Below, one piece after another: positions 1-64,000 of a stretch of DNA of 64,000 bases. The stretch covers positions 138,178 through 202,177 of the forward strand of contig JAXGRD010000005.1 of assembly GCA_040766105.1 (NCBI GenBank), read 5' to 3'. The DNA comes from Anaerovoracaceae bacterium (lineage in GTDB: Bacteria > Bacillota > Clostridia > Peptostreptococcales > Anaerovoracaceae). Made by a program: the position numbers and the translations under genes. Each line of letters opens with the position of its first letter. Positions within the stretch are counted from its first letter, which is position 1. The notes below the pieces were generated by a model that worked only from the letters and a program-made list of their open reading frames with translations, was not told the DNA's origin and did no database searches.

Positions 1-167
1 TTTTCTCCCGCCGCCAGATCTTTTTTGTTTGCCGCAAAGATATCTTCTTTCCTTGCTTCAAGTGCTTCGCCGATGGAAGCCAGCGCTGCTATCCTCTTCT
101 CGTTGGGAAGAGACCCCATAACAAAGCTGTCTGCCTTTACGTTCCTCGCTATTTCCTTGTAATCCAT
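1..167 (-). CDS. proA: gamma-glutamyl phosphate reductase, N-terminal 55 codons only (gene runs off the left edge)
   Basis: My reverse-strand translation from the ATG at 167 gives MDYKEIARNVKADSFVMGSLPNEKRIAALASIGEALEARKEDIFAANKKDLAAGE, a typical ProA N-terminus. It is absent from the ORF track because it is under 60 aa in the window. It overlaps the stop of the upstream gene by 19 nt. Confidence 0.7.
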   Translation of the reverse strand, partial: MDYKEIARNVKADSFVMGSLPNEKRIAALASIGEALEARKEDIFAANKKDLAAGE

Positions 168-1138
168 TGTTCCGTCATCCTTTCCAATAATAATCGTACC
201 AATAAATTGATTTCACTGTAATGGAAGTCATCGGCCTTTTTAATGACCGAATATCCTTCGATGGTGTTTTCTGTGGTGATGCCCAAGCGCTTCCCGTCCA
301 CCAATACAAGACTCTTGTGGGTGAGGGTGGGGATAGAGAAGGAAAAGTCTCCGTTGTTGAAATGAAAATGGGGAAGTTCCTCTCCGTAATACACGTAATT
401 TAGAGTGGGACTGGGCTGTTTCCCCTCTACCATTAGGTGGTCTTTTTTTAACTGAATGTTGCTAATAATGAAGCGCTCCTTTTCCAAGGTGAGTGGAAAG
501 CCGAACTTGTACATGGCGCCATGAAGGTTCACCTTTGGCAGGACGCGAAGCAAGCGAAACAACTGAAGGACATCATCTCTGTTGTGAAGAAGAATCTTCT
601 CCTTCAGGTCGGATGCCCCCGTAATTAAATAATCCAAGTATAGCTGAACGCTTTCTCCACCTGAGATTTCATCGGTCCGGTTCTGCCAGAGTCCCAAAAA
701 ACTTTCCAAGGTCTTTTGCTTCAAATTAGGGGTGAACTTTCCAATATCGGAAAAATCGCGGACGATTTTGTACAGGTCCAAGTTGTATATATTTGGTGCC
801 GAGGGGAGACCCAAACGCCTTCTTCTCCCTTCCAAAAAGGGGAGATCAAAAGCACGACCGTTGTAGGTGACCAAGAAATCCAGATTCTGATAGTCCCGGT
901 CCACTGCTTTTAAGAGGGCTTCTTCTTCTCCCGGGTCCTCGGCAAAAAATTGTTTCATGATGAGCGCCCCATCTTCTCGCCGCGCAGAGAGAATTCCCAC
1001 GAGAATCACCTGAGAAGATTCGGGAGAAAGGCCGGAAGTTTCAATGTCAAGAACACCCATGGAGAGACCACCGAAGTAGGTTTCAAAAGGTGAAAAAATC
1101 TCATTTTTTTCCGTTATAATGCTTTCGGTTATTTCCAT
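149..1138 (-). CDS. RNase H-fold 3'-5' exonuclease-like protein (YprB-like)
   Basis: 329-aa ORF with the DEDD-type motif GVLDIETSGL near the N-terminus and later DLPFL / HNRDDV motifs. The stop codon is TAG. Confidence 0.6.
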   Translation of the reverse strand: MEITESIITEKNEIFSPFETYFGGLSMGVLDIETSGLSPESSQVILVGILSARREDGALIMKQFFAEDPGEEEALLKAVDRDYQNLDFLVTYNGRAFDLPFLEGRRRRLGLPSAPNIYNLDLYKIVRDFSDIGKFTPNLKQKTLESFLGLWQNRTDEISGGESVQLYLDYLITGASDLKEKILLHNRDDVLQLFRLLRVLPKVNLHGAMYKFGFPLTLEKERFIISNIQLKKDHLMVEGKQPSPTLNYVYYGEELPHFHFNNGDFSFSIPTLTHKSLVLVDGKRLGITTENTIEGYSVIKKADDFHYSEINLLVRLLLERMTEQWITRK

Positions 1139-1160
1139 GCCTTATTGTACCATAAATTAT

Positions 1161-1197
1161 AGAAAACAAGAATCCCTGCATAACAGGGACTCTTGTT
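1161..1197 (-). terminator. intrinsic terminator-like hairpin 23 nt upstream of the exonuclease-like gene start
   Basis: The minus strand reads AACAAGAGTCCCTG-ttatg-CAGGGATTCTTGTT followed by TTTCT. This is a 14-position stem with one mismatch. Confidence 0.5.
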
Positions 1198-1256
1198 CAA
1201 AAGGGGGTTTTGGGATTAGAGATTAGTGAAATATCCTTTCGGACTTTCACGAGGTC

Positions 1257-1285
1257 AGTATACTATAGAATGCTTGGAAATGCAA
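1257..1285 (-). promoter_or_regulatory. sigma-A-like promoter (TTGCAT-17 nt-TATACT) for a short leader or small RNA ending at the 1161-1197 terminator
   Basis: The hexamers and the 17-nt spacer were read directly on the minus strand. Confidence 0.4.
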
Positions 1286-1330
1286 GATTATATTGAATAA
1301 ATATTTCCATCTTCCCATTCCCCATAAAGA

Positions 1331-1339
1331 TGATATAAT
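1331..1339 (+). promoter_or_regulatory. extended -10 element (TGaTATAAT) upstream of proB
   Basis: TGATATAAT lies about 30 nt before the proB ATG. The -35 is weak. Confidence 0.35.
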
Positions 1340-1369
1340 TACAAGAAAATATAAATAAGGAGATAGTAG

Positions 1370-2179
1370 ATGGAAGCAATTAGCGAAGTGTTGAGGGACA
1401 GCAGAAAAGTAGTCGTAAAAATTGGAAGCAATGTGCTTTCCAAAGACGACGGAGCCGTCAACAAGGAAATCATGCACAACATTGTAGAGCAGGTCAGCGA
1501 AATGATTGACATGGGAAAGCAGGTCATTATCGTTTCATCGGGAGCGGGAATCTGTGGCGTTGGCGCCATCAACAAGTGGTCCCGGAGGGGGGATATCAAC
1601 TATAAACAGGCGCTTTGTGCCATTGGGCAGGTGGAGCTGATGATGGCATACAAGGAGTATTTTTGGGATTACGGCCTCCACGTGGGGCAGATTCTTCTCA
1701 CTAGGGATGACTTTTCCAACGACCAGCGAACTTTGCATATTCGAAATACATTGTTTACTATGGTGGATGAGGGGGTGATTCCCATCATCAATGAAAACGA
1801 TAGCGTCAGCGTGGAAGAAATCAAAATCGGTGATAACGATACATTGAGCGCCTTGACGGCGAATCTTTGGAATGCGGACGTGCTTGTTTGCCTCAGCGAT
1901 ATTGACGGTGTCTATGACAGAGATCCCAAAAGGAACCCTGACGCGGAGCTCATTGAAGAGGTCTACGATATCGATGGGCTTTTGGAAGAAATCGACATGA
2001 GGGGGAAGAGTACCTTTGGATGTGGCGGAATTGCCACAAAGATAGAAGCGGCGCGACGAGCTGGAGAGTACTATATCCCTACGGTTCTACTTAACGGGAA
2101 GCGGAAAGATGTGTTGCGCAACGCCTTGGAAGGTGAGGAAAGAGGAACGGTATTCTTTTGGAATCAAGGAGATCAGTAA
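1370..2179 (+). CDS. proB: glutamate 5-kinase (no PUA domain)
   Basis: 269 aa. VVVKIGSNVL...IIVSSGA and INENDSV..EEIKIGDNDTLSA motifs are typical of amino-acid kinase / ProB. Confidence 0.9.
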   Translation: MEAISEVLRDSRKVVVKIGSNVLSKDDGAVNKEIMHNIVEQVSEMIDMGKQVIIVSSGAGICGVGAINKWSRRGDINYKQALCAIGQVELMMAYKEYFWDYGLHVGQILLTRDDFSNDQRTLHIRNTLFTMVDEGVIPIINENDSVSVEEIKIGDNDTLSALTANLWNADVLVCLSDIDGVYDRDPKRNPDAELIEEVYDIDGLLEEIDMRGKSTFGCGGIATKIEAARRAGEYYIPTVLLNGKRKDVLRNALEGEERGTVFFWNQGDQ

Positions 2180-2180
2180 T

Positions 2181-2981
2181 ATGAAAATCGGCTTTATCGG
2201 CATTGGAAATATGGGCGGAGCAATCATAAAGGGATATAAGTCTCATGGAGGGCAAGATAGAAATGAGATTCTCGCTTACTCCAGAACTGCAGAGCGCCTT
2301 CATGCCTTTTGTGAAGAAAATAATGTGACACCATGTGACTCAGTAGAGGATCTAGTGAAGGCCAGCGATATCATCGTGCTTGCAGTCAAGCCAAAGGATT
2401 TCCCTGCGGTCCTGGCACAGGTTGCCCCGGTTTTCACCAAGAGTAAGACCATCGTTTCCATCGCCGCAGGAATTACCATGAAGGTCATGGAAGATGCCTT
2501 GGGCGCGGATGCCATGATTGTCCGAACCATGCCCAACACCCCCGCAATGGTTGGGGAAGGGATGACTTCCGTAAGTAGAAACGCCAATGTTTCTGACGAA
2601 TCCTTTGGTCAAATCATGAAAGTATTTCGCTCTCTGGGGAAGGCAGAAGAAGTTTCCGAGGATATGATTCACTGTGTCGTGGGCGTTTCCGGAAGCAGTC
2701 CCGCCTATACATACATGTACATCGATGCCCTGGCAAGAACCGCGGAAAAGAACGGAATGGATTATGATCAAGCAATTACCTTTGCTGCCCAGGCAGTATT
2801 GGGTGCGGCAAAGATGGTTCTGGAAACCGGAGAAAATCCGGAAAAGCTGCGCATTGACGTGTGCTCTCCCGGGGGAGCAACAATCGAGGCTGTCAACGCA
2901 CTCTTCGATAACGGCTTCGTTGATGATGTTGCGGAAGGATTTCAGGCGGCATACGAGAAATCAAAGGTGATGAGCAAATGA
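2181..2981 (+). CDS. proC: pyrroline-5-carboxylate reductase
   Basis: MKIGFIGIGNMGGAI Rossmann N-terminus and a PGGATIEA motif. I chose the ATG at 2181, directly after the proB stop, over the longer track ORF starting at 2109. Confidence 0.9.
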   Translation: MKIGFIGIGNMGGAIIKGYKSHGGQDRNEILAYSRTAERLHAFCEENNVTPCDSVEDLVKASDIIVLAVKPKDFPAVLAQVAPVFTKSKTIVSIAAGITMKVMEDALGADAMIVRTMPNTPAMVGEGMTSVSRNANVSDESFGQIMKVFRSLGKAEEVSEDMIHCVVGVSGSSPAYTYMYIDALARTAEKNGMDYDQAITFAAQAVLGAAKMVLETGENPEKLRIDVCSPGGATIEAVNALFDNGFVDDVAEGFQAAYEKSKVMSK

Positions 2982-3523
2982 TTGTAGAAGAAAAAACGCT
3001 GAGTACGGAACGAATCTACGAAGGCCACATACTGAATCTTAGGAGGGACCGGGTGATTACCAGAGACGGCGAGTCCTATCGAGAAATCGTGGAGCACAAC
3101 GGCGGTGCTGCTGTTGCTGCCATAACGAATGAAGACAAAATTGTTATGGTCAAGCAATATCGAAAGGCCTTCGATTCGGTCATATTAGAGGTGCCGGCCG
3201 GCAAAATCGAGAAGGGAGATAATCCTGATGAAACCGTTAACCGGGAGTTGAAGGAAGAAACCGGCTATACAGCCGAAAAGGTTACTTACTTGACGGAGAT
3301 GCTCCCGTCGGTGGGCTATACCCAAGAAGCGGTTCATATTTACCTCGCGGAAGGATTGGCACCTGGAGAAACGGACTTGGATGCCAATGAAGCCATTCAG
3401 GTGGTTGAGTTGGACTTTCAAGAGGCTCTGGGAATGGTCATGAGAGGAGAGATAAAGGATGCGAAATCTATTATTGCCATCCTGATGACCAATCAAATGA
3501 GGGAAGAAAACAGGGAAAGGTGA
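2978..3523 (+). CDS. NUDIX hydrolase, ADP-ribose pyrophosphatase-like
   Basis: Nudix box GKIEKGDNPDETVNRELKEETGY. 181 aa. The ATGA overlaps the proC stop. Confidence 0.8.
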   Translation: MIVEEKTLSTERIYEGHILNLRRDRVITRDGESYREIVEHNGGAAVAAITNEDKIVMVKQYRKAFDSVILEVPAGKIEKGDNPDETVNRELKEETGYTAEKVTYLTEMLPSVGYTQEAVHIYLAEGLAPGETDLDANEAIQVVELDFQEALGMVMRGEIKDAKSIIAILMTNQMREENRER

Positions 3524-3590
3524 TTTTTTTTATTGTAACCCTCCTGCAGGGGTAGTATACTAAGATGGACAGATAAGTAGGGGAGTAGTT

Positions 3591-4475
3591 ATGCATTTGG
3601 ACTCATTTCTGGAATACCTAAAGACGGGCAAAAAAATGTCGTGGAATACACAAGAGGCATATAAGAGAGATATGCTGGCTTTTTTTGCTTTTTTGGAAGA
3701 AAAGGGCATTCGTGATCCGAAAGATGTGACCAATACGGAAATTGTTTCCTATTTATTCCTACTGCGAAAGACAGGAAAATCCGCCTCGACAATCAACCGG
3801 AAGCTGGCAACAATCAGAGGCTATTTTAGATTCCTTATGGAAGAAAAGGGTGTTATCACCGCCAATCCCACTGCCAACATTAAATCCCCCAAGGTGGAGC
3901 GAAAGGAAATCGAATATCTAACTATAGAAGAGGTGGATGTATTGCTTTCCATCCCCGATGATAGCGTAAAAGGTAAGCGAGATCGAGCTATTTTGGAGTT
4001 GCTCTATGCCACCGGAATTCGAGTCAACGAGCTGATTTACGCATCCTTGTCAGATGTAAATTTACGTATCGGTTTCTTCACATGCCCCGGAGATTCGGGG
4101 AAGGCAAGAATCATCCCCATAGGCGGACCTGCGCGTGCGGCAATGGAGGAATATATTTATCGGGGAAGAGACATGCTGGTAAAGGATAACAGAGATGAGA
4201 CTTCTCTCTTTGTAAACTTTTACGGGAAGCAGATGACAAGGCAAGGCCTTTGGAAAATTCTTCGAGAATACGGCATCAAGGCCGGTATTGAAGGCAAGAT
4301 TACGCCGCACATTCTGCGAAACTCTTTCGCCGTCCATATGATACAAAACGGTGCAGATTTAAAGTCTCTTCAGGAACTGCTTGGACATGAAGACCTGTCG
4401 GCAACACAGATTTATTTGTCCGTGACCAAGAACAGAATCAAGGATGTCTACGACAAGACACACCCGAGAGCGTAA
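3591..4475 (+). CDS. xerD: tyrosine recombinase, XerD/XerC family
   Basis: 294 aa with ATGIRVNEL (Arg), HILR (HxxR), LLGH and TQIY (catalytic Tyr). The XerD versus XerC assignment is tentative. Confidence 0.7.
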   Translation: MHLDSFLEYLKTGKKMSWNTQEAYKRDMLAFFAFLEEKGIRDPKDVTNTEIVSYLFLLRKTGKSASTINRKLATIRGYFRFLMEEKGVITANPTANIKSPKVERKEIEYLTIEEVDVLLSIPDDSVKGKRDRAILELLYATGIRVNELIYASLSDVNLRIGFFTCPGDSGKARIIPIGGPARAAMEEYIYRGRDMLVKDNRDETSLFVNFYGKQMTRQGLWKILREYGIKAGIEGKITPHILRNSFAVHMIQNGADLKSLQELLGHEDLSATQIYLSVTKNRIKDVYDKTHPRA

Positions 4476-4604
4476 GAACAGTTCCTTTCTGCAGGATTTA
4501 TTAAAAACCATTCTCTGAGACAGTAGAAATTCTCTTTAACCACCTTTTCCCAGGTACGGCACCGGGACAGGAATAATCTTGGGATATGTCCTTTGGAGGA
4601 GGTG

Positions 4605-4730
4605 AAAGTGTAAGTTTTTTACACTATCAGCTCATTTTTTCTTCCAAAGTGTAAGGGCAATTAGGACCAAATAATTGTTTTGTTGTATTTGCAACAAAAT
4701 GTCGTGTTGACAAAGAAAAAACTTACACTT
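4605..4730. repeat. nested inverted/direct repeat set in a 449-bp non-coding gap
   Basis: AAGTGTAAGTTTTTT (4606-4620) is the exact reverse complement of AAAAAACTTACACTT (4716-4730). AAAGTGTAAG recurs at 4646-4655. A central hairpin TTTTGTTG-tatttg-CAACAAAA sits at about 4677-4698. Confidence 0.6.
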
Positions 4731-4815
4731 CTAGCCTAGCTATTTCCAAATTCGTAGATTATTTTTGTCCCACTGAGGACATTTAAGAAATGGTGATAAA
4801 AGGTCAAAAAAGTCC

Positions 4816-4844
4816 TTGATTTACCTATTCCATCATGGTAAAAT
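4816..4844 (+). promoter_or_regulatory. sigma-A promoter of rplS (TTGATT-17 nt-TAAAAT with upstream TG)
   Basis: Hexamers and spacing were read directly. This leaves an approximately 75-nt 5' UTR that could be an r-protein leader, which I have not verified. Confidence 0.55.
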
Positions 4845-4924
4845 GGATAAGTTATTACGGGCGGTCCTCTGGGCGGGAGATTTTATGCGCGCCATGAACG
4901 TCTATGAGGGAAGGAGGAATACCA

Positions 4925-5527
4925 ATGAATGTATTAGATCAAATCACAGCAGAATATAAGAAAAGTGATATCCCGGCATTTAACGTAGGTGATACAGTCA
5001 AGGTCCACATCAAGATCAAAGAAGGGACCAGAGAGAGAATCCAGATATTTGAAGGATTCGTACTGAAGAGACAGAACGGTGGTGTCAGTGAGACATTTAC
5101 CGTGAGAAGACTGGCATCCGGCGTAGGTGTGGAAAAGACTTTCCCGCTACATTCACCTAAGATCGATAAGATTGAGGTGGTGAGAAGCGGTGATGTAAGA
5201 AGAGCAAAACTTCATTACATGCGTGAGAGAACCGGTAAATCTGCCAAGATCAAGACGAAAGTCGTGACACAGGAGCAGCTGGAAATGGAAGCGGCTTCCA
5301 GAGCTGCAAAGGCAGAAGCCGAAGCAGAGGCGGCGGCAGCAGCGGCTGCAGCAGCAGAAGCAGAAGCTAAGGCGGCGGAAGAAGCAGCAGCTAAGGCAGA
5401 GGCTGAAGCGGAAGAAGCGGCTAAGGCGGCAGCAGAAGCGGAAGAAAAAGCCGAAGAGGCAGAAGAAAAAGCGGAAGCGGCAGCGGAAGAAGCCGAAGAA
5501 ATCGCAGCAGAAAAAACAGAAGAGTAA
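4925..5527 (+). CDS. rplS: 50S ribosomal protein L19 with an approximately 85-aa Ala/Glu/Lys-rich C-terminal extension
   Basis: [44 protein letters not shown] is canonical L19. The start is taken at the ATG at 4925, behind GGAAGGAGG. Confidence 0.9.
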
Positions 5528-5531
5528 TCAA

Positions 5532-5560
5532 GAAGGGGTTCCGCTAGAGGGCCCCTTTTA
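5532..5560 (+). terminator. intrinsic terminator after rplS
   Basis: AAGGGG...CCCCTT stem followed by TTTA. Confidence 0.5.
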
Positions 5561-5586
5561 CTTTAGCAGAGAAAAGGAACAGACCA

Positions 5587-6423
5587 ATGGATCAAATCAA
5601 CTGGTATCCGGGACATATGAAAAAAACGCGAGAACTCATTGCCGAGAACATTAAGGCGGTGGATGTTGTGGCGGAACTTGTGGATGCACGAATTCCCAGG
5701 TCCAGCAGAAATCCCATTCTTCACGAAATCATGGGAGACAAGGAGCGCTTGGTTCTGTTGAACAAAAGTGACTTGGCGGATACCGCTGAAAACAATCGAT
5801 GGTTGGAGCATTTTCGCAATAATGGAGAAGATGCCTTGCTAATCAATGCCAACACCGGTGAAGGGATACGAAACCTCCTACGAGACTTGGAGGACAGAAA
5901 GAACCGGCGAACCGGGCGGCGTGCCAACATTCCCTATCGCCTCATGGTGGTGGGGGTTCCTAACGTGGGGAAGTCTTCCTTTATCAACAGGGTGACAGGA
6001 CGAAAGAGCACCCAGACAGGGGATCGTCCCGGTGTAACCAAGGGAAAGCAATGGTTGACCATTCCGGGAGGAATGCAGTTACTGGATACCCCGGGAATTC
6101 TATGGCCCAAGTTTGAGGACCCTAAGGCCGGCATGAATTTGGCATTTTGTGGATCCATTCGTGATGAAATCCTAGACCTGGAGACCCTCGCTTTGGAGTT
6201 CGTCACCTATATGGAAGCAAACTATCCGCAGTTGCTCATGGATCGATACAAGCTGGATGGATTAGGTGACACATCCCTGGAAACCATGGAAGCAATCGCC
6301 GCAAAGCGAGGTTTTCTCATGAAGGGAAAGCGAGTGGACTACACACGAACCGCAAGAACCTTGCTGGATGAGTTCCGGGGCGGAAGCATTGGAAAAATTA
6401 CTTTGGAAAAGGTGGCGGAATGA
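5587..6423 (+). CDS. rbgA: ribosome biogenesis GTPase A (YlqF/RbgA)
   Basis: INWYPGHMKK start, circularly permuted GTPase motifs NKSD ... GVPNVGKSS ... DTPG. Confidence 0.9.
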   Translation: MDQINWYPGHMKKTRELIAENIKAVDVVAELVDARIPRSSRNPILHEIMGDKERLVLLNKSDLADTAENNRWLEHFRNNGEDALLINANTGEGIRNLLRDLEDRKNRRTGRRANIPYRLMVVGVPNVGKSSFINRVTGRKSTQTGDRPGVTKGKQWLTIPGGMQLLDTPGILWPKFEDPKAGMNLAFCGSIRDEILDLETLALEFVTYMEANYPQLLMDRYKLDGLGDTSLETMEAIAAKRGFLMKGKRVDYTRTARTLLDEFRGGSIGKITLEKVAE

Positions 6424-7097
6424 AGAAGGCGGAACGGGAAGAATTGCTTCTTCGGAAATTGGCGGAAATGAAGGAATTTGAGTCAGGGTTTTACGCTGAC
6501 GGAATCCAAACCCTAGGTGGTGTAGATGAAGTGGGAAGAGGTCCGCTGGCCGGGCCGGTGGTAGCCGCCTGTGTGGTGCTGCCGAGAAGTTTTGATGTGC
6601 CGGGTGTGGATGACTCTAAGAAGCTGACGGAAAAGAAGCGGACGTCTCTTGCCACCCTCATTAAGCAGGAAGCCCTCGCCTACGGCCTTGCCATGGCAGA
6701 CCAAGAGGTCATTGACGAAATCAATATTCTGGAAGCAACCAAGGGTGCCATGAAAATGGCAGTAGAGAAAGCCAACGAAATGCTGTTGTTGAAAACCGGC
6801 AGCCCAATATCCCACGTGTTGCTGGATGCGGTGACTCTCAAGTATTTTGCCTTTCCTCAGACGGCAATCATCGGCGGAGACGGAAAGAGCATCTCCATTG
6901 CAGCAGCTTCCATCCTTGCAAAGGTGACTAGGGATGATTTGATGGTAAAGTATTCCGAAATTTACCCGGGATATGCCTTTGAAAGAAACAAAGGATACGG
7001 AACAAAGGCGCACTACGAAGGAATTGAAAAACTCGGTATTTGTCCCATTCACAGAAAGAGTTTTTTGAAGAAGTATACAAAAGGTTTTGACACGTAA
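6420..7097 (+). CDS. rnhB: ribonuclease HII
   Basis: GVDEVGRGPLAGPVVAA and DDSKKL motifs. 225 aa. Confidence 0.9.
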   Translation: MKKAEREELLLRKLAEMKEFESGFYADGIQTLGGVDEVGRGPLAGPVVAACVVLPRSFDVPGVDDSKKLTEKKRTSLATLIKQEALAYGLAMADQEVIDEINILEATKGAMKMAVEKANEMLLLKTGSPISHVLLDAVTLKYFAFPQTAIIGGDGKSISIAAASILAKVTRDDLMVKYSEIYPGYAFERNKGYGTKAHYEGIEKLGICPIHRKSFLKKYTKGFDT

Positions 7098-7157
7098 GAG
7101 TGGGATGAAGTAAAATAAAAATTAGTATTGGTGAATATAAATAGAAAGAAGGAAGTC

Positions 7158-8021
7158 ATGAAAATCAGTGAGATATTGAAGAAGAAAATGAGCTTTTCCT
7201 TTGAAGTCTTTCCCCCCAAAACCCAGCAACCCATGGAGCCCTTACTGGAGACATTGGATAAGCTGTACCAATATTCTCCGGACTACATCAGTTGTACCTA
7301 CGGAGCGGGCGGCACCAACAAGGGCAGAAATGCTGAAATATGTAAGGCCATTCACGACAGTGGAAACACTGCCATGAGTCACTACACCTGCATCGGCAAT
7401 ACCAGAGAAGATGTCTCTGCGGCCATGCAGGAGTACAAGGATATGGGCATCGAAAATATTCTTGCCTTGAGAGGGGATCTTCCCAAGGGATGGGAAGATA
7501 CCAGAGGCTACTTTGCCCACGGAGACCGGTTGATACAATATATCAAGGAAGCGTTTCCGGAGTTTTGCGTGGGCGGCGCTTGCTATCCGGAGAAGCACTT
7601 AACTGCCAAAAGTCTGGATGCTGACATAGCCCATCTTCGATCCAAGCAGGACAACGGCGCAGAGTTCCTCATGACCCAATTCTGCTATGATGTAGAGGCT
7701 TACGAACGATACATGGACAAGTTGCGCACTGCGGGGATTCACCTTCCCATGATTGTAGGTGTCATGCCCGTACTGTTCAAAGATGGTTTGCTGAGAATGA
7801 CCTTATCCAACGGCTGTTCCATTCCTGCTGAAGTAGCCGAAATCATCGGACGCTACGGTGAGAATCCTGCGGACTTTAAGAAAGCCGGTAAGGAATATAC
7901 CATCAACCTCATATATAAGTATATCAACCTGGGAATAGACGGCTTGCACATCTATTCTCTCAATAAATACAAAGATCTTGCCGAAATCATCAACGATTCC
8001 GGACTACGGGGATCATTTTGA
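7158..8021 (+). CDS. metF: methylenetetrahydrofolate reductase
   Basis: MKISEILKKKMSFSFEVFPPKT and GGACYPEKH motifs. The ATG at 7158 sits behind AAGGAAG and is preferred to the TTG at 7128. Confidence 0.85.
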   Translation: MKISEILKKKMSFSFEVFPPKTQQPMEPLLETLDKLYQYSPDYISCTYGAGGTNKGRNAEICKAIHDSGNTAMSHYTCIGNTREDVSAAMQEYKDMGIENILALRGDLPKGWEDTRGYFAHGDRLIQYIKEAFPEFCVGGACYPEKHLTAKSLDADIAHLRSKQDNGAEFLMTQFCYDVEAYERYMDKLRTAGIHLPMIVGVMPVLFKDGLLRMTLSNGCSIPAEVAEIIGRYGENPADFKKAGKEYTINLIYKYINLGIDGLHIYSLNKYKDLAEIINDSGLRGSF

Positions 8022-8140
8022 TTGTGGAGGAGACCAACTATGAAAAGTCAAGGTAAATATGGATAAAAAAGAAATTCCATAGAGGGTTGATTTTGTGCAT
8101 GCTAAGCAGAACACCCTTAAGATGAACATTGAAAATCAAA

Positions 8141-9413
8141 TATGGTTGGAAACTTAATCTAAGTCAAAAGCGATATTGTCGGTCAAAATCTTGTGTAGGA
8201 CACGAACCAACTTTCCTGCCACATGACCAAGTGCTGCGTAGTGGCAACGACCCTGAGAGACTTTAAGGTCATAGTATGCCTTGAAAGTTTCGTTATGAAG
8301 AGTCAGTTGCCAAGCAGCATTCATCAATGCGTAGCGAAGGATTTTGGAACCCCTCTTAGACATTCTAGTGCGAGAGGCGTTGAAATTACCGGATTGATAA
8401 ACAGCAGGGTCAAGACCAGAATAGGCAAGAAGTTGTGAAGGTTTTGCAAAGCGGCGAATGTCGCCAATTTCACCAAGAATCATGGCTCCATTCAAATCAC
8501 CAATGCCGGGAATTGTTTTAAGGACGGAATCCACCTTTTCCATCAGAGCCTTGATGGAATCATTGACCTCTTTGATTTGAGAATCAAGGAGACGAATTTG
8601 GATAATGGATTGCTTGATTTGAAGAGATAGTATATCATTGTTAGTACCGACGGAATTGGTAGCAAGAGCTTTTAGAGCTTTTGCGGTATCTTTGCCAAAG
8701 TGACCCCTAGAGGTCTTGTTCAGCAGGTTGGATAACCGCGCAAGATGCATCTTTGCAATTTCGTCGGGAGAAGAAGATTGCTCCAGTAAAGCATAGCAAG
8801 CTTTGCCGTGAATCCCTGATTGAAAGAAATACTGAAGTTCAGGGAAAGAACGGTCAACGAATGAAATGAGCTGGATTTTAACCTTTGTCCTGGATTTGAC
8901 GAGTTTCTGTCGAAAGCGACAAAGGTTTTTGATTGCGAGAGAATCCATATCCTGTTGAGAAAAGAGGCGATAATGATTCATTTGAAGCGCCTTGACAATC
9001 ATGAGGGAGTCAATACGATCATTCTTAGTTTTGCGTATATTGCCCTTTCTAAGAGAGGCGGTCTGTATGGGATTGATGATACAGATACGAAAGCCTTTAG
9101 GGAAGAGAAATGCCGTAAGGTTCTCTGCATAATGGGCGGTAGACTCCATGCCAATGAGTAAGTCGGATTTTTCATAGACAGATAAGTGAGAGAGCAAAAG
9201 AGAGAAACCCTGGTGGTCGTTGGTGAATGGAAAGGGATCCACTAAAACTTCTCCATCAGCGGAGACCAGGCATGCATAGTGGTTGCGTTTTGCGATATCG
9301 ATACCTACATAAATCATAAAAACAACTCCTAACTATACCACTGTGGATGTTCCACATCGTTTTGTCCTCATAAACTTGCCGGAAATAAAAGTTCTAAGAC
9401 TTATCCAACCATA
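8141..9413 (-). mobile_element. IS110-family insertion sequence (boundaries approximate)
   Basis: Contains the IS110-type transposase. The only terminal symmetry I see is TATGGTTGG (8141-8149) versus CCAACCATA (9405-9413). IS110 elements often lack inverted repeats, so the true ends may lie anywhere in 8022-8153 and 9318-9568. Confidence 0.55.
8154..9317 (-). CDS. IS110-family transposase (DEDD N-domain plus C-terminal Ser-recombinase-like domain)
   Basis: 387 aa. MIYVGIDIAKRNHYACLV start and a C-terminal IPGIGDLNGAMILGEIGDIRRF..QSG...MSKRGSKILR pattern are typical of IS110/IS1111 enzymes. Confidence 0.9.
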   Translation of the reverse strand: MIYVGIDIAKRNHYACLVSADGEVLVDPFPFTNDHQGFSLLLSHLSVYEKSDLLIGMESTAHYAENLTAFLFPKGFRICIINPIQTASLRKGNIRKTKNDRIDSLMIVKALQMNHYRLFSQQDMDSLAIKNLCRFRQKLVKSRTKVKIQLISFVDRSFPELQYFFQSGIHGKACYALLEQSSSPDEIAKMHLARLSNLLNKTSRGHFGKDTAKALKALATNSVGTNNDILSLQIKQSIIQIRLLDSQIKEVNDSIKALMEKVDSVLKTIPGIGDLNGAMILGEIGDIRRFAKPSQLLAYSGLDPAVYQSGNFNASRTRMSKRGSKILRYALMNAAWQLTLHNETFKAYYDLKVSQGRCHYAALGHVAGKLVRVLHKILTDNIAFDLD

Positions 9414-9568
9414 AACGATTTAGACAAAACTGTGGCAATACACTCCTATCGAGAAGTCAAGCTTCAAGAAAAAATCAAAAGTCCACAGTGTAAGACAAAG
9501 TATATCAAAAAGATAAATAGAAAGGAGTGTATGGTGAAAAATGGTTAATTACACCATACAAGGAAAAA

Positions 9569-11245
9569 ATGAGTTTTAAGTCGGATATTCAGATTGCACA
9601 GGAAACCCCCATAGAAAAGATTTCTACCATAGCGGAGAAGGCGGGAATCCATGAAAAATACGTAGAGTTCTATGGAAATCATAAGGCAAAAATCGATTAC
9701 AACCTTTTGGAAGATCGAAAAGGAGAAACGGACGGAAAGCTGATTCTTGTTACAGCCATTACCCCAACACCTGCCGGCGAGGGGAAGACCACTACGACAG
9801 TGGGGTTGGCCGACGGACTACGCCACATTGGAAAAACCTCCTTTGTGGCACTTCGGGAGCCGTCCATGGGACCGGTCTTCGGGGTGAAGGGTGGTGCTGC
9901 CGGAGGCGGATATGCCCAGGTGGTTCCCATGGAGGATATTAACTTGCATTTTACGGGAGATATGCATGCCATTAGCGCTGCCAACAATCTTCTTGCCGCC
10001 ATGTTGGACAATCACATCCAGCAGGGAAATGAATTGAACATTGACCCCAGGAAGATTACTTGGCGCCGTTGTCTGGATATGAATGACAGGCAGCTGAGAA
10101 ATCTTGTGGACGGACTGGGCGGCAAGCCCCACGGTGTCCCTAGGGAAGACGGGTTTGACATTACGGTGGCCAGTGAGATTATGGCAATCCTTTGTCTGTC
10201 AAAGGATATTATGGACTTAAAGGAACGGGTTGGAAGAATTGTGGTAGGTTATACCCACGATGATAAACCGGTGACGGCGAGAGAGCTAAAGGCGGAGGGT
10301 GCCATGGCAGTTCTGCTGAAAGATGCCCTGAAACCTAATTTAGTACAGACATTGGAACATACTCCGGCATTCATCCACGGCGGACCCTTCGCCAATATTG
10401 CCCATGGATGCAATTCCATTATGGCAACACGAATAGCGCTGAAGCTGGCCGATTATGTGGTGACGGAGGCGGGCTTCGGCGGAGACTTAGGGGCAGAAAA
10501 GTTCTTGGATATTAAATGTCGTATGGCAGGTCTGATGCCTTCAGCTGTCGTTGTGGTTGCCACTGTTCGAGCCCTGAAACATCACGGTGGTGTAACCAAA
10601 GATAAGCTCAACGAAGAAAACTTGGAAGCTTTGGAAAAAGGGCTCCCCAATCTTCTCCAGCATGTGGAGAATATGACCACGGTCTACGGCCTACCTGCTG
10701 TAGTAGCTATCAACGCCTTTCCTACAGACACAGATGCGGAATTGAAACTGGTGGAAGACAAGTGCAGGGAGCTGGGTGTCAAGGTTGCCTTATCTCAGGT
10801 ATGGGAAAAGGGTGGTGAAGGTGGTGCAGCCCTGGCAGAGGAAGTGGTTCGTCTATGTGATGAACCCAATGACTTTGCCTATTCCTATGATTTAGATAGT
10901 TCTATTGAAGAAAAAATTGAAGCCATTGCAACCAAGGTCTATCGTGCCAAGGATATTTCCTTCGGCCCCATTGCGAAAAATCAGCTAAAACAGCTGACAG
11001 AACTGGGATTTGGGAATCTTCCCGTTTGTATGGCAAAGACACAGTACAGTTTTTCCGATGATCCCAAACTGCTGGGTGCACCCAGAGACTTTACCGTTAC
11101 TATTAGAAACTTGAAGGTTTCCGCGGGGGCAGGCTTTATCGTTGCCTTGACGGGAGACATTATGACTATGCCGGGTCTTCCAAAGGTTCCGGCGGCGGAA
11201 AAAATAGATGTGGACAGCAGCGGAAGGATAAGTGGGCTTTTCTAA
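9569..11245 (+). CDS. fhs: formate-tetrahydrofolate ligase
   Basis: [12 protein letters not shown] start and [17 protein letters not shown]-loop. The track ORF starts at a GTG inside the RBS (9527), so I chose the ATG at 9569. Confidence 0.9.
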
Positions 11246-11257
11246 AGGAGTATAGCT

Positions 11258-11887
11258 ATGGAACGAAGTTGTAAGGAATTTGTGGAAGTTCTTGCGGGGA
11301 AGGATCCCGTACCCGGTGGGGGCGGTGCCTCTGCCTTGGTAGGTGCCATAGGAACTGCTTTGGGAAACATGGTCGGTTCTTTGACCATAGGGAAGAAGCA
11401 GTATGCCGATGTGCAAGGGGACATTGAGAGTCTTCGCATTCAGGCAGATCGACTGCAGACGGAGTTTTTGGTCCTCATCGAAAAGGATACCGTGGCATTT
11501 GCCCCCTTGGCGGAGGCGTATAGAATGCCCAAGGAGACAGAGGAGGAGCGGGAAGAGAAGGCTCGCACCATGGAAACTTGCCTGGTGAATGCCTGCCTGG
11601 TCCCCTTGGAAATCATGGAAAAATGTGGAGAGGCCATTGCACTTCACAGAGAGTTTGCTGAAAAGGGGACGAGAATCGCCATCTCCGATGTGGGCGTTGG
11701 TGTGATTTTTTGCAAGGCTGCCCTTCAAGGAGCAAGTTTAAATGTCTTCATCAACACATCCTCCATGATCAATAGGGAAAAGGCGGAAGAGCTGGAAGAT
11801 AAGGCGACCGGATTGTTGACAAAATATATGAAGCTTGCAGATGAGATTTATGAAGAAGTCTCGCTCACAATCAGGGGGAAAGAATGA
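11258..11887 (+). CDS. fchA: methenyl-THF cyclohydrolase / formimino-THF cyclodeaminase family protein
   Basis: 209 aa. The PVPGGGGASALVGAIG motif is typical of the FTCD_C/FchA family. It lies between fhs and folD. Confidence 0.75.
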   Translation: MERSCKEFVEVLAGKDPVPGGGGASALVGAIGTALGNMVGSLTIGKKQYADVQGDIESLRIQADRLQTEFLVLIEKDTVAFAPLAEAYRMPKETEEEREEKARTMETCLVNACLVPLEIMEKCGEAIALHREFAEKGTRIAISDVGVGVIFCKAALQGASLNVFINTSSMINREKAEELEDKATGLLTKYMKLADEIYEEVSLTIRGKE

Positions 11888-12744
11888 CGAAAATTTGGAA
11901 TGGCAAGGATGTTGTGGACGCACTCAACGAAAAGTTGCATCAGACGGTGTCAGAGCTAAAAGAGGCAGGAGTACATCCCACCATAGGGATTCTGCGCGTG
12001 GCGGAAGACCCCAGCGCTGTGGCATACGAAAAAGGCGCCACCAAGCGAGCCGAAAAGATTGGCATCAATGTGAAGAGCATTTCTCTTCCCCAAGAAACGG
12101 GAGAGGCAGATGTTCTGGCTATGATCGAGATGCTAAATGTGGATGATGCAGTACATGGTGTCTTGATTTTCAGTCCTCTACCGGAGCATATTGATGAAAA
12201 GCGCGTGCGGGAGATGCTCACTCCCGAAAAAGATGTGGACGGCATTACGTCCGGCTCCATGGCCGGGGTCTATATGGGTGAGAAGAGAGGCTATCCTCCT
12301 TGTACTGCGCAGGCGTGCATGGAGATGTTGGACTACTATGGGGTGGATCCGGAAGGCAAGCGAGTTGCAGTCATAGGCCGCAGCTTGGTGGTGGGACGAC
12401 CGGTTTCCATGATGCTCATGAGGGCCAATGCCACGGTTACCATTTGTCATACGAAGACGAAGAATATGTGGGAGGTTGCACGGAGTGCGGACATCCTAGT
12501 TGTAGCCGCGGGGAAGGCTAAGGCCATTGGCGAGGCGTATTTCAGAGAAGATCAGATTGTAATTGACGTGGGAATCAATATGGATGAGGATGGCACCATG
12601 TGCGGCGATACGGATTTTGATGCTGCCATGGGAAAGGTCGCTGCCATCACTCCGGTTCCGGGCGGAGTGGGATCTGTGACAACCAGCATATTGATGAAAC
12701 ATGTGGTGGAAGCCGCATTGCGGAAGAAGGACAAGGGAATATGA
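11884..12744 (+). CDS. folD: bifunctional methylene-THF dehydrogenase / methenyl-THF cyclohydrolase
   Basis: 286 aa with DVDG..., GRSLVVGRPVSMML and PVPGGVG motifs. Confidence 0.9.
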   Translation: MTKIWNGKDVVDALNEKLHQTVSELKEAGVHPTIGILRVAEDPSAVAYEKGATKRAEKIGINVKSISLPQETGEADVLAMIEMLNVDDAVHGVLIFSPLPEHIDEKRVREMLTPEKDVDGITSGSMAGVYMGEKRGYPPCTAQACMEMLDYYGVDPEGKRVAVIGRSLVVGRPVSMMLMRANATVTICHTKTKNMWEVARSADILVVAAGKAKAIGEAYFREDQIVIDVGINMDEDGTMCGDTDFDAAMGKVAAITPVPGGVGSVTTSILMKHVVEAALRKKDKGI

Positions 12745-13400
12745 ACACAACAGAGAATTTGGGCTTTGCCAATTTGGACCTGATCAGAAAACAGCGGACG
12801 GGGGCGCCGGAGGCTGTTTTTTGTCAAGGGAAGACCAGTGGGCAAGTGGCAGAAATCATTCAGACCCTTTCCAAAGGGGAAGATACCATCTTTGGAACCA
12901 GGGCCACCCAACGGGATTACGAAGAGACGAAAAAACTGGTACCGGAAGCGAAATATTTTGAGGAGGCGAGAATCATCGCCGTGGAGAAAAAGGTTCTTCC
13001 CAAGAAGGAAGGCGTGGTAGCAGTGATTACAGCGGGTACGGCGGACATTCCCGTTGCGGAAGAAGCGGCGGTGACGGCAGAGCTGTTGGGGAATCCGGTG
13101 AATCGCATTTACGACGTGGGCGTAGCGGGAATCCATCGCCTCTTTGATCGACTGGAAGAAATCAGGAAGGCAAATGTAGTCATTGTGGTTGCCGGCATGG
13201 AGGGTGCACTGCCCAGCGTGTTGGGTGGATTGGTGGAAAGTCCGGTGGTTGCCGTTCCCACCAGCGTGGGATACGGTGCTCATTTTGAAGGGTTGACGGC
13301 TCTTCTCGCCATGCTCAACAGCTGTGCGCCGGGAATTGGCGTTGTGAATATCGATAACGGTTACGGTGCCGCTTGTTTGGCATCCAAGATGAATAGGTGA
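12741..13400 (+). CDS. larB: nickel-pincer cofactor biosynthesis protein LarB (PurE-like carboxylase/hydrolase)
   Basis: VAVITAGTADIPVAEEAAVTAELLG..IYDVGVAGIHRL..VVAGMEGALPSV..AVPTSVGYG is near-colinear with LarB as I remember it. The ATGA overlaps the folD stop. Confidence 0.85.
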   Translation: MNTTENLGFANLDLIRKQRTGAPEAVFCQGKTSGQVAEIIQTLSKGEDTIFGTRATQRDYEETKKLVPEAKYFEEARIIAVEKKVLPKKEGVVAVITAGTADIPVAEEAAVTAELLGNPVNRIYDVGVAGIHRLFDRLEEIRKANVVIVVAGMEGALPSVLGGLVESPVVAVPTSVGYGAHFEGLTALLAMLNSCAPGIGVVNIDNGYGAACLASKMNR

Positions 13401-13404
13401 GAAT

Positions 13405-14037
13405 ATGAAGTTATATATGGATTGTACCAACGGCATCAGCAGCGACATGGTGCTTATGGCTTTGCTGGATTTGGGCGCAGACAAAAGGGCTTGTGACAAG
13501 GGGGTAGAGAGCCTCAGATTGGGAAGGGACCACTATCACAGCCGAAGCTACGGCGATATTAAGAAGATCATCAACGAAGGTGAGCTTAGCCCAAGGGCAA
13601 AGGAAATTGCTCTAAAGACCTATGAGGCCATTGCCATTGCGGAGGCGGAGGTCCATGAAGAAACGGTGGAAACAGTTCACTTTCATGAAGTGGGAAGAGA
13701 CAAGGCCATTGAGAATATTGTAGGTGCAGCCATAGCCTTGGACTCACTGAATCCTGAGGGTGTCTATTGCTCTGCGATTCACGACGGTCACGGGACAATC
13801 TTGTGCAGTCACGGTGAAATCCCGGTGCCCGTTCCTGCCGTAGCCGCGATGATGAAGGTGTGTGACTACGACTTTGTCACCGATGATATTGAGACGGAAA
13901 TGGTCACCCCAACGGGTCTGGCTTTACTCATAGGTATGGGTGCCCAAAAGGGGGGATTGACAGCAATTAAGAAGACGGGGGTCGGAAAGGGCACGCGAGA
14001 TATCGGCCGAGGGGGACTGAAGGTACATATTATCTAA
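13405..14037 (+). CDS. larC: LarC-family protein, N-terminal (LarC1-like) domain only
   Basis: MKLYMDCTNGISSDMVLMALLDLG, HFHEVG and GEIPVPVPA..TPTG motifs match the LarC N-domain. The 210-aa ORF ends in TAA and is followed by a terminator. No C-terminal domain is present. Confidence 0.65.
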   Translation: MKLYMDCTNGISSDMVLMALLDLGADKRACDKGVESLRLGRDHYHSRSYGDIKKIINEGELSPRAKEIALKTYEAIAIAEAEVHEETVETVHFHEVGRDKAIENIVGAAIALDSLNPEGVYCSAIHDGHGTILCSHGEIPVPVPAVAAMMKVCDYDFVTDDIETEMVTPTGLALLIGMGAQKGGLTAIKKTGVGKGTRDIGRGGLKVHII

Positions 14038-14050
14038 TATCTAGATTTGA

Positions 14051-14089
14051 GACCGGTGGATTTGGAGCCATTTCCAACCATCGGTTTTT
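14051..14089 (+). terminator. intrinsic terminator after larC
   Basis: ACCGGTGG...CCATCGGT stem (one G-U pair) followed by TTTTT. Confidence 0.6.
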
Positions 14090-14140
14090 TGATGGAAAGA
14101 AATGTGACAAAAGGGAAATATAACAGAACCGTAACACTTA

Positions 14141-14169
14141 TTGATAATGGAGTAACAAACCAATATACT
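14141..14169 (+). promoter_or_regulatory. sigma-A promoter (TTGATA-17 nt-TATACT) for the ABC transporter pair
   Basis: Hexamers and spacing read directly, 34 nt upstream of the ATG at 14203. Confidence 0.5.
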
Positions 14170-14202
14170 CGTGGTGAAAATCGAGAAAGAGAGGTAAGGC
14201 TT

Positions 14203-16404
14203 ATGATTAGATTGAACAACGTCTCAAAGTTCTATTACAGCAAGGGTATCATTGCCAGCGGGATTACCAAGGTGAACCTGGAACTGAACGTGGGAGAGTT
14301 CGTTGTGATTACCGGAGAGTCGGGCAGCGGGAAATCCACCTTGCTCAATGTAATCTCCGGATTGGACACCTACGAAGAAGGGGAGATGTACATTGACGGG
14401 ATTGAAACCAGTCACTATACATCGGGAGATTTTGAGCAATACAGAAAGAAGTATATCGGCAATATCTTCCAAAACTTCAACTTAATCAACAGCTACACAG
14501 TCTATCAAAATGTGGAGCTGATTTTGTTGATTAAGGGGTGCTCCAAGGAAGAAACCAAGGCGAAGGTGCCTGAAATCATCCAAAAGGTAGGCTTGACGGA
14601 ATACACCAACACAAAGGCATCCAAGCTATCGGGGGGGCAGAAGCAGAGAGTTTCCATCGCTCGTGCCCTTGCCAAGGAGACTTCCGTCATCGTGGCAGAT
14701 GAGCCTACGGGAAATCTGGACACCGTTTCCGCTCAGGGCATCGTTCAACTGCTGAAGGAATTGGCAAAGGACCGACTGATTATCGTAGTAACCCATAACT
14801 TTGACCAGTTTGCCGATCAAGCAACGAGAGTTATAAAAATGCATGACGGTCGCGTGGTGGAAGACAAGTCCATGGCTCATGGAGAAGAGAAAACACCTGC
14901 CTTGCAACCGGTATCTTCTCGAGAAATCACAGGCGGCAGCGTAGTCAGATTGGGGACCAGGAATACCTTCAACATATTGACCAAGTTTTTTTTGCTGCTG
15001 ATTGTCTTTCTCTTTGTGACCCTGGCAATCAGCTCCCAATACACATCTTTTGCCAAACAAAAGGATGAAATGGCAAAGTTGGGATTTAACAGTTACTTCA
15101 GCAATACAGACACCTCCCGTATTGTCTTGAAAAAAACCGATAAGACTGCATTTACCGACGAGGATTATGCCCGGTTGGCAAAGATGAAGAATATCAAGAG
15201 TGTGGTGAAAGAGGATATCGTTCTGGATGCCAACGTGATGATGGAAAAAGAAAACTTCATCTTTAGCGGCTACCCGGCGGATCTGCAGCAGTTTAAGGGA
15301 AAACCGGACAAGGGGGTTCTTCCCAAAGAGGATAACGAAGTTCTTTTGGAAGGCCCTGACGACGGATACTCCTTGCCGGAGGATATTTTGGGAAAAGAAA
15401 TCGACATGACCTACCAGGACACTTTTTCCAAGAAGATGAAGGTGGTGGGCATCAAGTATATAGATGCGGTCTCCATGACCAACAACGGGAAGGTGTACAT
15501 GACGCCGGCGGCAACAGAGGAACTGACTTTGGCGGTGTATCAAACCTACAGCGAAACCAAGGTGACCATTGACGGTAAGATATATAAGGCTGAGATAGGA
15601 ATGCCTCTGAATCGAGTGGTTCCCAACAAAAACGTTGACCCGGGGGAAGCGTTAGTCACGGAGGAGATGCACTATCAGTTTTCAAGCGGATGGGCCATAG
15701 GCAAGAACATCGATATCAGGGTGAAAACCCCCTATTTCTCCGACGGTATCACGGTAAAAATTGACGGTACCTACAACAAGGACAACTGGGAGAAAAAGAC
15801 GGGATTGAAAGACTTTGAGCTTCACAGCGGAGAAATCTATGTGAACCCCGCTGACTTTAAGAGCATGTTCGACAACGGCAACTTTCAAAGCAGCGTGTAT
15901 GTGTCGGATTTAAAGATTATAGATGAAACAAAGGAAGCTCTCGCGGATAAGGGTTACGAACCCTTGGTGATTGCTGACACCTTGGTGAAGTTTATCGACA
16001 CGGCCATCACAGATATCGTTCGGGTGCCCTTGGTGGTAATCCTGGTGTTGGCTCTCTTCTTCATCGCCTACTTCGTCATTCGCCTCATCATGAAATCCAG
16101 AGCCGTATACTTTACCATTTTGCGAATCTTGGGGATGAGCAGGAAGAAGGCGAAGCAAATTTTGGACCTGGAGTTTTTCATTATCATCAATATCGCCTAT
16201 GTGATCTTCCTAGGGGTGGTAGCCTTGGCAGCAACGGGTGTCATCGGCATCCCCTTCATGCAGGACTTGGTCACCTATCTGAGAGTGAGGGACTATATCT
16301 TCCTCTACCTTGCCTTAGTGGTGCTGGCGTATTTGATCTCGTCAAAATTTGCCAGATCGATCTTTAAGAAATCGGCAATGGATGCATACAGAGAGGAGGC
16401 GTAA
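14203..16404 (+). CDS. MacB-like ABC transporter: N-terminal ATPase fused to an FtsX-type permease with a large extracytoplasmic domain
   Basis: Walker A GESGSGKST, signature LSGGQKQR and Walker B VIVADEPT, then one TM helix, an approximately 330-aa loop and C-terminal TM helices. The ATG at 14203 (MIRLNNVSKFY) lies behind GAGAGG. Confidence 0.8.
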   Translation: MIRLNNVSKFYYSKGIIASGITKVNLELNVGEFVVITGESGSGKSTLLNVISGLDTYEEGEMYIDGIETSHYTSGDFEQYRKKYIGNIFQNFNLINSYTVYQNVELILLIKGCSKEETKAKVPEIIQKVGLTEYTNTKASKLSGGQKQRVSIARALAKETSVIVADEPTGNLDTVSAQGIVQLLKELAKDRLIIVVTHNFDQFADQATRVIKMHDGRVVEDKSMAHGEEKTPALQPVSSREITGGSVVRLGTRNTFNILTKFFLLLIVFLFVTLAISSQYTSFAKQKDEMAKLGFNSYFSNTDTSRIVLKKTDKTAFTDEDYARLAKMKNIKSVVKEDIVLDANVMMEKENFIFSGYPADLQQFKGKPDKGVLPKEDNEVLLEGPDDGYSLPEDILGKEIDMTYQDTFSKKMKVVGIKYIDAVSMTNNGKVYMTPAATEELTLAVYQTYSETKVTIDGKIYKAEIGMPLNRVVPNKNVDPGEALVTEEMHYQFSSGWAIGKNIDIRVKTPYFSDGITVKIDGTYNKDNWEKKTGLKDFELHSGEIYVNPADFKSMFDNGNFQSSVYVSDLKIIDETKEALADKGYEPLVIADTLVKFIDTAITDIVRVPLVVILVLALFFIAYFVIRLIMKSRAVYFTILRILGMSRKKAKQILDLEFFIIINIAYVIFLGVVALAATGVIGIPFMQDLVTYLRVRDYIFLYLALVVLAYLISSKFARSIFKKSAMDAYREEA

Positions 16405-16407
16405 ATC

Positions 16408-18885
16408 ATGGTAAGAATCGAAAACGTAAACAAATATTTTAACAGAAAAAAGAAGAATGAGATCCATGTCATCAACAACACCTCTCTCGCCTTTGAAGAA
16501 AAGGGAATGATTGCTCTTCTCGGTCCGTCGGGATGCGGAAAGACCACGCTTCTCAATGTCATCGGCGGCTTGGATAAGGTAAACAAGGGCAGCATCTTCA
16601 TCAACGGACAGCGGATTACGGGAAGAAGGTCCGGAAAGATCGATGAAATCCGAAACTTAAATATCGGCTACATCTTTCAGAACTACAACCTGATCGACCA
16701 CATGACGGTCAGAGACAACGTTGCCATGGTTCTGGAGATGATCGGCATCAAGGATAAGGAAGAAATCCAAGAAAAGGTGGATTACGCCTTGGAATTGGTG
16801 GGCATGTACCGCTACCGAAATCGATATGCCGACATGCTTTCCGGAGGGGAACGGCAGAGGGTTGGAATTGCGAGAGCCATAGTAAAGAATCCATCCATCA
16901 TCATTGCCGATGAGCCCACCGGAAATCTGGACAGCGCCAACACCTTGGAAATCATGAATATCATCAAGACCATCTCACGAAAGAAGCTGGTGATCTTGGT
17001 GACCCATGAGGAAAAGTTGGCTAATTTCTATGCGGGGAGGATTATCCGCCTGCAGGACGGCAGAGTAGTTTCCGATGAAGAAAATTATCACAGTGACAAT
17101 TTGGACTATCGACTGGAAAACAAGATATACCTGAAGGATATGGAAAGTCATGATACTTTTTCTCAGGAGGGACATCGAATCGATATCTACCGGGACAAGG
17201 ATGAAAAGGTGGACATTGATGTGGTCATCAAGGACGGCAACATCTATTTACAGTCCAAAGATCCCACAGCCAGAATGGAAATCGTGGATGACCATTCCAG
17301 CATTCAGTTGGTTGACGACCACTATAGGGAGTTGACCCGGGAAGAGTACGAACAATATCAGCTGGATGAAGCCAAGCTGACGGCAAAAGGAAGAATCAAA
17401 CATTCTTCCATCTTCAATCCGGTGACCATGATTACCGGTGGCTTTCGAAAGGTGTTTGATTATCACATTTTGAAAAAGATTCTGCTGGTGGGCTTCTTCG
17501 TATCCGCCATGTTCATCATGTATGCTTTGAGCAGTATCGGCGGTGCTTTGAATATGCCCGACTCCAAGTTCGTATCCATTAACAAGGACTACCTGCAGAT
17601 TCAAGGGAAGAACACCAAGGTGGAGGACTATTTGGCCTATGAAAAGGACCCTTCCGTGGACTATCTTCTCCCGGGAGACTCCAAGGTGAACTTCCAAATC
17701 AAGTTTGACAGATACGTACAGACCTATCGCGTAGAGGCGCCGTTGGCCGGCTCCCTTTCCGCTGTGGACACCATCTCCAAGAAGGACTTGATTGCCGGGA
17801 AGATGCCCACCTCCGGAAGAGAAATCGTAATTGACGAGCTGACATTAAACGAGCTACAGGAGCAGGGTGTAATCAAACAGGCGGGCATATTGTCGGGCAA
17901 AGATCTCATCGGCTTTCAGGTGACTATTCCCAACATGCCGGCGTTCACCATAACCGGCGTAACGGATCAACAGGCGCCAAACATCTATGTGGACAGAGAT
18001 ATGATGATGAATATCATCGCCAACAGCAGTCCGGGAGAAGGTGGTGAAATGCCCATGGGTCCCGGTGTGACTGTGGAAGATGTAGGTACGGAAGAGGGTG
18101 CCCCCGGGCAGGGCGGCGGACAGATTTTGGACGTGGCTCTGATGAAGGATGAAATCAAGGTGGAAAGAGGTCGCCTTCCCGAAAAAGACTATGAGGTGAT
18201 GGTCAACAAAAAGAACGAGGAATCCATGCCTCTCAACAAGGAAATCTCGGAGCGAGTCAATAATAAAAAGCTGAAGGTGGTTGGCTACTATTCCGTCAAG
18301 GAGGACAAGGATGTAAGACTGGTCACGGCCAACACGGTTAAAATCAATGCTATTGCCACCAAGGCCAACATTACCGTCTATCCCAAGGATAAGGAAGATG
18401 CGCTGCAAGCCTTCCGAGACAAGGGATTGAACATTCAGGACACCTACGAAAAGAGTAAGACCCAGTATCGAGCAGGCAGATTGGATGCCATCAAGGCTTC
18501 CGTCATCTTGGCCGCGGTCATTATGCTCATTTCCTTCATCGAAATTTACCTCATGATGAGGGCGTCCTTCCTCTCTCGCGTAAAGGAGGTAGGGGTGCTC
18601 CGTGCCATTGGCGTGAAGAAGTCGGATATCTACAAGATGTTCGTGGGAGAGGTGGTTGCCATCACTACCCTGGCATCCGTGCCGGGCTACCTGTTCATGA
18701 CCTACATTGTCTACAAGCTATCGGACATGATGTTCTTCAAGGAAATCTTGTTCTTTAGTCCACAGATCGTGGTCATAGGCCTGGTCCTCCTCTTCGCTTT
18801 CAATCTGGTTTTCGGACTGCTTCCGGTGTTTACCACACTGCGTAAGACCCCGGCGGCCATATTGGCAAGGACGGATGTGAACTGA
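16408..18885 (+). CDS. second MacB-like ABC ATPase-FtsX fusion protein
   Basis: GPSGCGKTT, LSGGERQR and IIADEPT motifs. Long extracytoplasmic region with a Gly/Glu/Pro-rich stretch. C-terminal FtsX-like TM bundle. Confidence 0.8.
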   Translation: MVRIENVNKYFNRKKKNEIHVINNTSLAFEEKGMIALLGPSGCGKTTLLNVIGGLDKVNKGSIFINGQRITGRRSGKIDEIRNLNIGYIFQNYNLIDHMTVRDNVAMVLEMIGIKDKEEIQEKVDYALELVGMYRYRNRYADMLSGGERQRVGIARAIVKNPSIIIADEPTGNLDSANTLEIMNIIKTISRKKLVILVTHEEKLANFYAGRIIRLQDGRVVSDEENYHSDNLDYRLENKIYLKDMESHDTFSQEGHRIDIYRDKDEKVDIDVVIKDGNIYLQSKDPTARMEIVDDHSSIQLVDDHYRELTREEYEQYQLDEAKLTAKGRIKHSSIFNPVTMITGGFRKVFDYHILKKILLVGFFVSAMFIMYALSSIGGALNMPDSKFVSINKDYLQIQGKNTKVEDYLAYEKDPSVDYLLPGDSKVNFQIKFDRYVQTYRVEAPLAGSLSAVDTISKKDLIAGKMPTSGREIVIDELTLNELQEQGVIKQAGILSGKDLIGFQVTIPNMPAFTITGVTDQQAPNIYVDRDMMMNIIANSSPGEGGEMPMGPGVTVEDVGTEEGAPGQGGGQILDVALMKDEIKVERGRLPEKDYEVMVNKKNEESMPLNKEISERVNNKKLKVVGYYSVKEDKDVRLVTANTVKINAIATKANITVYPKDKEDALQAFRDKGLNIQDTYEKSKTQYRAGRLDAIKASVILAAVIMLISFIEIYLMMRASFLSRVKEVGVLRAIGVKKSDIYKMFVGEVVAITTLASVPGYLFMTYIVYKLSDMMFFKEILFFSPQIVVIGLVLLFAFNLVFGLLPVFTTLRKTPAAILARTDVN

Positions 18886-18895
18886 CAAGGAAGTC

Positions 18896-18924
18896 TTGAC
18901 ATCGACCGCAAAAATCAATAGAAT
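18896..18924 (+). promoter_or_regulatory. sigma-A promoter (TTGACA-17 nt-TAGAAT) of the valS leader
   Basis: Consensus -35, 17-nt spacer and near-consensus -10, all read directly. Confidence 0.65.
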
Positions 18925-18930
18925 AGCGGG

Positions 18931-19147
18931 GTACAGTTGAATAGGAAACGATGAAAAAGAGGAGTAGCAGAAGTGCCCCCGACAGAGAAGGAAGCCCGTG
19001 GCTGAAAGGTTTCCAGGATTGGTACCCTGTGAAGGTTGCTTTGGAGTTTCCACCCCAAGCAGGAGCGTCACACCCAAGGGTGTGGAACAAAGGTGGTACC
19101 GCGGACAGTGAATACAAAGTTCGTCCTTTATGGGGCGAACTTTTTTT
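18931..19147 (+). promoter_or_regulatory. T-box leader (tRNA-sensing riboswitch) controlling valS
   Basis: AGAGA bulge-like motif and GGCTGAAAGG distal-loop-like motif. Conserved T-box sequence AACAAAGGTGGTACCGCG at 19087-19103. Terminator AAGTTCGTCC-tttat-GGGGCGAACTT plus T7 at 19117-19147. The specifier codon is not confidently placed (candidate GTG-A at 19029-19032). Confidence 0.85.
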
Positions 19148-19157
19148 GGAGGAAGAA

Positions 19158-21845
19158 ATGGAAAAAAACTTAGCGAAGACATACGATCCCAAGGATTTTG
19201 AGGATCGAATTTACACCAAGTGGGAAGAGGCCGGCGCCTTCCGTGCGGAGCGGGATCCGGATAAAAAGCCCTACACCATTGTGATGCCGCCGCCAAATAT
19301 TACCGGTCAGCTTCACATGGGCCACGCCTTGGACCAGACCTTACAGGACGTGCTCACCAGATGGAAGCGACTGGAGGGTTTCAGTGCGCTGTGGCTCCCC
19401 GGCTCCGATCACGCCAGCATCGCTACGGAAGTAAAGGTAGTGGAAAAGTTGCGAGAAGATGAGGGCAAGGAGAAGGAGGACATTGGCAGGAAAGAATTCC
19501 TCAAGCGTGCTTGGGAATGGAAGAGAATATATGGTGGGAAGATTACCCAACAGTGCAGAAAGTTGGGAGACTCCTGCGACTGGGAGAGAGAGCGGTTTAC
19601 CATGGACGAGGGCTGCAACAAGGCTGTGGTTACCATGTTTATTCGACTCTATGAGAAAGGCCTCATCTACAGGGGCAATCGCCTGATCAACTGGTGTCCC
19701 GACTGTGGTACATCCCTATCCGATGCGGAGGTGGAACACGAGGACAAGCAGGGCAAGTACTGGTACTTCAGGTACCCGGCAGCGGACGGTGGCGAGGGAA
19801 TTGTGGTTGCCACATCCAGACCGGAGACCATGTTCGGAGACGTGGCCATTGCCGTGAATCCGGAAGATCCCAGATACGAAGATAGGATTGGAAGCTATGT
19901 GGTGCTGCCTTTGACGGGAAGAGAAATCCCCATCATCGCCGACCCCTATCCGGACCCGGACAAGGGAACGGGAGCGGTGAAGATTACCCCTGCCCACGAT
20001 CCCAACGATTTTGAAGTGGGACAGAGGCACAACTTGGACAGCCCTACCTGCATCAACTTGGACGGAACCATGAATGAATTGGCAGGAAAGTATGAAGGCA
20101 TGGATCGATTTGCCTGTCGAAAGGCATGGGTCGCCGACTTAGAAGCGGCAGGATATTTGGAGAAAACCGAAGACGTGGTCATTCCCATTGGCGGATGCTA
20201 TCGTTGCGATACCGTTGTGGAGCCCATGCTCAGCGAGCAGTGGTTCGTCTCCATGGAGGAACTGGCAAAGCCGGCACTGGAAGTTGCAAGAAACGGAAAG
20301 TTGACCCACGTACCCGAGCGCTTTACAAAGATATATACCCACTGGCTGGAGAACATTCGAGACTGGTGCATCTCCCGTCAGCTTTGGTGGGGACATCGAA
20401 TCCCCGCTTACTATTGTGACGATTGCGGAGAACTGATGGTGCAAGCAGAGGCGCCCACCGCCTGCTCCAAGTGCAGCAGCGGTAAGATTCGCCAGGACGA
20501 AGATGTTTTGGACACCTGGTTCTCTTCTGCCCTATGGCCCTTCTCCACATTGGGATGGCCGGAAGAAACGGAGGACATGAAGTACTTCTATCCTACGGAT
20601 GTATTGGTCACCGGCTATGACATCATCTTCTTTTGGGTGGTGCGCATGGTCTTTTCTGCCTTGGAAATGACGGGAGAATCTCCCTTCCATCACGTGTATA
20701 TTCACGGCTTGGTATTGGATTCCCAGGGAAGAAAGATGAGCAAATCCCTGGGCAACGGCATTGACCCCTTGGAAATCATCGACGCCTACGGAGCAGACGC
20801 ACTGCGCTTCATGTTGACCACGGGAATCACTCCGGGAAACGACATGCGATTCAGCGAGGACAAGATAGAATCTTCTCGGAACTTCGCCAATAAGCTGTGG
20901 AATGCTTCCCGGTTCGTCATTATGAACCTGCAGGATGAAGAGGGGAACTTTAAGAAATTGGCCGACTTGGAGGGTGCAGCCCTTCAGGATGAAGACAAGT
21001 GGATATTGTCCAGGGTCAACGACGCCACCGGATATATGACCAATGCCATGGAGAAATACGACCTGGCACTTGCCGGTCAGCGAGCATACGATTTGATTTG
21101 GAACGAATACTGTGATTGGTATATTGAAATCGTCAAGGGAAGACTCTACGGAGAAGACGAGGAAGACAAGAAGGTGGCAAGACGGATATTGGTTGACGTC
21201 CTTAAGGACATGCTTCGTCTCCTTCACCCCTTCATGCCTTTCATCACAGAAGAGATTTGGAGTTTCTTGCCCCAAGGAGAAGCGGATCCCAAAAACGCGG
21301 AGAACTTCCTCATTAAGGACAAGTGGCCGGTGTACAAGGAAGAATTGAACTACGAAAGAGAAGCGGCTCATCTGGAGATGGCAAAAGAGGTTATTCGAGC
21401 CATTCGTAACATTCGCGCTGAGGTAGAAGCACCGCCCAGCAAGGCCTTGACAGCCGTTATTGTGGCAACGGGAGAGGCTGCAGAGTCCTGTTTGGCTGCA
21501 GAACGATACATTAAAAAGTTGGCCAATGTAACGGAGCTAAGGGTAACCCAAAAGGGAGATGATCTTCCCCAGGAAGTCATGTCAGCCGTCATATCCGGTG
21601 CGGAAATTTTCATTCCTCTGGATGATTTGCTGGACTACGGTGCGGAACTGGAAAGACTGAAGAAGGAACACAAGAAGCTGACGGGAGAAGTGCAGCGATC
21701 GGAAAAGATGCTGTCCAATCCCGGGTTTGTAAACAAGGCACCGGAAGCAAAGATCAAGGAAGAAGAGGAAAAACTGGAGAACTACAGGGAAATGCTATCC
21801 AAGGTAGTGGATAGGATGACCATGGTGGAGAATAAACTGAAATGA
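19158..21845 (+). CDS. valS: valine-tRNA ligase
   Basis: PPPNITGQLHMGHA (HIGH) and KMSKSLGN (KMSKS) motifs with a coiled-coil C-terminus. The start is the ATG at 19158, after the T-box terminator. The track ORF from 18951 reads through the leader. Confidence 0.95.
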   Translation: MEKNLAKTYDPKDFEDRIYTKWEEAGAFRAERDPDKKPYTIVMPPPNITGQLHMGHALDQTLQDVLTRWKRLEGFSALWLPGSDHASIATEVKVVEKLREDEGKEKEDIGRKEFLKRAWEWKRIYGGKITQQCRKLGDSCDWERERFTMDEGCNKAVVTMFIRLYEKGLIYRGNRLINWCPDCGTSLSDAEVEHEDKQGKYWYFRYPAADGGEGIVVATSRPETMFGDVAIAVNPEDPRYEDRIGSYVVLPLTGREIPIIADPYPDPDKGTGAVKITPAHDPNDFEVGQRHNLDSPTCINLDGTMNELAGKYEGMDRFACRKAWVADLEAAGYLEKTEDVVIPIGGCYRCDTVVEPMLSEQWFVSMEELAKPALEVARNGKLTHVPERFTKIYTHWLENIRDWCISRQLWWGHRIPAYYCDDCGELMVQAEAPTACSKCSSGKIRQDEDVLDTWFSSALWPFSTLGWPEETEDMKYFYPTDVLVTGYDIIFFWVVRMVFSALEMTGESPFHHVYIHGLVLDSQGRKMSKSLGNGIDPLEIIDAYGADALRFMLTTGITPGNDMRFSEDKIESSRNFANKLWNASRFVIMNLQDEEGNFKKLADLEGAALQDEDKWILSRVNDATGYMTNAMEKYDLALAGQRAYDLIWNEYCDWYIEIVKGRLYGEDEEDKKVARRILVDVLKDMLRLLHPFMPFITEEIWSFLPQGEADPKNAENFLIKDKWPVYKEELNYEREAAHLEMAKEVIRAIRNIRAEVEAPPSKALTAVIVATGEAAESCLAAERYIKKLANVTELRVTQKGDDLPQEVMSAVISGAEIFIPLDDLLDYGAELERLKKEHKKLTGEVQRSEKMLSNPGFVNKAPEAKIKEEEEKLENYREMLSKVVDRMTMVENKLK

Positions 21846-23152
21846 AGAGTGCCATAGAAAGAATTGCGGAATACCATCGCTTCGGAAGTGTTTTGGGTCT
21901 TGAAAGGATGGAGGAGATTCTAAAGAGATTGGGGAATCCGCATCTGGATCTGAAGGTGATTCACGTTGCGGGAACCAATGGAAAGGGGTCCGTGTGTAAG
22001 TACATATATGAATGTCTTCGAGGGGCAGGTTACAGCGTTGGCTTGTACAGCTCCCCCTATATTGAGCACTTTCGAGAGCGGATAGAGCTGGATGGGGATA
22101 TGATTTGCCCGGAGGATTTGGAAGTCAATACGGAACGAGTGATTGCGGCGGCCGAAGCTATGGTGGCGGAGGGGATGGAATCGCCCACGGAGTTTGAAAT
22201 CGTCACCGCAGTCGCCTTGCTTTACTTCTATGAAAAGGGACCGGACTTTGTCATCTTGGAAGTTGGCCTAGGGGGAAGAGGAGATTCCACCAATGTATGC
22301 CCCAAACCCCTCCTCACAGTGATTACCTCCATATCCTACGATCATATGGATCGCTTGGGAAACACCTTGGAGGAAATCGCCTGGGAAAAAGCGGGCATCA
22401 TCAAGGAAGGTGTTCCCTTGGTCATCAATGTGGAAGATATTTCCGCCGCCAAGGTCATTGCAAGAGAAGCCTATGCCAAGGGCTGTGTCCTATATGATGC
22501 CGGAAAGGTGAAACCCCTTCGGGGGATTCCCTCGGTGGAAGGGGAGATTTTTTCAGCGGAAATACAGGGAACATTCTTTGAAAATGTGAGATTGTCCATG
22601 GTGGGAGAACATCAGGTTTCCAACGGAGTAACCGCACTCACCGCTATTGAAATTCTGCGAAAAAATAGTATAATCAATATAACTGCGTTGCAGATTAGAG
22701 AGGGTATGGGTCGAGCGTTCCAAAAGGGGCGTTTTGAAGTATTTCACCGGAATCCCCCCATGGTTTTGGACGGTGCCCACAATCGGGATGGGATGGAAGC
22801 CTTGGTAAAGACCATGGACGACATTTTTTACCAAAAGAAGGTGTTGACTGTCATAGGCGTGCTGGGGGACAAGGATGTGGATGCCATGGTGGAAATGGCG
22901 GCTTTTCTGGGTGAAGACTTCATCGTTACGGAGCCGGGGAATGCCAGGAGGATGGACAGTTCTTTGCTGGCTGAAAAGCTTAGAGCCAAAGGAAAGACCT
23001 GCACGGTGATTCCCGATCAAAGGGAAGCCATCGCCCATGGCGTATTCTTGGCAGAAAAAGAAGAGCGGCCCTATGATGTGATATTATGTGTCGGTTCCCT
23101 GTATCTCATAGGCGAGCTGAGGAGGTGGATCAACAATGAACAAAGAGACTAG
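21842..23152 (+). CDS. folC: folylpolyglutamate synthase / dihydrofolate synthase
   Basis: HVAGTNGKGS P-loop, Mur-ligase architecture, 436 aa. The stop codon is TAG. Confidence 0.85.
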   Translation: MKSAIERIAEYHRFGSVLGLERMEEILKRLGNPHLDLKVIHVAGTNGKGSVCKYIYECLRGAGYSVGLYSSPYIEHFRERIELDGDMICPEDLEVNTERVIAAAEAMVAEGMESPTEFEIVTAVALLYFYEKGPDFVILEVGLGGRGDSTNVCPKPLLTVITSISYDHMDRLGNTLEEIAWEKAGIIKEGVPLVINVEDISAAKVIAREAYAKGCVLYDAGKVKPLRGIPSVEGEIFSAEIQGTFFENVRLSMVGEHQVSNGVTALTAIEILRKNSIINITALQIREGMGRAFQKGRFEVFHRNPPMVLDGAHNRDGMEALVKTMDDIFYQKKVLTVIGVLGDKDVDAMVEMAAFLGEDFIVTEPGNARRMDSSLLAEKLRAKGKTCTVIPDQREAIAHGVFLAEKEERPYDVILCVGSLYLIGELRRWINNEQRD

Positions 23153-24068
23153 AAAAAAAATTCTCATGCTGTACAATCCCTTTGCCGGAGACGGCTTGCT
23201 GAAAGATAAGTTGGATTTTATTATTGAAAGAATACAGAAGGAAGGCTATCAAGCCATCCCCGTTCGTGCCACCGATACGGATGTGGTTCGACAGGCACTG
23301 GGAGAAGTGGACTGCGAGAACTACCGTCAAATCATCATTGCCGGTGGAGATGGGACAATCAATGCATGTGTCAATGAAATGTTGACCTTGGGGCTGGATC
23401 TTCCCATTGCGATCTTTCCTACAGGGACTGCCAATGACTTTGCCTACTACTTTGATATGCCCAAGGAACTGGAGAAGATGCTGGACATTGCCCTGGGAGA
23501 ACATACCAAAGCTGTGGATGTAGGCGTCTGCAACGACTCCTACTTCATAAACGTGGCCGCCTTGGGGGCATTGGTGGATACCAGCCAAAAGACGGATCCA
23601 AACTTGAAAAACACACTGGGCGTGCTGTCCTACTACCTGAAGGGCGTTACGGAAATCGCAAACCTGAAACCCATGCCGGTAAAGCTCATCACCGAGGAAG
23701 AGACGTATGAGGAAAATATGTACTTTATGTTGGTGATGAACGGGAAATCTGCCGGCGGCTTTAAGAAGATTTCTCCCGATTCGGAAATCAACGATGGACT
23801 GTTGGATGTCATCCTCTTCCGAGAGATGCCCATGCGGGAATTGGGACCCTTGTTTGTCAGCGTCATACAGGGACAACATGCATCCCACAAAAACGTGCTG
23901 GTCTTTAAGACGAACAAGATGAGAATAGAATCCTCGGTGGACGTACCAACGGATATCGACGGTGAGGAAGGCGCAACCCTGCCCTTGGAGTTCTCGGTAT
24001 TGCACAAGAAGCTCTGTGTCTTCACAAAGGAGAAAGAAGTTGAAAAATATACGTATTCAGGAAACTAA
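23136..24068 (+). CDS. diacylglycerol-kinase-family lipid kinase (YegS/BmrU-like)
   Basis: IIIAGGDGTIN motif. 310 aa. Confidence 0.75.
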   Translation: MNKETRKKILMLYNPFAGDGLLKDKLDFIIERIQKEGYQAIPVRATDTDVVRQALGEVDCENYRQIIIAGGDGTINACVNEMLTLGLDLPIAIFPTGTANDFAYYFDMPKELEKMLDIALGEHTKAVDVGVCNDSYFINVAALGALVDTSQKTDPNLKNTLGVLSYYLKGVTEIANLKPMPVKLITEEETYEENMYFMLVMNGKSAGGFKKISPDSEINDGLLDVILFREMPMRELGPLFVSVIQGQHASHKNVLVFKTNKMRIESSVDVPTDIDGEEGATLPLEFSVLHKKLCVFTKEKEVEKYTYSGN

Positions 24069-24504
24069 GGAATATGAAAGATTGATTAAGCTCTTCATGG
24101 ATAACGATTTGGAGTTTTCCGACGAAGAGCCGGTTCCTACGGACTTGGTCAAGTGCTGGAAGGTGATGGATGATGAATCCGACCGCTTGGCCGGTGGCAT
24201 TGCTCTTGCCATGCGCCAGGGAGAGTACATCATCGACGGCATTGCCGTGGAGGAAGAATATAGAAAGTACAATGTGGGTAAGGCATTGTTGCAAGCTGCC
24301 ATAGATGAGGTGAAAAGCAGAGACGGGAACAAGATTTTTCTTGTTGCCAGAGCGCCCGGCTTTTTCCGAAAATCCGGCTTTGTAACCGTGGAAAAGGCGG
24401 ATGCGCCCAACTTCTTTGAATGCCTCACTTGTCCCCAATATGGGGTCAACTGTTTCCCCGAAGTAATGGTACTTCACATGGACGGACAGGAGGATGGAAA
24501 ATGA
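24040..24504 (+). CDS. GNAT-family N-acetyltransferase
   Basis: Acetyl-CoA-binding-like IAVEEEYRKYNVGKALL motif. The start is tentatively the TTG at 24040, behind AAGGAG. The alternative is the ATG at 24097. Confidence 0.55.
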   Translation: MKNIRIQETKEYERLIKLFMDNDLEFSDEEPVPTDLVKCWKVMDDESDRLAGGIALAMRQGEYIIDGIAVEEEYRKYNVGKALLQAAIDEVKSRDGNKIFLVARAPGFFRKSGFVTVEKADAPNFFECLTCPQYGVNCFPEVMVLHMDGQEDGK

Positions 24505-25523
24505 GAGTCATACTGGATGGCATGGGCGGAGATCATGCGCCGGAAGAAACAGTCAAAGGTGCGGTGGAAGCATCCAAACTAGTAGATGCAGAAATCTGCA
24601 TCGTGGGAATCGAGCACCTGATCAATGCCGAATTGGCAAAATACAATTACGATGAAGACAAAATCACCGTCGTTCATGCGGAGCAGGTGATTGCCAATGA
24701 AGACGCCCCGGTAAAGGCGGTACGGACGAAGAAGGATTCCTCCATGGTAAAAGGGCTGAATATGGTCCGAAATTGTGAGGGTGATATTTTCATTTCCGCT
24801 GGTAATACGGGAGCACTGTTAGCAGGCGGTCTGTTTATCTTGGGAAGAATCCAAGGAATTGACCGACCCACCTTGGCCAGCATATATCCAAGCCTCAACG
24901 GCGGACAACCCAGTCTCTTGGTAGATGCCGGTGCAAACAGCGAGTGCAAGCCGGATAACCTGTTGGAGTTTGGCATTATGGGCAGCATCTACATGGAGAA
25001 GGTCCTCAATCGCCAGAATCCCAGAGTCGGTCTGGTGAACTTGGGTGTGGAAGAAAACAAGGGATCCACCTTGACCAGGGCGGCCTATGAACTCCTTGAA
25101 AAAAGCCATGTGAACTTCATTGGAAACGTGGAGGCCAGAGAACTTCCCAACAGCGCTTGCGATGTAATTGTCTGCGACGGCTTTGTGGGCAATGTTATCT
25201 TGAAGTTGACGGAAGGCCTTGCCTGGAGCATGTTGAAACTGCTGAAGAAAAAGTTTACCGATGGAGTGAAGGCAACGGTAGGAGCCCTCTTCCTCAAGAG
25301 TAAGATGATGGAGATGAAGAAGGAGTTTGATTACTCCGAATACGGGGGCGCTCCAATCTTAGGCGTTAAAGGACCCATCGTCAAGATGCATGGTTCTTCC
25401 AAGTCCAATGCAGTGAAGAACACCATCATCAAGGGCATTCCCTATGCTCAAGGAAATGTAGTAGAGATTATTCAGAACTCCGTTCTGGATATAGAGGAGA
25501 TCATAATCAGTGAAGATGAATGA
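24501..25523 (+). CDS. plsX: phosphate acyltransferase PlsX
   Basis: MRVILDGMGGDHAP start. 340 aa. The ATG at 24501 overlaps the GNAT stop. Confidence 0.9.
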   Translation: MRVILDGMGGDHAPEETVKGAVEASKLVDAEICIVGIEHLINAELAKYNYDEDKITVVHAEQVIANEDAPVKAVRTKKDSSMVKGLNMVRNCEGDIFISAGNTGALLAGGLFILGRIQGIDRPTLASIYPSLNGGQPSLLVDAGANSECKPDNLLEFGIMGSIYMEKVLNRQNPRVGLVNLGVEENKGSTLTRAAYELLEKSHVNFIGNVEARELPNSACDVIVCDGFVGNVILKLTEGLAWSMLKLLKKKFTDGVKATVGALFLKSKMMEMKKEFDYSEYGGAPILGVKGPIVKMHGSSKSNAVKNTIIKGIPYAQGNVVEIIQNSVLDIEEIIISEDE

Positions 25524-26205
25524 CCTGCAGACAAAAATAGGATACTCCTTTCGGGAGGAAGGGTATCTGGCGCAGGCCATGACCCACAGTTCTCACATTA
25601 GAGAAAAGGGACTGTCCCCCAATGAGAGCAATGAACGGCTGGAATTTTTGGGGGATGCTTTTTTGGATGCCATTGTGGGGGAAGAACTGTATCGACGCAT
25701 GCCGAAGGCAACGGAAGGGGTGCTCTCCAAGGCGCGCGCCCATGTGGTCTGTGAAGAGTCCCTGACGGACTTGGGGAAAACCTTGGGACTGGGCGCTTTT
25801 CTGGAACTGGGAAAGGGAGAAGAACAGACCGGGGGAAGGGAACGAGAATCCATTCTCGCCGATGCTGTGGAGGCCACCATTGGCAGCATATATTTGGACG
25901 GAGGCTATGAAGAGGCTAAGACCTTTGTTCTCCGATGGCTCGCTCCCAGAATTGAGGAGGCAGTGGCAGGAAAAATTCGAAATGATTATAAGTCCATGTT
26001 ACAGGAGCTGATGCAGCGGGATGGCTCGGTAGATATTCGGTATATCTTGGATGGGGAAGAAGGTCCGGATCACAACAAGACCTTTTTCGTTACCGCCTCG
26101 GTGGATGGTGTTCCCAAGGGTCGAGGACAGGGAAAGAGCAAGAAGGATGCGGAGCAGCAGGCCGCAAAGGAAGCGGTAATGCGAGGGAAAAAGGATGTAC
26201 TTTAA
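25516..26205 (+). CDS. rnc: ribonuclease III
   Basis: NERLEFLGDAFLD signature plus a C-terminal dsRBD (GKSKKDAEQQAAKEA). The ATG at 25516 is preferred to the GTG at 25510. Confidence 0.9.
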   Translation: MNDLQTKIGYSFREEGYLAQAMTHSSHIREKGLSPNESNERLEFLGDAFLDAIVGEELYRRMPKATEGVLSKARAHVVCEESLTDLGKTLGLGAFLELGKGEEQTGGRERESILADAVEATIGSIYLDGGYEEAKTFVLRWLAPRIEEAVAGKIRNDYKSMLQELMQRDGSVDIRYILDGEEGPDHNKTFFVTASVDGVPKGRGQGKSKKDAEQQAAKEAVMRGKKDVL

Positions 26206-29200
26206 AAGATTGGAAATACACGGGTTCAAGTCGTTTGCAGAGCCTGTTATCATAGAGTTTCATAAAGGTGTCACCTGTGTCGTTGGCCCCAATGGCAGCG
26301 GAAAGAGCAATGTCTGCGATGCCATTCGGTGGGTTTTAGGCGCCCAAAGTGCAAAGATGCTTCGGGGGGACAAGATGGAAGATGTCATCTTCTCGGGAAC
26401 CACCAACAGGAAGTCCAGAGGAATGGCGGAAGTGACCTTGGTCATCGACAATTCCACGGGAATTCTTCCCATTGCTTACAACGAGGTTGCCATTACCAGG
26501 CGAATGTATCGGTCGGGAGAAAGCGAATACCTGATCAACAACAATCCCTGCCGCATGCGGGATATCCGTGAACTCATTATGGACACGGGCATCGGCGTGG
26601 AAGGCTATTCCATCATCGGCCAGGGAAAGATATCGGACATCATCAGCAACAATACGGAAAGTATTCGGGAGATTCTGGAAGAGACTGCCGGCATTGTCAT
26701 GTACAGGAGCAAAAAAGCGGAGGCGGAGCGAAAGTTGTCTGCTGCCACTTCCAATGTGGAGCGCGTCAACGATATCATCGGAGAAATCGAAGGGCGAATC
26801 GACGGTCTTCGAGAGGACAGTGTGAAGGCTACGGAATATCTGGAGCTGAAGGATCGTCACCGAGAGTTGGAAATAAACATTACGTTGAAGAACGTGGAGT
26901 CCATCGAGCTGAAAAGCGAGTACATCAAGGATGACATGACCCAACTGAAACAGGAGATGGAAGAGAAGAAATCCGAAAAGGATCTGCTGATGAAATCCCT
27001 TTCCGAAGGAAATGAGAAGAGAGAAGAGCTGGACCGTCTTATGGAAGAGGCGACAGCCAAGCACTTGGCTGCGGTGGAAGCGGTCAACTCACTGGTCAAC
27101 CAAGGAGAAGTGAGCAACGAGAGACTGACGGCCATCACCGCCAACCGGGAGCGATTGGAACAGGAAATCACCGCATTGGCGGAGAAGATAGAGGGGGAAG
27201 AAAACAGTGCGCAAGAGCTCTTCTCAAGAAAAGAAGAAATCGACCAACAGCTTGCGGAAAAGGAAGCTGCTTTAACCGAGAAAATCGGAGAGCATGAAGC
27301 CCTCGAGGGTGCTCTTGAACAAAAGACGAGGGAGCTGGATGAAAAGAAGAACCGCATCTTCTCCATAAACACCGATATCAACGGCAAGACCATGGAAATC
27401 AACAGCCTGACCAATCTCAAGGAGACACTGGAAAAGAGAGAGGCTGCCCTTCTTGCGGAAAGAGGAGAAGGGGACACCAGTTTTGATGAGCAGAAACAGG
27501 CTTTGGCAGATGCTGAAGAGGGACACAGGGTTTCTGTGAAATCTCTTGGGGAAAATCGAAAGTTGCGGGAGAAGCATTCCCATCGCAGAGAAGAAATCCG
27601 ACATGAAGAGAGTCGGCTCCAGAAGGAAATCGAAGCGCTGAACATTGAGATGGGACAAATCTCGTCCAGGCGGAAGACCTTCGAGGAAATGGAGAATAAC
27701 TACGAGGGATACAACAGCGGCGTGAAGTTTATCATGTCGGAAGGCATAAAGGGCATCAACGGTGTGGTGGCCGAGCTGATAAAGGTACCGGCAGGGTATG
27801 AAACAGCCGTAGAAACTGCACTGGGTGCCACCATGCAGAACATTATCTGTGAGGATGATGCCGCCGCAAAGGAAGCCATTGGGAGGCTCAAGGACAGGAA
27901 GGGTGGTCGTTTGACATTTTTGCCCCTGAAATCCTTAAAGGCAAGAGATCCTCTCCGTCATAAGGGAATCGAAACAGTGGCCGGCTTCATGGGTTATGCT
28001 ACGGAAACCGTGGGATACGACAAGAAGTATCAGGTGGCAATGGATTATCTTCTCGGAAACATCGTCATCATGGAGACCATGGACCAAGCCATAGCCCTAT
28101 CCAAAAGGCTTTCCGGGGGCTTTAAAATAGTTACCTTGGAGGGAGAAATCATCAATGCCGGCGGAGCCATTACCGGTGGAAAATACCGGAACAAATCGGC
28201 AAATATCCTAGATAGAAGGGTGGAAATGGAGAGCCTGGGCAAAGCCCTGGAGGAAAAGAGCCTCATCCTGGAAAAAAAGAAGCAGGAGCTGACAGACTTT
28301 AGAGAAGAACTACGGGAAACGGAACACGCCATCAGCCTCACGGAAGATGATTTGCGAGAGTCAGAGCGACTTGTTATGGCGAAGGAAAACGAAATCAATA
28401 TACTCCAAACGTCCCTTTCTGCCTTGGAGACCGGTAGCGAGAAGAGAGACAAGGAGCTGGAACACATACAAAGGGAACAGGCAGAGTCTGACGAAGGGGT
28501 GGAAAAACTCCGCTTAGAAGTGGAAAAGGCAAGGTCCGACTTGGCTGTCTTGGAGAAGGAACTGGAAGAGGGTTCCCAAGTTTTCAATGAAGAGAAAAAG
28601 ATTGCAGAGGACTTTGAGGATCTATTGACAGAAGAAAGAATTGCTTTGCAAGAAGAAGTGGGCGAACAGAAAAAAATCGATGCCCTCGTGGACAAAATCA
28701 AAGAGAGCATTGAGGGCTTCCAAAGGGAGAAACAACGGAAGGAAGAGGACTTGGCGGCCCAGTTGACTGAGGGAGAAGAAATCCGCAACAGCCACAAAAG
28801 CAACGAGGAACGCATCGAAGAGAAGGAAAGAGTCAGGGATCATCTGCAGGGATATTTGGGAGAACTGCGAGAGGATAAGGGTCGCATTGCCGCATCTTTG
28901 GACGAAGAAAATGCCCAAAGGGATACGATAGAAGAGCAACTGACAAACTTGCAGAACAGCTTTGTGGAATTGGAAATCAAGAAGGCGAGAGGGGAAACCC
29001 AGCTGGAGAATGCCCGCAACAAGTTATGGGAAGAGTTTGAACTGTCCTATATTCAGGCAATGGACTTTAAGAAAAAAGACTTTTCTCTTTCTTCGGCGAT
29101 AAAGGAAAACAGGGACATTAAGTCCAGAATAAAGGAGCTGGGGGAAGTGAACGTGGGGGCCATCAAGGAATACGCCACCGTCAGCGAACGGTATGAATTC

Positions 29201-29743
29201 CTGACTGGACAGCGAAATGACATTATCACGTCCATGGACGAATTGAAAAGACTCATCGACCAGATGGACAGAACCATTCGAAGCAAGTTCAAGGAGAGTT
29301 TCGACCAGGTGGTGGACAACTTTGAGAAGGTCTTTCAGGAGCTATACGGCGGTGGGGAGGCGAAGATTACCCTCTCGGATGAAAGCAACCCCTTCGATTC
29401 GGAAATCGAAATCATTGCACAGCCTCCGGGCAAGCAGTTGAAACACATCAACCTTCTTTCCGGAGGGGAGAAGACCATGACGGCCATTGCCCTCATGTTT
29501 GCCGTTTTGAAAACGAAGCCGACACCTTGCTGTATTTTAGACGAGGTGGAAGCCGCCTTGGACGACAGCAATCTGAATATCTTCGGAGAGTATTTAAGAA
29601 ACTTTGACGGGGTGCAATTTACACTGATCACCCACCAGAAGGCCACCATGGAACACGCAGATGTCATGTACGGCATCACCATGCCGGAAAGTGGCGTATC
29701 CAAGGTGTATTCCTTGAGAATGGGTGATGCACCGTTGATGTAG
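26195..29743 (+). CDS. smc: chromosome segregation protein SMC
   Basis: 1182 aa. N-terminal GPNGSGKSN, long coiled coils, a hinge and C-terminal LSGGEK...LDEVEAALD. The stop codon is TAG. Confidence 0.95.
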   Translation: MYFKRLEIHGFKSFAEPVIIEFHKGVTCVVGPNGSGKSNVCDAIRWVLGAQSAKMLRGDKMEDVIFSGTTNRKSRGMAEVTLVIDNSTGILPIAYNEVAITRRMYRSGESEYLINNNPCRMRDIRELIMDTGIGVEGYSIIGQGKISDIISNNTESIREILEETAGIVMYRSKKAEAERKLSAATSNVERVNDIIGEIEGRIDGLREDSVKATEYLELKDRHRELEINITLKNVESIELKSEYIKDDMTQLKQEMEEKKSEKDLLMKSLSEGNEKREELDRLMEEATAKHLAAVEAVNSLVNQGEVSNERLTAITANRERLEQEITALAEKIEGEENSAQELFSRKEEIDQQLAEKEAALTEKIGEHEALEGALEQKTRELDEKKNRIFSINTDINGKTMEINSLTNLKETLEKREAALLAERGEGDTSFDEQKQALADAEEGHRVSVKSLGENRKLREKHSHRREEIRHEESRLQKEIEALNIEMGQISSRRKTFEEMENNYEGYNSGVKFIMSEGIKGINGVVAELIKVPAGYETAVETALGATMQNIICEDDAAAKEAIGRLKDRKGGRLTFLPLKSLKARDPLRHKGIETVAGFMGYATETVGYDKKYQVAMDYLLGNIVIMETMDQAIALSKRLSGGFKIVTLEGEIINAGGAITGGKYRNKSANILDRRVEMESLGKALEEKSLILEKKKQELTDFREELRETEHAISLTEDDLRESERLVMAKENEINILQTSLSALETGSEKRDKELEHIQREQAESDEGVEKLRLEVEKARSDLAVLEKELEEGSQVFNEEKKIAEDFEDLLTEERIALQEEVGEQKKIDALVDKIKESIEGFQREKQRKEEDLAAQLTEGEEIRNSHKSNEERIEEKERVRDHLQGYLGELREDKGRIAASLDEENAQRDTIEEQLTNLQNSFVELEIKKARGETQLENARNKLWEEFELSYIQAMDFKKKDFSLSSAIKENRDIKSRIKELGEVNVGAIKEYATVSERYEFLTGQRNDIITSMDELKRLIDQMDRTIRSKFKESFDQVVDNFEKVFQELYGGGEAKITLSDESNPFDSEIEIIAQPPGKQLKHINLLSGGEKTMTAIALMFAVLKTKPTPCCILDEVEAALDDSNLNIFGEYLRNFDGVQFTLITHQKATMEHADVMYGITMPESGVSKVYSLRMGDAPLM

Positions 29744-29755
29744 GGAGGAAAAGAG

Positions 29756-30658
29756 ATGGTAATGGACAAGAAGATAAAGAAATCCTTCTTTGGACGGATG
29801 TCGGAGCGGCTCAATGAAGCCATCCGGGGGAAAAACGAGGTAGACGACGACCTGTTGGATGAACTGGAAGAAATTCTCATCACCTCGGACATCGGCATGG
29901 AAACCACCATGCACATCATGGACAGGATTCGTGGAATTATTGAAAATGAAAATATTACAACTGCCAAAAGCGTGACCACCATCATGCAAAAGATCATGAC
30001 CAACCTGGTGGATAAGGGCGATGCATTGAAGCTGAGCAGTGAGACACCTTTGGTCATTTTAATGATTGGCATCAACGGTGGTGGGAAGACCACCTCCATC
30101 GGAAAAATTGGCCACAAATGCATCTTGGAAGGGAAGAGCGTTCTTCTTGCCGCCGCCGACACCTTCCGTGCCGCTGCCGGAGAGCAGCTGGCTATTTGGG
30201 GGGACCGAATCGGTGCCCAAGTCATTCGTCACCAAGAGGGGGCAGACCCCTCGGCCGTCATATTCGACGCCATTGCCGCTGCAAAGGCGAGGGGAATTGA
30301 TGTACTCATCTGTGATACGGCGGGCAGGCTACAGACAAAGAAAAACCTCATGACGGAGTTGGAAAAGATGAATAAGGTCATCGACAGGGAGTGGCCGGAG
30401 GCGGCTCGAGAAACCCTCCTTGTCTTAGATGCCACCACGGGAAAAAACGCCGTTTCTCAGGCAAAGGAGTTTGGTGATGTAACCAACCTGAGCGGCATCG
30501 TTTTAACAAAGTTGGACGGAACGGCAAAGGGCGGCATCGCCATTACCATTGCCGATGAATTCGACATGCCCATTAAGTATGTGGGCGTGGGCGAAGGGAT
30601 GGACGACCTGAAAGAGTTCATTCCCCAGGAGTTCATAGGAGGAATATTTGATGAGTAA
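29756..30658 (+). CDS. ftsY: signal recognition particle receptor FtsY
   Basis: GINGGGKTTSIGK, DTAGR and TKLDG motifs. Confidence 0.9.
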   Translation: MVMDKKIKKSFFGRMSERLNEAIRGKNEVDDDLLDELEEILITSDIGMETTMHIMDRIRGIIENENITTAKSVTTIMQKIMTNLVDKGDALKLSSETPLVILMIGINGGGKTTSIGKIGHKCILEGKSVLLAAADTFRAAAGEQLAIWGDRIGAQVIRHQEGADPSAVIFDAIAAAKARGIDVLICDTAGRLQTKKNLMTELEKMNKVIDREWPEAARETLLVLDATTGKNAVSQAKEFGDVTNLSGIVLTKLDGTAKGGIAITIADEFDMPIKYVGVGEGMDDLKEFIPQEFIGGIFDE

Positions 30659-31973
30659 ACCCATAGTAGCCGTCGTAGGACGACCCAACGTGGGAAAATC
30701 CACCCTCTTTAACAGAATTGTGGGGAAGCGGATTTCCATTGTGGACGACACCCCCGGCGTGACGCGGGACAGAATATATGCGGAAGCAGACTGGAACGGA
30801 ATATCCTTTGCCCTGATAGATACAGGGGGGATTGAACCGGATAACACGGAAATCATTCCCGCCCAAATGCGTGCCCAAGCGGAACTGGCCATGGAAACGG
30901 CAGATGTGGTTCTGTTTTTGGTGGACGGAAAGGAAGGCCTTACCACCTCCGATCGAGAAGTGGCAGAGATGCTTCGTCGGAAGGCGGAAAAGGTCGTTCT
31001 GGCAGTGAACAAGGTGGACAAGCCTCAACTTCCAGAGGACTTTTATGACTTTTACGAGTTGGGATTGGGGGAGCCGATTCCGGTTTCCGCGGCCAATATG
31101 CTCAACCTGGGAGACTTGTTGGATGCCATCATGGATGGCTTCCCACCCTTGGATGGGGAAGAAGAGGAAGAGGATATTAAGATTGCCGTCATTGGAAAGC
31201 CCAATGTGGGGAAGTCCTCCCTCATCAACGAACTGTTGGGAGAGAACCGGGTCATTGTTTCCCCCATTGCGGGAACCACCAGGGATTCCATTGACACTCC
31301 CTTTGAAAAGGATGGGGAAAAGTACGTGCTCATTGATACCGCCGGCATTCGGCGAAAGAGCAAGGTGAACATAGATATTGAGCGTTACAGTGTCATCCGT
31401 GCCGTGGCGGCCATTGAACGATGCGATGTTTGCCTCTTGGTCATCGATGCCCAGGATGGAGTGACGGAGCAGGACAAGAAGATTGCCGGAGTGGCTCATG
31501 AGGCGGGAAAGGGTATCATCGTTGTGGTGAACAAGTGGGATCTCATTGAGAAGGAAACCAACACCATGAACAATTTCAAGAAGGACATCGCCAAGGAACT
31601 GTCCTTTATGTCCTATGCCCCCAGCATTTTCATTTCCGTTCTCAACCGACAGCGGGTGCCCCAGGTTTTGGAGATGTCCAAGGTTGTGGCGGAAAAGAGG
31701 GCTCTTCGCATATCCACCGGTCAGCTGAACAGCCTTATTGCCGATGCGGTGATGATGAAGCAACCGCCTTCCGACAAGGGAAAGCGACTGAAGATATATT
31801 ACGCCACACAGGTAGGTGTGAAACCGCCTCTGTTTTCCTTTAAGATCAACGAAAGAAAGCTAATGCATTTCTCCTACTCCAGATATTTGGAAAACAAGAT
31901 TAGAGATGCCTTTGGCTTTGAAGGAACATCCATCAAGTTTGTGTTCAGAGAAAAGGGAGAAGAGGATGTATAG
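30651..31973 (+). CDS. der: ribosome biogenesis GTPase Der (EngA)
   Basis: Two G domains (GRPNVGKST and GKPNVGKSS) plus a KH-like C-terminus. ATG at 30651. The stop codon is TAG. Confidence 0.9.
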   Translation: MSKPIVAVVGRPNVGKSTLFNRIVGKRISIVDDTPGVTRDRIYAEADWNGISFALIDTGGIEPDNTEIIPAQMRAQAELAMETADVVLFLVDGKEGLTTSDREVAEMLRRKAEKVVLAVNKVDKPQLPEDFYDFYELGLGEPIPVSAANMLNLGDLLDAIMDGFPPLDGEEEEEDIKIAVIGKPNVGKSSLINELLGENRVIVSPIAGTTRDSIDTPFEKDGEKYVLIDTAGIRRKSKVNIDIERYSVIRAVAAIERCDVCLLVIDAQDGVTEQDKKIAGVAHEAGKGIIVVVNKWDLIEKETNTMNNFKKDIAKELSFMSYAPSIFISVLNRQRVPQVLEMSKVVAEKRALRISTGQLNSLIADAVMMKQPPSDKGKRLKIYYATQVGVKPPLFSFKINERKLMHFSYSRYLENKIRDAFGFEGTSIKFVFREKGEEDV

Positions 31974-32586
31974 TTACACAGGCCTCATTGATTGGGGCAC
32001 AGGGTATTGGGCCATTGTAATTGCCGCAATCATTGCATATTTGCTGGGCAACATCTCACCATCCATCCTCATCGGCAGAATGCATGGAATTGATATTCGC
32101 AAGGAAGGCAGCGGAAATGCGGGCACGACCAACGTACTTCGGGTGCTGGGAAAGAGAGCAGCCGTCGCAACCTTGGTTATCGATGTGCTCAAGGGTACGG
32201 TGGCAGTGGTGTTGGCAGGTGTTCTGCTGGGACAATTGGCTGCCATGATTTGCGTCGTTGCCGTGATGATCGGACATGTTTGGCCCGTCTTCTTCCGCTT
32301 CAAGGGCGGCAAGGGGGTGGCAACAGCCTTCGGTGCGCTGTGCGGTCTGAACCCGGCGCTGGGATTTGCCTGCCTTGGTGTGGTTGTCATCGTCGTATTG
32401 GTGACGAAGCGAATGTCTGCCGGTTCCGTGGTGGGTGCCATGCTCTTTCCGGTATTGGCATACTTTCTGGAACCGGACTTCATCCTTTTGGGGAGCCTGT
32501 TGGCGTTGATTATTTTATGGAAGCACAGGAGCAATATCGGTCGTCTCGTCAGGGGAGAAGAGCCCAAGATGAGCTTCAAAAAATAG
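31966..32586 (+). CDS. plsY: glycerol-3-phosphate acyltransferase PlsY
   Basis: GSGNAGTTNVLR and FKGGKGVAT motifs. The ATG at 31966 overlaps the der stop. The stop codon is TAG. Confidence 0.9.
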   Translation: MYSYTGLIDWGTGYWAIVIAAIIAYLLGNISPSILIGRMHGIDIRKEGSGNAGTTNVLRVLGKRAAVATLVIDVLKGTVAVVLAGVLLGQLAAMICVVAVMIGHVWPVFFRFKGGKGVATAFGALCGLNPALGFACLGVVVIVVLVTKRMSAGSVVGAMLFPVLAYFLEPDFILLGSLLALIILWKHRSNIGRLVRGEEPKMSFKK

Positions 32587-32623
32587 GAGTATCACGCTGC
32601 CATAGTGCAGTGGGGAGGAAAAA

Positions 32624-33625
32624 ATGGAAATGAAGAGAGTCGGCGTCATCGGTGCGGGAAGCTGGGGAACGGCTTTGGCGGTCACCCTGTCCAATAAGGG
32701 ACATGCCGTGAAGATGTGGGATTTGGATCGTGCCCTATTGAAGAACATGACTTCCGCAAGGGAAAATGAAAAATACCTAAAGGGGATCTCCTTTGGGGAT
32801 AATTTGGATATAGTCGAGACCATGGAAGATGCCCTCGAAGGGGTTCAATTAGTGGTATTCTCTGTCCCGGCGCAGCACTTCCGCAAGGCCCTCTTGTCGG
32901 CGAAGCCCTTCTTGGGAGAGGATGTCATTGCCGTCAACGTGGCTAAGGGAATCGAGCAGAAAACCCTGCTTCGAATGTCTCAGGTGGCGGAAGAGATCAT
33001 GCCGGAATTAAAGTATGCCGTTCTTTCCGGACCTTCTCACGCGGAAGAGGTGGGCCAGGCGCTGCCTACAACGGTAGCTGTGGTTTCAAAGGATGAGACT
33101 ATCTCCCACGAAGTGCAGGACGCATTTATGACCAACCGTTTTCGCGTATATACGGGAAGCGATGTGGTGGGTGTGGAACTGGGTGGATCTTTGAAGAATA
33201 TCATCGCCCTCGGTGCGGGAATCTCGGACGGCATCGGCTTTGGAGACAATGCAAAAGCAGCCCTCATGACGAGAGGACTTGCGGAAATCACCAGGTTAGG
33301 TGTTGCCTTAGGGGCTGACCCCGCAACCTTTGCAGGTCTTACGGGAGTGGGTGACCTCATCGTGACCTGTACCAGCATGCACTCTCGAAATCGCCGCTGC
33401 GGTATTATGATAGGAGAGGGAATGCATCCCCATGAGGCAACCGAGAAGGTTGGCATGGTGGTGGAAGGCATGTTCACCACGGAGGCGGCCTATCAGTTGG
33501 CGGAAAAGGCCGGCGTGGAAATGCCCATAACGGAACAGATATACAAGGTCATTCAGGGCGAGACGAACGCAAAGGATGCGGTGGAAATACTAATGGGACG
33601 AGACAGAAAACATGAACAAGGATAA
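32624..33625 (+). CDS. gpsA: NAD(P)H-dependent glycerol-3-phosphate dehydrogenase
   Basis: GAGSWGTALA Rossmann motif, GSLKNIIALGAG. 333 aa. Confidence 0.9.
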   Translation: MEMKRVGVIGAGSWGTALAVTLSNKGHAVKMWDLDRALLKNMTSARENEKYLKGISFGDNLDIVETMEDALEGVQLVVFSVPAQHFRKALLSAKPFLGEDVIAVNVAKGIEQKTLLRMSQVAEEIMPELKYAVLSGPSHAEEVGQALPTTVAVVSKDETISHEVQDAFMTNRFRVYTGSDVVGVELGGSLKNIIALGAGISDGIGFGDNAKAALMTRGLAEITRLGVALGADPATFAGLTGVGDLIVTCTSMHSRNRRCGIMIGEGMHPHEATEKVGMVVEGMFTTEAAYQLAEKAGVEMPITEQIYKVIQGETNAKDAVEILMGRDRKHEQG

Positions 33626-34931
33626 AAAGTTTCACATACAGACATTCGGCTGCCAGATGAACGAACGAGATTCGGAGACATTGGCAGGGCTTCTTTCGGA
33701 AAAGGGATATGGAGAAACGGAAAGTAAATATGAGGCTGACATAGCCATTATCAACACATGCAGCGTAAGGGAAAATGCGGACAAGCGATTCTTCGGTACC
33801 TTGGGACAGTTAAAGAGGATCAAGAAGGAGCGACCGGACTTTGTCGTCTGTGTCTGCGGGTGCATGATGCAGCAGCAACACGTAGTGGACGAAGTAAAGC
33901 AAAAATACCCTTGGGTGGACATCGTCTTTGGCACCCACAACATCCATCAATTTCCCCAATTACTGGACGATACTCTTCTCAGGAACGAAAAGAGTATTTC
34001 CGTATGGGAAGAGGGGGGCGAAATCGTGGAGAAGATGCCCTCCAAGCGAAAGCATAAATACAAGGCATTCGTCAACATCATGTACGGCTGCAACAACTTC
34101 TGTACCTACTGCATCGTGCCCTACACCAGGGGGCGTGAGCGAAGCAGGTTGGCGGAAGAAATCAAACGAGAAATCATGGAACTGACCGCCGACGGCGTGC
34201 GAGAGGTGACATTACTGGGCCAAAATGTCAACTCCTACTACAGCGAAGGAACGGACTTCACGGGACTGATTCGCCTGCTTCACGAAATTCCCGACCTGCA
34301 GCGAATTCGCTTTATGACATCCCATCCCAAGGATCTGTCCCCGGATTTGATTGCTGCCTTTGGAGAGTTTGAGAAGCTCTGCGGCCATATTCATCTTCCT
34401 ATGCAGTCGGGAAGCGATGAAATCTTGAGACGAATGAACCGAAAGTACAGTGGACAAGATTATCTTCTTCTCGTGAAAAAACTCAGGGAAGTCAGGCCGG
34501 ATATTGCCATTACCACGGACATCATCGTGGGCTTTCCGGGAGAGACGGAAGAAGACTTTCGTGAGACACTTCGTCTATGCCAAGAGGTGGGTTTTGATTC
34601 CGCCTTTACCTTTTTGTACTCCGTACGAAAGGGAACGCCGGCGGAAAAATATGAGGATCAAATCCCCGAGGAAATCAAGCACGAAAGATTCGAAATGTTG
34701 GTGGATGTAATCAACCAATCCGCCCTGGAGAAGAACCGAAATCGTGAAGGAAAAGTGGAGCGGGTTTTGGTGGAAGGCCTCAGTAAAAAGGACAAAAATA
34801 TCTTGACGGGAAGGACGGAAGGCTTCAAAAAAATCGACTTTTCCGGGCCGGAAAATCTCATTGGAGAAATCGTTTCCGTCCGGGCTTTAGAAGGCAAAAC
34901 ATTCAGTTTATTCGGCAAATTGTGTCAATGA
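33612..34931 (+). CDS. miaB: tRNA-i6A37 methylthiotransferase
   Basis: FGCQMNERDSE (UPF0004 domain), radical-SAM CNNFCTYCIVP and a TRAM C-terminus. Confidence 0.85.
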   Translation: MNKDKKFHIQTFGCQMNERDSETLAGLLSEKGYGETESKYEADIAIINTCSVRENADKRFFGTLGQLKRIKKERPDFVVCVCGCMMQQQHVVDEVKQKYPWVDIVFGTHNIHQFPQLLDDTLLRNEKSISVWEEGGEIVEKMPSKRKHKYKAFVNIMYGCNNFCTYCIVPYTRGRERSRLAEEIKREIMELTADGVREVTLLGQNVNSYYSEGTDFTGLIRLLHEIPDLQRIRFMTSHPKDLSPDLIAAFGEFEKLCGHIHLPMQSGSDEILRRMNRKYSGQDYLLLVKKLREVRPDIAITTDIIVGFPGETEEDFRETLRLCQEVGFDSAFTFLYSVRKGTPAEKYEDQIPEEIKHERFEMLVDVINQSALEKNRNREGKVERVLVEGLSKKDKNILTGRTEGFKKIDFSGPENLIGEIVSVRALEGKTFSLFGKLCQ

Positions 34932-35038
34932 CATATAATGTTGTATAAAAAATGAAACATAGGTGAAAATGCTTGTTTTAAGTATACAAGACATATATAA
35001 TGTCTGTGTATTTATTTTAACAATGTTAGGAGGGTTTA

Positions 35039-36976
35039 ATGAGCACAATATTTTTTCTTATCGGGTTCCCCTTAATTGTTGCAATCGTTCTGTTATTGCT
35101 CAAAGCGGATGTGGCCAGAGATATTATTGTGAAGATTTCTGCAGCGGTTATCGCAGCGGCTTCCATCTATCTCGTGGTACAGCATTTCAACAGCGGAGGA
35201 CAATATTTTGATGTTCCGAAAGCGGCAACTATCGGCTATGTTATGATGGCCATTGAGGTGGTTCTCGCGATTATCATCATTGTTGTCGGCGTGATGAAAA
35301 AGCAGTACCTGGCTCCCATATTTGCGTTAATCCAGACACCACTATTGATCTGGTTTGAGATGGGCACGGGACATAGCATCGAAGTGGGATACAATGTCTA
35401 TGTAGATAGGCTATCCATGATTATGGTTTTGATCATCGGAATCATAGGTTCTCTCATTTGCGTCTACGCAATCGGGTACATGAAGGACTTCCAAAAGCAC
35501 CACAAGAGTGCGCCGGATCGAAGACCTTATTTCTTCTTCCTCATGTTCGTATTTTTATCAGCTATGTTCGGCTTGGTAATGTCAAACAACCTGGTTTGGA
35601 TGTACTTCTTCTGGGAGATCACTTCCCTCTGCTCGTTCTTCCTCATCGGCTACAACGGACTTTTCCACAAGAAAGAGAACGAGGACAAGGTGGCAACGAG
35701 AAACGCTTTCAGAGCCCTCGTCATGAACTTGGCCGGAGGACTGGGATTCGTCATCGGTATCATCACCCTTGGCACCACCTACGGTACACTGGAACTAAAC
35801 ACAATGTTGACCATCGGAACCATGGGATACAGCGTCGTAATACCTGCCATCTTCTTGGCATTTGCAGGAATCACCAAGGCGGCACAGATGCCGTTCAACA
35901 GCTGGCTGTTGGGAGCCATGGTAGCGCCTACACCTACGTCGGCACTGCTTCACTCTTCCACAATGGTTAAGGCGGGTGTCTTCCTGATTATCAAACTGGC
36001 ACCGGTTCTTGGAAACAATGTTGCAGGAATTATGGTAGCGCTGGTGGGAGGAATTACCTTCCTCTTGGCATCCTTTGCTGCCATCTCTCAGAGCAACGCA
36101 AAGAAGGTGCTGGCTTACTCCACCGTTGCCAACTTGGGACTCATCGTAGCCTGCGGCGGTATCGGCTCTGCGGAAGCGGTTTGGGCAGGAATCATGCTCA
36201 TCATCTTCCATGCAGTAACCAAGTCTCTTCTCTTCCTATGCGTAGGAACGGCGGAGCATAACATCGGAAGTAGAGATATTGAGGATATGGACGGCCTGTT
36301 CAACAGAATGCCAAGGCTTGCCAGCTTCATGCTCATAGGAATTGCAGGAATGTTCCTGGCACCCTTCGGCATGCTCATATCCAAGTGGGCGACCATGGTT
36401 GCCTTTGTGGATTCGGGCAATGTCATCTTGGTGGTGATTATCTGCTTCGGTAGTGCGGCGACAGCCTTCTACTGGACCAAATGGATGGGCAAGCTTTCTG
36501 CCATTATGGCGGGAAGAGAGGATATTCAAAAGAATGTTCATCGTGAAGAAACCGTAGTGCATATGATTTTGTCAGTGTTGACTGTAATCGTATGTCTGGG
36601 CTTCCCCTTCATCTCTAAGGCTATGGTCATCCCCTATCTGTCCGATACCTACGGAACAGTGGAAACCATGGCACTGTCTGAGAACAACATGATTATCATG
36701 GTTATCATGATAGCTGTACTGATTTTGCTCTTTGCATTCCTCTTCGGAAGAACTACAAAGAAAATCGTCCCCATCTACATGGCAGGTGTCAACACCGGCG
36801 ACGACTTGACCTTCATCAACTCCATGGAAGGCAAGACGGAAGTTTCCCTGAGAAACTGGTATATGGAAGGCTATTTCGGAGAGTTTAAGATGAATGTCAT
36901 CGGCGTGATTACCACGGGCATCGTAATTGTCGTTGCCATTGGAATGGTTGCCGGTGCAATGCTGGGAGGTATGTAA
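35039..36976 (+). CDS. echA: Ech-type hydrogenase membrane subunit A (NuoL/antiporter-like)
   Basis: 645-aa polytopic protein with the Mrp/NuoL-like core (AAQMPFNSWLLGAMVAPTPTSALLHSSTMVKAG). First gene of a six-gene group-4 hydrogenase set. Confidence 0.8.
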   Translation: MSTIFFLIGFPLIVAIVLLLLKADVARDIIVKISAAVIAAASIYLVVQHFNSGGQYFDVPKAATIGYVMMAIEVVLAIIIIVVGVMKKQYLAPIFALIQTPLLIWFEMGTGHSIEVGYNVYVDRLSMIMVLIIGIIGSLICVYAIGYMKDFQKHHKSAPDRRPYFFFLMFVFLSAMFGLVMSNNLVWMYFFWEITSLCSFFLIGYNGLFHKKENEDKVATRNAFRALVMNLAGGLGFVIGIITLGTTYGTLELNTMLTIGTMGYSVVIPAIFLAFAGITKAAQMPFNSWLLGAMVAPTPTSALLHSSTMVKAGVFLIIKLAPVLGNNVAGIMVALVGGITFLLASFAAISQSNAKKVLAYSTVANLGLIVACGGIGSAEAVWAGIMLIIFHAVTKSLLFLCVGTAEHNIGSRDIEDMDGLFNRMPRLASFMLIGIAGMFLAPFGMLISKWATMVAFVDSGNVILVVIICFGSAATAFYWTKWMGKLSAIMAGREDIQKNVHREETVVHMILSVLTVIVCLGFPFISKAMVIPYLSDTYGTVETMALSENNMIIMVIMIAVLILLFAFLFGRTTKKIVPIYMAGVNTGDDLTFINSMEGKTEVSLRNWYMEGYFGEFKMNVIGVITTGIVIVVAIGMVAGAMLGGM

Positions 36977-36977
36977 A

Positions 36978-37850
36978 ATGAATACTACAATCACAATCAT
37001 CATCAGTGTAGTTGCATATCTGATCCTGGCTCCCTTTATCGGTGGTCTGCTGGCAGGTATCGATCGAAGAATCACTGCGAGAATGCAGGGAAGATTCGGT
37101 CCTCCCATATTGCAGCCGTTCTATGACTTCTTGAAGCTGTGGGAAAAGGAAAACATTACGGTAAACAGAGTACAGGACTTCTACGTTTTCTGCTTCTTCA
37201 TCTTCATCGTCGTCACAGGTGCATTCTTCTTTGCGGGACTGAGCCTGTTGCTGGTCATCTTCACACTGACACTGGCAAGCGTGTTCCTCATCATAGCAGC
37301 CTTCTCCTCCAACTCTCCCTTTGCACAGGTAGGTGCGGAAAGAGAATTGTTGCAGATGCTGGCATACGAGCCTATGGTGCTGATCACAGCAATCGGATTC
37401 TACATGTACACAGGCAGCTTCGATGTAGGCGCTATCATGGGTGGTGAAAAAATGCCCCTCATATACCTCATCGGAATCTTCTTGGGATATATCTTCATTC
37501 TGACCATTAAGTTCAGAAAATCCCCCTTCGACCTGTCCATGTCCCATCACGGACACCAGGAACTGGTTGCGGGACTGAAGACCGAGTTTTCAGGCAGAAC
37601 CTTGGCCCTCATTGAAGCGGCACACTGGTTTGAAAACATATTCTTACTCGGATTCGTGTTCCTCTTCTTCATGAACGGAACCGTCTGGGGTATCGTTATA
37701 GGCGTAGTTGTTTGTCTTCTGACCTACTTCCTGGAAGTATTCATCGACAACAGCTTTGCAAGAATGAAGTGGCAGTTTGCAATCAATTCGGCGTGGGTCG
37801 TTGCGTTGGTTCTGGGAACTGTAAACCTGTTCATTCTGCTATATGTTTAA
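36978..37850 (+). CDS. echB: Ech hydrogenase membrane subunit B (NuoH-like)
   Basis: GGLLAGIDRRITARMQGRFGPPILQPFYDFLKL is a NuoH/HycD hallmark. ATG at 36978. Confidence 0.85.
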   Translation: MNTTITIIISVVAYLILAPFIGGLLAGIDRRITARMQGRFGPPILQPFYDFLKLWEKENITVNRVQDFYVFCFFIFIVVTGAFFFAGLSLLLVIFTLTLASVFLIIAAFSSNSPFAQVGAERELLQMLAYEPMVLITAIGFYMYTGSFDVGAIMGGEKMPLIYLIGIFLGYIFILTIKFRKSPFDLSMSHHGHQELVAGLKTEFSGRTLALIEAAHWFENIFLLGFVFLFFMNGTVWGIVIGVVVCLLTYFLEVFIDNSFARMKWQFAINSAWVVALVLGTVNLFILLYV

Positions 37851-37862
37851 GGAGGCAATCAC

Positions 37863-38318
37863 ATGGCATATGTAACAAAATCACCCTGGGTCATCCACTA
37901 TGACGGATCCAGCTGTAACGGTTGCGACATAGAAGTGTTGGCCTGCCTTACACCTATGTACGACGTAGAGCGGTTTGGAATTATCAACACCGGTAACCCC
38001 AAGCACGCAGATGTTTTTCTTGTCACCGGCTCCATCAACGAGCAGAACAAGAATGTTGTACAACAAATATATGAGCAAATGCCGGAACCAAAGGTAGTAG
38101 TAGCGATCGGAATCTGCGCCACCAACGGTGGAATCTTTAAAGAATGCTACAATATCATGGGCGGAACGGACACCGTAATTCCCGTGGACTGCTACGTTCC
38201 CGGCTGTGCTGCAAGACCGGAGGCCATCATTGACGGCGTCGTTAAGGGTCTTGGCATCTTGGCGGAAAAAAAGGCCAAGATGGATGCCGATAATAACCAG
38301 AAGGGAGCGGCGGTATGA
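37863..38318 (+). CDS. echC: Ech hydrogenase small subunit C (NuoB-like, one [4Fe-4S])
   Basis: SCNGCDIE ... GICATNGG ... PGCAARPE cysteine pattern. Confidence 0.85.
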   Translation: MAYVTKSPWVIHYDGSSCNGCDIEVLACLTPMYDVERFGIINTGNPKHADVFLVTGSINEQNKNVVQQIYEQMPEPKVVVAIGICATNGGIFKECYNIMGGTDTVIPVDCYVPGCAARPEAIIDGVVKGLGILAEKKAKMDADNNQKGAAV

Positions 38319-38671
38319 GCGAAAAGAAATTTCTAGTTCAGGACATACGATCAATACAGGGTTCTGAATTATTGGGTATTGTGCGTAACCTGCGACAGGA
38401 CGGCTATCGATTTGTCCAGGCATGTGCAACGGCGAAGGAAGAAGGCTATGAACTTCTGTACTCCTTCGACAAGGATCACGACCTCGTCAACTTCAGGATC
38501 CATGTGAATGAAGGCGATGAGTTGGAAAGCATCACGAAGGAATATTGGAGTGCCTTTATCTATGAAAACGAGTTGAATGACTTGTTCGGCATCAAGTTCC
38601 TTCACAACGCATTAGATTACGGCGGCAACTTCTACAAGGTTGCAGAGCCGACTCCATGGAAGAAGAAATAA
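38315..38671 (+). CDS. echD: Ech hydrogenase subunit D (NuoC-like)
   Basis: 118 aa. Called from its position between the small and large subunits and a NuoC-like YENELNDLFGI motif. Confidence 0.7.
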   Translation: MSEKKFLVQDIRSIQGSELLGIVRNLRQDGYRFVQACATAKEEGYELLYSFDKDHDLVNFRIHVNEGDELESITKEYWSAFIYENELNDLFGIKFLHNALDYGGNFYKVAEPTPWKKK

Positions 38672-38689
38672 GAAAGGAAGGTAGAAAAC

Positions 38690-39775
38690 ATGGGTAAAAG
38701 AACTATTATTCCTTTCGGACCACAACATCCGGTACTTCCCGAGCCGGTTCATTTGGACCTGGTCATCGAGGACGAGAAGGTTGTAGAAGCCATTCCCTCC
38801 ATTGGATTTATCCATAGAGGATTGGAAAAGTTGGTAGAAAAAAAGGAATATACCGAAATGGTATACGTTATAGAGCGAGTTTGCGGCATCTGCAGCTTCG
38901 GACACGGTTGGGGCTATTGCGCTGCCGTGGAAGGCGCAATGGGCATTGAGATTCCCAAGAGAGCGGAATATCTGCGAACCATTTGGCATGAATTGGGAAG
39001 AGCACATTCCAACATGCTGTGGTTGGGACTTTTGGCCGACGGATTTGGCTTTGAAAGCTTGTTCATGCATGTGTGGAAGCTGCGAGAGACCGTTCTGGAC
39101 CTCTTTGAAGAGACCACCGGGGGAAGAGTTATCTTCTCCGTGTGCAAGGTGGGTGGTGTAAGAAAAGACATCGACACTGCCACATTGAACAAGATGGTCA
39201 AGGAACTCAACGGTATTAAAAAAGAGCTGAAGGAGTTGACCGATGTCTTTATGGAAGACAAGTCCGTAAAGAACAGACTGTGTGGCGTAGGATATTTGTC
39301 CAAGGAAGACGCCATTGAATTGGACGCAGTCGGCGCCATGGCAAGAGCTTCCGGCGTTGTACAGGATATGCGTCTCAATGGTCACGGCATCTACGATGAA
39401 TTAAACTTTGAGCCTTGTGTGGAAACTGCCGGCGACTGTTATGCTCGTTGTGTCGTAAGAATCAGAGACATCTTCTTGGCTTTGGACATGATTGAAGAAG
39501 CGGTCAACAAGATTCCCGATGGACCCATCTCCGTTCCCGTTAAGGGCAACGTAACCGGTGAGTTCGTCATGAGGCTGGAGCAGCCCAGAGGAGAAGCGGT
39601 TTATTATGCAAAGGGATTCGACACGGGAACAAAGTTCCTGGAGAGAATGCGCGTCCGAACACCGACCAATCAGAACATTCCCGCCATGGTGAAGACCTTG
39701 CAGGGATGTGACCTGGCTGATGTTCCCATGCTCATACTGACTATCGACCCCTGTATCAGTTGTACAGAAAGGTAG
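38690..39775 (+). CDS. echE: Ech [NiFe] hydrogenase large subunit E (NuoD-like)
   Basis: N-terminal Ni-binding RVCGICSFGH and C-terminal DPCISCTER motifs. 361 aa. The stop codon is TAG. Confidence 0.9.
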   Translation: MGKRTIIPFGPQHPVLPEPVHLDLVIEDEKVVEAIPSIGFIHRGLEKLVEKKEYTEMVYVIERVCGICSFGHGWGYCAAVEGAMGIEIPKRAEYLRTIWHELGRAHSNMLWLGLLADGFGFESLFMHVWKLRETVLDLFEETTGGRVIFSVCKVGGVRKDIDTATLNKMVKELNGIKKELKELTDVFMEDKSVKNRLCGVGYLSKEDAIELDAVGAMARASGVVQDMRLNGHGIYDELNFEPCVETAGDCYARCVVRIRDIFLALDMIEEAVNKIPDGPISVPVKGNVTGEFVMRLEQPRGEAVYYAKGFDTGTKFLERMRVRTPTNQNIPAMVKTLQGCDLADVPMLILTIDPCISCTER

Positions 39776-39785
39776 GTGGAAAAGC

Positions 39786-40373
39786 ATGGCAAATTTTAAA
39801 ATCGGTAAGGTAGTAATGGGCAGCCTGTTTAAGAAGCCTGCCACCAAGATGTATCCTGTCATTCCTGCTGAATGGAAGGAAAGGACGAGAGGTCACATCC
39901 GCATCGAAGAAAAGGACTGCATCCTTTGCGGTATCTGCGGCAAGAAGTGTCCCACCAATGCCATTACGGTAGATCGAGGTGGGCGCACATGGACCATCGA
40001 GAGGATGCAGTGCATCCAATGTGGAGAGTGTGTTGCTGTCTGTCCCAAGAAGTGTCTGTTCATGGAACCGGATTACACGGAGCCAAGCACGGAAAAGGTA
40101 ATAGATACGGCCAACGTTCCGGAAGTGGAAAAGCCAAAGGCGACACCGGCGAAGAACGGGGAAGCAAAGGAAGCGGCACCTGCTGACGGAGACGAAAAGC
40201 TGAAATGCGACGAAGAAGTCTGCATATACTGCGGCATCTGCGTGAAGAACTGTCCCGTGGACGCTTTGGAAGTGGATCGAAAGGAAAAGATTTGGAAGGT
40301 AGATCATGACACCTGCACAACGTGCGGAATCTGCGTTGAGAAATGCCCCAAGGATTGCCTGGTGATTGAATAA
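39786..40373 (+). CDS. echF: Ech hydrogenase ferredoxin subunit F (NuoI-like) carrying four CxxCxxCxxxCP motifs
   Basis: CILCGICGKKCP, CIQCGECVAVCP, then a Pro/Lys/Ala/Glu linker, then CIYCGICVKNCP and CTTCGICVEKCP. Confidence 0.8.
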   Translation: MANFKIGKVVMGSLFKKPATKMYPVIPAEWKERTRGHIRIEEKDCILCGICGKKCPTNAITVDRGGRTWTIERMQCIQCGECVAVCPKKCLFMEPDYTEPSTEKVIDTANVPEVEKPKATPAKNGEAKEAAPADGDEKLKCDEEVCIYCGICVKNCPVDALEVDRKEKIWKVDHDTCTTCGICVEKCPKDCLVIE

Positions 40374-40387
40374 AATAACGGAAACTG

Positions 40388-40423
40388 CTGCTCCGCCTTG
40401 GATTGCCAGGGTGGAGCAGTTTG
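40388..40423 (+). terminator. weak terminator-like hairpin after echF
   Basis: CTGCTCCGCC-12 nt-GGTGGAGCAG followed by only TTT. Confidence 0.35.
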
Positions 40424-40437
40424 ATATTACAGGGGTG

Positions 40438-41532
40438 ATGATGGACGTTTTTGTCATTGTATTGGCAGCCTTTGCTGCCTTGGGATTTTTGGATAAAGCC
40501 ATAGGTGGTCGATTCGGTTTTGATAGGGAAATTGATAGCGGGCTTTCCACCATGGGCACCATGTCCGTATATATTGTGGGTATCTACTGTGTAGGAACCG
40601 TACTCATAGAGGGGAATTCCGAAACGATTGGAAATGCCACCTCCTTTTTGCCTATGGATCCCTCCATCCTCTCGGGAGGAATACTCGCCCCGGATTTGGG
40701 CGGCCAACCTATCGCCATGGGTTTGGCGGAAGATCGGGACATGGGCTTCTTTTCGGGGCTGGTCATCGGTGGTTGTCTGGGACAATTCGTTAGCTTTCAA
40801 CTTCCCGTCATCTTTGCCGTTCTCGATATGGAGACCAAACAGAAGATGGTCAGAGGATTTATCTATGGAATCATAGCAATTCCTGCAGGTCTGGTTGTGG
40901 GTGGCTTAGTCATGGGAATTCCACCGGGCAAGCTCTTTCTCAACATCAGCATCATCACTCTGATTTGCCTTGTCCTCCTCATGGGATTCCTCAAGGCGCC
41001 GAAACAAACGGAGAAGATCATTCTTACCTTTAGCAATATCATTAAATTCATTTGTCAAATCCTCTTCGTGATTGTCATTGCCGGTCTATTCATCCCCAAG
41101 CTGTCCTTTGTTCCCGGCGATTTGGTCCTCAATGCCCTTCTCATTGTCTTCCGCATGTCCATCATCGTCTGCGGTGGTTTGGTCCTTACGAGAATTCTCA
41201 CTATGTATTTCGGGAAGGCCTTTGACTACTTGGGTGAGAAGATGGGGACGGACAAGCTGGGCATAATCGGCCTCATGCTGAACATGATCAATAGCATAAC
41301 GGCCATTACCTTGTTTAGCAAGATGGATGACCGTGGGAAGATTATCAACGGGGCCATCTGTGTTAGCGGCGCATATATTCTGGGAGGTCAATTGGCCTTT
41401 GTCATCTCCGTTGCTCCTGCCTACGTTTTTTATGGCTATATTGCATCTAAAATTACTGCTGGAGGACTGGCACTGGCCATCGCTCTTCTCGGGGAGAGAA
41501 AAAGAAATTTGAATCAGTCTCCCCTTGTATGA
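40438..41532 (+). CDS. EutH-family (ethanolamine-permease-like) membrane protein
   Basis: Polytopic, about 365 aa. The N-terminal LGFLDKAIGGRFG and LAPDLGGQPIAMGLAED resemble EutH (LIAAVDRIL..FGG / LACDMGGFFLAKELA) as I remember it. The start is set at the ATG at 40438. Confidence 0.55.
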   Translation: MMDVFVIVLAAFAALGFLDKAIGGRFGFDREIDSGLSTMGTMSVYIVGIYCVGTVLIEGNSETIGNATSFLPMDPSILSGGILAPDLGGQPIAMGLAEDRDMGFFSGLVIGGCLGQFVSFQLPVIFAVLDMETKQKMVRGFIYGIIAIPAGLVVGGLVMGIPPGKLFLNISIITLICLVLLMGFLKAPKQTEKIILTFSNIIKFICQILFVIVIAGLFIPKLSFVPGDLVLNALLIVFRMSIIVCGGLVLTRILTMYFGKAFDYLGEKMGTDKLGIIGLMLNMINSITAITLFSKMDDRGKIINGAICVSGAYILGGQLAFVISVAPAYVFYGYIASKITAGGLALAIALLGERKRNLNQSPLV

Positions 41533-41569
41533 TACAATGAATTAATTCATCATCGCAGAGGAGGTTGGG

Positions 41570-42958
41570 ATGGAAAAAAGAAAAGGGAAAGCGGAGCGGC
41601 AATACGAAGCAGACTTTTATAAAATCATGGCCGATAACTTCGGTGATGAAATTTTTGTGACCGACGGAAAGGGAATCACGATATTCGTCAATCCTGCGGC
41701 AGTGGAGGTCATTGGAAAACCTGTTACAGAAATCATCGGACGGCACGTAGACGACTTGGTTGAGGAAGGCTTCTTCAAGCCCAGTGTCACCATGGAGGTT
41801 CTTCGCCAGAGAAAGACCGTTTCCATTATCCAAAAGGTAAAGGAGGATAAGGCTGTTCTGGCAACGGGAGTCCCGATTTTCGGAGACGACCGAGAAAACA
41901 TCATCATGGTAATCAGCACCACAAAGGACGTGGATGCGCTAAATCACCTATTGGGAACCGTGGAATCTCAGCAGGAGGAAATCACCAACTTGCGAGACAA
42001 CGTGTTCTCTGAGGAGGGTTTTATCTCAGTGGACCATGGGATGAAAGAAATCAAGAATACCTTGGTAAAGATAGCCGACCTGGATATGGCAATCCTTGTA
42101 GAGGGAGAGACCGGTGTGGGGAAGGAAGTTGCGGTTCGGACCATTCATCACTTTGGGATTAACAGAAAGGGACCGCTTTTCAAGATAAACTGTGGGACAA
42201 TACCTGAAAATCTCATTGAATCGGAACTCTTTGGATATGAAGCCGGTGCGTTTACCGGTGCCGAGAGGAACGGGAAAAAAGGAAAGATCGAGATGGCCCA
42301 TGGGGGAACACTGTTTTTAGATGAAATTGGGGAGCTTCCGTTGAATTTGCAAGTCAAGCTCTTAGACTTCCTCCAGGAAGGGACTTTTACACGGGTGGGC
42401 GGTACCGAGCCGATAAAAATAAATGCGCGGGTGATTGCCGCCACCAACCGAGACCTTCGCAGGATGTGTGAAGAGGGCACTTTCCGAAAGGATTTGTACT
42501 ACCGCCTGAGCGTCATCCCTGTTCGAATTCCACCCCTTCGGGAACGACCGGATGACATCGATGCCTTGACTCGATACTTTGTTTCTCGGTACAACTCCAA
42601 ATACAGAAGCCACAAGGGAATCGATCCGGAGTTCTATGCCGTCGCCCGAAGCTACAGATGGCCGGGAAATATCCGTGAGTTGGAACATATGATTGAGAGA
42701 ATCTACGTGATGACGGAAGGCGAATTTATCAAGAAGGAGGATTTCGAGAAGATCATGCTAATGGAACACGAGGACCATCGCCAGGGCTCCAACGTAATCT
42801 GCATGGGAATCATGAACCTGAAAGAAGCGAAGTGGGAAGTGGAGAAACAATTGGTTCGTCATGCCTATCAAAAGGAGGGGAGTACCTATAAAGCTGCCAA
42901 GGTTTTGGGGGTGGATCAATCCACGGTGGTAAAGCTCTTAAAAAAGCACGAATCCTAG
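41570..42958 (+). CDS. sigma-54-dependent transcriptional activator (PAS - AAA+ - HTH), paralog 1
   Basis: GETGVGKE Walker A, ESELFGYEAGAFTGA (GAFTGA loop) and a C-terminal Fis-type HTH. The stop codon is TAG. Confidence 0.9.
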   Translation: MEKRKGKAERQYEADFYKIMADNFGDEIFVTDGKGITIFVNPAAVEVIGKPVTEIIGRHVDDLVEEGFFKPSVTMEVLRQRKTVSIIQKVKEDKAVLATGVPIFGDDRENIIMVISTTKDVDALNHLLGTVESQQEEITNLRDNVFSEEGFISVDHGMKEIKNTLVKIADLDMAILVEGETGVGKEVAVRTIHHFGINRKGPLFKINCGTIPENLIESELFGYEAGAFTGAERNGKKGKIEMAHGGTLFLDEIGELPLNLQVKLLDFLQEGTFTRVGGTEPIKINARVIAATNRDLRRMCEEGTFRKDLYYRLSVIPVRIPPLRERPDDIDALTRYFVSRYNSKYRSHKGIDPEFYAVARSYRWPGNIRELEHMIERIYVMTEGEFIKKEDFEKIMLMEHEDHRQGSNVICMGIMNLKEAKWEVEKQLVRHAYQKEGSTYKAAKVLGVDQSTVVKLLKKHES

Positions 42959-42973
42959 AACGACTGATGAAAT

Positions 42974-43020
42974 AAATCATGAGAATTGATGAAAAAAATC
43001 ATTATTTCTCATGATTTTTT
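42974..43020 (+). terminator. intrinsic terminator after activator 1
   Basis: AAATCATGAGAA-20 nt-TTCTCATGATTT followed by a T-run. Confidence 0.55.
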
Positions 43021-43086
43021 ATTGCGATAAAGCAATCGGTTCGATAGAAGCATTGAAATTACTGGATTCTTAATTGGTGAAATACT

Positions 43087-43102
43087 TGGCATTGATATTG
43101 CT
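43087..43102 (+). promoter_or_regulatory. sigma-54 (-24/-12) promoter TGGCAT-tgata-TTGCT
   Basis: GG-N10-GC spacing is exact. It lies 46 nt upstream of the corrinoid-protein ATG and directly downstream of a sigma-54 activator gene. Confidence 0.75.
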
Positions 43103-43147
43103 TAAGTAAAGGGCAGGAGTTATCATTTTTGTACAAAGGAGACAATA

Positions 43148-43801
43148 ATGGCAAGAGAAGATTTAATGAACAGAGCTTTCGAAGCAATCGTTGAAGCCGA
43201 TGAAGATATGGCTACCGAAGTGCTGGAAGAAGGCGAAAAGGAAGGAATCACTGCTGTAGAGCTGCTGCAGGAAGGATTCAGTAAGGGAATGAACGAGCTG
43301 GGTGACAGATTCGGTCGTGGAGAAGTTTTCCTTCCCGAATTGATCTTTGCAACAGAAGTCATGAAAGTCGTTACCGACAAGGTAGACGAAGAATTGGCTG
43401 CCAAGGGTGGCGAAGCAGAGGAAAAGGGCAAGATGATCATGGCGACCGTAGAAGGTGACGTTCACGATATCGGAAAAGGTATCTGCGTATCCATGCTGAA
43501 GTCTGTTGGCCTGGAAGTATATGACCTGGGACGTGAAGTACCTGCCGATGTCATCATCGAAAAGGCGAAGGAAGTCAACGCTGACATCATCGGAACTAGT
43601 GCTCTTCTCACCACCACAATGGTAGTGCAGAAGGAAATCGAAGAGAAGTTGGCTGCTCAGGACTTGAAGAAGGAGTTCAAGACCATGGTAGGTGGATCAC
43701 CGATTACACAGAGATGGGCTGACAAGATTGGTGCAGACGCTTACACCGAGGACGCGTCCGAGTGCTGCCAGAGAGCTCTGAAGTTTATTGATGAGAAATA
43801 A
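43148..43801 (+). CDS. mtbC: methyltransferase-cognate corrinoid (B12-binding) protein
   Basis: 217 aa. N-terminal helical cap plus a B12-binding domain with DVHDIGK (DxHxxG). The symbol is assigned only from adjacency to mtbB. Confidence 0.75.
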   Translation: MAREDLMNRAFEAIVEADEDMATEVLEEGEKEGITAVELLQEGFSKGMNELGDRFGRGEVFLPELIFATEVMKVVTDKVDEELAAKGGEAEEKGKMIMATVEGDVHDIGKGICVSMLKSVGLEVYDLGREVPADVIIEKAKEVNADIIGTSALLTTTMVVQKEIEEKLAAQDLKKEFKTMVGGSPITQRWADKIGADAYTEDASECCQRALKFIDEK

Positions 43802-43822
43802 GGAGTAGAAAGGAGGATTACA

Positions 43823-45214
43823 ATGAGTGATAAAAAGTATTTCACCCGTATGGGCGACGGCGAAGCAACATGGATGACCAAAGACGAGCTGAAAGCTGAT
43901 GTTCTTGCCGGAATGGAAGACGCCGTAGTTAAGGGCAAGTCCCAGCCTATGAGCGACGAAGATGTTGAGCACATGATGGAAATCTTGACCATGCCCAACA
44001 AGCTGGTCAGTGTTGAGCCGGGTAATGAAGCCATCACCACATTTGACGCAGGAACCTTGAAGGCACCTGTACGATCCGGATTGCCGGTAGACAGAGGAAC
44101 GGACATCCTCATGCACGAGAGAGTGCTTTGTTCCGATTCCATGGAATTGTGTAACACAGACTACAGCTACAAAGCAATCAAGAATATCGCACCGGAAGAA
44201 GGAATGGCAATGGAGGCTGTACAGCAGCAGACCATCATTCCCCTATTCTACGGCGCAATGCCCAACATGGGATTATACACCAAGCCTGACGGCCCGGTAG
44301 ATAACTGGTCCATGCTCCTTCCCGAAGGGAAAATCAAGGAAGCTATGGCGGCACAGGAAGAAGCTGCAGAGCTGTGTGCGGCAGATATGATCTATATCGG
44401 CTCCATCATGGCAGAAGCAGGTGCTGACGGTATCCAGTTTGATACAGCGGGAGCATCGGGAGATGCCGACGCTTTGGCAGCTCTCAATGCCGCAAAGGCA
44501 TTGTCCGAGAAATATCCGGACCTTTGCATCACCATGGGTATGGCAAACGAGTTCCACTTGGGAATGCACGGCAGACTCAAGTTTGAAGGAGACAAGATTG
44601 CGGGACAGTATCCGGCAGCACAGGTAAAGACTTGTGAAAAGGCCGGCGTACACAGCTACGGTTGCGTAGTTAACACCAACAGCAGCAAGTCCTTTGCATG
44701 GAACCTGGCGAGAGCCACAACTTATGTACAGCAGGCTACAAGAGTAGCGAACATTCCTGTTCTGGTAGATGTAGGAATGGGTGTTGGCGGAATTCCTCTG
44801 ACCAACGTTTCACCTGTTGATGCTACTTCGAGAGTATCCAAGACCATGATTGAAATCGGCAAAGCCGACGGATTGTAGATAGGTCACGGAGATACATTCG
44901 GAATGGCTGCCATTCACGAAGCTGCTGCCGGAATGGGCGGCGTACGAGCTGCCGGAGATCTGGTTGCACGTATGGTCTTCAAGGGAATGAAGCTAAACGA
45001 AGCAAAAGAATATGTCGCAGGAAAACTGGGATGCAGTACAATGGATTTGTCTGATGAGGCTGCCATGAAGGAGATCAGGGAAACTCTGGATATCGGTCAC
45101 ATCATCATCACTCCTCATGCATCTTACGGAATGGCTGCAAAGATTAAGATTGCAGAACTGCTGGACATCACTATTCCTAGCGTTGAGATGTTTAAGAAAC
45201 GTGTAGGTATCTAA
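43823..45214 (+). CDS. mtbB: dimethylamine:corrinoid methyltransferase with an in-frame TAG (pyrrolysine codon) at 44876-44878
   Basis: The track ORFs 43823-44878 and 44903-45214 share a frame and are joined by TAG-ATA-GGT-CAC-GGA-GAT-ACA-TTC-GGA. The combined 463 aa is colinear with Methanosarcina MtbB (PLFYGAMPNMGLY, GADGIQFDTAGASGD, MGMGVGGIP, RAAGDLVARM). Confidence 0.85.
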
Positions 45215-45222
45215 GAATATAT

Positions 45223-45268
45223 GGTATACAGCTCGCAGGAAGGACCTGCGGGCGTATACCTGATTTTT
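45223..45268 (+). terminator. strong intrinsic terminator after mtbB
   Basis: GGTATAC-a-GCTCGCAGG-aagga-CCTGCGGGC-GTATACC, about 16 bp with one bulge, followed by TGATTTTT. Confidence 0.7.
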
Positions 45269-45322
45269 GACTCATGTTACTTATCACTCCAATACGAAAG
45301 GAATATAGGAGGAGAAATAGAA

Positions 45323-46894
45323 ATGGAAAATAACAATTTAGGGAAAAAACAAAAGAAATTTGATGTTCCGCAAATCGTTGTCAGCTGTGCCGTCTTGTTT
45401 GCCTTCGTTGCATTTATGGCGATTAAGCCGGAGATGACACTGAATGCGGTTAACAGTTCCTTTGACTGGCTCATCAAATACTTTGGTTCCATGTTGCTCA
45501 TCTTTACCTTTACAGCTGTTATTATATCGGTATATTTTTGCTTAAGCGGTAAATACGGCAACATCAAATTAGGAGATGCCGAGCCCGAATACAACATGTT
45601 CAGTTATGTGGCCATGATGACCCTTGCTGCTGTTGCATCTGCACTGCTCTACTGGTCATTTACTGAGTGGGCATACTACTATGTGTCCCCGGGAATTGGA
45701 ATCGAGCCGGAATCCATACAGGCGGCGGAGGCTTCATTGGGTTACGCTTTCTTCCACTGGGGTATTTCCGGGCAAGCCATCTACGTGGTCATCGCCTTGG
45801 CACTATCCTATGCTTACTACATCAGAAAGGTGCCGGAACTGCAGACCAGTGCTATCTGTGTTGAGATGATGGGAGACAGATTGAACCCTACCGCCAGAAC
45901 CGGTCTGGGCAAGGTCATTGACTTCGTCGTTATCTTTGGAATCGTTGGTGGTCTTGGATGTTCTTTGGGTCTGGCAGTGCCTCTGGCCGGCGGCGCTTTG
46001 ACTCAACTCTTCGGAATTGACGTCACCTTCCCCATTCAGGTGGGCATCGTACTGTTCATCGCAGCGGTATTCACCTTTACATCCTTTATCGGAACGAAAA
46101 AAGGAATGAAGAACTTGAGTAACGGGTCGGTTATCTTGGCAGGCGTATTCCTGCTTTGGATCTTCTTGACAGGACCTACGGACTTTATCATGAAGAATAC
46201 AGCAAACTCCTTTGGATGGATGTTGGAAATCTTCCCAAGAGCTAGTCTCTTTACCGATCCCATTGCCGATACAGGCTTCCCGGAATCATGGACTCTGTAC
46301 TTCCAGGCATTCTACCTGAACTACGGTGCCATGATGGGAATCTTCATTACCAAAATCTCCAAGGGCAGAACCATCAGACAGCTCTCCATTGCATCCCTCA
46401 TCGGAATCAGTGTGGGCGGTTGGTTGGTGTTTGCTATAGATGGCAGTTTCTCCATCTACTCCCATGTGAACGGATTGACAGACGTTGTAGAGTTAGTAAA
46501 CAGTAACGTAGGAGAAGCCGGAATCTATCAGGTTCTTGAACTCTTGCCCGGCGGCGCAGTATTCCTTCCTGCTTTGGTGTTAATCATCATGGTTGGATTT
46601 GTGGCATCCTCTTTGGACTCCGCTTCCCTTTCGCTGTCACAGACGACCCAGCCCATACCGGAAAAAGACGGCAATGTCAACAGATGGCTTCGTGTGTTCT
46701 GGTGTATCGTATTGACGCTGGTACCACTGTCCATCATGTTTGTAGAAGCAAACTTCTCGATTCTAAAAATATTTTCAATCGTTGTATCCATACCGTTTAT
46801 GTTCGTGGTCATCTTCCTGATGTACAACTTCTTCAGATGGCTGAAGGAAGATGAGAGAGCAGGCAAATTGGACAATATCGGTTTGAAAAAATAA
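45323..46894 (+). CDS. BCCT-family (betaine/carnitine/choline-type) transporter
   Basis: 12-TM profile and BCCT signature ...WTLYFQAFYLNYGAMMGIFITKISKGRTIRQL. The ATG at 45323 lies behind AGGAGG. Confidence 0.8.
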   Translation: MENNNLGKKQKKFDVPQIVVSCAVLFAFVAFMAIKPEMTLNAVNSSFDWLIKYFGSMLLIFTFTAVIISVYFCLSGKYGNIKLGDAEPEYNMFSYVAMMTLAAVASALLYWSFTEWAYYYVSPGIGIEPESIQAAEASLGYAFFHWGISGQAIYVVIALALSYAYYIRKVPELQTSAICVEMMGDRLNPTARTGLGKVIDFVVIFGIVGGLGCSLGLAVPLAGGALTQLFGIDVTFPIQVGIVLFIAAVFTFTSFIGTKKGMKNLSNGSVILAGVFLLWIFLTGPTDFIMKNTANSFGWMLEIFPRASLFTDPIADTGFPESWTLYFQAFYLNYGAMMGIFITKISKGRTIRQLSIASLIGISVGGWLVFAIDGSFSIYSHVNGLTDVVELVNSNVGEAGIYQVLELLPGGAVFLPALVLIIMVGFVASSLDSASLSLSQTTQPIPEKDGNVNRWLRVFWCIVLTLVPLSIMFVEANFSILKIFSIVVSIPFMFVVIFLMYNFFRWLKEDERAGKLDNIGLKK

Positions 46895-46915
46895 ATTCAC
46901 TCTTTGTTCATGTCA

Positions 46916-46950
46916 AAAGGATGCAAGACCTGCTGTCTTGTGTCCTTTTG
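46916..46950 (+). terminator. intrinsic terminator after the BCCT transporter
   Basis: AAAGGATGCAAGAC-ctgct-GTCTTGTGTCCTTT: 14 bp including two G-U pairs, followed by a T-rich tail. Confidence 0.65.
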
Positions 46951-46996
46951 CTATTGGGTGTATCATGGGGTTAATAGCGGATGAAGCGAGGAGAAA

Positions 46997-48424
46997 ATGG
47001 AGAAAGAAAACCAAAAAAACTTTGATAACCTATCGGAAATCGTCCTTATTGAAGACCCTGTTGGCAACATTAAATATGTCAATAAGGCTTTTTGCGATTG
47101 TCACGGTGTTTCTCAAGAAGAGGCTATAGGAAGAAGTTGCTTCGACTTCATCATTCCCGAAGACCGTGAGCGGTGCACCATGCACAATGTGGTCACGCCT
47201 GAAAATTCCAGTTATCGAATCGAAGGAAGGTCTAAAAGGGTCGATGGCAAGATCATTTGGATTCAATATGTGGGAAAGGCTTTCTTCTCCGAAGAAGGAG
47301 AACTTCTTGAATTCCAGGAGTTGGGTGTGGACATCACCCAATGGAAGGAAAAGATTGCCGAAAAGACAAAGGAGCTGGAAAAGGCCAATGAACAGCTAAA
47401 CAGACCTAAAATTTCGGTAGCGGAGACCAAGGTTTCCGGTGGTAAGAATAGTAGCCGCAGAAATGCAGCCATATATAAGTTTTCCGACATTATTACGGCA
47501 AATCCCAAACTTATCGGTCAGAAGACTTATGCGGAAGCGGTAGCCGACGGAGAGTGTTCGGTCCTCATTGAAGGGGAAAGCGGCACCGGCAAGGAGTTGT
47601 TTGCCCAAGCCATCCATAACGGCAGCCGGCGAGTCAACGGTCCCTTCGTAGCGGTGAACTGTGGTGCCATTCCAACAGAGCTAATCAGCAGTGAGTTCTT
47701 TGGCTATGAGGAGGGGGCATTTACGGGAGCGGCAAGAGGCGGCAAGGCGGGAAAGTTTGAGCAGGCCTCGGGAGGAACTCTTTTTCTCGATGAAATCGGA
47801 GAAATGCCCATGGCGCAGCAGGTGGCACTTCTCAGGGTATTGGAGACAAAGTCGGTTACCAGGGTAGGGGGAAATAAAGAAATTCCCATAGATATTCGCA
47901 TTGTCTGTGCCACCAACAGGGACTTACTGGATGAAATCAACCAAAACCGCTTCAGGCGGGACCTGTACTATCGATTGAATATCATCAATATAAAGATCCC
48001 ACCCTTGCGGCAGAGGCGAGAAGATATATACTTGCTCATAGGATACTTCATCAAAAGGTTCGGAAGCAATTCCTTTGCCAAGAGGGCGGCCTTCAGCGAT
48101 GAACAGCTCATTCGACTTTACAACTATGACTGGCCGGGGAATGTGAGAGAATTACAAAACGCAGTAGAGAGGATGCGCTTTCGACCGGAAGAGACGGTAG
48201 ACGAGATCTTGGGAACCATGCAAAGTCAAACTTTGGGAGTGGATAAAAAAACAAAAGGGGAATTGAAAGACAAAGGAAAAATCGGGGAACAAGAAGCCTT
48301 GGAAGAAGCCTTGGAGTTGTGTGAGGGTAACATCAGTATGGTGGCCAGAAAATTAGGAATCTCACGGAAAACCGTATATAAGCGCATGGAGAAATACCAT
48401 ATCCAAGGTGGACAAAAACTGTAA
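46997..48424 (+). CDS. sigma-54-dependent transcriptional activator (PAS - AAA+ - HTH), paralog 2
   Basis: GESGTGKE, SSEFFGYEEGAFTGA and a C-terminal HTH. Confidence 0.9.
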   Translation: MEKENQKNFDNLSEIVLIEDPVGNIKYVNKAFCDCHGVSQEEAIGRSCFDFIIPEDRERCTMHNVVTPENSSYRIEGRSKRVDGKIIWIQYVGKAFFSEEGELLEFQELGVDITQWKEKIAEKTKELEKANEQLNRPKISVAETKVSGGKNSSRRNAAIYKFSDIITANPKLIGQKTYAEAVADGECSVLIEGESGTGKELFAQAIHNGSRRVNGPFVAVNCGAIPTELISSEFFGYEEGAFTGAARGGKAGKFEQASGGTLFLDEIGEMPMAQQVALLRVLETKSVTRVGGNKEIPIDIRIVCATNRDLLDEINQNRFRRDLYYRLNIINIKIPPLRQRREDIYLLIGYFIKRFGSNSFAKRAAFSDEQLIRLYNYDWPGNVRELQNAVERMRFRPEETVDEILGTMQSQTLGVDKKTKGELKDKGKIGEQEALEEALELCEGNISMVARKLGISRKTVYKRMEKYHIQGGQKL

Positions 48425-48431
48425 CCTTAAC

Positions 48432-48463
48432 AAAAACTGTAACCCTGAAAGGTTACAGTTTTT
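48432..48463 (+). terminator. intrinsic terminator after activator 2
   Basis: AAAAACTGTAACC-ctgaaa-GGTTACAGTTTTT. Confidence 0.7.
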
Positions 48464-48518
48464 GCATACGCAAGAAAGGAGAGTCTATAAAAAGGGTTGA
48501 AATCAAAGGGTTGTATTT

Positions 48519-48534
48519 TGGCACAGAAGTTGCT
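48519..48534 (+). promoter_or_regulatory. sigma-54 promoter TGGCAC-agaag-TTGCT (consensus)
   Basis: Perfect TGGCAC-N5-TTGC, 55 nt upstream of the mttB ATG. Confidence 0.85.
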
Positions 48535-48588
48535 CTATATAGTTGCAACAAATCGTTTTTCATAAAGAACGTTAGATGGGAGGTCATT

Positions 48589-50067
48589 ATGGCAAAACGA
48601 AAAAAATCAACAGTTGGCGCATTGGATAATTTGAAGTGTGCCAATTCCTATGGGAATAAACTTACAGATGATGAACTTTACGCGATTCATGCAGCAAGTC
48701 TGGAAGTTCTGGCTGAAATCGGAATCAAGGTGGAAAGCAAGAAAGCGCAAAAGATATTTGCTGACGGCGGTGCCACCATTGATGGTGACTTTGTAAGAAT
48801 TCCTCCTTCCTTGGTGGAAGAATGCATCCGCACGGCTCCTTCCGTGATTAAATTGGCAGGCAGAAACCCCAAGAACGATTACATTATCAAGCAAAAGAAA
48901 GTAGCGTTTATCAACTTTGGCGAGGGGGTCAATGTAATCGATCCCTATACAAAGGAATACAGAAGGTCCACCAAGGAAGACCTGGGTCGCAACACTAAGG
49001 TTGCCGACTCCCTAAAGGTGCTTCCCGTTGCCTATCGATCTGTTGCTGCGCAAGATAAGCCGGGTGCAGTACAGGCGCTTCACAATATGGAAGTCATGTT
49101 TCACAACACATCCAAGCATATTTTTATCGGACCCGATGGTGCGGTAAATGCGTCGAAAATTATCGACATGGCCGCATTTATCATGGGCGGCAAGGACGTT
49201 CTTCGGGAGAGACCCATTGTGACATTTAACGTTTGTCCCACCAGCCCTCTCCAACTGAACCCCACGGCGGCAGATACCATTATCGTCGGTGCGGAACATG
49301 GAATCCCCAGCAATGTTATATCCATGGCACTGGCAGGGGCAACCGGACCGGTTACCATGGCCGGCGTCTTGGTTACACACAATGCAGAGGTTCTTTCTGC
49401 TGTGGTTCTTTCCCAGCTGACCAAAAAGGGCGCACCGGTACTGTACGGTAGTTCTACATCCATGATGGACATGCGCCACCTCACTACGCCGGTAGGGGCA
49501 CCGGAATTGGCAATGATCAGCAACGCCGTTGCACAGTTGTCCCAGTACTATCTGCTACCAAGTTTCGTAGCCGGTGGTTAGGCAGACAGCAAGTTACCCG
49601 ATGCACAGGCTGCTCACGAAAAGACCTTAACCGCTATGATGGCTGCCCAGGGCGGCGCCAACCTGATATACGGTGCAGGAATGATCGAACTGGGCATGAC
49701 CTTCGACCTTGCCCAACTGATTATCGACTCAGAAATCTACAAGATGGTATTGCATACTGTAAAGGGATTTGAAGTCAATGAAGAAACGTTGGCTCTTGAT
49801 GTAATCAAGGAGATTAAAACAGGAGAATTCGTTTCTCATCCTCATACAGTGACCAACTTTAAGGACATCCAGTCTCACTCCAACGTGATCAACCGACAGT
49901 CGAGAGAAGCTTGGCTGGCAGGCGGATCCAAGGATATGACAACGGTTGCCTACGAAAAAGCAATAGATATTCTTGAAAATTACACGCCGGATCCCCTTAC
50001 GGATGAACAGGCAGAATATATCAAAAAAATCGTGGAAGATGCGGAAGAGGAATACGGAGTGAAGTAA
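48589..50067 (+). CDS. mttB: trimethylamine:corrinoid methyltransferase with an in-frame TAG (pyrrolysine codon) at 49579-49581
   Basis: The track ORFs 48511-49581 and 49636-50067 share a frame. The junction reads ..[28 protein letters not shown].., matching ..LPSYVAGS-Pyl-SDAKVPDDQAGHEKTMT.. of Methanosarcina MttB as I recall it. The ATG at 48589 (MAKRKK) lies behind GGGAGG. Confidence 0.85.
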
Positions 50068-50078
50068 AGGAGAAAATC

Positions 50079-50711
50079 ATGAGCAAGGTATTAAGAAATC
50101 TTAGAGAAGCCATTGAAGACGGCGACATGGATGAAGTGGTGGAGCTGGTTCAGGAAGCATTGGATGACGAAGTCCCCGCCCAAGAAATCCTCAACGACGG
50201 CCTCATTGAAGGGATGAACGAAGTGGGAGATATGTTTAAGGATGGAGAAATGTACGTTCCTGAAGTACTCATGTCGGCCAATGCCATGGATGCGGGGATG
50301 GAAATTCTCAAACCCTACCTGAAGGAAGGGGATGTGAAGAAAGTTGGGAAGGTGGTATTCTGCACTGTAAAAGGAGACCTTCACGATATCGGAAAGAAGC
50401 TCTGCGTCATGATGATGGAAGGCGGCGGCTTTGATGTAGTGGACTTAGGTGTAGATGTAGGTGTTGAAGATATCATGGCGGCAGTGGAAGATCATCAGCC
50501 CAATATTCTGGCAATGTCTGCCATGTTAACCACGACGATGGTTACCATGGACGAGGCAGTAAATGCACTGGAGGAAGCGGGAAAAGATGACATAAAGGTG
50601 ATGGTAGGGGGCGCACCTTTGTCGGGAGATTATGCAGAAAATATTTCTGCCAACTATTCCGAAGATGCCATTGCCGCTGTCGCTTTAGCAAACAAACTTT
50701 TGGGAAACTGA
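50079..50711 (+). CDS. mttC: methyltransferase-cognate corrinoid (B12-binding) protein
   Basis: 210 aa with DLHDIGK (DxHxxG). The symbol comes from adjacency to mttB. Confidence 0.75.
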   Translation: MSKVLRNLREAIEDGDMDEVVELVQEALDDEVPAQEILNDGLIEGMNEVGDMFKDGEMYVPEVLMSANAMDAGMEILKPYLKEGDVKKVGKVVFCTVKGDLHDIGKKLCVMMMEGGGFDVVDLGVDVGVEDIMAAVEDHQPNILAMSAMLTTTMVTMDEAVNALEEAGKDDIKVMVGGAPLSGDYAENISANYSEDAIAAVALANKLLGN

Positions 50712-50738
50712 TTTACGGTTCATTGGCTATTTCTCGTG

Positions 50739-50804
50739 GTAACGTGATATAATTCCAGTCAAGGGTTCGTTGGGCACCAGCCCGATGAACCCTTGTACCG
50801 TTAC
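50739..50804 (+). other. three-tier hairpin of unknown function between mttC and activator 3
   Basis: Outer stem GTAACG/CGTTAC, middle stem CAAGGGTTC/GAACCCTTG, inner stem GGGC-acca-GCCC. No T-run follows. Confidence 0.35.
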
Positions 50805-50824
50805 TGCCATAGGAAAGGAAAGTT

Positions 50825-52237
50825 ATGATGGAACACAAAGATGAAAAGATGGATATTCTTTTTAAGGTTATGGACAACGAAAATGACGTGACCTTAACAG
50901 ACGGAAAGGGTGTTGTCATCAGAATCAGTGATTCCTACGAAAAGCACTACAATGTTTCAAAAGATGAAGTGATAGGAAAGTCCATTTGGGAATTGGAAGA
51001 TGTGGGCATATTTAAACCCTCCGTCACCGCCATCGTGCTGGAGAAGAAGTGCAAGGCGACTATATTGCAGAAGAACATGATGGGGGAAAGCATTCTCACT
51101 ACAGGAGTTCCCATTTTTGATGATGAAGGAGAAATTGAATATGTGATCAGCTTCAATTCCATTGACATCGCCAACATGAATTCCCTTCAAGAAAAGTACA
51201 ATAAACTAACGGAATTAATGCAAGCATACAACGAAGAAATCAATGCTCTCAGGATGGAGGAAATCAAGGACAAGGAATTGGTCACCAAAAGCAACCACAT
51301 GGAGAAGATTAAAACATTGGTAGACCAAGTTGCCGACACCCATGCAAACATCTTGATAACAGGAGAAACGGGTGTGGGGAAGAGCATGATTGCAAAAATT
51401 GTCCACCAAAAGAGTGGAAGGGTGGACGGCCCGTTTGTGGAAATCAACTGCGGTACCATACATGAAAACCTAATCGAATCAGAACTCTTTGGCTACGAGA
51501 AGGGGGCCTTTACGGGAGCCAACGAAAAGGGAAAGATGGGCAAGATAGAACTTGCCAACGGTGGCACTCTTTTCCTGGATGAAATCGGGGAACTTTCCTT
51601 GGGCATGCAGATGAAACTGCTGCAGGCGATACAGGAAAAAGAAATTACCCGCGTAGGAGGGCTGAATAAAATCAAGGTGGATTTTCGCCTCATTGCAGCC
51701 ACCAATCGAGATTTAAAGAAGCGAATCAAGGAGAATCTTTTCCGAGAAGATCTATACTATCGATTGAACGTGATCCCCATCTCTATTCATCCCTTGCGAG
51801 ATCGCCCCGATGATATTCGCCCCTTGGTGGAGAACTTTTTGGTTCGTGCCAATGGAAAGTACAACCGAAATGTGACGATCCAAGAAGAGGCAATTGCCTT
51901 ACTGGAAAAGCATAGCTGGCCCGGAAATATAAGGCAAGTGGAGAACTTAGTGGAACGTCTGGTCATCATGTCCGTAGGTGACTTGGTTACGGCTTCCGAT
52001 CTTCCCACAGAAATCCGATATGGTGGAAGAAGCCATTACGGCATTGGCGAAACGGACTCACTGAAAGAGATACTGGAGAGCGTGGAAAAGCAGATTGTGA
52101 AAGAAGCCTACGAAAAAGGGGGAACCAGTATTGCCGTAGGGAAAACCTTGAAAATCAGCCAAGCGACCGCTGCAAGGAAGTTGCGTAAATACATTCCCGG
52201 ATATGCGGAACAGCCCAAGAAAGAGGGTAGTCAATAA
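50825..52237 (+). CDS. sigma-54-dependent transcriptional activator (PAS - AAA+ - HTH), paralog 3
   Basis: GETGVGKS, ESELFGYEKGAFTGA and a C-terminal HTH. Confidence 0.9.
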   Translation: MMEHKDEKMDILFKVMDNENDVTLTDGKGVVIRISDSYEKHYNVSKDEVIGKSIWELEDVGIFKPSVTAIVLEKKCKATILQKNMMGESILTTGVPIFDDEGEIEYVISFNSIDIANMNSLQEKYNKLTELMQAYNEEINALRMEEIKDKELVTKSNHMEKIKTLVDQVADTHANILITGETGVGKSMIAKIVHQKSGRVDGPFVEINCGTIHENLIESELFGYEKGAFTGANEKGKMGKIELANGGTLFLDEIGELSLGMQMKLLQAIQEKEITRVGGLNKIKVDFRLIAATNRDLKKRIKENLFREDLYYRLNVIPISIHPLRDRPDDIRPLVENFLVRANGKYNRNVTIQEEAIALLEKHSWPGNIRQVENLVERLVIMSVGDLVTASDLPTEIRYGGRSHYGIGETDSLKEILESVEKQIVKEAYEKGGTSIAVGKTLKISQATAARKLRKYIPGYAEQPKKEGSQ

Positions 52238-52417
52238 TGACTAATAGTCATCTGTGATTACTCCGGTAAATCAGCATTATGCGTCATTCCCGTCCCATTC
52301 TAGTCAAAAATGAATACACCTAAGTTGAGACCTTCGTGAGTCTTTGAAATCATCCTTAGAAACCCTTAAATTTCAATGAAATTCAACCATACTCTTTCAC
52401 ACGACATGCCATTTTTA

Positions 52418-52433
52418 TGGCATGTTCTTTGCT
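52418..52433 (+). promoter_or_regulatory. sigma-54 promoter TGGCAT-gttct-TTGCT
   Basis: Exact GG-N10-GC spacing, 54 nt upstream of the aminotransferase ATG. Confidence 0.75.
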
Positions 52434-52486
52434 TATATTATTCTCAATGATAAGTAAGATCTACCGTAAGGGAAAAGGAGAAGAAA

Positions 52487-53839
52487 ATGGATTTAAGAAA
52501 CAGTTTGCCCAAAATCGTTACGGAGAAAGTACCGGGACCCAAATCTGCAGAAATGCTGAAGATTAGAAAGGACAATGTAACCGATGCCGTGGGGATGCTT
52601 TCACCGGTCTTCGTGGAAAGGGCCGAAGGCGCCATGGTGCTGGACATTGACGGGAACACCTTTGTGGACTTTGTAGCGGGCATCGGCGTGCTCAATGTGG
52701 GCCATTCTCATCCAGAGGTGGTGGAGGCTGTCAAAGCCCAATGTGATAAGTACTTTGCTCCCAATATCAATGTGTTCAACTACGAACAATACCCGAGATT
52801 GGCGGAAAAGCTCAATGAGATTATTCCCATAGATGGAGAAAAGGAAACGATTTTGGTCAACACCGGTGCGGAAGCGGACGAAAATGCCATCAAACTGGCA
52901 AGGCGTTTTACCGGAAGGTCAGAGGTCATTTGCTTTACAGGTGCTTTTCACGGAAGATCCTACATGACCATGGCCATGACCAGTAAGTGCCGCCCCTATA
53001 AAACGGGATTCGGACCATTGCCCGGCGGTGTCCATCGCTTCCCCTTTCCCTACTGCTATCGTTGTCCCTATGGCTTGGAAAAAGAAAGCTGCGGACTACA
53101 CTGTGCAAAGATGTTTGAAGAGAGCTTTTTCCTGGAGTACGTAGCACCGGATCAGGTGGCAGCTATTATCATAGAGCCAATCCTGGGTGAAGGGGGCTTT
53201 GTTGTAGCTCCCGATGAATTCATGGTGGAAATGCGAAGGTTGTGCGATAAGTACGGCATAGTCCTCATTGCCGATGAGATTCAAACAGGCTATGCAAGAA
53301 CGGGGAAGATGTTTGCCTGTCAGCATTGGAGCGTCAAGCCGGATATGGTGGTCAGTGCCAAATCCGTTGCAGGAGGAATTCCCGTTTCCTGTGTCACTGC
53401 AAGACAGGACATCATGGATTCGGTGGGCCCGGGAGAACTGGGTGGAACCTATTCGGGGAACGCCTTGGCCACTGCCTCAGCACTTAAGATTTTGGAAATC
53501 TTGAAGAGGGATGACTTCTGCGGAAAGGCAAATCACATTGGAGATATCCTGACAAAGCGACTCTATGAATGTAAGGAGAAATACGAGATTATTGGCGATG
53601 TGAGAGGTGTCGGTGCCATGATGGCCATTGAGTTGGTAAAGAACAGGGCTACAAAGGAACCTGCCAAAGATGAAACGAAAAAAATCATTGGAGAGTGTAT
53701 CGCAAATGGCCTGGTTGTTTTAGGGGCCGGCGTAAGAGACAACTGTATAAGGTTCCTGACTCCCCTTGTGATTACCGATGAACAGCTGAATGCAGGCTTA
53801 GATATTTTGGAAAAAGCCATTGAAAGAGTAAACGAATAG
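52487..53839 (+). CDS. class-III PLP-dependent aminotransferase (GabT / omega-aminotransferase-like)
   Basis: 450 aa with GIGVLNVGHSHP, FTGAFHGRS, LIADEIQTGYARTG and VSAKSVAGG (PLP Lys). The stop codon is TAG. Confidence 0.8.
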   Translation: MDLRNSLPKIVTEKVPGPKSAEMLKIRKDNVTDAVGMLSPVFVERAEGAMVLDIDGNTFVDFVAGIGVLNVGHSHPEVVEAVKAQCDKYFAPNINVFNYEQYPRLAEKLNEIIPIDGEKETILVNTGAEADENAIKLARRFTGRSEVICFTGAFHGRSYMTMAMTSKCRPYKTGFGPLPGGVHRFPFPYCYRCPYGLEKESCGLHCAKMFEESFFLEYVAPDQVAAIIIEPILGEGGFVVAPDEFMVEMRRLCDKYGIVLIADEIQTGYARTGKMFACQHWSVKPDMVVSAKSVAGGIPVSCVTARQDIMDSVGPGELGGTYSGNALATASALKILEILKRDDFCGKANHIGDILTKRLYECKEKYEIIGDVRGVGAMMAIELVKNRATKEPAKDETKKIIGECIANGLVVLGAGVRDNCIRFLTPLVITDEQLNAGLDILEKAIERVNE

Positions 53840-53856
53840 GATAAGGAGAAGAAAAA

Positions 53857-54879
53857 ATGAAGAAAGTATTGGTAGTAGGATACGGTGTAATTGGGCAGAG
53901 ATTGGCGGACGGTGTGGCGGCCCAGGAAGATATGGAACTGGTAGGGGTGGTAGATGCTGCACCAACCTTGGGCTTGATGGCACTGAGGGAGAAGGGAATG
54001 CCATATAAACTGTACACCCCCAACCAAGAGAAAAAAGAACTGTTGGAAGAGAAAGGCTTTGAAATAACCGGTGTATTAGAGGATGTTCTGCCTGAAGTGG
54101 ATATCGTCTTAGATTCCACCAGCGCTGGCGTGGGTGCCCAAAACAAGGAGCTATATCTAAAGCATGGAAAAAAGGCCATCTTCCAAGGGGGTGAAAGCAA
54201 TGAAATTGCAGACATCTTTTTCCACGGCTATGCCAACTATGAAAAGGGCGTAGGGAAAGACTATTTAAAACTCACATCCTGTAATACTACGGGACTCATT
54301 CGAGCAATTCACTGCTTGGATAAGACGGTGGGAATTGAAAAAGTTGCCATTACCATTGTGAGAAGAGTCGCCGATCCGGGGGACTACCACAGAGGCTTGA
54401 CCAATGCGCTCCAGGTAGACAAGGCTCCCAGTCACCAAGCGGTGGACCTGATGACCATCATGCCTCACATTGATGCCACCGGTATACTGGTCCATACTCC
54501 AGTGACCCACGGCCACTTCATCACGGTTGTGGCAACACCGAAAGAGGACATCTCCGTGGAAGAAGTGAAAAAGGCCTTTGAGAGCCATGACAGAATCAGA
54601 GTCGTCAGCTTGGATCAGGGGTTCCTAGGCAATGCCTCTCTCTTCAAATATGCAAGAGATCTAGGTCGACCAAGGGGAGACCTATATGAAATATGTGTTT
54701 GGGAAGATACCATCGTAAAATCCGGAAAGGACATCATGTTTGGAATTCACATACCACAAGAATCCATTACCATTCCCGAGACCATCGACGGAATACGAGC
54801 TGCACTGGAAATGCAAACCGACGGAGCAGATGCCGTTGCAGCGACCAACAAGTATTTGGGGTTGCCGTCATGGAAGTAG
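53857..54879 (+). CDS. type II (archaeal-type) phosphorylating glyceraldehyde-3-phosphate dehydrogenase homolog
   Basis: 340 aa, colinear with archaeal GAPDH as I recall it: GYGVIGQRLADGV, KAIFQGGE, active-site SCNTTGL, VRRVADP, PSHQ. The stop codon is TAG. Confidence 0.8.
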   Translation: MKKVLVVGYGVIGQRLADGVAAQEDMELVGVVDAAPTLGLMALREKGMPYKLYTPNQEKKELLEEKGFEITGVLEDVLPEVDIVLDSTSAGVGAQNKELYLKHGKKAIFQGGESNEIADIFFHGYANYEKGVGKDYLKLTSCNTTGLIRAIHCLDKTVGIEKVAITIVRRVADPGDYHRGLTNALQVDKAPSHQAVDLMTIMPHIDATGILVHTPVTHGHFITVVATPKEDISVEEVKKAFESHDRIRVVSLDQGFLGNASLFKYARDLGRPRGDLYEICVWEDTIVKSGKDIMFGIHIPQESITIPETIDGIRAALEMQTDGADAVAATNKYLGLPSWK

Positions 54880-54896
54880 GCAGCAAGATCAAACAT

Positions 54897-56111
54897 ATGG
54901 ATGAGTTTGATTGTAAAGGGAAGACGGTGTTATTGCGGGTGGATATCAATTCCCCCATCGACAGTAAAACGAAAAAAATAGTCAACGAAAACAGGATTCA
55001 AAAAAGCATCCCCACCATCGAAGGTCTTCTCCAAAAGGGAGCAAGGCTTGCCATCATAGCTCACCAAGGAGACACCTTGGATTATCCAAACCTGATTTCC
55101 ATGGAGGAGCACGCTGCAAAACTGGGGAAATATCTTGGGAGAAAAGTGAAATACGTGGACGATGTGGCAGGTCCCGCCGCTCAACTGGCTGTGAAGAACC
55201 TAAGAGAAGGGGAGGCTGTTCTTCTGGGAAATTTAAGATACTTGACGGAAGAAGTGTCAACATTTGAGAATGCTGTGAAACTTTGCCCTGAGGAAATGAC
55301 GGAGACCTACTTGGTCCGCAACTTGGCACCATTGATGGACATCTACATCAATGATGCCTTTGCGGCAGCCCACAGAAATGCTCCTTCCATGGTGGCTTTT
55401 CAGGAACTCTTGCCCAGTGGGGGAGGTCTTCTCCTCATGGAAGAAGTATCTTCTCTTTCAAAAGTGTTGACGGACCCGGCAAAGCCCTGCGTTTTTGTGT
55501 TGGGAGGAGCGAAGATTTCGGATGCTTTCGGTATGATGGGAACTGTTCTGGCATCCGGTGCCGCGGACAAAATCTTGACCTGCGGAGTGACCGGCGAGAT
55601 TATGCTCATGGCACAGGGAATATCTTTGGGCAGTGTGAAGGAAGGTTTTATTAAGGATAGAGGACTGGATGTCTTTTGTAAGGATGCGGAAAAATACCTT
55701 TGGGATTATCCGGATAAGATATTGTTTCCTTGGGATTTGGCATATGAAAAGTCCTCCAAGAGAGAAGAAATCTTTGTGAATCGCTTGCCCCAAGAGGAAA
55801 TGTTCATGGACATTGGAGAAGAGACTATCAGGAGATACGGAGAAGAAATAAAAAAGGCTGCCACCATATTTGTCAACGGGCCTGCCGGAGCCTATGAGAA
55901 TCCAATCTTTGAAAAAGGGACAAGGGAAATCCTCGGTTATATAGCAGAAGCGAAGGGGTATTCTGTCATCGGCGGCGGTGATACGGTGGCAGCGGCACAA
56001 AAGTTGGTAGGAACCCAAGGGATTGATTATGTCAGCACTGCGGGAGGTGCCATGGTTCAATACATGTCCGGAAAAGAACTGCCCCTCCTGAAAGCAATGA
56101 TGAAGAAGTAG
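54897..56111 (+). CDS. archaeal-type phosphoglycerate kinase homolog
   Basis: MDEFDCKGKTVLLRVDINSPID...IIAHQGD...VKYVDDVAGP..LLGNLRYLTEE resembles archaeal rather than bacterial PGK. The start is 54897 or 54870. The track ORF from 54693 overlaps the previous gene. The stop codon is TAG. Confidence 0.75.
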   Translation: MDEFDCKGKTVLLRVDINSPIDSKTKKIVNENRIQKSIPTIEGLLQKGARLAIIAHQGDTLDYPNLISMEEHAAKLGKYLGRKVKYVDDVAGPAAQLAVKNLREGEAVLLGNLRYLTEEVSTFENAVKLCPEEMTETYLVRNLAPLMDIYINDAFAAAHRNAPSMVAFQELLPSGGGLLLMEEVSSLSKVLTDPAKPCVFVLGGAKISDAFGMMGTVLASGAADKILTCGVTGEIMLMAQGISLGSVKEGFIKDRGLDVFCKDAEKYLWDYPDKILFPWDLAYEKSSKREEIFVNRLPQEEMFMDIGEETIRRYGEEIKKAATIFVNGPAGAYENPIFEKGTREILGYIAEAKGYSVIGGGDTVAAAQKLVGTQGIDYVSTAGGAMVQYMSGKELPLLKAMMKK

Positions 56112-56118
56112 AAGGAGA

Positions 56119-57381
56119 GTGAAATTGCATAAGGTTCAATTGAAATACGGAAGGGGACAGGTGTCCCTTGCAATTCCTGATCATAATTACATGGGGACAT
56201 TGGTGCCCAAGGATAGGAGCGAATCTTGCAATGAAGAGGCGATAATTGCAGAGGCAATGAACCATCCCATTGGTACCCAGCGTCTAAGAGATATTGTACA
56301 GCCGGACAATAAGGTAGTAATTGTGACCAGCGATATTACACGACCTCTCCCCACCGATAGAATCCTGCCTTCTGTTCTTGAAGAATTGAAGGCAGGAGGG
56401 GTGGCGGAATCCAACATTACAGTCGTCTTCGCCTTGGGAAGCCATCGACCCCATACAGAAGAAGAAAAAATGAGATTGGTGGGAGCGGACATATACCACA
56501 GCGATGTTTTCCTCTTGGACAGCAACATGGAGGACTGCGTTAATTTGGGAACTTGTGACCACGGCACTCCTGCAGACATCTTCAAGCCTGTGGTGGATGC
56601 AGATGTTCGGGTGTGTCTGGGCAACGTAGAGTTTCACTATTTCGCCGGCTATTCGGGGGGAAGTAAGGCTCTCATGCCGGGCGTGTCCAGCCGCAGAGCG
56701 ATTCAAGCCAACCACTCCAACATGGTGAAGCCGGAAGCCCAATCGGGTAGGTTAGAGGGAAATCCAGTGAGGGAAGACATCGACCAAATCACAGAGTTCC
56801 TTCCCATTGAATTCATCGTCAACGTAGTTCTAAACGATAAGGTGAAGATTGTAAGCGCTTTTGCCGGTCATCACAGACTCGCTCATCGGGAAGGGTGCAA
56901 GGCAATCGATGATATGTACAAGATTGAAATCGAAAAGTCTGCGGACATTGTGGTGCTATCTCCCGGGGGCTTCCCCAAAGATATTAATCTCTATCAGGCC
57001 CAAAAGGGTTTGGACAATGCCCAACATGCGGTGAAAGACGGTGGAATCGTTATTTGGTGCGCTGCTGCGGGGGAAGGCTTCGGCGAAAAGAACTTTGAGG
57101 ATTGGATGGTCAATAAAAGCGTGGATGAAATGATTCAAGATATTTCCGAGAAGTTCCTGTTGGGTGCCCATAAAGCGGCAGCAATAGCCATGGTTCTGAA
57201 GAGGGCTTCCGTTTATCTTGTTTCCCAGTTGGAAGAAGAAACCGTTGAAAGAATTGGGTTTACGCACTTTGACTCGCCGCAATCCGCTCTTAATCATGCC
57301 TTATCCATTTTGGGAGAAGATGCGTCGGTGCTGGTAATGCCTTATGCAGGATCCACCTTGCCTTTCTGTCCTAACCTATGA
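56119..57381 (+). CDS. LarA-family nickel-pincer-dependent 2-hydroxyacid racemase/epimerase homolog
   Basis: 420 aa. GTG start behind GAAGGAG. GSHRPH, EFHYFAGYSGGSKALMPG and IQANHS match the LarA catalytic His/His, the cofactor-tethering Lys and the Ni-His positions as I recall them. Confidence 0.8.
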   Translation: MKLHKVQLKYGRGQVSLAIPDHNYMGTLVPKDRSESCNEEAIIAEAMNHPIGTQRLRDIVQPDNKVVIVTSDITRPLPTDRILPSVLEELKAGGVAESNITVVFALGSHRPHTEEEKMRLVGADIYHSDVFLLDSNMEDCVNLGTCDHGTPADIFKPVVDADVRVCLGNVEFHYFAGYSGGSKALMPGVSSRRAIQANHSNMVKPEAQSGRLEGNPVREDIDQITEFLPIEFIVNVVLNDKVKIVSAFAGHHRLAHREGCKAIDDMYKIEIEKSADIVVLSPGGFPKDINLYQAQKGLDNAQHAVKDGGIVIWCAAAGEGFGEKNFEDWMVNKSVDEMIQDISEKFLLGAHKAAAIAMVLKRASVYLVSQLEEETVERIGFTHFDSPQSALNHALSILGEDASVLVMPYAGSTLPFCPNL

Positions 57382-57423
57382 TATAATTCAGAAAATTCGT
57401 ATAATAATATCAAGGAGGTCGCT

Positions 57424-57753
57424 ATGGGTTATGTTAAAGTTGACTCCCTTGACCGGTTGCCACCGGGTCAAATGAAGGGGTACACAGTGGAAGGAAGAAA
57501 AATCCTCGTTGCAAATGTCGATGATTCCTTCTACGCCATGGACAATACCTGCCCCCACATGGGTGGTGTATTAAGTGAAGGAAAATTGGAAGGAAGCCAT
57601 GTGGTTTGTCCGAAACACGGGTCTATTTTTGATGTAACCAGTGGGAAGGCAGTGCAAGATGGCAAGATGTTTTTTATCAAAGCGAAGGTGCATGACTTGA
57701 AGGGGTATCAGGTCAAGATTGAGGGGGATGCTATTTTCATTGAAGTGGAGTAG
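57424..57753 (+). CDS. Rieske [2Fe-2S] ferredoxin-like protein
   Basis: 109 aa with CPHMGG ... CPKHGS (CxH...CxxH). The stop codon is TAG. Confidence 0.8.
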   Translation: MGYVKVDSLDRLPPGQMKGYTVEGRKILVANVDDSFYAMDNTCPHMGGVLSEGKLEGSHVVCPKHGSIFDVTSGKAVQDGKMFFIKAKVHDLKGYQVKIEGDAIFIEVE

Positions 57754-57764
57754 GGGGATTAGAG

Positions 57765-59657
57765 ATGAAAACAACGGGTTTTGTGATGAAAAAAAGGGGG
57801 AAGCGTGGAGTTGCCATATGCGTTGCCCTCATAGTTTTACTTGTAATGAACGTACAATATGTAAAGGCAGTGGAAGGACCTGCGGATCAGGTTTCTGTAG
57901 CTGCTGAAATCACATCCACCGACCCTACACTTTGTGAGAGGGAACTGCAAGGGCAGGTGGATTTTACCCTTCCTTTCATGGAGACTTATGTAGATATTAT
58001 TTTCATTCAAGATGCCAGCGGTTCTTTCACTAATACGATGGGGGATGTGAAGACTTCATTGAAGCACATGGTGGGGAACCTGGATTTAGGTACGGAGGCC
58101 AACGGATACCCTAAGGACAGAGCCATGGTGGTCACCTTTCAGGGATCACACGGCTTCGGAATTTCCTTTAATGACAGACCCATGGCCTTTGAAGATTATC
58201 ATAATTACTTTGGATATAAGATTACCTCCACGCCACTTACTACAGATGCGTCGGTTCTAAATACTGCAATTGACGGGATCAAACCTCTTGGTGCCACGCC
58301 CACCATTGACGGAATGGCAAGGGCGCAGGAGGATTATACGTCTGCGATTTCCGGAGACAATCCATACGATAACACCTTTTACACAAATAATGGAGAAGTT
58401 CGTCAGCGGCAGACGATATACTTTCTCATTACCGACGGTGTCGCCAACTCAGGCTATTATGAGAACTTTCCTGAAGGACATAAGCCTGTAGACCAACGAC
58501 CGGTGCCTGCCAATGACCATCCTTGGACTTGGGTGTACGAGGAAATGGGTAGACATTACTTTCAACTGTACTGGAATGACCCAAATACGACTGTCAGCGA
58601 ATACACTTATAACTATGCTGACACTGACGGCAATGTGAAGACCGAGAACTATCGAACTTTTACAGATGCCCTAGGAAAGCAGTATTATCTAATGAACCCG
58701 GATATCCCCATGCCTACTAACTATCACGCCGGACCATTGTTCATGTATGAAAAGAATAATATGGGGAATATTGTCATGTCATCAGTGACCTATGACCCTT
58801 GGGAGCACTTTCCCAAGATGGTTGCTGCCACTGTGGCTAAAGCTGATGAGATGAAAACCTTGGGCGGCTTGCCTGTGGACGAAAACCAGACAACTGGTCC
58901 CGCATGGTTTGTAGCGGCATACTGGGAAGATATAAACCGCTTCATTAGCGGAAAGCTCAATGGTATGATGTATGTTTCCCAAGTACAGCCCGTGGTATAC
59001 CAGGGTATGAATCAAATGGCAACAGACCCGGACTGGTTTGTAAAGCATGAGGAGGGAGAAGATGTCTCAGACTTCCATGAGAAGTTGGTCAATGCCTTTC
59101 ACGATGTAATGCTCGAGCAACAAAAGGGGAATCTATCCATCAAACTGGATCCACGGGTTATGGCAGACTCTTCCCAACAGTCACTTAGATACATAAAAGA
59201 GGATGGAACTTGGGAAAACATCGATATCACAGATAGGTTGACTCAGGAAGGGGACGATATTTATTTAAACTTGGATGCACTTCCCGGCGGTGATTATCAA
59301 TTCCGATTCAAGATGACGGAAGAGGAATACATTGATAAAGACTACGCACCCATGAAGGAAGTTTTGGTTGAACAGATTCATAGCAACGGCGAACCTGTTG
59401 GGGTGAAGTTAAACGAGGCAAAAGGAAATGTACCTGTCATCGAAGCTAATCCCAATGCCGATTGTGCGAAGAAAAGCAATCCACAGGTGACACCGGCGGA
59501 ACCGGAGAAGACGGAGGATGTTGCGGGAACGGTAGAAAAGAAAAGCCCGAGGACCGGGGACGAACAATCTATGTTTGGGGGAGTTCTCTTACTGGTCATT
59601 GGGGGAGCAACCATGGCGTGCATAATCTTACAAAAAAGACGGTATAATATACACTGA
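57765..59657 (+). CDS. secreted von Willebrand factor A-domain protein with an SPxTG cell-wall sorting signal
   Basis: Signal peptide (KRGVAICVALIVLLVMNVQYVKA), MIDAS FIQDASGSF, and C-terminal SPRTGDE plus a hydrophobic helix and KRRYN. Confidence 0.8.
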   Translation: MKTTGFVMKKRGKRGVAICVALIVLLVMNVQYVKAVEGPADQVSVAAEITSTDPTLCERELQGQVDFTLPFMETYVDIIFIQDASGSFTNTMGDVKTSLKHMVGNLDLGTEANGYPKDRAMVVTFQGSHGFGISFNDRPMAFEDYHNYFGYKITSTPLTTDASVLNTAIDGIKPLGATPTIDGMARAQEDYTSAISGDNPYDNTFYTNNGEVRQRQTIYFLITDGVANSGYYENFPEGHKPVDQRPVPANDHPWTWVYEEMGRHYFQLYWNDPNTTVSEYTYNYADTDGNVKTENYRTFTDALGKQYYLMNPDIPMPTNYHAGPLFMYEKNNMGNIVMSSVTYDPWEHFPKMVAATVAKADEMKTLGGLPVDENQTTGPAWFVAAYWEDINRFISGKLNGMMYVSQVQPVVYQGMNQMATDPDWFVKHEEGEDVSDFHEKLVNAFHDVMLEQQKGNLSIKLDPRVMADSSQQSLRYIKEDGTWENIDITDRLTQEGDDIYLNLDALPGGDYQFRFKMTEEEYIDKDYAPMKEVLVEQIHSNGEPVGVKLNEAKGNVPVIEANPNADCAKKSNPQVTPAEPEKTEDVAGTVEKKSPRTGDEQSMFGGVLLLVIGGATMACIILQKRRYNIH

Positions 59658-59730
59658 TTCTTGAATACCCCATATGAAATACTTTCATGAGGACGGCGAT
59701 TCTTAGGAGTAAGAAATGCCGTTCTCAATC

Positions 59731-59759
59731 TTGACTTTACCCTATCAGTAGTATAAACT
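59731..59759 (+). promoter_or_regulatory. sigma-A-like promoter (TTGACT-17 nt-TAAACT) upstream of nifJ
   Basis: Hexamers read directly, about 70 nt upstream of the ATG. Confidence 0.4.
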
Positions 59760-59827
59760 TCTATACATGTTTGAACAGGTAGGGAAGTAATTTGTTATTG
59801 TTCCCGTATACTTAAAGGGAGGAAATA

Positions 59828-62800
59828 ATGGCTAAAAAAATAATGAAAACAATGGATGGAAATACAGCCGCGGCATATGTATCTTATGCATTCACCGATG
59901 TTGCTGCTATTTATCCCATCACACCCAGTTCCCCCATGGCGGAAGTCGTGGATGAAATGGCTGCCCACGGGGAGAAGAATCTCTTTGGACAGGAAGTAAA
60001 GGTTGTAGAAATGCAGTCGGAAGCCGGCGCTGCAGGAGCTGTTCACGGTTCGTTGGCAGCAGGTGCACTGACTTCAACATATACAGCATCTCAGGGATTG
60101 CTTCTGATGATCCCCAACATGTATAAAATTGCAGGAGAATTCTTACCCTGTGTTTTCCACGTGTCCGCAAGAACCCTTGCGACCCATGCACTGTGTATCT
60201 TCGGCGACCATTCCGACGTAATGGCCACCAGACAGACCGGTTTTGCACTGCTTTGCTCCAGCTCGGTTCAGGAAGCAATGGACATGGCCGGAGTGGCACA
60301 TCTATCAACCATTAAGAGCAAAGTTCCATTCCTTCACTTCTTTGATGGATTCAGAACCTCTCACGAAGTACAGAAAATCGAAGCCATCGGATACGATGTA
60401 TTTGACAAGCTTTTGGATAAGAAAGCCGTCCAGGCATTCCGTGACAACGCTTTGAATCCGGAGCGTCCGGTTATTCGAGGAACCGCGCAGAACCCGGATA
60501 TCTTCTTCCAGGCAAGACAGGCAAGTGCTCCCATGTTCGAAAAGGTGCCAAAGATTGTAGAAGACTACATGAATGCTTTGGAAAAGGAAACAGGCAGAGC
60601 ATATAAGCCCTTTGACTATGTAGGTGCTCCCGATGCGGAGAACATTATCATTGCCATGGGTTCCGTCTGTGAGACCATTGAAGAGACCATGGATGTCCTC
60701 TTGAAGGAAGGGAAGAAGATTGGTCTTATCAAGGTTCGTCTATACAGACCTTGGTCCGTGGAACACATCATGAGCGTAATGCCAAAGTCGGTGAAGAGAA
60801 TTGCGGTTCTGGACAGAACCATGGAACCGGGTGCCATCGGGGATCCCCTTTACATGGATGTGAAGACCATGTACTTTGACGACAAAAAGGCACCGGAAAT
60901 CTATGGCGGTCGTTATGGCTTGGGTTCCAAGGATACTACACCGGGTCAAATCGTAGCAGTATTTAACAACTTGGAAGCAAAGAAGCCAAAGAATAACTTT
61001 ACCATAGGTATCACAGATGACGTAACCAACAGTTCCTTGGAGACTGTGGACATTTCCACCGAACCGGAAGGCACTGTAAGATGTAAGTTCTGGGGTCTTG
61101 GTTCCGACGGTACCGTAGGTGCCAACAAGCAGGCAATCAAGATTATCGGAGACAACACGGACATGTATGCCCAGGGATATTTCTCCTACGACTCCAAGAA
61201 GTCCGGCGGTATTACGGTTTCCCATCTTCGATTTGGAAAGAACAAGATTCAGTCCACCTATTTGATTAAGGAAGCGGACTTTGTGGCATGCCATACACAG
61301 GCTTATGTCTACCAGTATGATCTTCTCAAGGGACTGAAGAAGGGCGGTACCTTCCTCCTCAACTGTATTTGGAATGAAGAGGAACTGGACAAGCACCTTC
61401 CTGCAGCCATGAAGAGATATATCGCAAAGAACGACATTAAGTTCTACACCATAAACGCTACCGAGATTGGAAACAAAATCGGTCTGGGAACAAGAATCAA
61501 CATGATCATGCAGTCGGCATTCTTCAGCTTGACTAAGGTTATTCCTGTGGAAGATGCTGAGAAATATTTGAAAGACTCCATCCTCAAGTCATACGGCAAC
61601 AAGGGTGAGCATGTGGTCAACATGAACTACAATGCCGTCAATGAAGGTATGAAGGGTGCGGTACAGGTCAATGTACCGAAGGAGTGGAAGGATGCCCCTG
61701 ACGATAAGGTTAAGGTGGAAGATGTTCCTGAGTTCATTGAGAGCGTACTCATTCCCATGAACAAGCAAGAGGGAGACGATCTTCCTGTAAGCACCTTTGC
61801 AGACATTGCAGACGGTACCTTCCCATCGGGAACTGCCGCTTATGAAAAGCGTGGCGTTGCCGTAGAAGCACCCATGTGGATCAAGGAAAACTGTATTCAG
61901 TGTAACCAGTGTTCCTTCGTATGTCCTCACGCGTCCATTCGACCCTTCTTATTGACAGACGAGGAGAAGAAGAAGGCGCCCGGCGCATTTGAAACCATCA
62001 AGGCCAAGGGAAAAGGCTTTGAAGATTTGGATTACAGAATCCAGGTGGACACCTTAGACTGCTTGGGATGCGGAAACTGTGCAGACTCCTGTCCAGCCAA
62101 GGAAAAGGCATTGGTAATGCAGCCCTTGGAAACACAGGAAATTCAGATTCCCAACTGGAAATATGCAGTGACTCTTCCCATTAGAGACGACATTATGAAC
62201 AAGGAAACCGTAAAGGGATCCCAGTTCGCTATGCCTTATCTGGAGTTCTCCGGTGCCTGTGCAGGTTGTGGAGAAACACCGTATATCAAGGTTATTACAC
62301 AGCTCTTCGGAGACAGAATGATGATCGCCAACGCGACCGGTTGTTCCTCCATTTGGGGAGCCTCCGCGCCATCCACTCCTTACTGTAAGGATGCCGACGG
62401 CAGAGGACCTTCCTGGGCAAACTCCCTCTTCGAGGACAATGCCGAGTACGGAATGGGTATGGCAACAGGCGTACGACAGATGAGAGAAAAAATCAGAGAA
62501 ACCATGGAAAAACTTCTGGACATCACCGGTTATCCCGATGTTCTGGAAGCATGCAAGGCATGGATTGCCGGCTTTGATGACGGCGCCAACTCCAGAGCAC
62601 TTTCCGATGCAGTACTTGCTTCTTTGGAGGACAAGACATTTACCGACAGCGAAAGCGAGCTGGTAAACGATATTCTTGACAAGAAGGACTTCTTGGTTAA
62701 GAAATCCGTATGGTGTGTCGGCGGAGACGGCTGGTCCTATGACATCGGCTTCGGAGGCGTGGACCACGTTCTTGCCAGCGGCGAAGATATCAATATCCTG

Positions 62801-63361
62801 GTATTCGACACGGAAGTATATTCCAACACCGGAGGACAGTCCTCCAAGGCTACACCTACTGCCGCCATCGCTAAGTTTGCGGCATCCGGTAAGAAGACCA
62901 AGAAGAAGGATTTGGGCATGATGGCCATGAGCTATGGTTATGTCTATGTTGCACAGGTTGGAATGGGCTCCGACAGAAATCAGTTTATGAAGGCTGTCAA
63001 GGAAGCAGAAGCTTACAACGGGCCGTCCATCATCATGTGCTATGCACCATGTATCAACCACGGCCTGAAGGAAGGGATGGGCAAGACCCAGCACAACACA
63101 AAGGCTGCCGTGGATTGCGGTTACTGGCACCTGTACAGATACAACCCACTTTTGGAAGAAGAAGGAAAGAACCCCTTCATCTTGGACAGCAAGGAGCCGA
63201 AGGGCGGATTCCGAGACTTCATCATGAATCAGGTAAGATACTCTTCCCTGGCCAAGGAGTTCCCGGATACTGCAGAAGGCCTCTTCCAGAAGACGGAAGA
63301 AGATGCCATGAAGCGCTATGAGACATATAAAAAGTTGGCATCCGATTATAAGTGTGATTAA
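59828..63361 (+). CDS. nifJ: pyruvate:ferredoxin (flavodoxin) oxidoreductase
   Basis: 1177-aa single-chain PFOR with two ferredoxin motifs (CIQCNQCSFVCPHA, CLGCGNCADSCP) and TPP-domain GGDGW. Confidence 0.95.
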   Translation: MAKKIMKTMDGNTAAAYVSYAFTDVAAIYPITPSSPMAEVVDEMAAHGEKNLFGQEVKVVEMQSEAGAAGAVHGSLAAGALTSTYTASQGLLLMIPNMYKIAGEFLPCVFHVSARTLATHALCIFGDHSDVMATRQTGFALLCSSSVQEAMDMAGVAHLSTIKSKVPFLHFFDGFRTSHEVQKIEAIGYDVFDKLLDKKAVQAFRDNALNPERPVIRGTAQNPDIFFQARQASAPMFEKVPKIVEDYMNALEKETGRAYKPFDYVGAPDAENIIIAMGSVCETIEETMDVLLKEGKKIGLIKVRLYRPWSVEHIMSVMPKSVKRIAVLDRTMEPGAIGDPLYMDVKTMYFDDKKAPEIYGGRYGLGSKDTTPGQIVAVFNNLEAKKPKNNFTIGITDDVTNSSLETVDISTEPEGTVRCKFWGLGSDGTVGANKQAIKIIGDNTDMYAQGYFSYDSKKSGGITVSHLRFGKNKIQSTYLIKEADFVACHTQAYVYQYDLLKGLKKGGTFLLNCIWNEEELDKHLPAAMKRYIAKNDIKFYTINATEIGNKIGLGTRINMIMQSAFFSLTKVIPVEDAEKYLKDSILKSYGNKGEHVVNMNYNAVNEGMKGAVQVNVPKEWKDAPDDKVKVEDVPEFIESVLIPMNKQEGDDLPVSTFADIADGTFPSGTAAYEKRGVAVEAPMWIKENCIQCNQCSFVCPHASIRPFLLTDEEKKKAPGAFETIKAKGKGFEDLDYRIQVDTLDCLGCGNCADSCPAKEKALVMQPLETQEIQIPNWKYAVTLPIRDDIMNKETVKGSQFAMPYLEFSGACAGCGETPYIKVITQLFGDRMMIANATGCSSIWGASAPSTPYCKDADGRGPSWANSLFEDNAEYGMGMATGVRQMREKIRETMEKLLDITGYPDVLEACKAWIAGFDDGANSRALSDAVLASLEDKTFTDSESELVNDILDKKDFLVKKSVWCVGGDGWSYDIGFGGVDHVLASGEDINILVFDTEVYSNTGGQSSKATPTAAIAKFAASGKKTKKKDLGMMAMSYGYVYVAQVGMGSDRNQFMKAVKEAEAYNGPSIIMCYAPCINHGLKEGMGKTQHNTKAAVDCGYWHLYRYNPLLEEEGKNPFILDSKEPKGGFRDFIMNQVRYSSLAKEFPDTAEGLFQKTEEDAMKRYETYKKLASDYKCD

Positions 63362-63434
63362 GTTACGGAACGAGTGGTACAATAGGCATATAATGTAAAT
63401 AACGAACATTGCTTAATGTAGAAGGGAGGCCAAC

Positions 63435-63743
63435 ATGGCTGTAGTAACGATAACAAAAGATAATTTCAAAGAAGAGGTTTTAGAATCCAAGGTTCCCGTT
63501 TTAGTGGACTTCTGGGCTGCATGGTGTGGTCCTTGCAAAATGGTAGGTCCTGTGATAGACGAAATCGCAGCAGAAAACAGCGACTTCAAAGTTGGAAAAA
63601 TCAACGTTGATGAGCAAGTTGAGCTGGCAGGTCAGTTTGGCGTAATGTCCATTCCCACCATCTGCGTCTTCAAAGACGGACAGCTGGTAAAGAAGGAAGT
63701 TGGAGCCAGACCTAAGGAAGCCATCCTTGCAATGGTGAAATAG
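63435..63743 (+). CDS. trxA: thioredoxin
   Basis: 102 aa with WAAWCGPCK. The stop codon is TAG. Confidence 0.9.
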   Translation: MAVVTITKDNFKEEVLESKVPVLVDFWAAWCGPCKMVGPVIDEIAAENSDFKVGKINVDEQVELAGQFGVMSIPTICVFKDGQLVKKEVGARPKEAILAMVK

Positions 63744-63768
63744 AATAAAAAACCGAAACATAAAAAAT

Positions 63769-63805
63769 CAGGAGCAGACTGCGGTAGCGGCTTGCTCCTG
63801 TTTTC
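63769..63805 (+). terminator. intrinsic terminator after trxA
   Basis: CAGGAGCA-16 nt-TGCTCCTG followed by TTTTCT. Confidence 0.55.
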
Positions 63806-64000
63806 TGGTGTTTCTATTAGCGGGGATGCTTTTTTGCCTATACCGTCTTTCAGCCCCTCTCGTGGGCAAATAATCGGGTGTTTTTCAGCGATTTCATCTC
63901 TTTTCTTAAAATTACTTTGCCTACAGAGAAGGTATTCAGCACCCGTAGGCAAAAAACTATGATTATTTTTAGTCATAGGAGCAGTAAAACGTCCTTGTAG

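Follow-up and report, generated by a model that had tools for sequence, protein, structure and literature searches.

What role would homologues of GAPDH and PGK play in an operon that places them between an aminotransferase and a LarA-family enzyme? Among the genes annotated in the 64 kb stretch of DNA analysed here (the window), which comes from an anaerobic member of the Clostridia, there was no tpi, gpmI or eno, in agreement with an earlier remark that the usual glycolytic neighbours are missing. Based on sequence comparison, we propose that the aminotransferase, GAPDH, PGK and LarA genes probably form a sigma-54-dependent catabolic operon that would convert a primary amine to L-malate and yield one ATP by substrate-level phosphorylation. 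The amine is most likely (R)-4-amino-3-hydroxybutyrate (GABOB), and the GAPDH (GAP2) and PGK are most likely archaeal-type copies of glycolytic enzymes that have been repurposed.

Operon structure and regulation

The locus comprises the following elements.

50825..52237, + strand: EBP1, sigma-54 enhancer-binding activator with PAS sensor, AAA+ domain and HTH (Pfam Sigma54_activat 234 bits, PAS_9, HTH_50)
52418..52433, + strand: sigma-54 promoter (-24/-12) of the aminotransferase operon, TGGCATgttctTTGCT (motif match)
52487..53839, + strand: class-III aminotransferase, GABA-aminotransferase type (Pfam Aminotran_3 419 bits)
53857..54879, + strand: GAP2, type II (archaeal-type) GAPDH homologue (NF003251 409 bits)
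54897..56111, + strand: PGK homologue, archaeal-type (Pfam PGK 362 bits)
56119 (GTG) or 56125 (TTG) to 57381, + strand: LarA-family nickel-pincer enzyme (NF052593 536 bits)
57424..57753, + strand: small Rieske [2Fe-2S] ferredoxin-like protein (Pfam Rieske)

The five open reading frames are separated by 17, 17, 7-13 and 42 nt, and an alternative in-frame ATG of the PGK at 54870 would give a 10-nt overlap with the GAP2 stop. A preliminary description of the locus had reported five tightly spaced genes with gaps of 8-43 nt; the spacing holds, while the number of conserved genes is four. The Rieske gene, which had been counted as an operon member, has its own sigma-70-like promoter (TTGCCT, an 18-nt spacer including TG, TATAAT; 57358-57387) and was missing from all orthologous operons and related loci compared, and homologues found elsewhere stand by themselves in unrelated gene neighbourhoods. 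It is probably a separate unit outside the pathway. A sixth gene, encoding a 630-aa surface protein (57765-59657), starts 11 nt after the Rieske gene, is missing from some strains and is likewise outside the pathway.

The pattern TGGCAY-N5-TTGCW had exactly three matches in the window compared to 0.18 expected, and none of 100 shuffles reached three. The sigma-54 promoter previously claimed upstream of the operon is one of these, at 52418. Each match is followed 53-70 nt downstream by the start of an operon, and each of the three operons is preceded by a gene for a sigma-54 activator. EBP1 is the presumed regulator of the aminotransferase-GAP2-PGK-LarA operon, which it would turn on via the -24/-12 promoter, and EBP1 orthologues (53-70% identical) were found upstream of orthologous operons.

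Predicted route from amine to malate

In the first step of the proposed pathway, the aminotransferase would convert 4-amino-3-hydroxybutyrate and a 2-oxoacid (2-oxoglutarate) to D-malate semialdehyde and glutamate. D-malate semialdehyde (3-hydroxy-4-oxobutanoate) is an analogue of D-glyceraldehyde 3-phosphate (G3P) with a carboxylate in place of the phosphate. GAP2, using Cys142 and His218/His220, would then form D-malyl phosphate from this aldehyde, NAD+ and phosphate, the PGK paralogue would transfer the phosphate to ADP to yield D-malate and ATP, and the nickel-pincer LarA homologue would turn D-malate into L-malate, which a co-encoded malic enzyme would convert to pyruvate in sister operons. 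Malic enzyme, the LarB/C/E cofactor genes and a TRAP transporter were absent from the window. The same succession of amine, aldehyde, acyl phosphate, carboxylate plus ATP and stereo-inversion had been put forward in the preliminary description, and comparative and computational evidence largely supports it.

The final step had been expected to need a malate racemase, since 4-amino-3-hydroxybutyrate would give (R)-malate, and LarA is predicted from its sequence to be such an enzyme. It scored above the NCBIfam equivalog cut-off for nickel-dependent malate racemase (NF052593, LarAH6; 536 vs 500 bits), its nearest solved relative was the malate racemase Mar2 (6D6Z, 408 bits vs 240 bits for lactate racemase), and its SHR, FHY, GGSK and NH motifs match those of Mar2 in alignment. 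Experiments in A. baumannii have traced L-carnitine through malic semialdehyde to D-malate (PMC11353897). An amine-to-malate route with GAP2 and PGK was not found described in the literature searchable, as had been anticipated for this gene set, and the literature search found no paper on microbial GABOB catabolism. To our knowledge, GABOB has not been described as a substrate abundant in the environment.

Conservation of the GAP2-PGK pair across genomes

We assessed conservation of the gene neighbourhood, a check proposed at the outset, in a comparative set of 160 related loci. GAP2 and PGK were adjacent in 125 of the 126 loci evaluable for adjacency, across many phyla and at identities of at least 68%. 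Recurrent neighbours of the pair were malate racemase and malic enzyme, together with either an aminotransferase of the window type or inositol genes with a split transketolase. Neighbours were counted where both flanks extended 5 kb or more, a subset of 69 loci.

LarA, at least 45% identity: 23 of 69 loci
More distant LarA: 19 of 69 loci
Malic enzyme: 23 of 69 loci
Inositol (Iol) genes: about 33 of 69 loci
Split transketolase: 24 of 69 loci
Aminotransferase of the window type: 5 of 69 loci

Orthologous operons in other Clostridia have the order sigma-54 activator, aminotransferase, GAP2, PGK, malic enzyme, LarA, alongside a TRAP transporter with its own sigma-54 promoter. An example of the inositol type reads LacI, GAP2, PGK, TktN, TktC, IolB, IolD, IolE, IolG, with IolC, IolJ and IolA missing from that operon, and sugar ABC importers accompany the pair in inositol operons. 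Going by textbook chemistry, transketolase cleavage of 2-deoxy-5-keto-D-gluconate would yield OHC-CHOH-CH2-COO- in the D configuration. The split transketolase of the Iol operons is thus predicted to yield D-malate semialdehyde, such that the aminotransferase and Iol/transketolase neighbour sets are predicted to converge on one aldehyde.

Of the 69 loci with long flanks, 19, for the most part from marine Gammaproteobacteria, had none of the associated genes, and the GAP2-PGK clade may therefore accept other anionic 2-hydroxyaldehydes. In these bacteria the pair adjoins a TRAP transporter, a TauE-type exporter and a sulfatase, with neither LarA nor malic enzyme. Sulfolactaldehyde is also a G3P analogue, and both observations would fit an operon acting on a different distal anion, in which 3-amino-2-hydroxypropanesulfonate is converted via sulfolactaldehyde and sulfolactyl phosphate to sulfolactate and LarA is a sulfolactate racemase, or on a phosphonate or glycerate analogue. 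We consider this unlikely for the window, as LarA is of the malate-racemase type here and in close relatives, malic enzyme belongs to the orthologous clostridial operons, the inositol/transketolase context predicts a carboxylate aldehyde, and desulfonation genes are absent from the window.

Identity of the amine

The aminotransferase passed the GABA-aminotransferase equivalog cut-off (TIGR00700, 526 vs 506.65 bits), with PuuE and GabT as nearest solved relatives, and orthologues with 78-84% identity lie immediately 5' of the GAP2 gene at 10 or more loci. Such similarity would also suit plain GABA, for example from gamma-butyrobetaine, being converted through succinate semialdehyde and succinyl phosphate to succinate and ATP, with LarA serving something else. 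That substrate appears quite unlikely given that the PGK clade retains Asp23 and Asn25, which recognise the 2-hydroxyl in PGK (PMC7729029), that malate racemase and malic enzyme repeatedly co-occur with the pair, and that the inositol/transketolase route would supply a 2-hydroxyaldehyde, with GAP2 identity staying at 68% or more between the two types of locus.

Departure of GAP2 and PGK from their glycolytic relatives

By sequence alone GAP2 would be classed as a GAPDH, as it exceeded curated NCBI type II GAPDH cut-offs (NF003251, 409 bits vs cut-off 185), with 1CF2 as nearest solved relative. Its clade retains the catalytic Cys and His as well as the paired Arg169 and Arg170. Two His residues, both invariant among archaeal GAPDHs, have been exchanged in the clade, the one at the S. 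solfataricus His193 position by Gln and that of VHQES by Pro. A further clade-specific change is K33 to D, an exchange of Lys for Asp that usually marks a change in cofactor preference from NADP to NAD. The PGK, with 2CUN as nearest solved relative, matched Pfam PGK strongly but passed no NCBIfam equivalog cut-off. Its clade also retains Arg38, His62, Arg122 and Arg170, while 69 of 70 members have Asp at the position of human Arg65. As the 3-phosphate has three ligands in PGK, Arg65, Arg122 and Arg170 (PMC7729029), one of three phosphate-binding Arg is lost. Inspection of the phosphate-binding residues had been suggested beforehand; it revealed the Arg65 change in the PGK clade, and the residues exchanged in GAP2 may belong to phosphate sites.

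The family matches and the conservation of catalytic and most basic-patch residues are what would be expected of a GAPDH and a PGK acquired from archaea with a normal role in glycolysis or gluconeogenesis, acting on G3P and 3-phosphoglycerate as chance neighbours of a GABA aminotransferase and a lactate/malate racemase. Against this, the P. thermosuccinogenes orthologue CDQ83_07070 showed no GAPDH activity on G3P with either NAD+ or NADP+, in an organism whose genome also encodes two active type I GAPDHs (PMC6543838). CDQ83_07070 is 75% identical to the window GAP2, and poor expression could account for the negative assay. The C. magnum genome has GAP2 and PGK at two separate loci (L051, L058), and the pair is consistently linked to aminotransferase, Iol, transketolase, malic enzyme and LarA genes in place of a tpi, gpm and eno context. 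Together with the lost Arg and His residues and the failed PGK cut-offs, this makes a glycolytic role very unlikely.

Neighbouring operons with a predicted demethylation role

The other two sigma-54 promoters precede operons with a predicted role in methylamine demethylation.

41570..42958, + strand: EBP3, sigma-54 activator of the MtbB-BCCT operon (Pfam)
43087..43102, + strand: sigma-54 promoter, TGGCATtgataTTGCT (motif match)
43148..43801, + strand: corrinoid protein, MtbB partner (Pfam B12-binding, B12-binding_2; TIGR02370)
43823..45214, + strand: MtbB, pyrrolysine-type dimethylamine-methyltransferase homologue (Pfam Dimeth_Pyl, two pieces)
45221..46894, + strand: BCCT-family transporter, MtbB operon (Pfam BCCT 369 bits)
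46997..48424, + strand: EBP2, sigma-54 activator of the MttB operon (Pfam)
48519..48534, + strand: sigma-54 promoter, TGGCACagaagTTGCT (motif match)
48589..50067, + strand: MttB, pyrrolysine-type trimethylamine-methyltransferase homologue (Pfam MTTB, two pieces)
50079..50711, + strand: corrinoid protein, MttB partner (Pfam, NCBIfam)

Both methyltransferase genes contain an in-frame TAG (44876-44878 in MtbB, 49579-49581 in MttB) and their products scored above family-model cut-offs (MtbB, TIGR02368 458 bits vs 369; MttB, TIGR02369 654 bits vs 525); MttB also matched M. barkeri MttB (7XCM) with 350 bits. For the BCCT transporter, the top NCBIfam model was PRK09950, whose cut-off was not reached. 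EBP1 and EBP3 share 35% identity in their sensor domains and the EBP2 sensor is unrelated to either, while the L093 and L178 clusters each have a single activator, 46-50% identical to EBP3.

The combination of PAS-sensing sigma-54 activators with TRAP or BCCT uptake systems is typical of a catabolic operon. In orthologous operons malic enzyme lies downstream, and the same GAP2-PGK pair occurs in inositol operons that are clearly catabolic and carry sugar ABC importers. These features make it highly improbable that the genes run from L-malate via D-malate, malyl phosphate and malate semialdehyde to 4-amino-3-hydroxybutyrate, even though GAPDH, PGK and transaminases can work in both directions and the kinase, dehydrogenase and aminotransferase logic would resemble that of ArgB, ArgC and ArgD.

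For the catabolic route to malate, GABOB is the fully demethylated carnitine skeleton. MttB would demethylate a tertiary amine (norcarnitine) or trimethylamine itself, and MtbB a secondary amine (N-methyl-4-amino-3-hydroxybutyrate) or dimethylamine itself. A tie to the demethylation modules had been suspected from proximity, and it recurred: pyrrolysine-type MttB and MtbB adjoin an aminotransferase and a malate-racemase-type LarA in four lineages, the window and three others, and GAP2 and PGK are also adjacent in three of the four. This recurrence suggests that carnitine or norcarnitine is demethylated stepwise to the primary amine. In what is the weaker part of the proposal, the MtbB-BCCT and MttB operons probably supply the amine via corrinoid-dependent N-demethylation of norcarnitine or carnitine.

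A conserved four-gene unit behind a sigma-54 promoter

The aminotransferase operon is real and conserved, and it is not glycolytic. Five genes follow its promoter at gaps of 17, 17, 7-13 and 42 nt, and the coordinates, gaps and promoter scan bear out the preliminary description of tightly spaced genes behind a sigma-54 promoter.

Genes downstream of the sigma-54 promoter (window coordinates)
52487-53839, plus strand: class-III aminotransferase; TIGR00700 GABA aminotransferase, 526 bits (cut-off 506.65)
53857-54879, plus strand: GAP2, type II archaeal-type GAPDH homologue; NF003251, 409 bits (cut-off 185)
54897-56111, plus strand: PGK homologue; Pfam PGK, 362 bits, no NCBIfam cut-off passed
56119/56125-57381, plus strand: LarA homologue; NF052593 LarAH6 malate racemase, 536 bits (cut-off 500)
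57424-57753, plus strand: Rieske protein, 109 aa; Pfam Rieske

The promoter, TGGCATgttctTTGCT at 52418-52433, has the form TGGCAT-N5-TTGCT and sits 53 nt 5' of the aminotransferase ATG at 52487, with -24 GG and -12 GC at the correct spacing and an AAA+ activator gene directly upstream of the operon. The pattern TGGCAY-N5-TTGCW was matched three times in the whole window (0.18 expected), a count reached in none of 100 shuffles, and the remaining two matches (43087 and 48519) stand ahead of both upstream methyltransferase operons. Each of the three sigma-54 operons is preceded by a gene for a PAS-domain sigma-54 activator, and an activator together with a sigma-54 promoter was also seen in L087, one of the related loci fetched for comparison. 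The sensors of the activators ahead of the aminotransferase operon (EBP1) and the MtbB-BCCT operon (EBP3) are 35% identical and that of the activator ahead of the MttB operon (EBP2) is unrelated, a similarity too weak to argue for related ligands. Overlapping the -24 element is a near-perfect inverted repeat, GACATGCCAT-TTTT-ATGGCATGTT (52403-52426).

TAG is the stop codon of the aminotransferase (53837-53839), GAP2 (54877-54879), PGK (56109-56111) and Rieske (57751-57753) genes and terminates 11 of the 48 ORFs of the window, while the host must read TAG as pyrrolysine in the adjoining MttB and MtbB genes. Read-through would append short C-terminal extensions to these proteins if pyrrolysine decoding were induced together with the operon.

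The Rieske gene is probably not part of the unit. It has a sigma-70-like promoter of its own at 57358-57387 (TTGCCT, an 18-nt spacer with TG, TATAAT), no Rieske gene lies beside GAP2 in any of 160 related loci, and its homologues (54-57% identical, Oscillospiraceae) are stand-alone genes in unrelated surroundings. Two further candidates for membership were rejected. The gene at 57765-59657, 11 nt downstream of the Rieske gene, codes for a protein of 630 aa that has no Pfam or NCBIfam match but carries a signal peptide, a DxSxS motif (vWA/MIDAS-like) and, at the C-terminus, an SPRTG sortase signal with a hydrophobic tail behind it; the gene is cleanly missing from two otherwise identical strains (L001 and L003), in which the pyruvate:ferredoxin oxidoreductase gene directly follows the Rieske gene. 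The pyruvate:ferredoxin oxidoreductase gene is itself set off by a 170-nt gap with an inverted repeat, and it has a sigma-70-like promoter of its own. With the Rieske and 630-aa genes outside, the conserved unit therefore comprises the aminotransferase, GAP2, PGK and LarA genes, such that the initial reading of the operon is supported for four of its five genes but not for the Rieske gene.

Residue changes in the GAPDH and PGK homologues

GAP2 scored above the curated cut-offs for type II GAPDH, both that of NF003251 and that of TIGR01546 (313 bits, cut-off 233), and the solved structures nearest to it are those of the archaeal GAPDHs 1CF2, 2CZC, 1B7G and 2YYY. Cys142 (SCNTTG motif), His218/His220 and Arg169/Arg170 are common to these four structures and invariant in the GAP2 clade. 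Other residues around the active site that are invariant in the archaeal enzymes are not retained. In 100% of the bacterial clade, the second His of PSHH (His193 in S. solfataricus) has given way to Gln, the VHQES His to Pro and the NADP-site Lys33 to Asp, and Thr259 is uniformly Asn. The clade has in turn acquired invariant residues at His123, Tyr125, Tyr177, His178, His204, His213, His244 and Arg248. Judged from the alignment, the change from Lys33 to Asp is the usual NADP-to-NAD switch and suggests that GAP2 would use NAD+. A published assay bears indirectly on the substrate: the GAP2 orthologue of P. thermosuccinogenes (CDQ83_07070, P0087 among our homologous proteins; 75% identical) was inactive as a GAPDH with either NAD+ or NADP+, whereas the two type I GAPDHs of that organism were active in the GAPDH assay (PMC6543838).

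Pfam PF00162 covers the PGK homologue over its full length (profile positions 1-379). Its sole NCBIfam match is the model for bifunctional PGK/TIM, at 287 bits and far below the cut-off of 883, and the nearest solved relative is the archaeal PGK 2CUN. Residue numbers refer to what we take to be the human PGK sequence, the motifs of which match those of 2CUN and 4DG5. In PGK, the 3-phosphate is held by Arg65, Arg122 and Arg170, the bridging oxygen by His62 and the 2-hydroxyl by Asp23 and Asn25 (PMC7729029). Inspection of the phosphate-binding residues, a check proposed in the preliminary description, showed that the set of three arginines is broken in the GAP2-linked clade: 69 of 70 sequences have Asp at the position equivalent to Arg65 (motif AHQGDTLDY), while Arg122 and Arg170 are kept. 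Both of these arginines, His62, Asp23 and Asn25 are invariant, as are Arg38, Lys215 and Glu343, which belong to the recognition of the 2-hydroxyl and carboxyl groups and to the nucleotide-side catalytic set; Lys219 is Ala.

The pair thus resembles the archaeal type II GAPDH and PGK of lower glycolysis and gluconeogenesis in its catalytic residues and in the thioester, acyl-phosphate and ATP chemistry predicted for it, but here the host is bacterial, the operons are catabolic, Lys33 has become Asp, two invariant histidines are lost, Arg65 of PGK has become Asp, and the tested orthologue of GAP2 did not use glyceraldehyde 3-phosphate.

The racemase and the aminotransferase

The LarA homologue exceeded the equivalog cut-off of the LarAH6/Mar2 malate racemase model, and its best solved match was the malate racemase Mar2 (6D6Z; 408 bits, compared to 240 for lactate racemase). 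Its motifs LGSHRPHT, EFHYFAGYSGGSKALMPG and ANH match those of Mar2 in the alignment, and we take them to be the catalytic His pair, the cofactor-anchoring Lys and the nickel-binding His. None of the cofactor-synthesis genes larB, larC and larE was found among the annotated genes of the window. Malate racemases have been described as forming the largest group within the LarA superfamily (PMC11770544), and in the LarA literature that we searched they are reported with no physiological source of D-malate; a supplementary context table in that literature places PGK and malic enzyme near LarA homologues with no interpretation. The best solved relatives of the aminotransferase are PuuE and GabT. 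Its partners here are GAP2, PGK and the malate racemase, and no partner of the gabD type is present.

Distribution and partners of the GAP2-PGK pair

Bacterial relatives of GAP2 numbered 5853 at E ≤1e-20, the best 120 of which are all at least 72% identical. Loci were collected in one scan of GTDB species genomes and one scan of metagenomes, and the resulting 160 include Clostridia, Negativicutes, Spirochaetes, Victivallales, Atribacterota, Anaerolineae, Desulfovibrionales and marine Gammaproteobacteria. A PGK homologue adjoins GAP2 in 125 of the 126 evaluable loci and in every one of the 69 loci flanked by 5 kb or more on each side. The comparison of gene neighborhoods that had been suggested at the outset showed the pair to be kept across many groups, with recurrent partners.

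Partners of GAP2-PGK in the 69 well-flanked loci
LarA, at least 45% identical: 23 of 69
More distant LarA: 19 of 69
Malic enzyme: 23 of 69
IolG, IolE, IolD and IolB: about 33 of 69
Two-subunit transketolase: 24 of 69
Orthologue of the aminotransferase in the window: 5 of 69
None of these: 19 of 69

Two architectures recur. The first (a) consists of a sigma-54 activator, aminotransferase, GAP2, PGK, malic enzyme and LarA, accompanied by a TRAP transporter with its own sigma-54 promoter, and was found in Oscillospiraceae, Christensenellaceae, Sinanaerobacter and Family XIII. The second (b) consists of LacI or an ABC importer, GAP2, PGK, the transketolase subunits TktN and TktC, IolB, IolD, IolE and IolG; LarA and malic enzyme may or may not accompany them, and these operons lack IolC, IolJ and IolA. 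Examples of the inositol type are L094 (10001-19147), L041, L042, L051, L056, L081, L108, L110 and L119.

Clostridium magnum DSM 2767 has two separate GAP2-PGK loci in one genome (L051 and L058), one an inositol/transketolase operon and the other composed of malic enzyme, GAP2, PGK and LarA. At two loci with aminotransferase-type operons (L087, 1-1761; L092, 13589-15444), two tandem genes of the 3-hydroxyacyl-CoA/L-carnitine dehydrogenase family lie beside the TRAP transporter behind a sigma-54-like promoter with one mismatch, and their products might act on the 3-hydroxyl group or its stereochemistry. In marine Gammaproteobacteria (L095 of TMED78, 1-14349; L019, L021, L023, L031, L034 and L043), GAP2-PGK pairs 71-76% identical stand with no LarA, malic enzyme, Iol or aminotransferase genes, and their neighbors are a TRAP transporter, a TauE-type exporter, a sulfatase and DUF membrane proteins. 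These marine loci may serve a different substrate, sulfolactaldehyde being one possibility.

A proposed route through D-malate semialdehyde

The two architectures would meet at one aldehyde, D-malate semialdehyde (3-hydroxy-4-oxobutanoate). In architecture (a), the GABA-type aminotransferase would convert (R)-4-amino-3-hydroxybutyrate (GABOB) to D-malate semialdehyde. In architecture (b), IolG, IolE, IolD and IolB would lead to 2-deoxy-5-keto-D-gluconate, a D-threo ketose of the kind that transketolase accepts; removal of a C2 ketol unit would leave OHC-CHOH-CH2-COO- in the D configuration, which is the same semialdehyde. Since this compound differs from D-glyceraldehyde 3-phosphate in having a carboxylate where the latter has its phosphate, chemistry of the GAPDH and PGK type, carried out by GAP2 and its partner, would yield D-malyl phosphate and then D-malate and ATP. 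A nickel racemase would convert D-malate to L-malate, and D-malate as the product would explain the presence of both racemase and malic enzyme in the operons. In A. baumannii, experiments have shown that L-carnitine is converted with this stereochemistry, by way of malic semialdehyde, to D-malate (PMC11353897).

Taken together, these observations make it likely that the core route runs from an amine through D-malate semialdehyde and D-malyl phosphate to D-malate and ATP, and on to L-malate. The operons that combine GAP2 and PGK with transketolase look like an undescribed myo-inositol pathway that yields D-malate and ATP. Within the literature searched, in which subscription journals are thinly covered, we found no description of a phosphorylating malate-semialdehyde dehydrogenase, of an inositol pathway via transketolase, GAPDH and PGK, of microbial GABOB catabolism, or of a pyrrolysine enzyme acting on norcarnitine.

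Association with pyrrolysine methyltransferases

Two sigma-54 operons stand upstream of the aminotransferase operon, one encoding a corrinoid protein, the dimethylamine methyltransferase homologue MtbB and a BCCT transporter (43148-46894) and the other the trimethylamine methyltransferase homologue MttB and a corrinoid protein (48589-50711). The MttB and MtbB genes each have an in-frame TAG at the pyrrolysine position (49579 and 44876, respectively). Comparable clusters were found in three further lineages. In a Peptococcaceae MAG (L093), the genes behind a sigma-54 promoter are those for an aminotransferase of another subfamily, Pyl-MtbB, a corrinoid protein, Pyl-MttB and an MttB paralogue with Val at the pyrrolysine position, and then for an activator, GAP2, PGK, LarA, a methyl-tetrahydrofolate methyltransferase and PylSc. 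A Sporomusa MAG (L176) encodes an aminotransferase, Pyl-MtbB, a corrinoid protein, Pyl-MttB, MttB with Val, GAP2, malic enzyme, PGK and a methyl-tetrahydrofolate methyltransferase, with LarA upstream of the cluster. 'Ca. Formimonas warabiya' (L178) encodes an activator, MttB with Val, Pyl-MtbB, a corrinoid protein, Pyl-MttB, BCCT, an aminotransferase 49% identical to that of the window, and LarA; GAP2 and PGK were not found within the 10 kb examined. A search with the pyrrolysine-less MttB paralogue supplied the additional examples, and a metagenome scan for methyltransferase-linked loci returned none beyond two loci of the aminotransferase type.

The MttB paralogues in these clusters (L093 6578-8059; L176 10001-11458; L178 10001-11482) belong to a clade (proteins P0133-P0170) in which pyrrolysine is replaced by Val, Ile or His (motif GGG[VIH]SDSK). 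Members of the clade nevertheless exceed the cut-off of the trimethylamine methyltransferase model (603 bits in L093) and often adjoin the Pyl-MttB and Pyl-MtbB genes; in one other context (L177) only pyl genes accompany them. Pyrrolysine-less members of the MttB family demethylate quaternary amines, and pyrrolysine is thought to convert a tertiary amine into a quaternary adduct (PMC12155760). We regard the paralogues as candidate quaternary-amine methyltransferases.

With these assignments, the pyrrolysine-less paralogue (Val/Ile) would take the first methyl group from the quaternary amine carnitine, Pyl-MttB the second from the tertiary amine norcarnitine and Pyl-MtbB the third from the secondary amine N-methyl-GABOB. 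The aminotransferase would then remove the nitrogen of the primary amine GABOB, the archaeal-type GAPDH and PGK paralogues would gain ATP from D-malate semialdehyde, and the nickel racemase would deliver L-malate. A series from quaternary through tertiary and secondary to primary amine that ends at malate semialdehyde would match carnitine, norcarnitine, N-methyl-GABOB and GABOB.

Alternatively, Pyl-MttB and Pyl-MtbB may simply use free trimethylamine and dimethylamine. Both exceed the NCBIfam equivalog cut-offs for trimethylamine and dimethylamine methyltransferases (MttB, TIGR02369, 654 bits compared to 525; MtbB, TIGR02368, 458 compared to 369), and simple methylamines are the only substrates so far known for pyrrolysine enzymes, the role of the bacterial ones being open (PMC9768040). 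The genomic context instead favors larger amines: MtmB is encoded in none of the four clusters examined (the window, L093, L176 and L178), and an aminotransferase, BCCT and the malate module are co-encoded in four lineages. We put forward pyrrolysine-dependent demethylation of the carnitine skeleton upstream of the malate module as a tentative reading, to which we give somewhat less than even weight. With the same reserve, the three sigma-54 operons of the window and their counterparts in Peptococcaceae, Sporomusa and 'Ca. Formimonas warabiya' could possibly constitute a complete anaerobic route for carnitine with no release of trimethylamine.

Elsewhere in the window, genes of the Wood-Ljungdahl methyl branch (7128-12744: MTHFR, formate-tetrahydrofolate ligase, a cyclohydrolase-like FTCD_C protein and FolD) are interrupted by an IS110-family transposase (8154-9317, minus strand); the branch fits an organism that passes methyl groups through tetrahydrofolate. 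A membrane hydrogenase module resembling Ech and complex I (35039-41532; antiporter-like, NuoH-like, 20-kDa, 49-kDa/NiFe and 4Fe-4S subunits) lies just upstream of the first sigma-54 activator and is directly followed by a permease of the EutH family.

Comparison with known systems

The aerobic CntAB pathway of carnitine degradation resembles the proposed route in its intermediates malic semialdehyde and D-malate, in retaining the carnitine stereocenter, in the need to bring D-malate into central metabolism and in uptake by a BCCT transporter (PMC11353897). There, an O2-dependent Rieske oxygenase cuts the C-N bond and releases trimethylamine, the aldehyde dehydrogenase is non-phosphorylating with no gain of ATP, and D-malate is removed by a decarboxylating dehydrogenase, whereas here nitrogen would leave by transamination after demethylation and D-malate would be handled by a nickel racemase. 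The MtcB/MtqC/MtqA system of Eubacterium limosum (also MtyB and MtpB) likewise combines an MttB-superfamily methyltransferase, a corrinoid protein and a methyl-tetrahydrofolate methyltransferase, and it attacks carnitine anaerobically with no formation of trimethylamine (PMC8604678, PMC12155760). Unlike the clusters described here, it ends at norcarnitine, after the first demethylation, and uses pyrrolysine-less enzymes only; co-encoded Pyl-MttB, Pyl-MtbB, aminotransferase and malate module would imply complete demethylation and use of the carbon skeleton.

The nickel-pincer malate racemases Mar1 (LarAH5) and Mar2 (LarAH6) are the closest counterparts of the LarA homologue; for these racemases the operon here supplies a candidate source of D-malate. 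The enzymes of a synthetic malyl-phosphate pathway to 2,4-dihydroxybutyrate are reportedly derived from aspartate kinase and aspartate-semialdehyde dehydrogenase. That pathway also has malyl phosphate and malate semialdehyde as intermediates, but it is man-made, runs in the reductive direction through the other regio-isomer (4-phosphomalate and 2-hydroxy-4-oxobutanoate) and relies on a malate kinase and a malate semialdehyde dehydrogenase engineered from other enzymes (PMC5481828).

Implications

If the core route is correct, bacteria have re-used an archaeal gap-pgk pair for the energy-conserving anaerobic oxidation of a 2-hydroxyaldehyde other than a sugar phosphate, by way of a natural malyl-phosphate pathway. 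It would provide malate racemases with a concrete source of D-malate and hence a physiological role, and the same GAP2-PGK module would define an undescribed transketolase-dependent inositol pathway. Thousands of bacterial annotations as 'type II GAPDH' and 'PGK' are then probably misnamed, as far as the 5853 homologues of GAP2 indicate. Carnitine-derived amines would be the first substrates of pyrrolysine enzymes beyond the simple methylamines, a question raised as open in PMC9768040. Should the methyltransferases prove to be linked to this route, some anaerobes would consume carnitine or norcarnitine fully without forming trimethylamine, the precursor of TMAO, which would bear on the question of carnitine use in the gut microbiome and cardiovascular disease taken up in PMC8604678 and PMC10653893.
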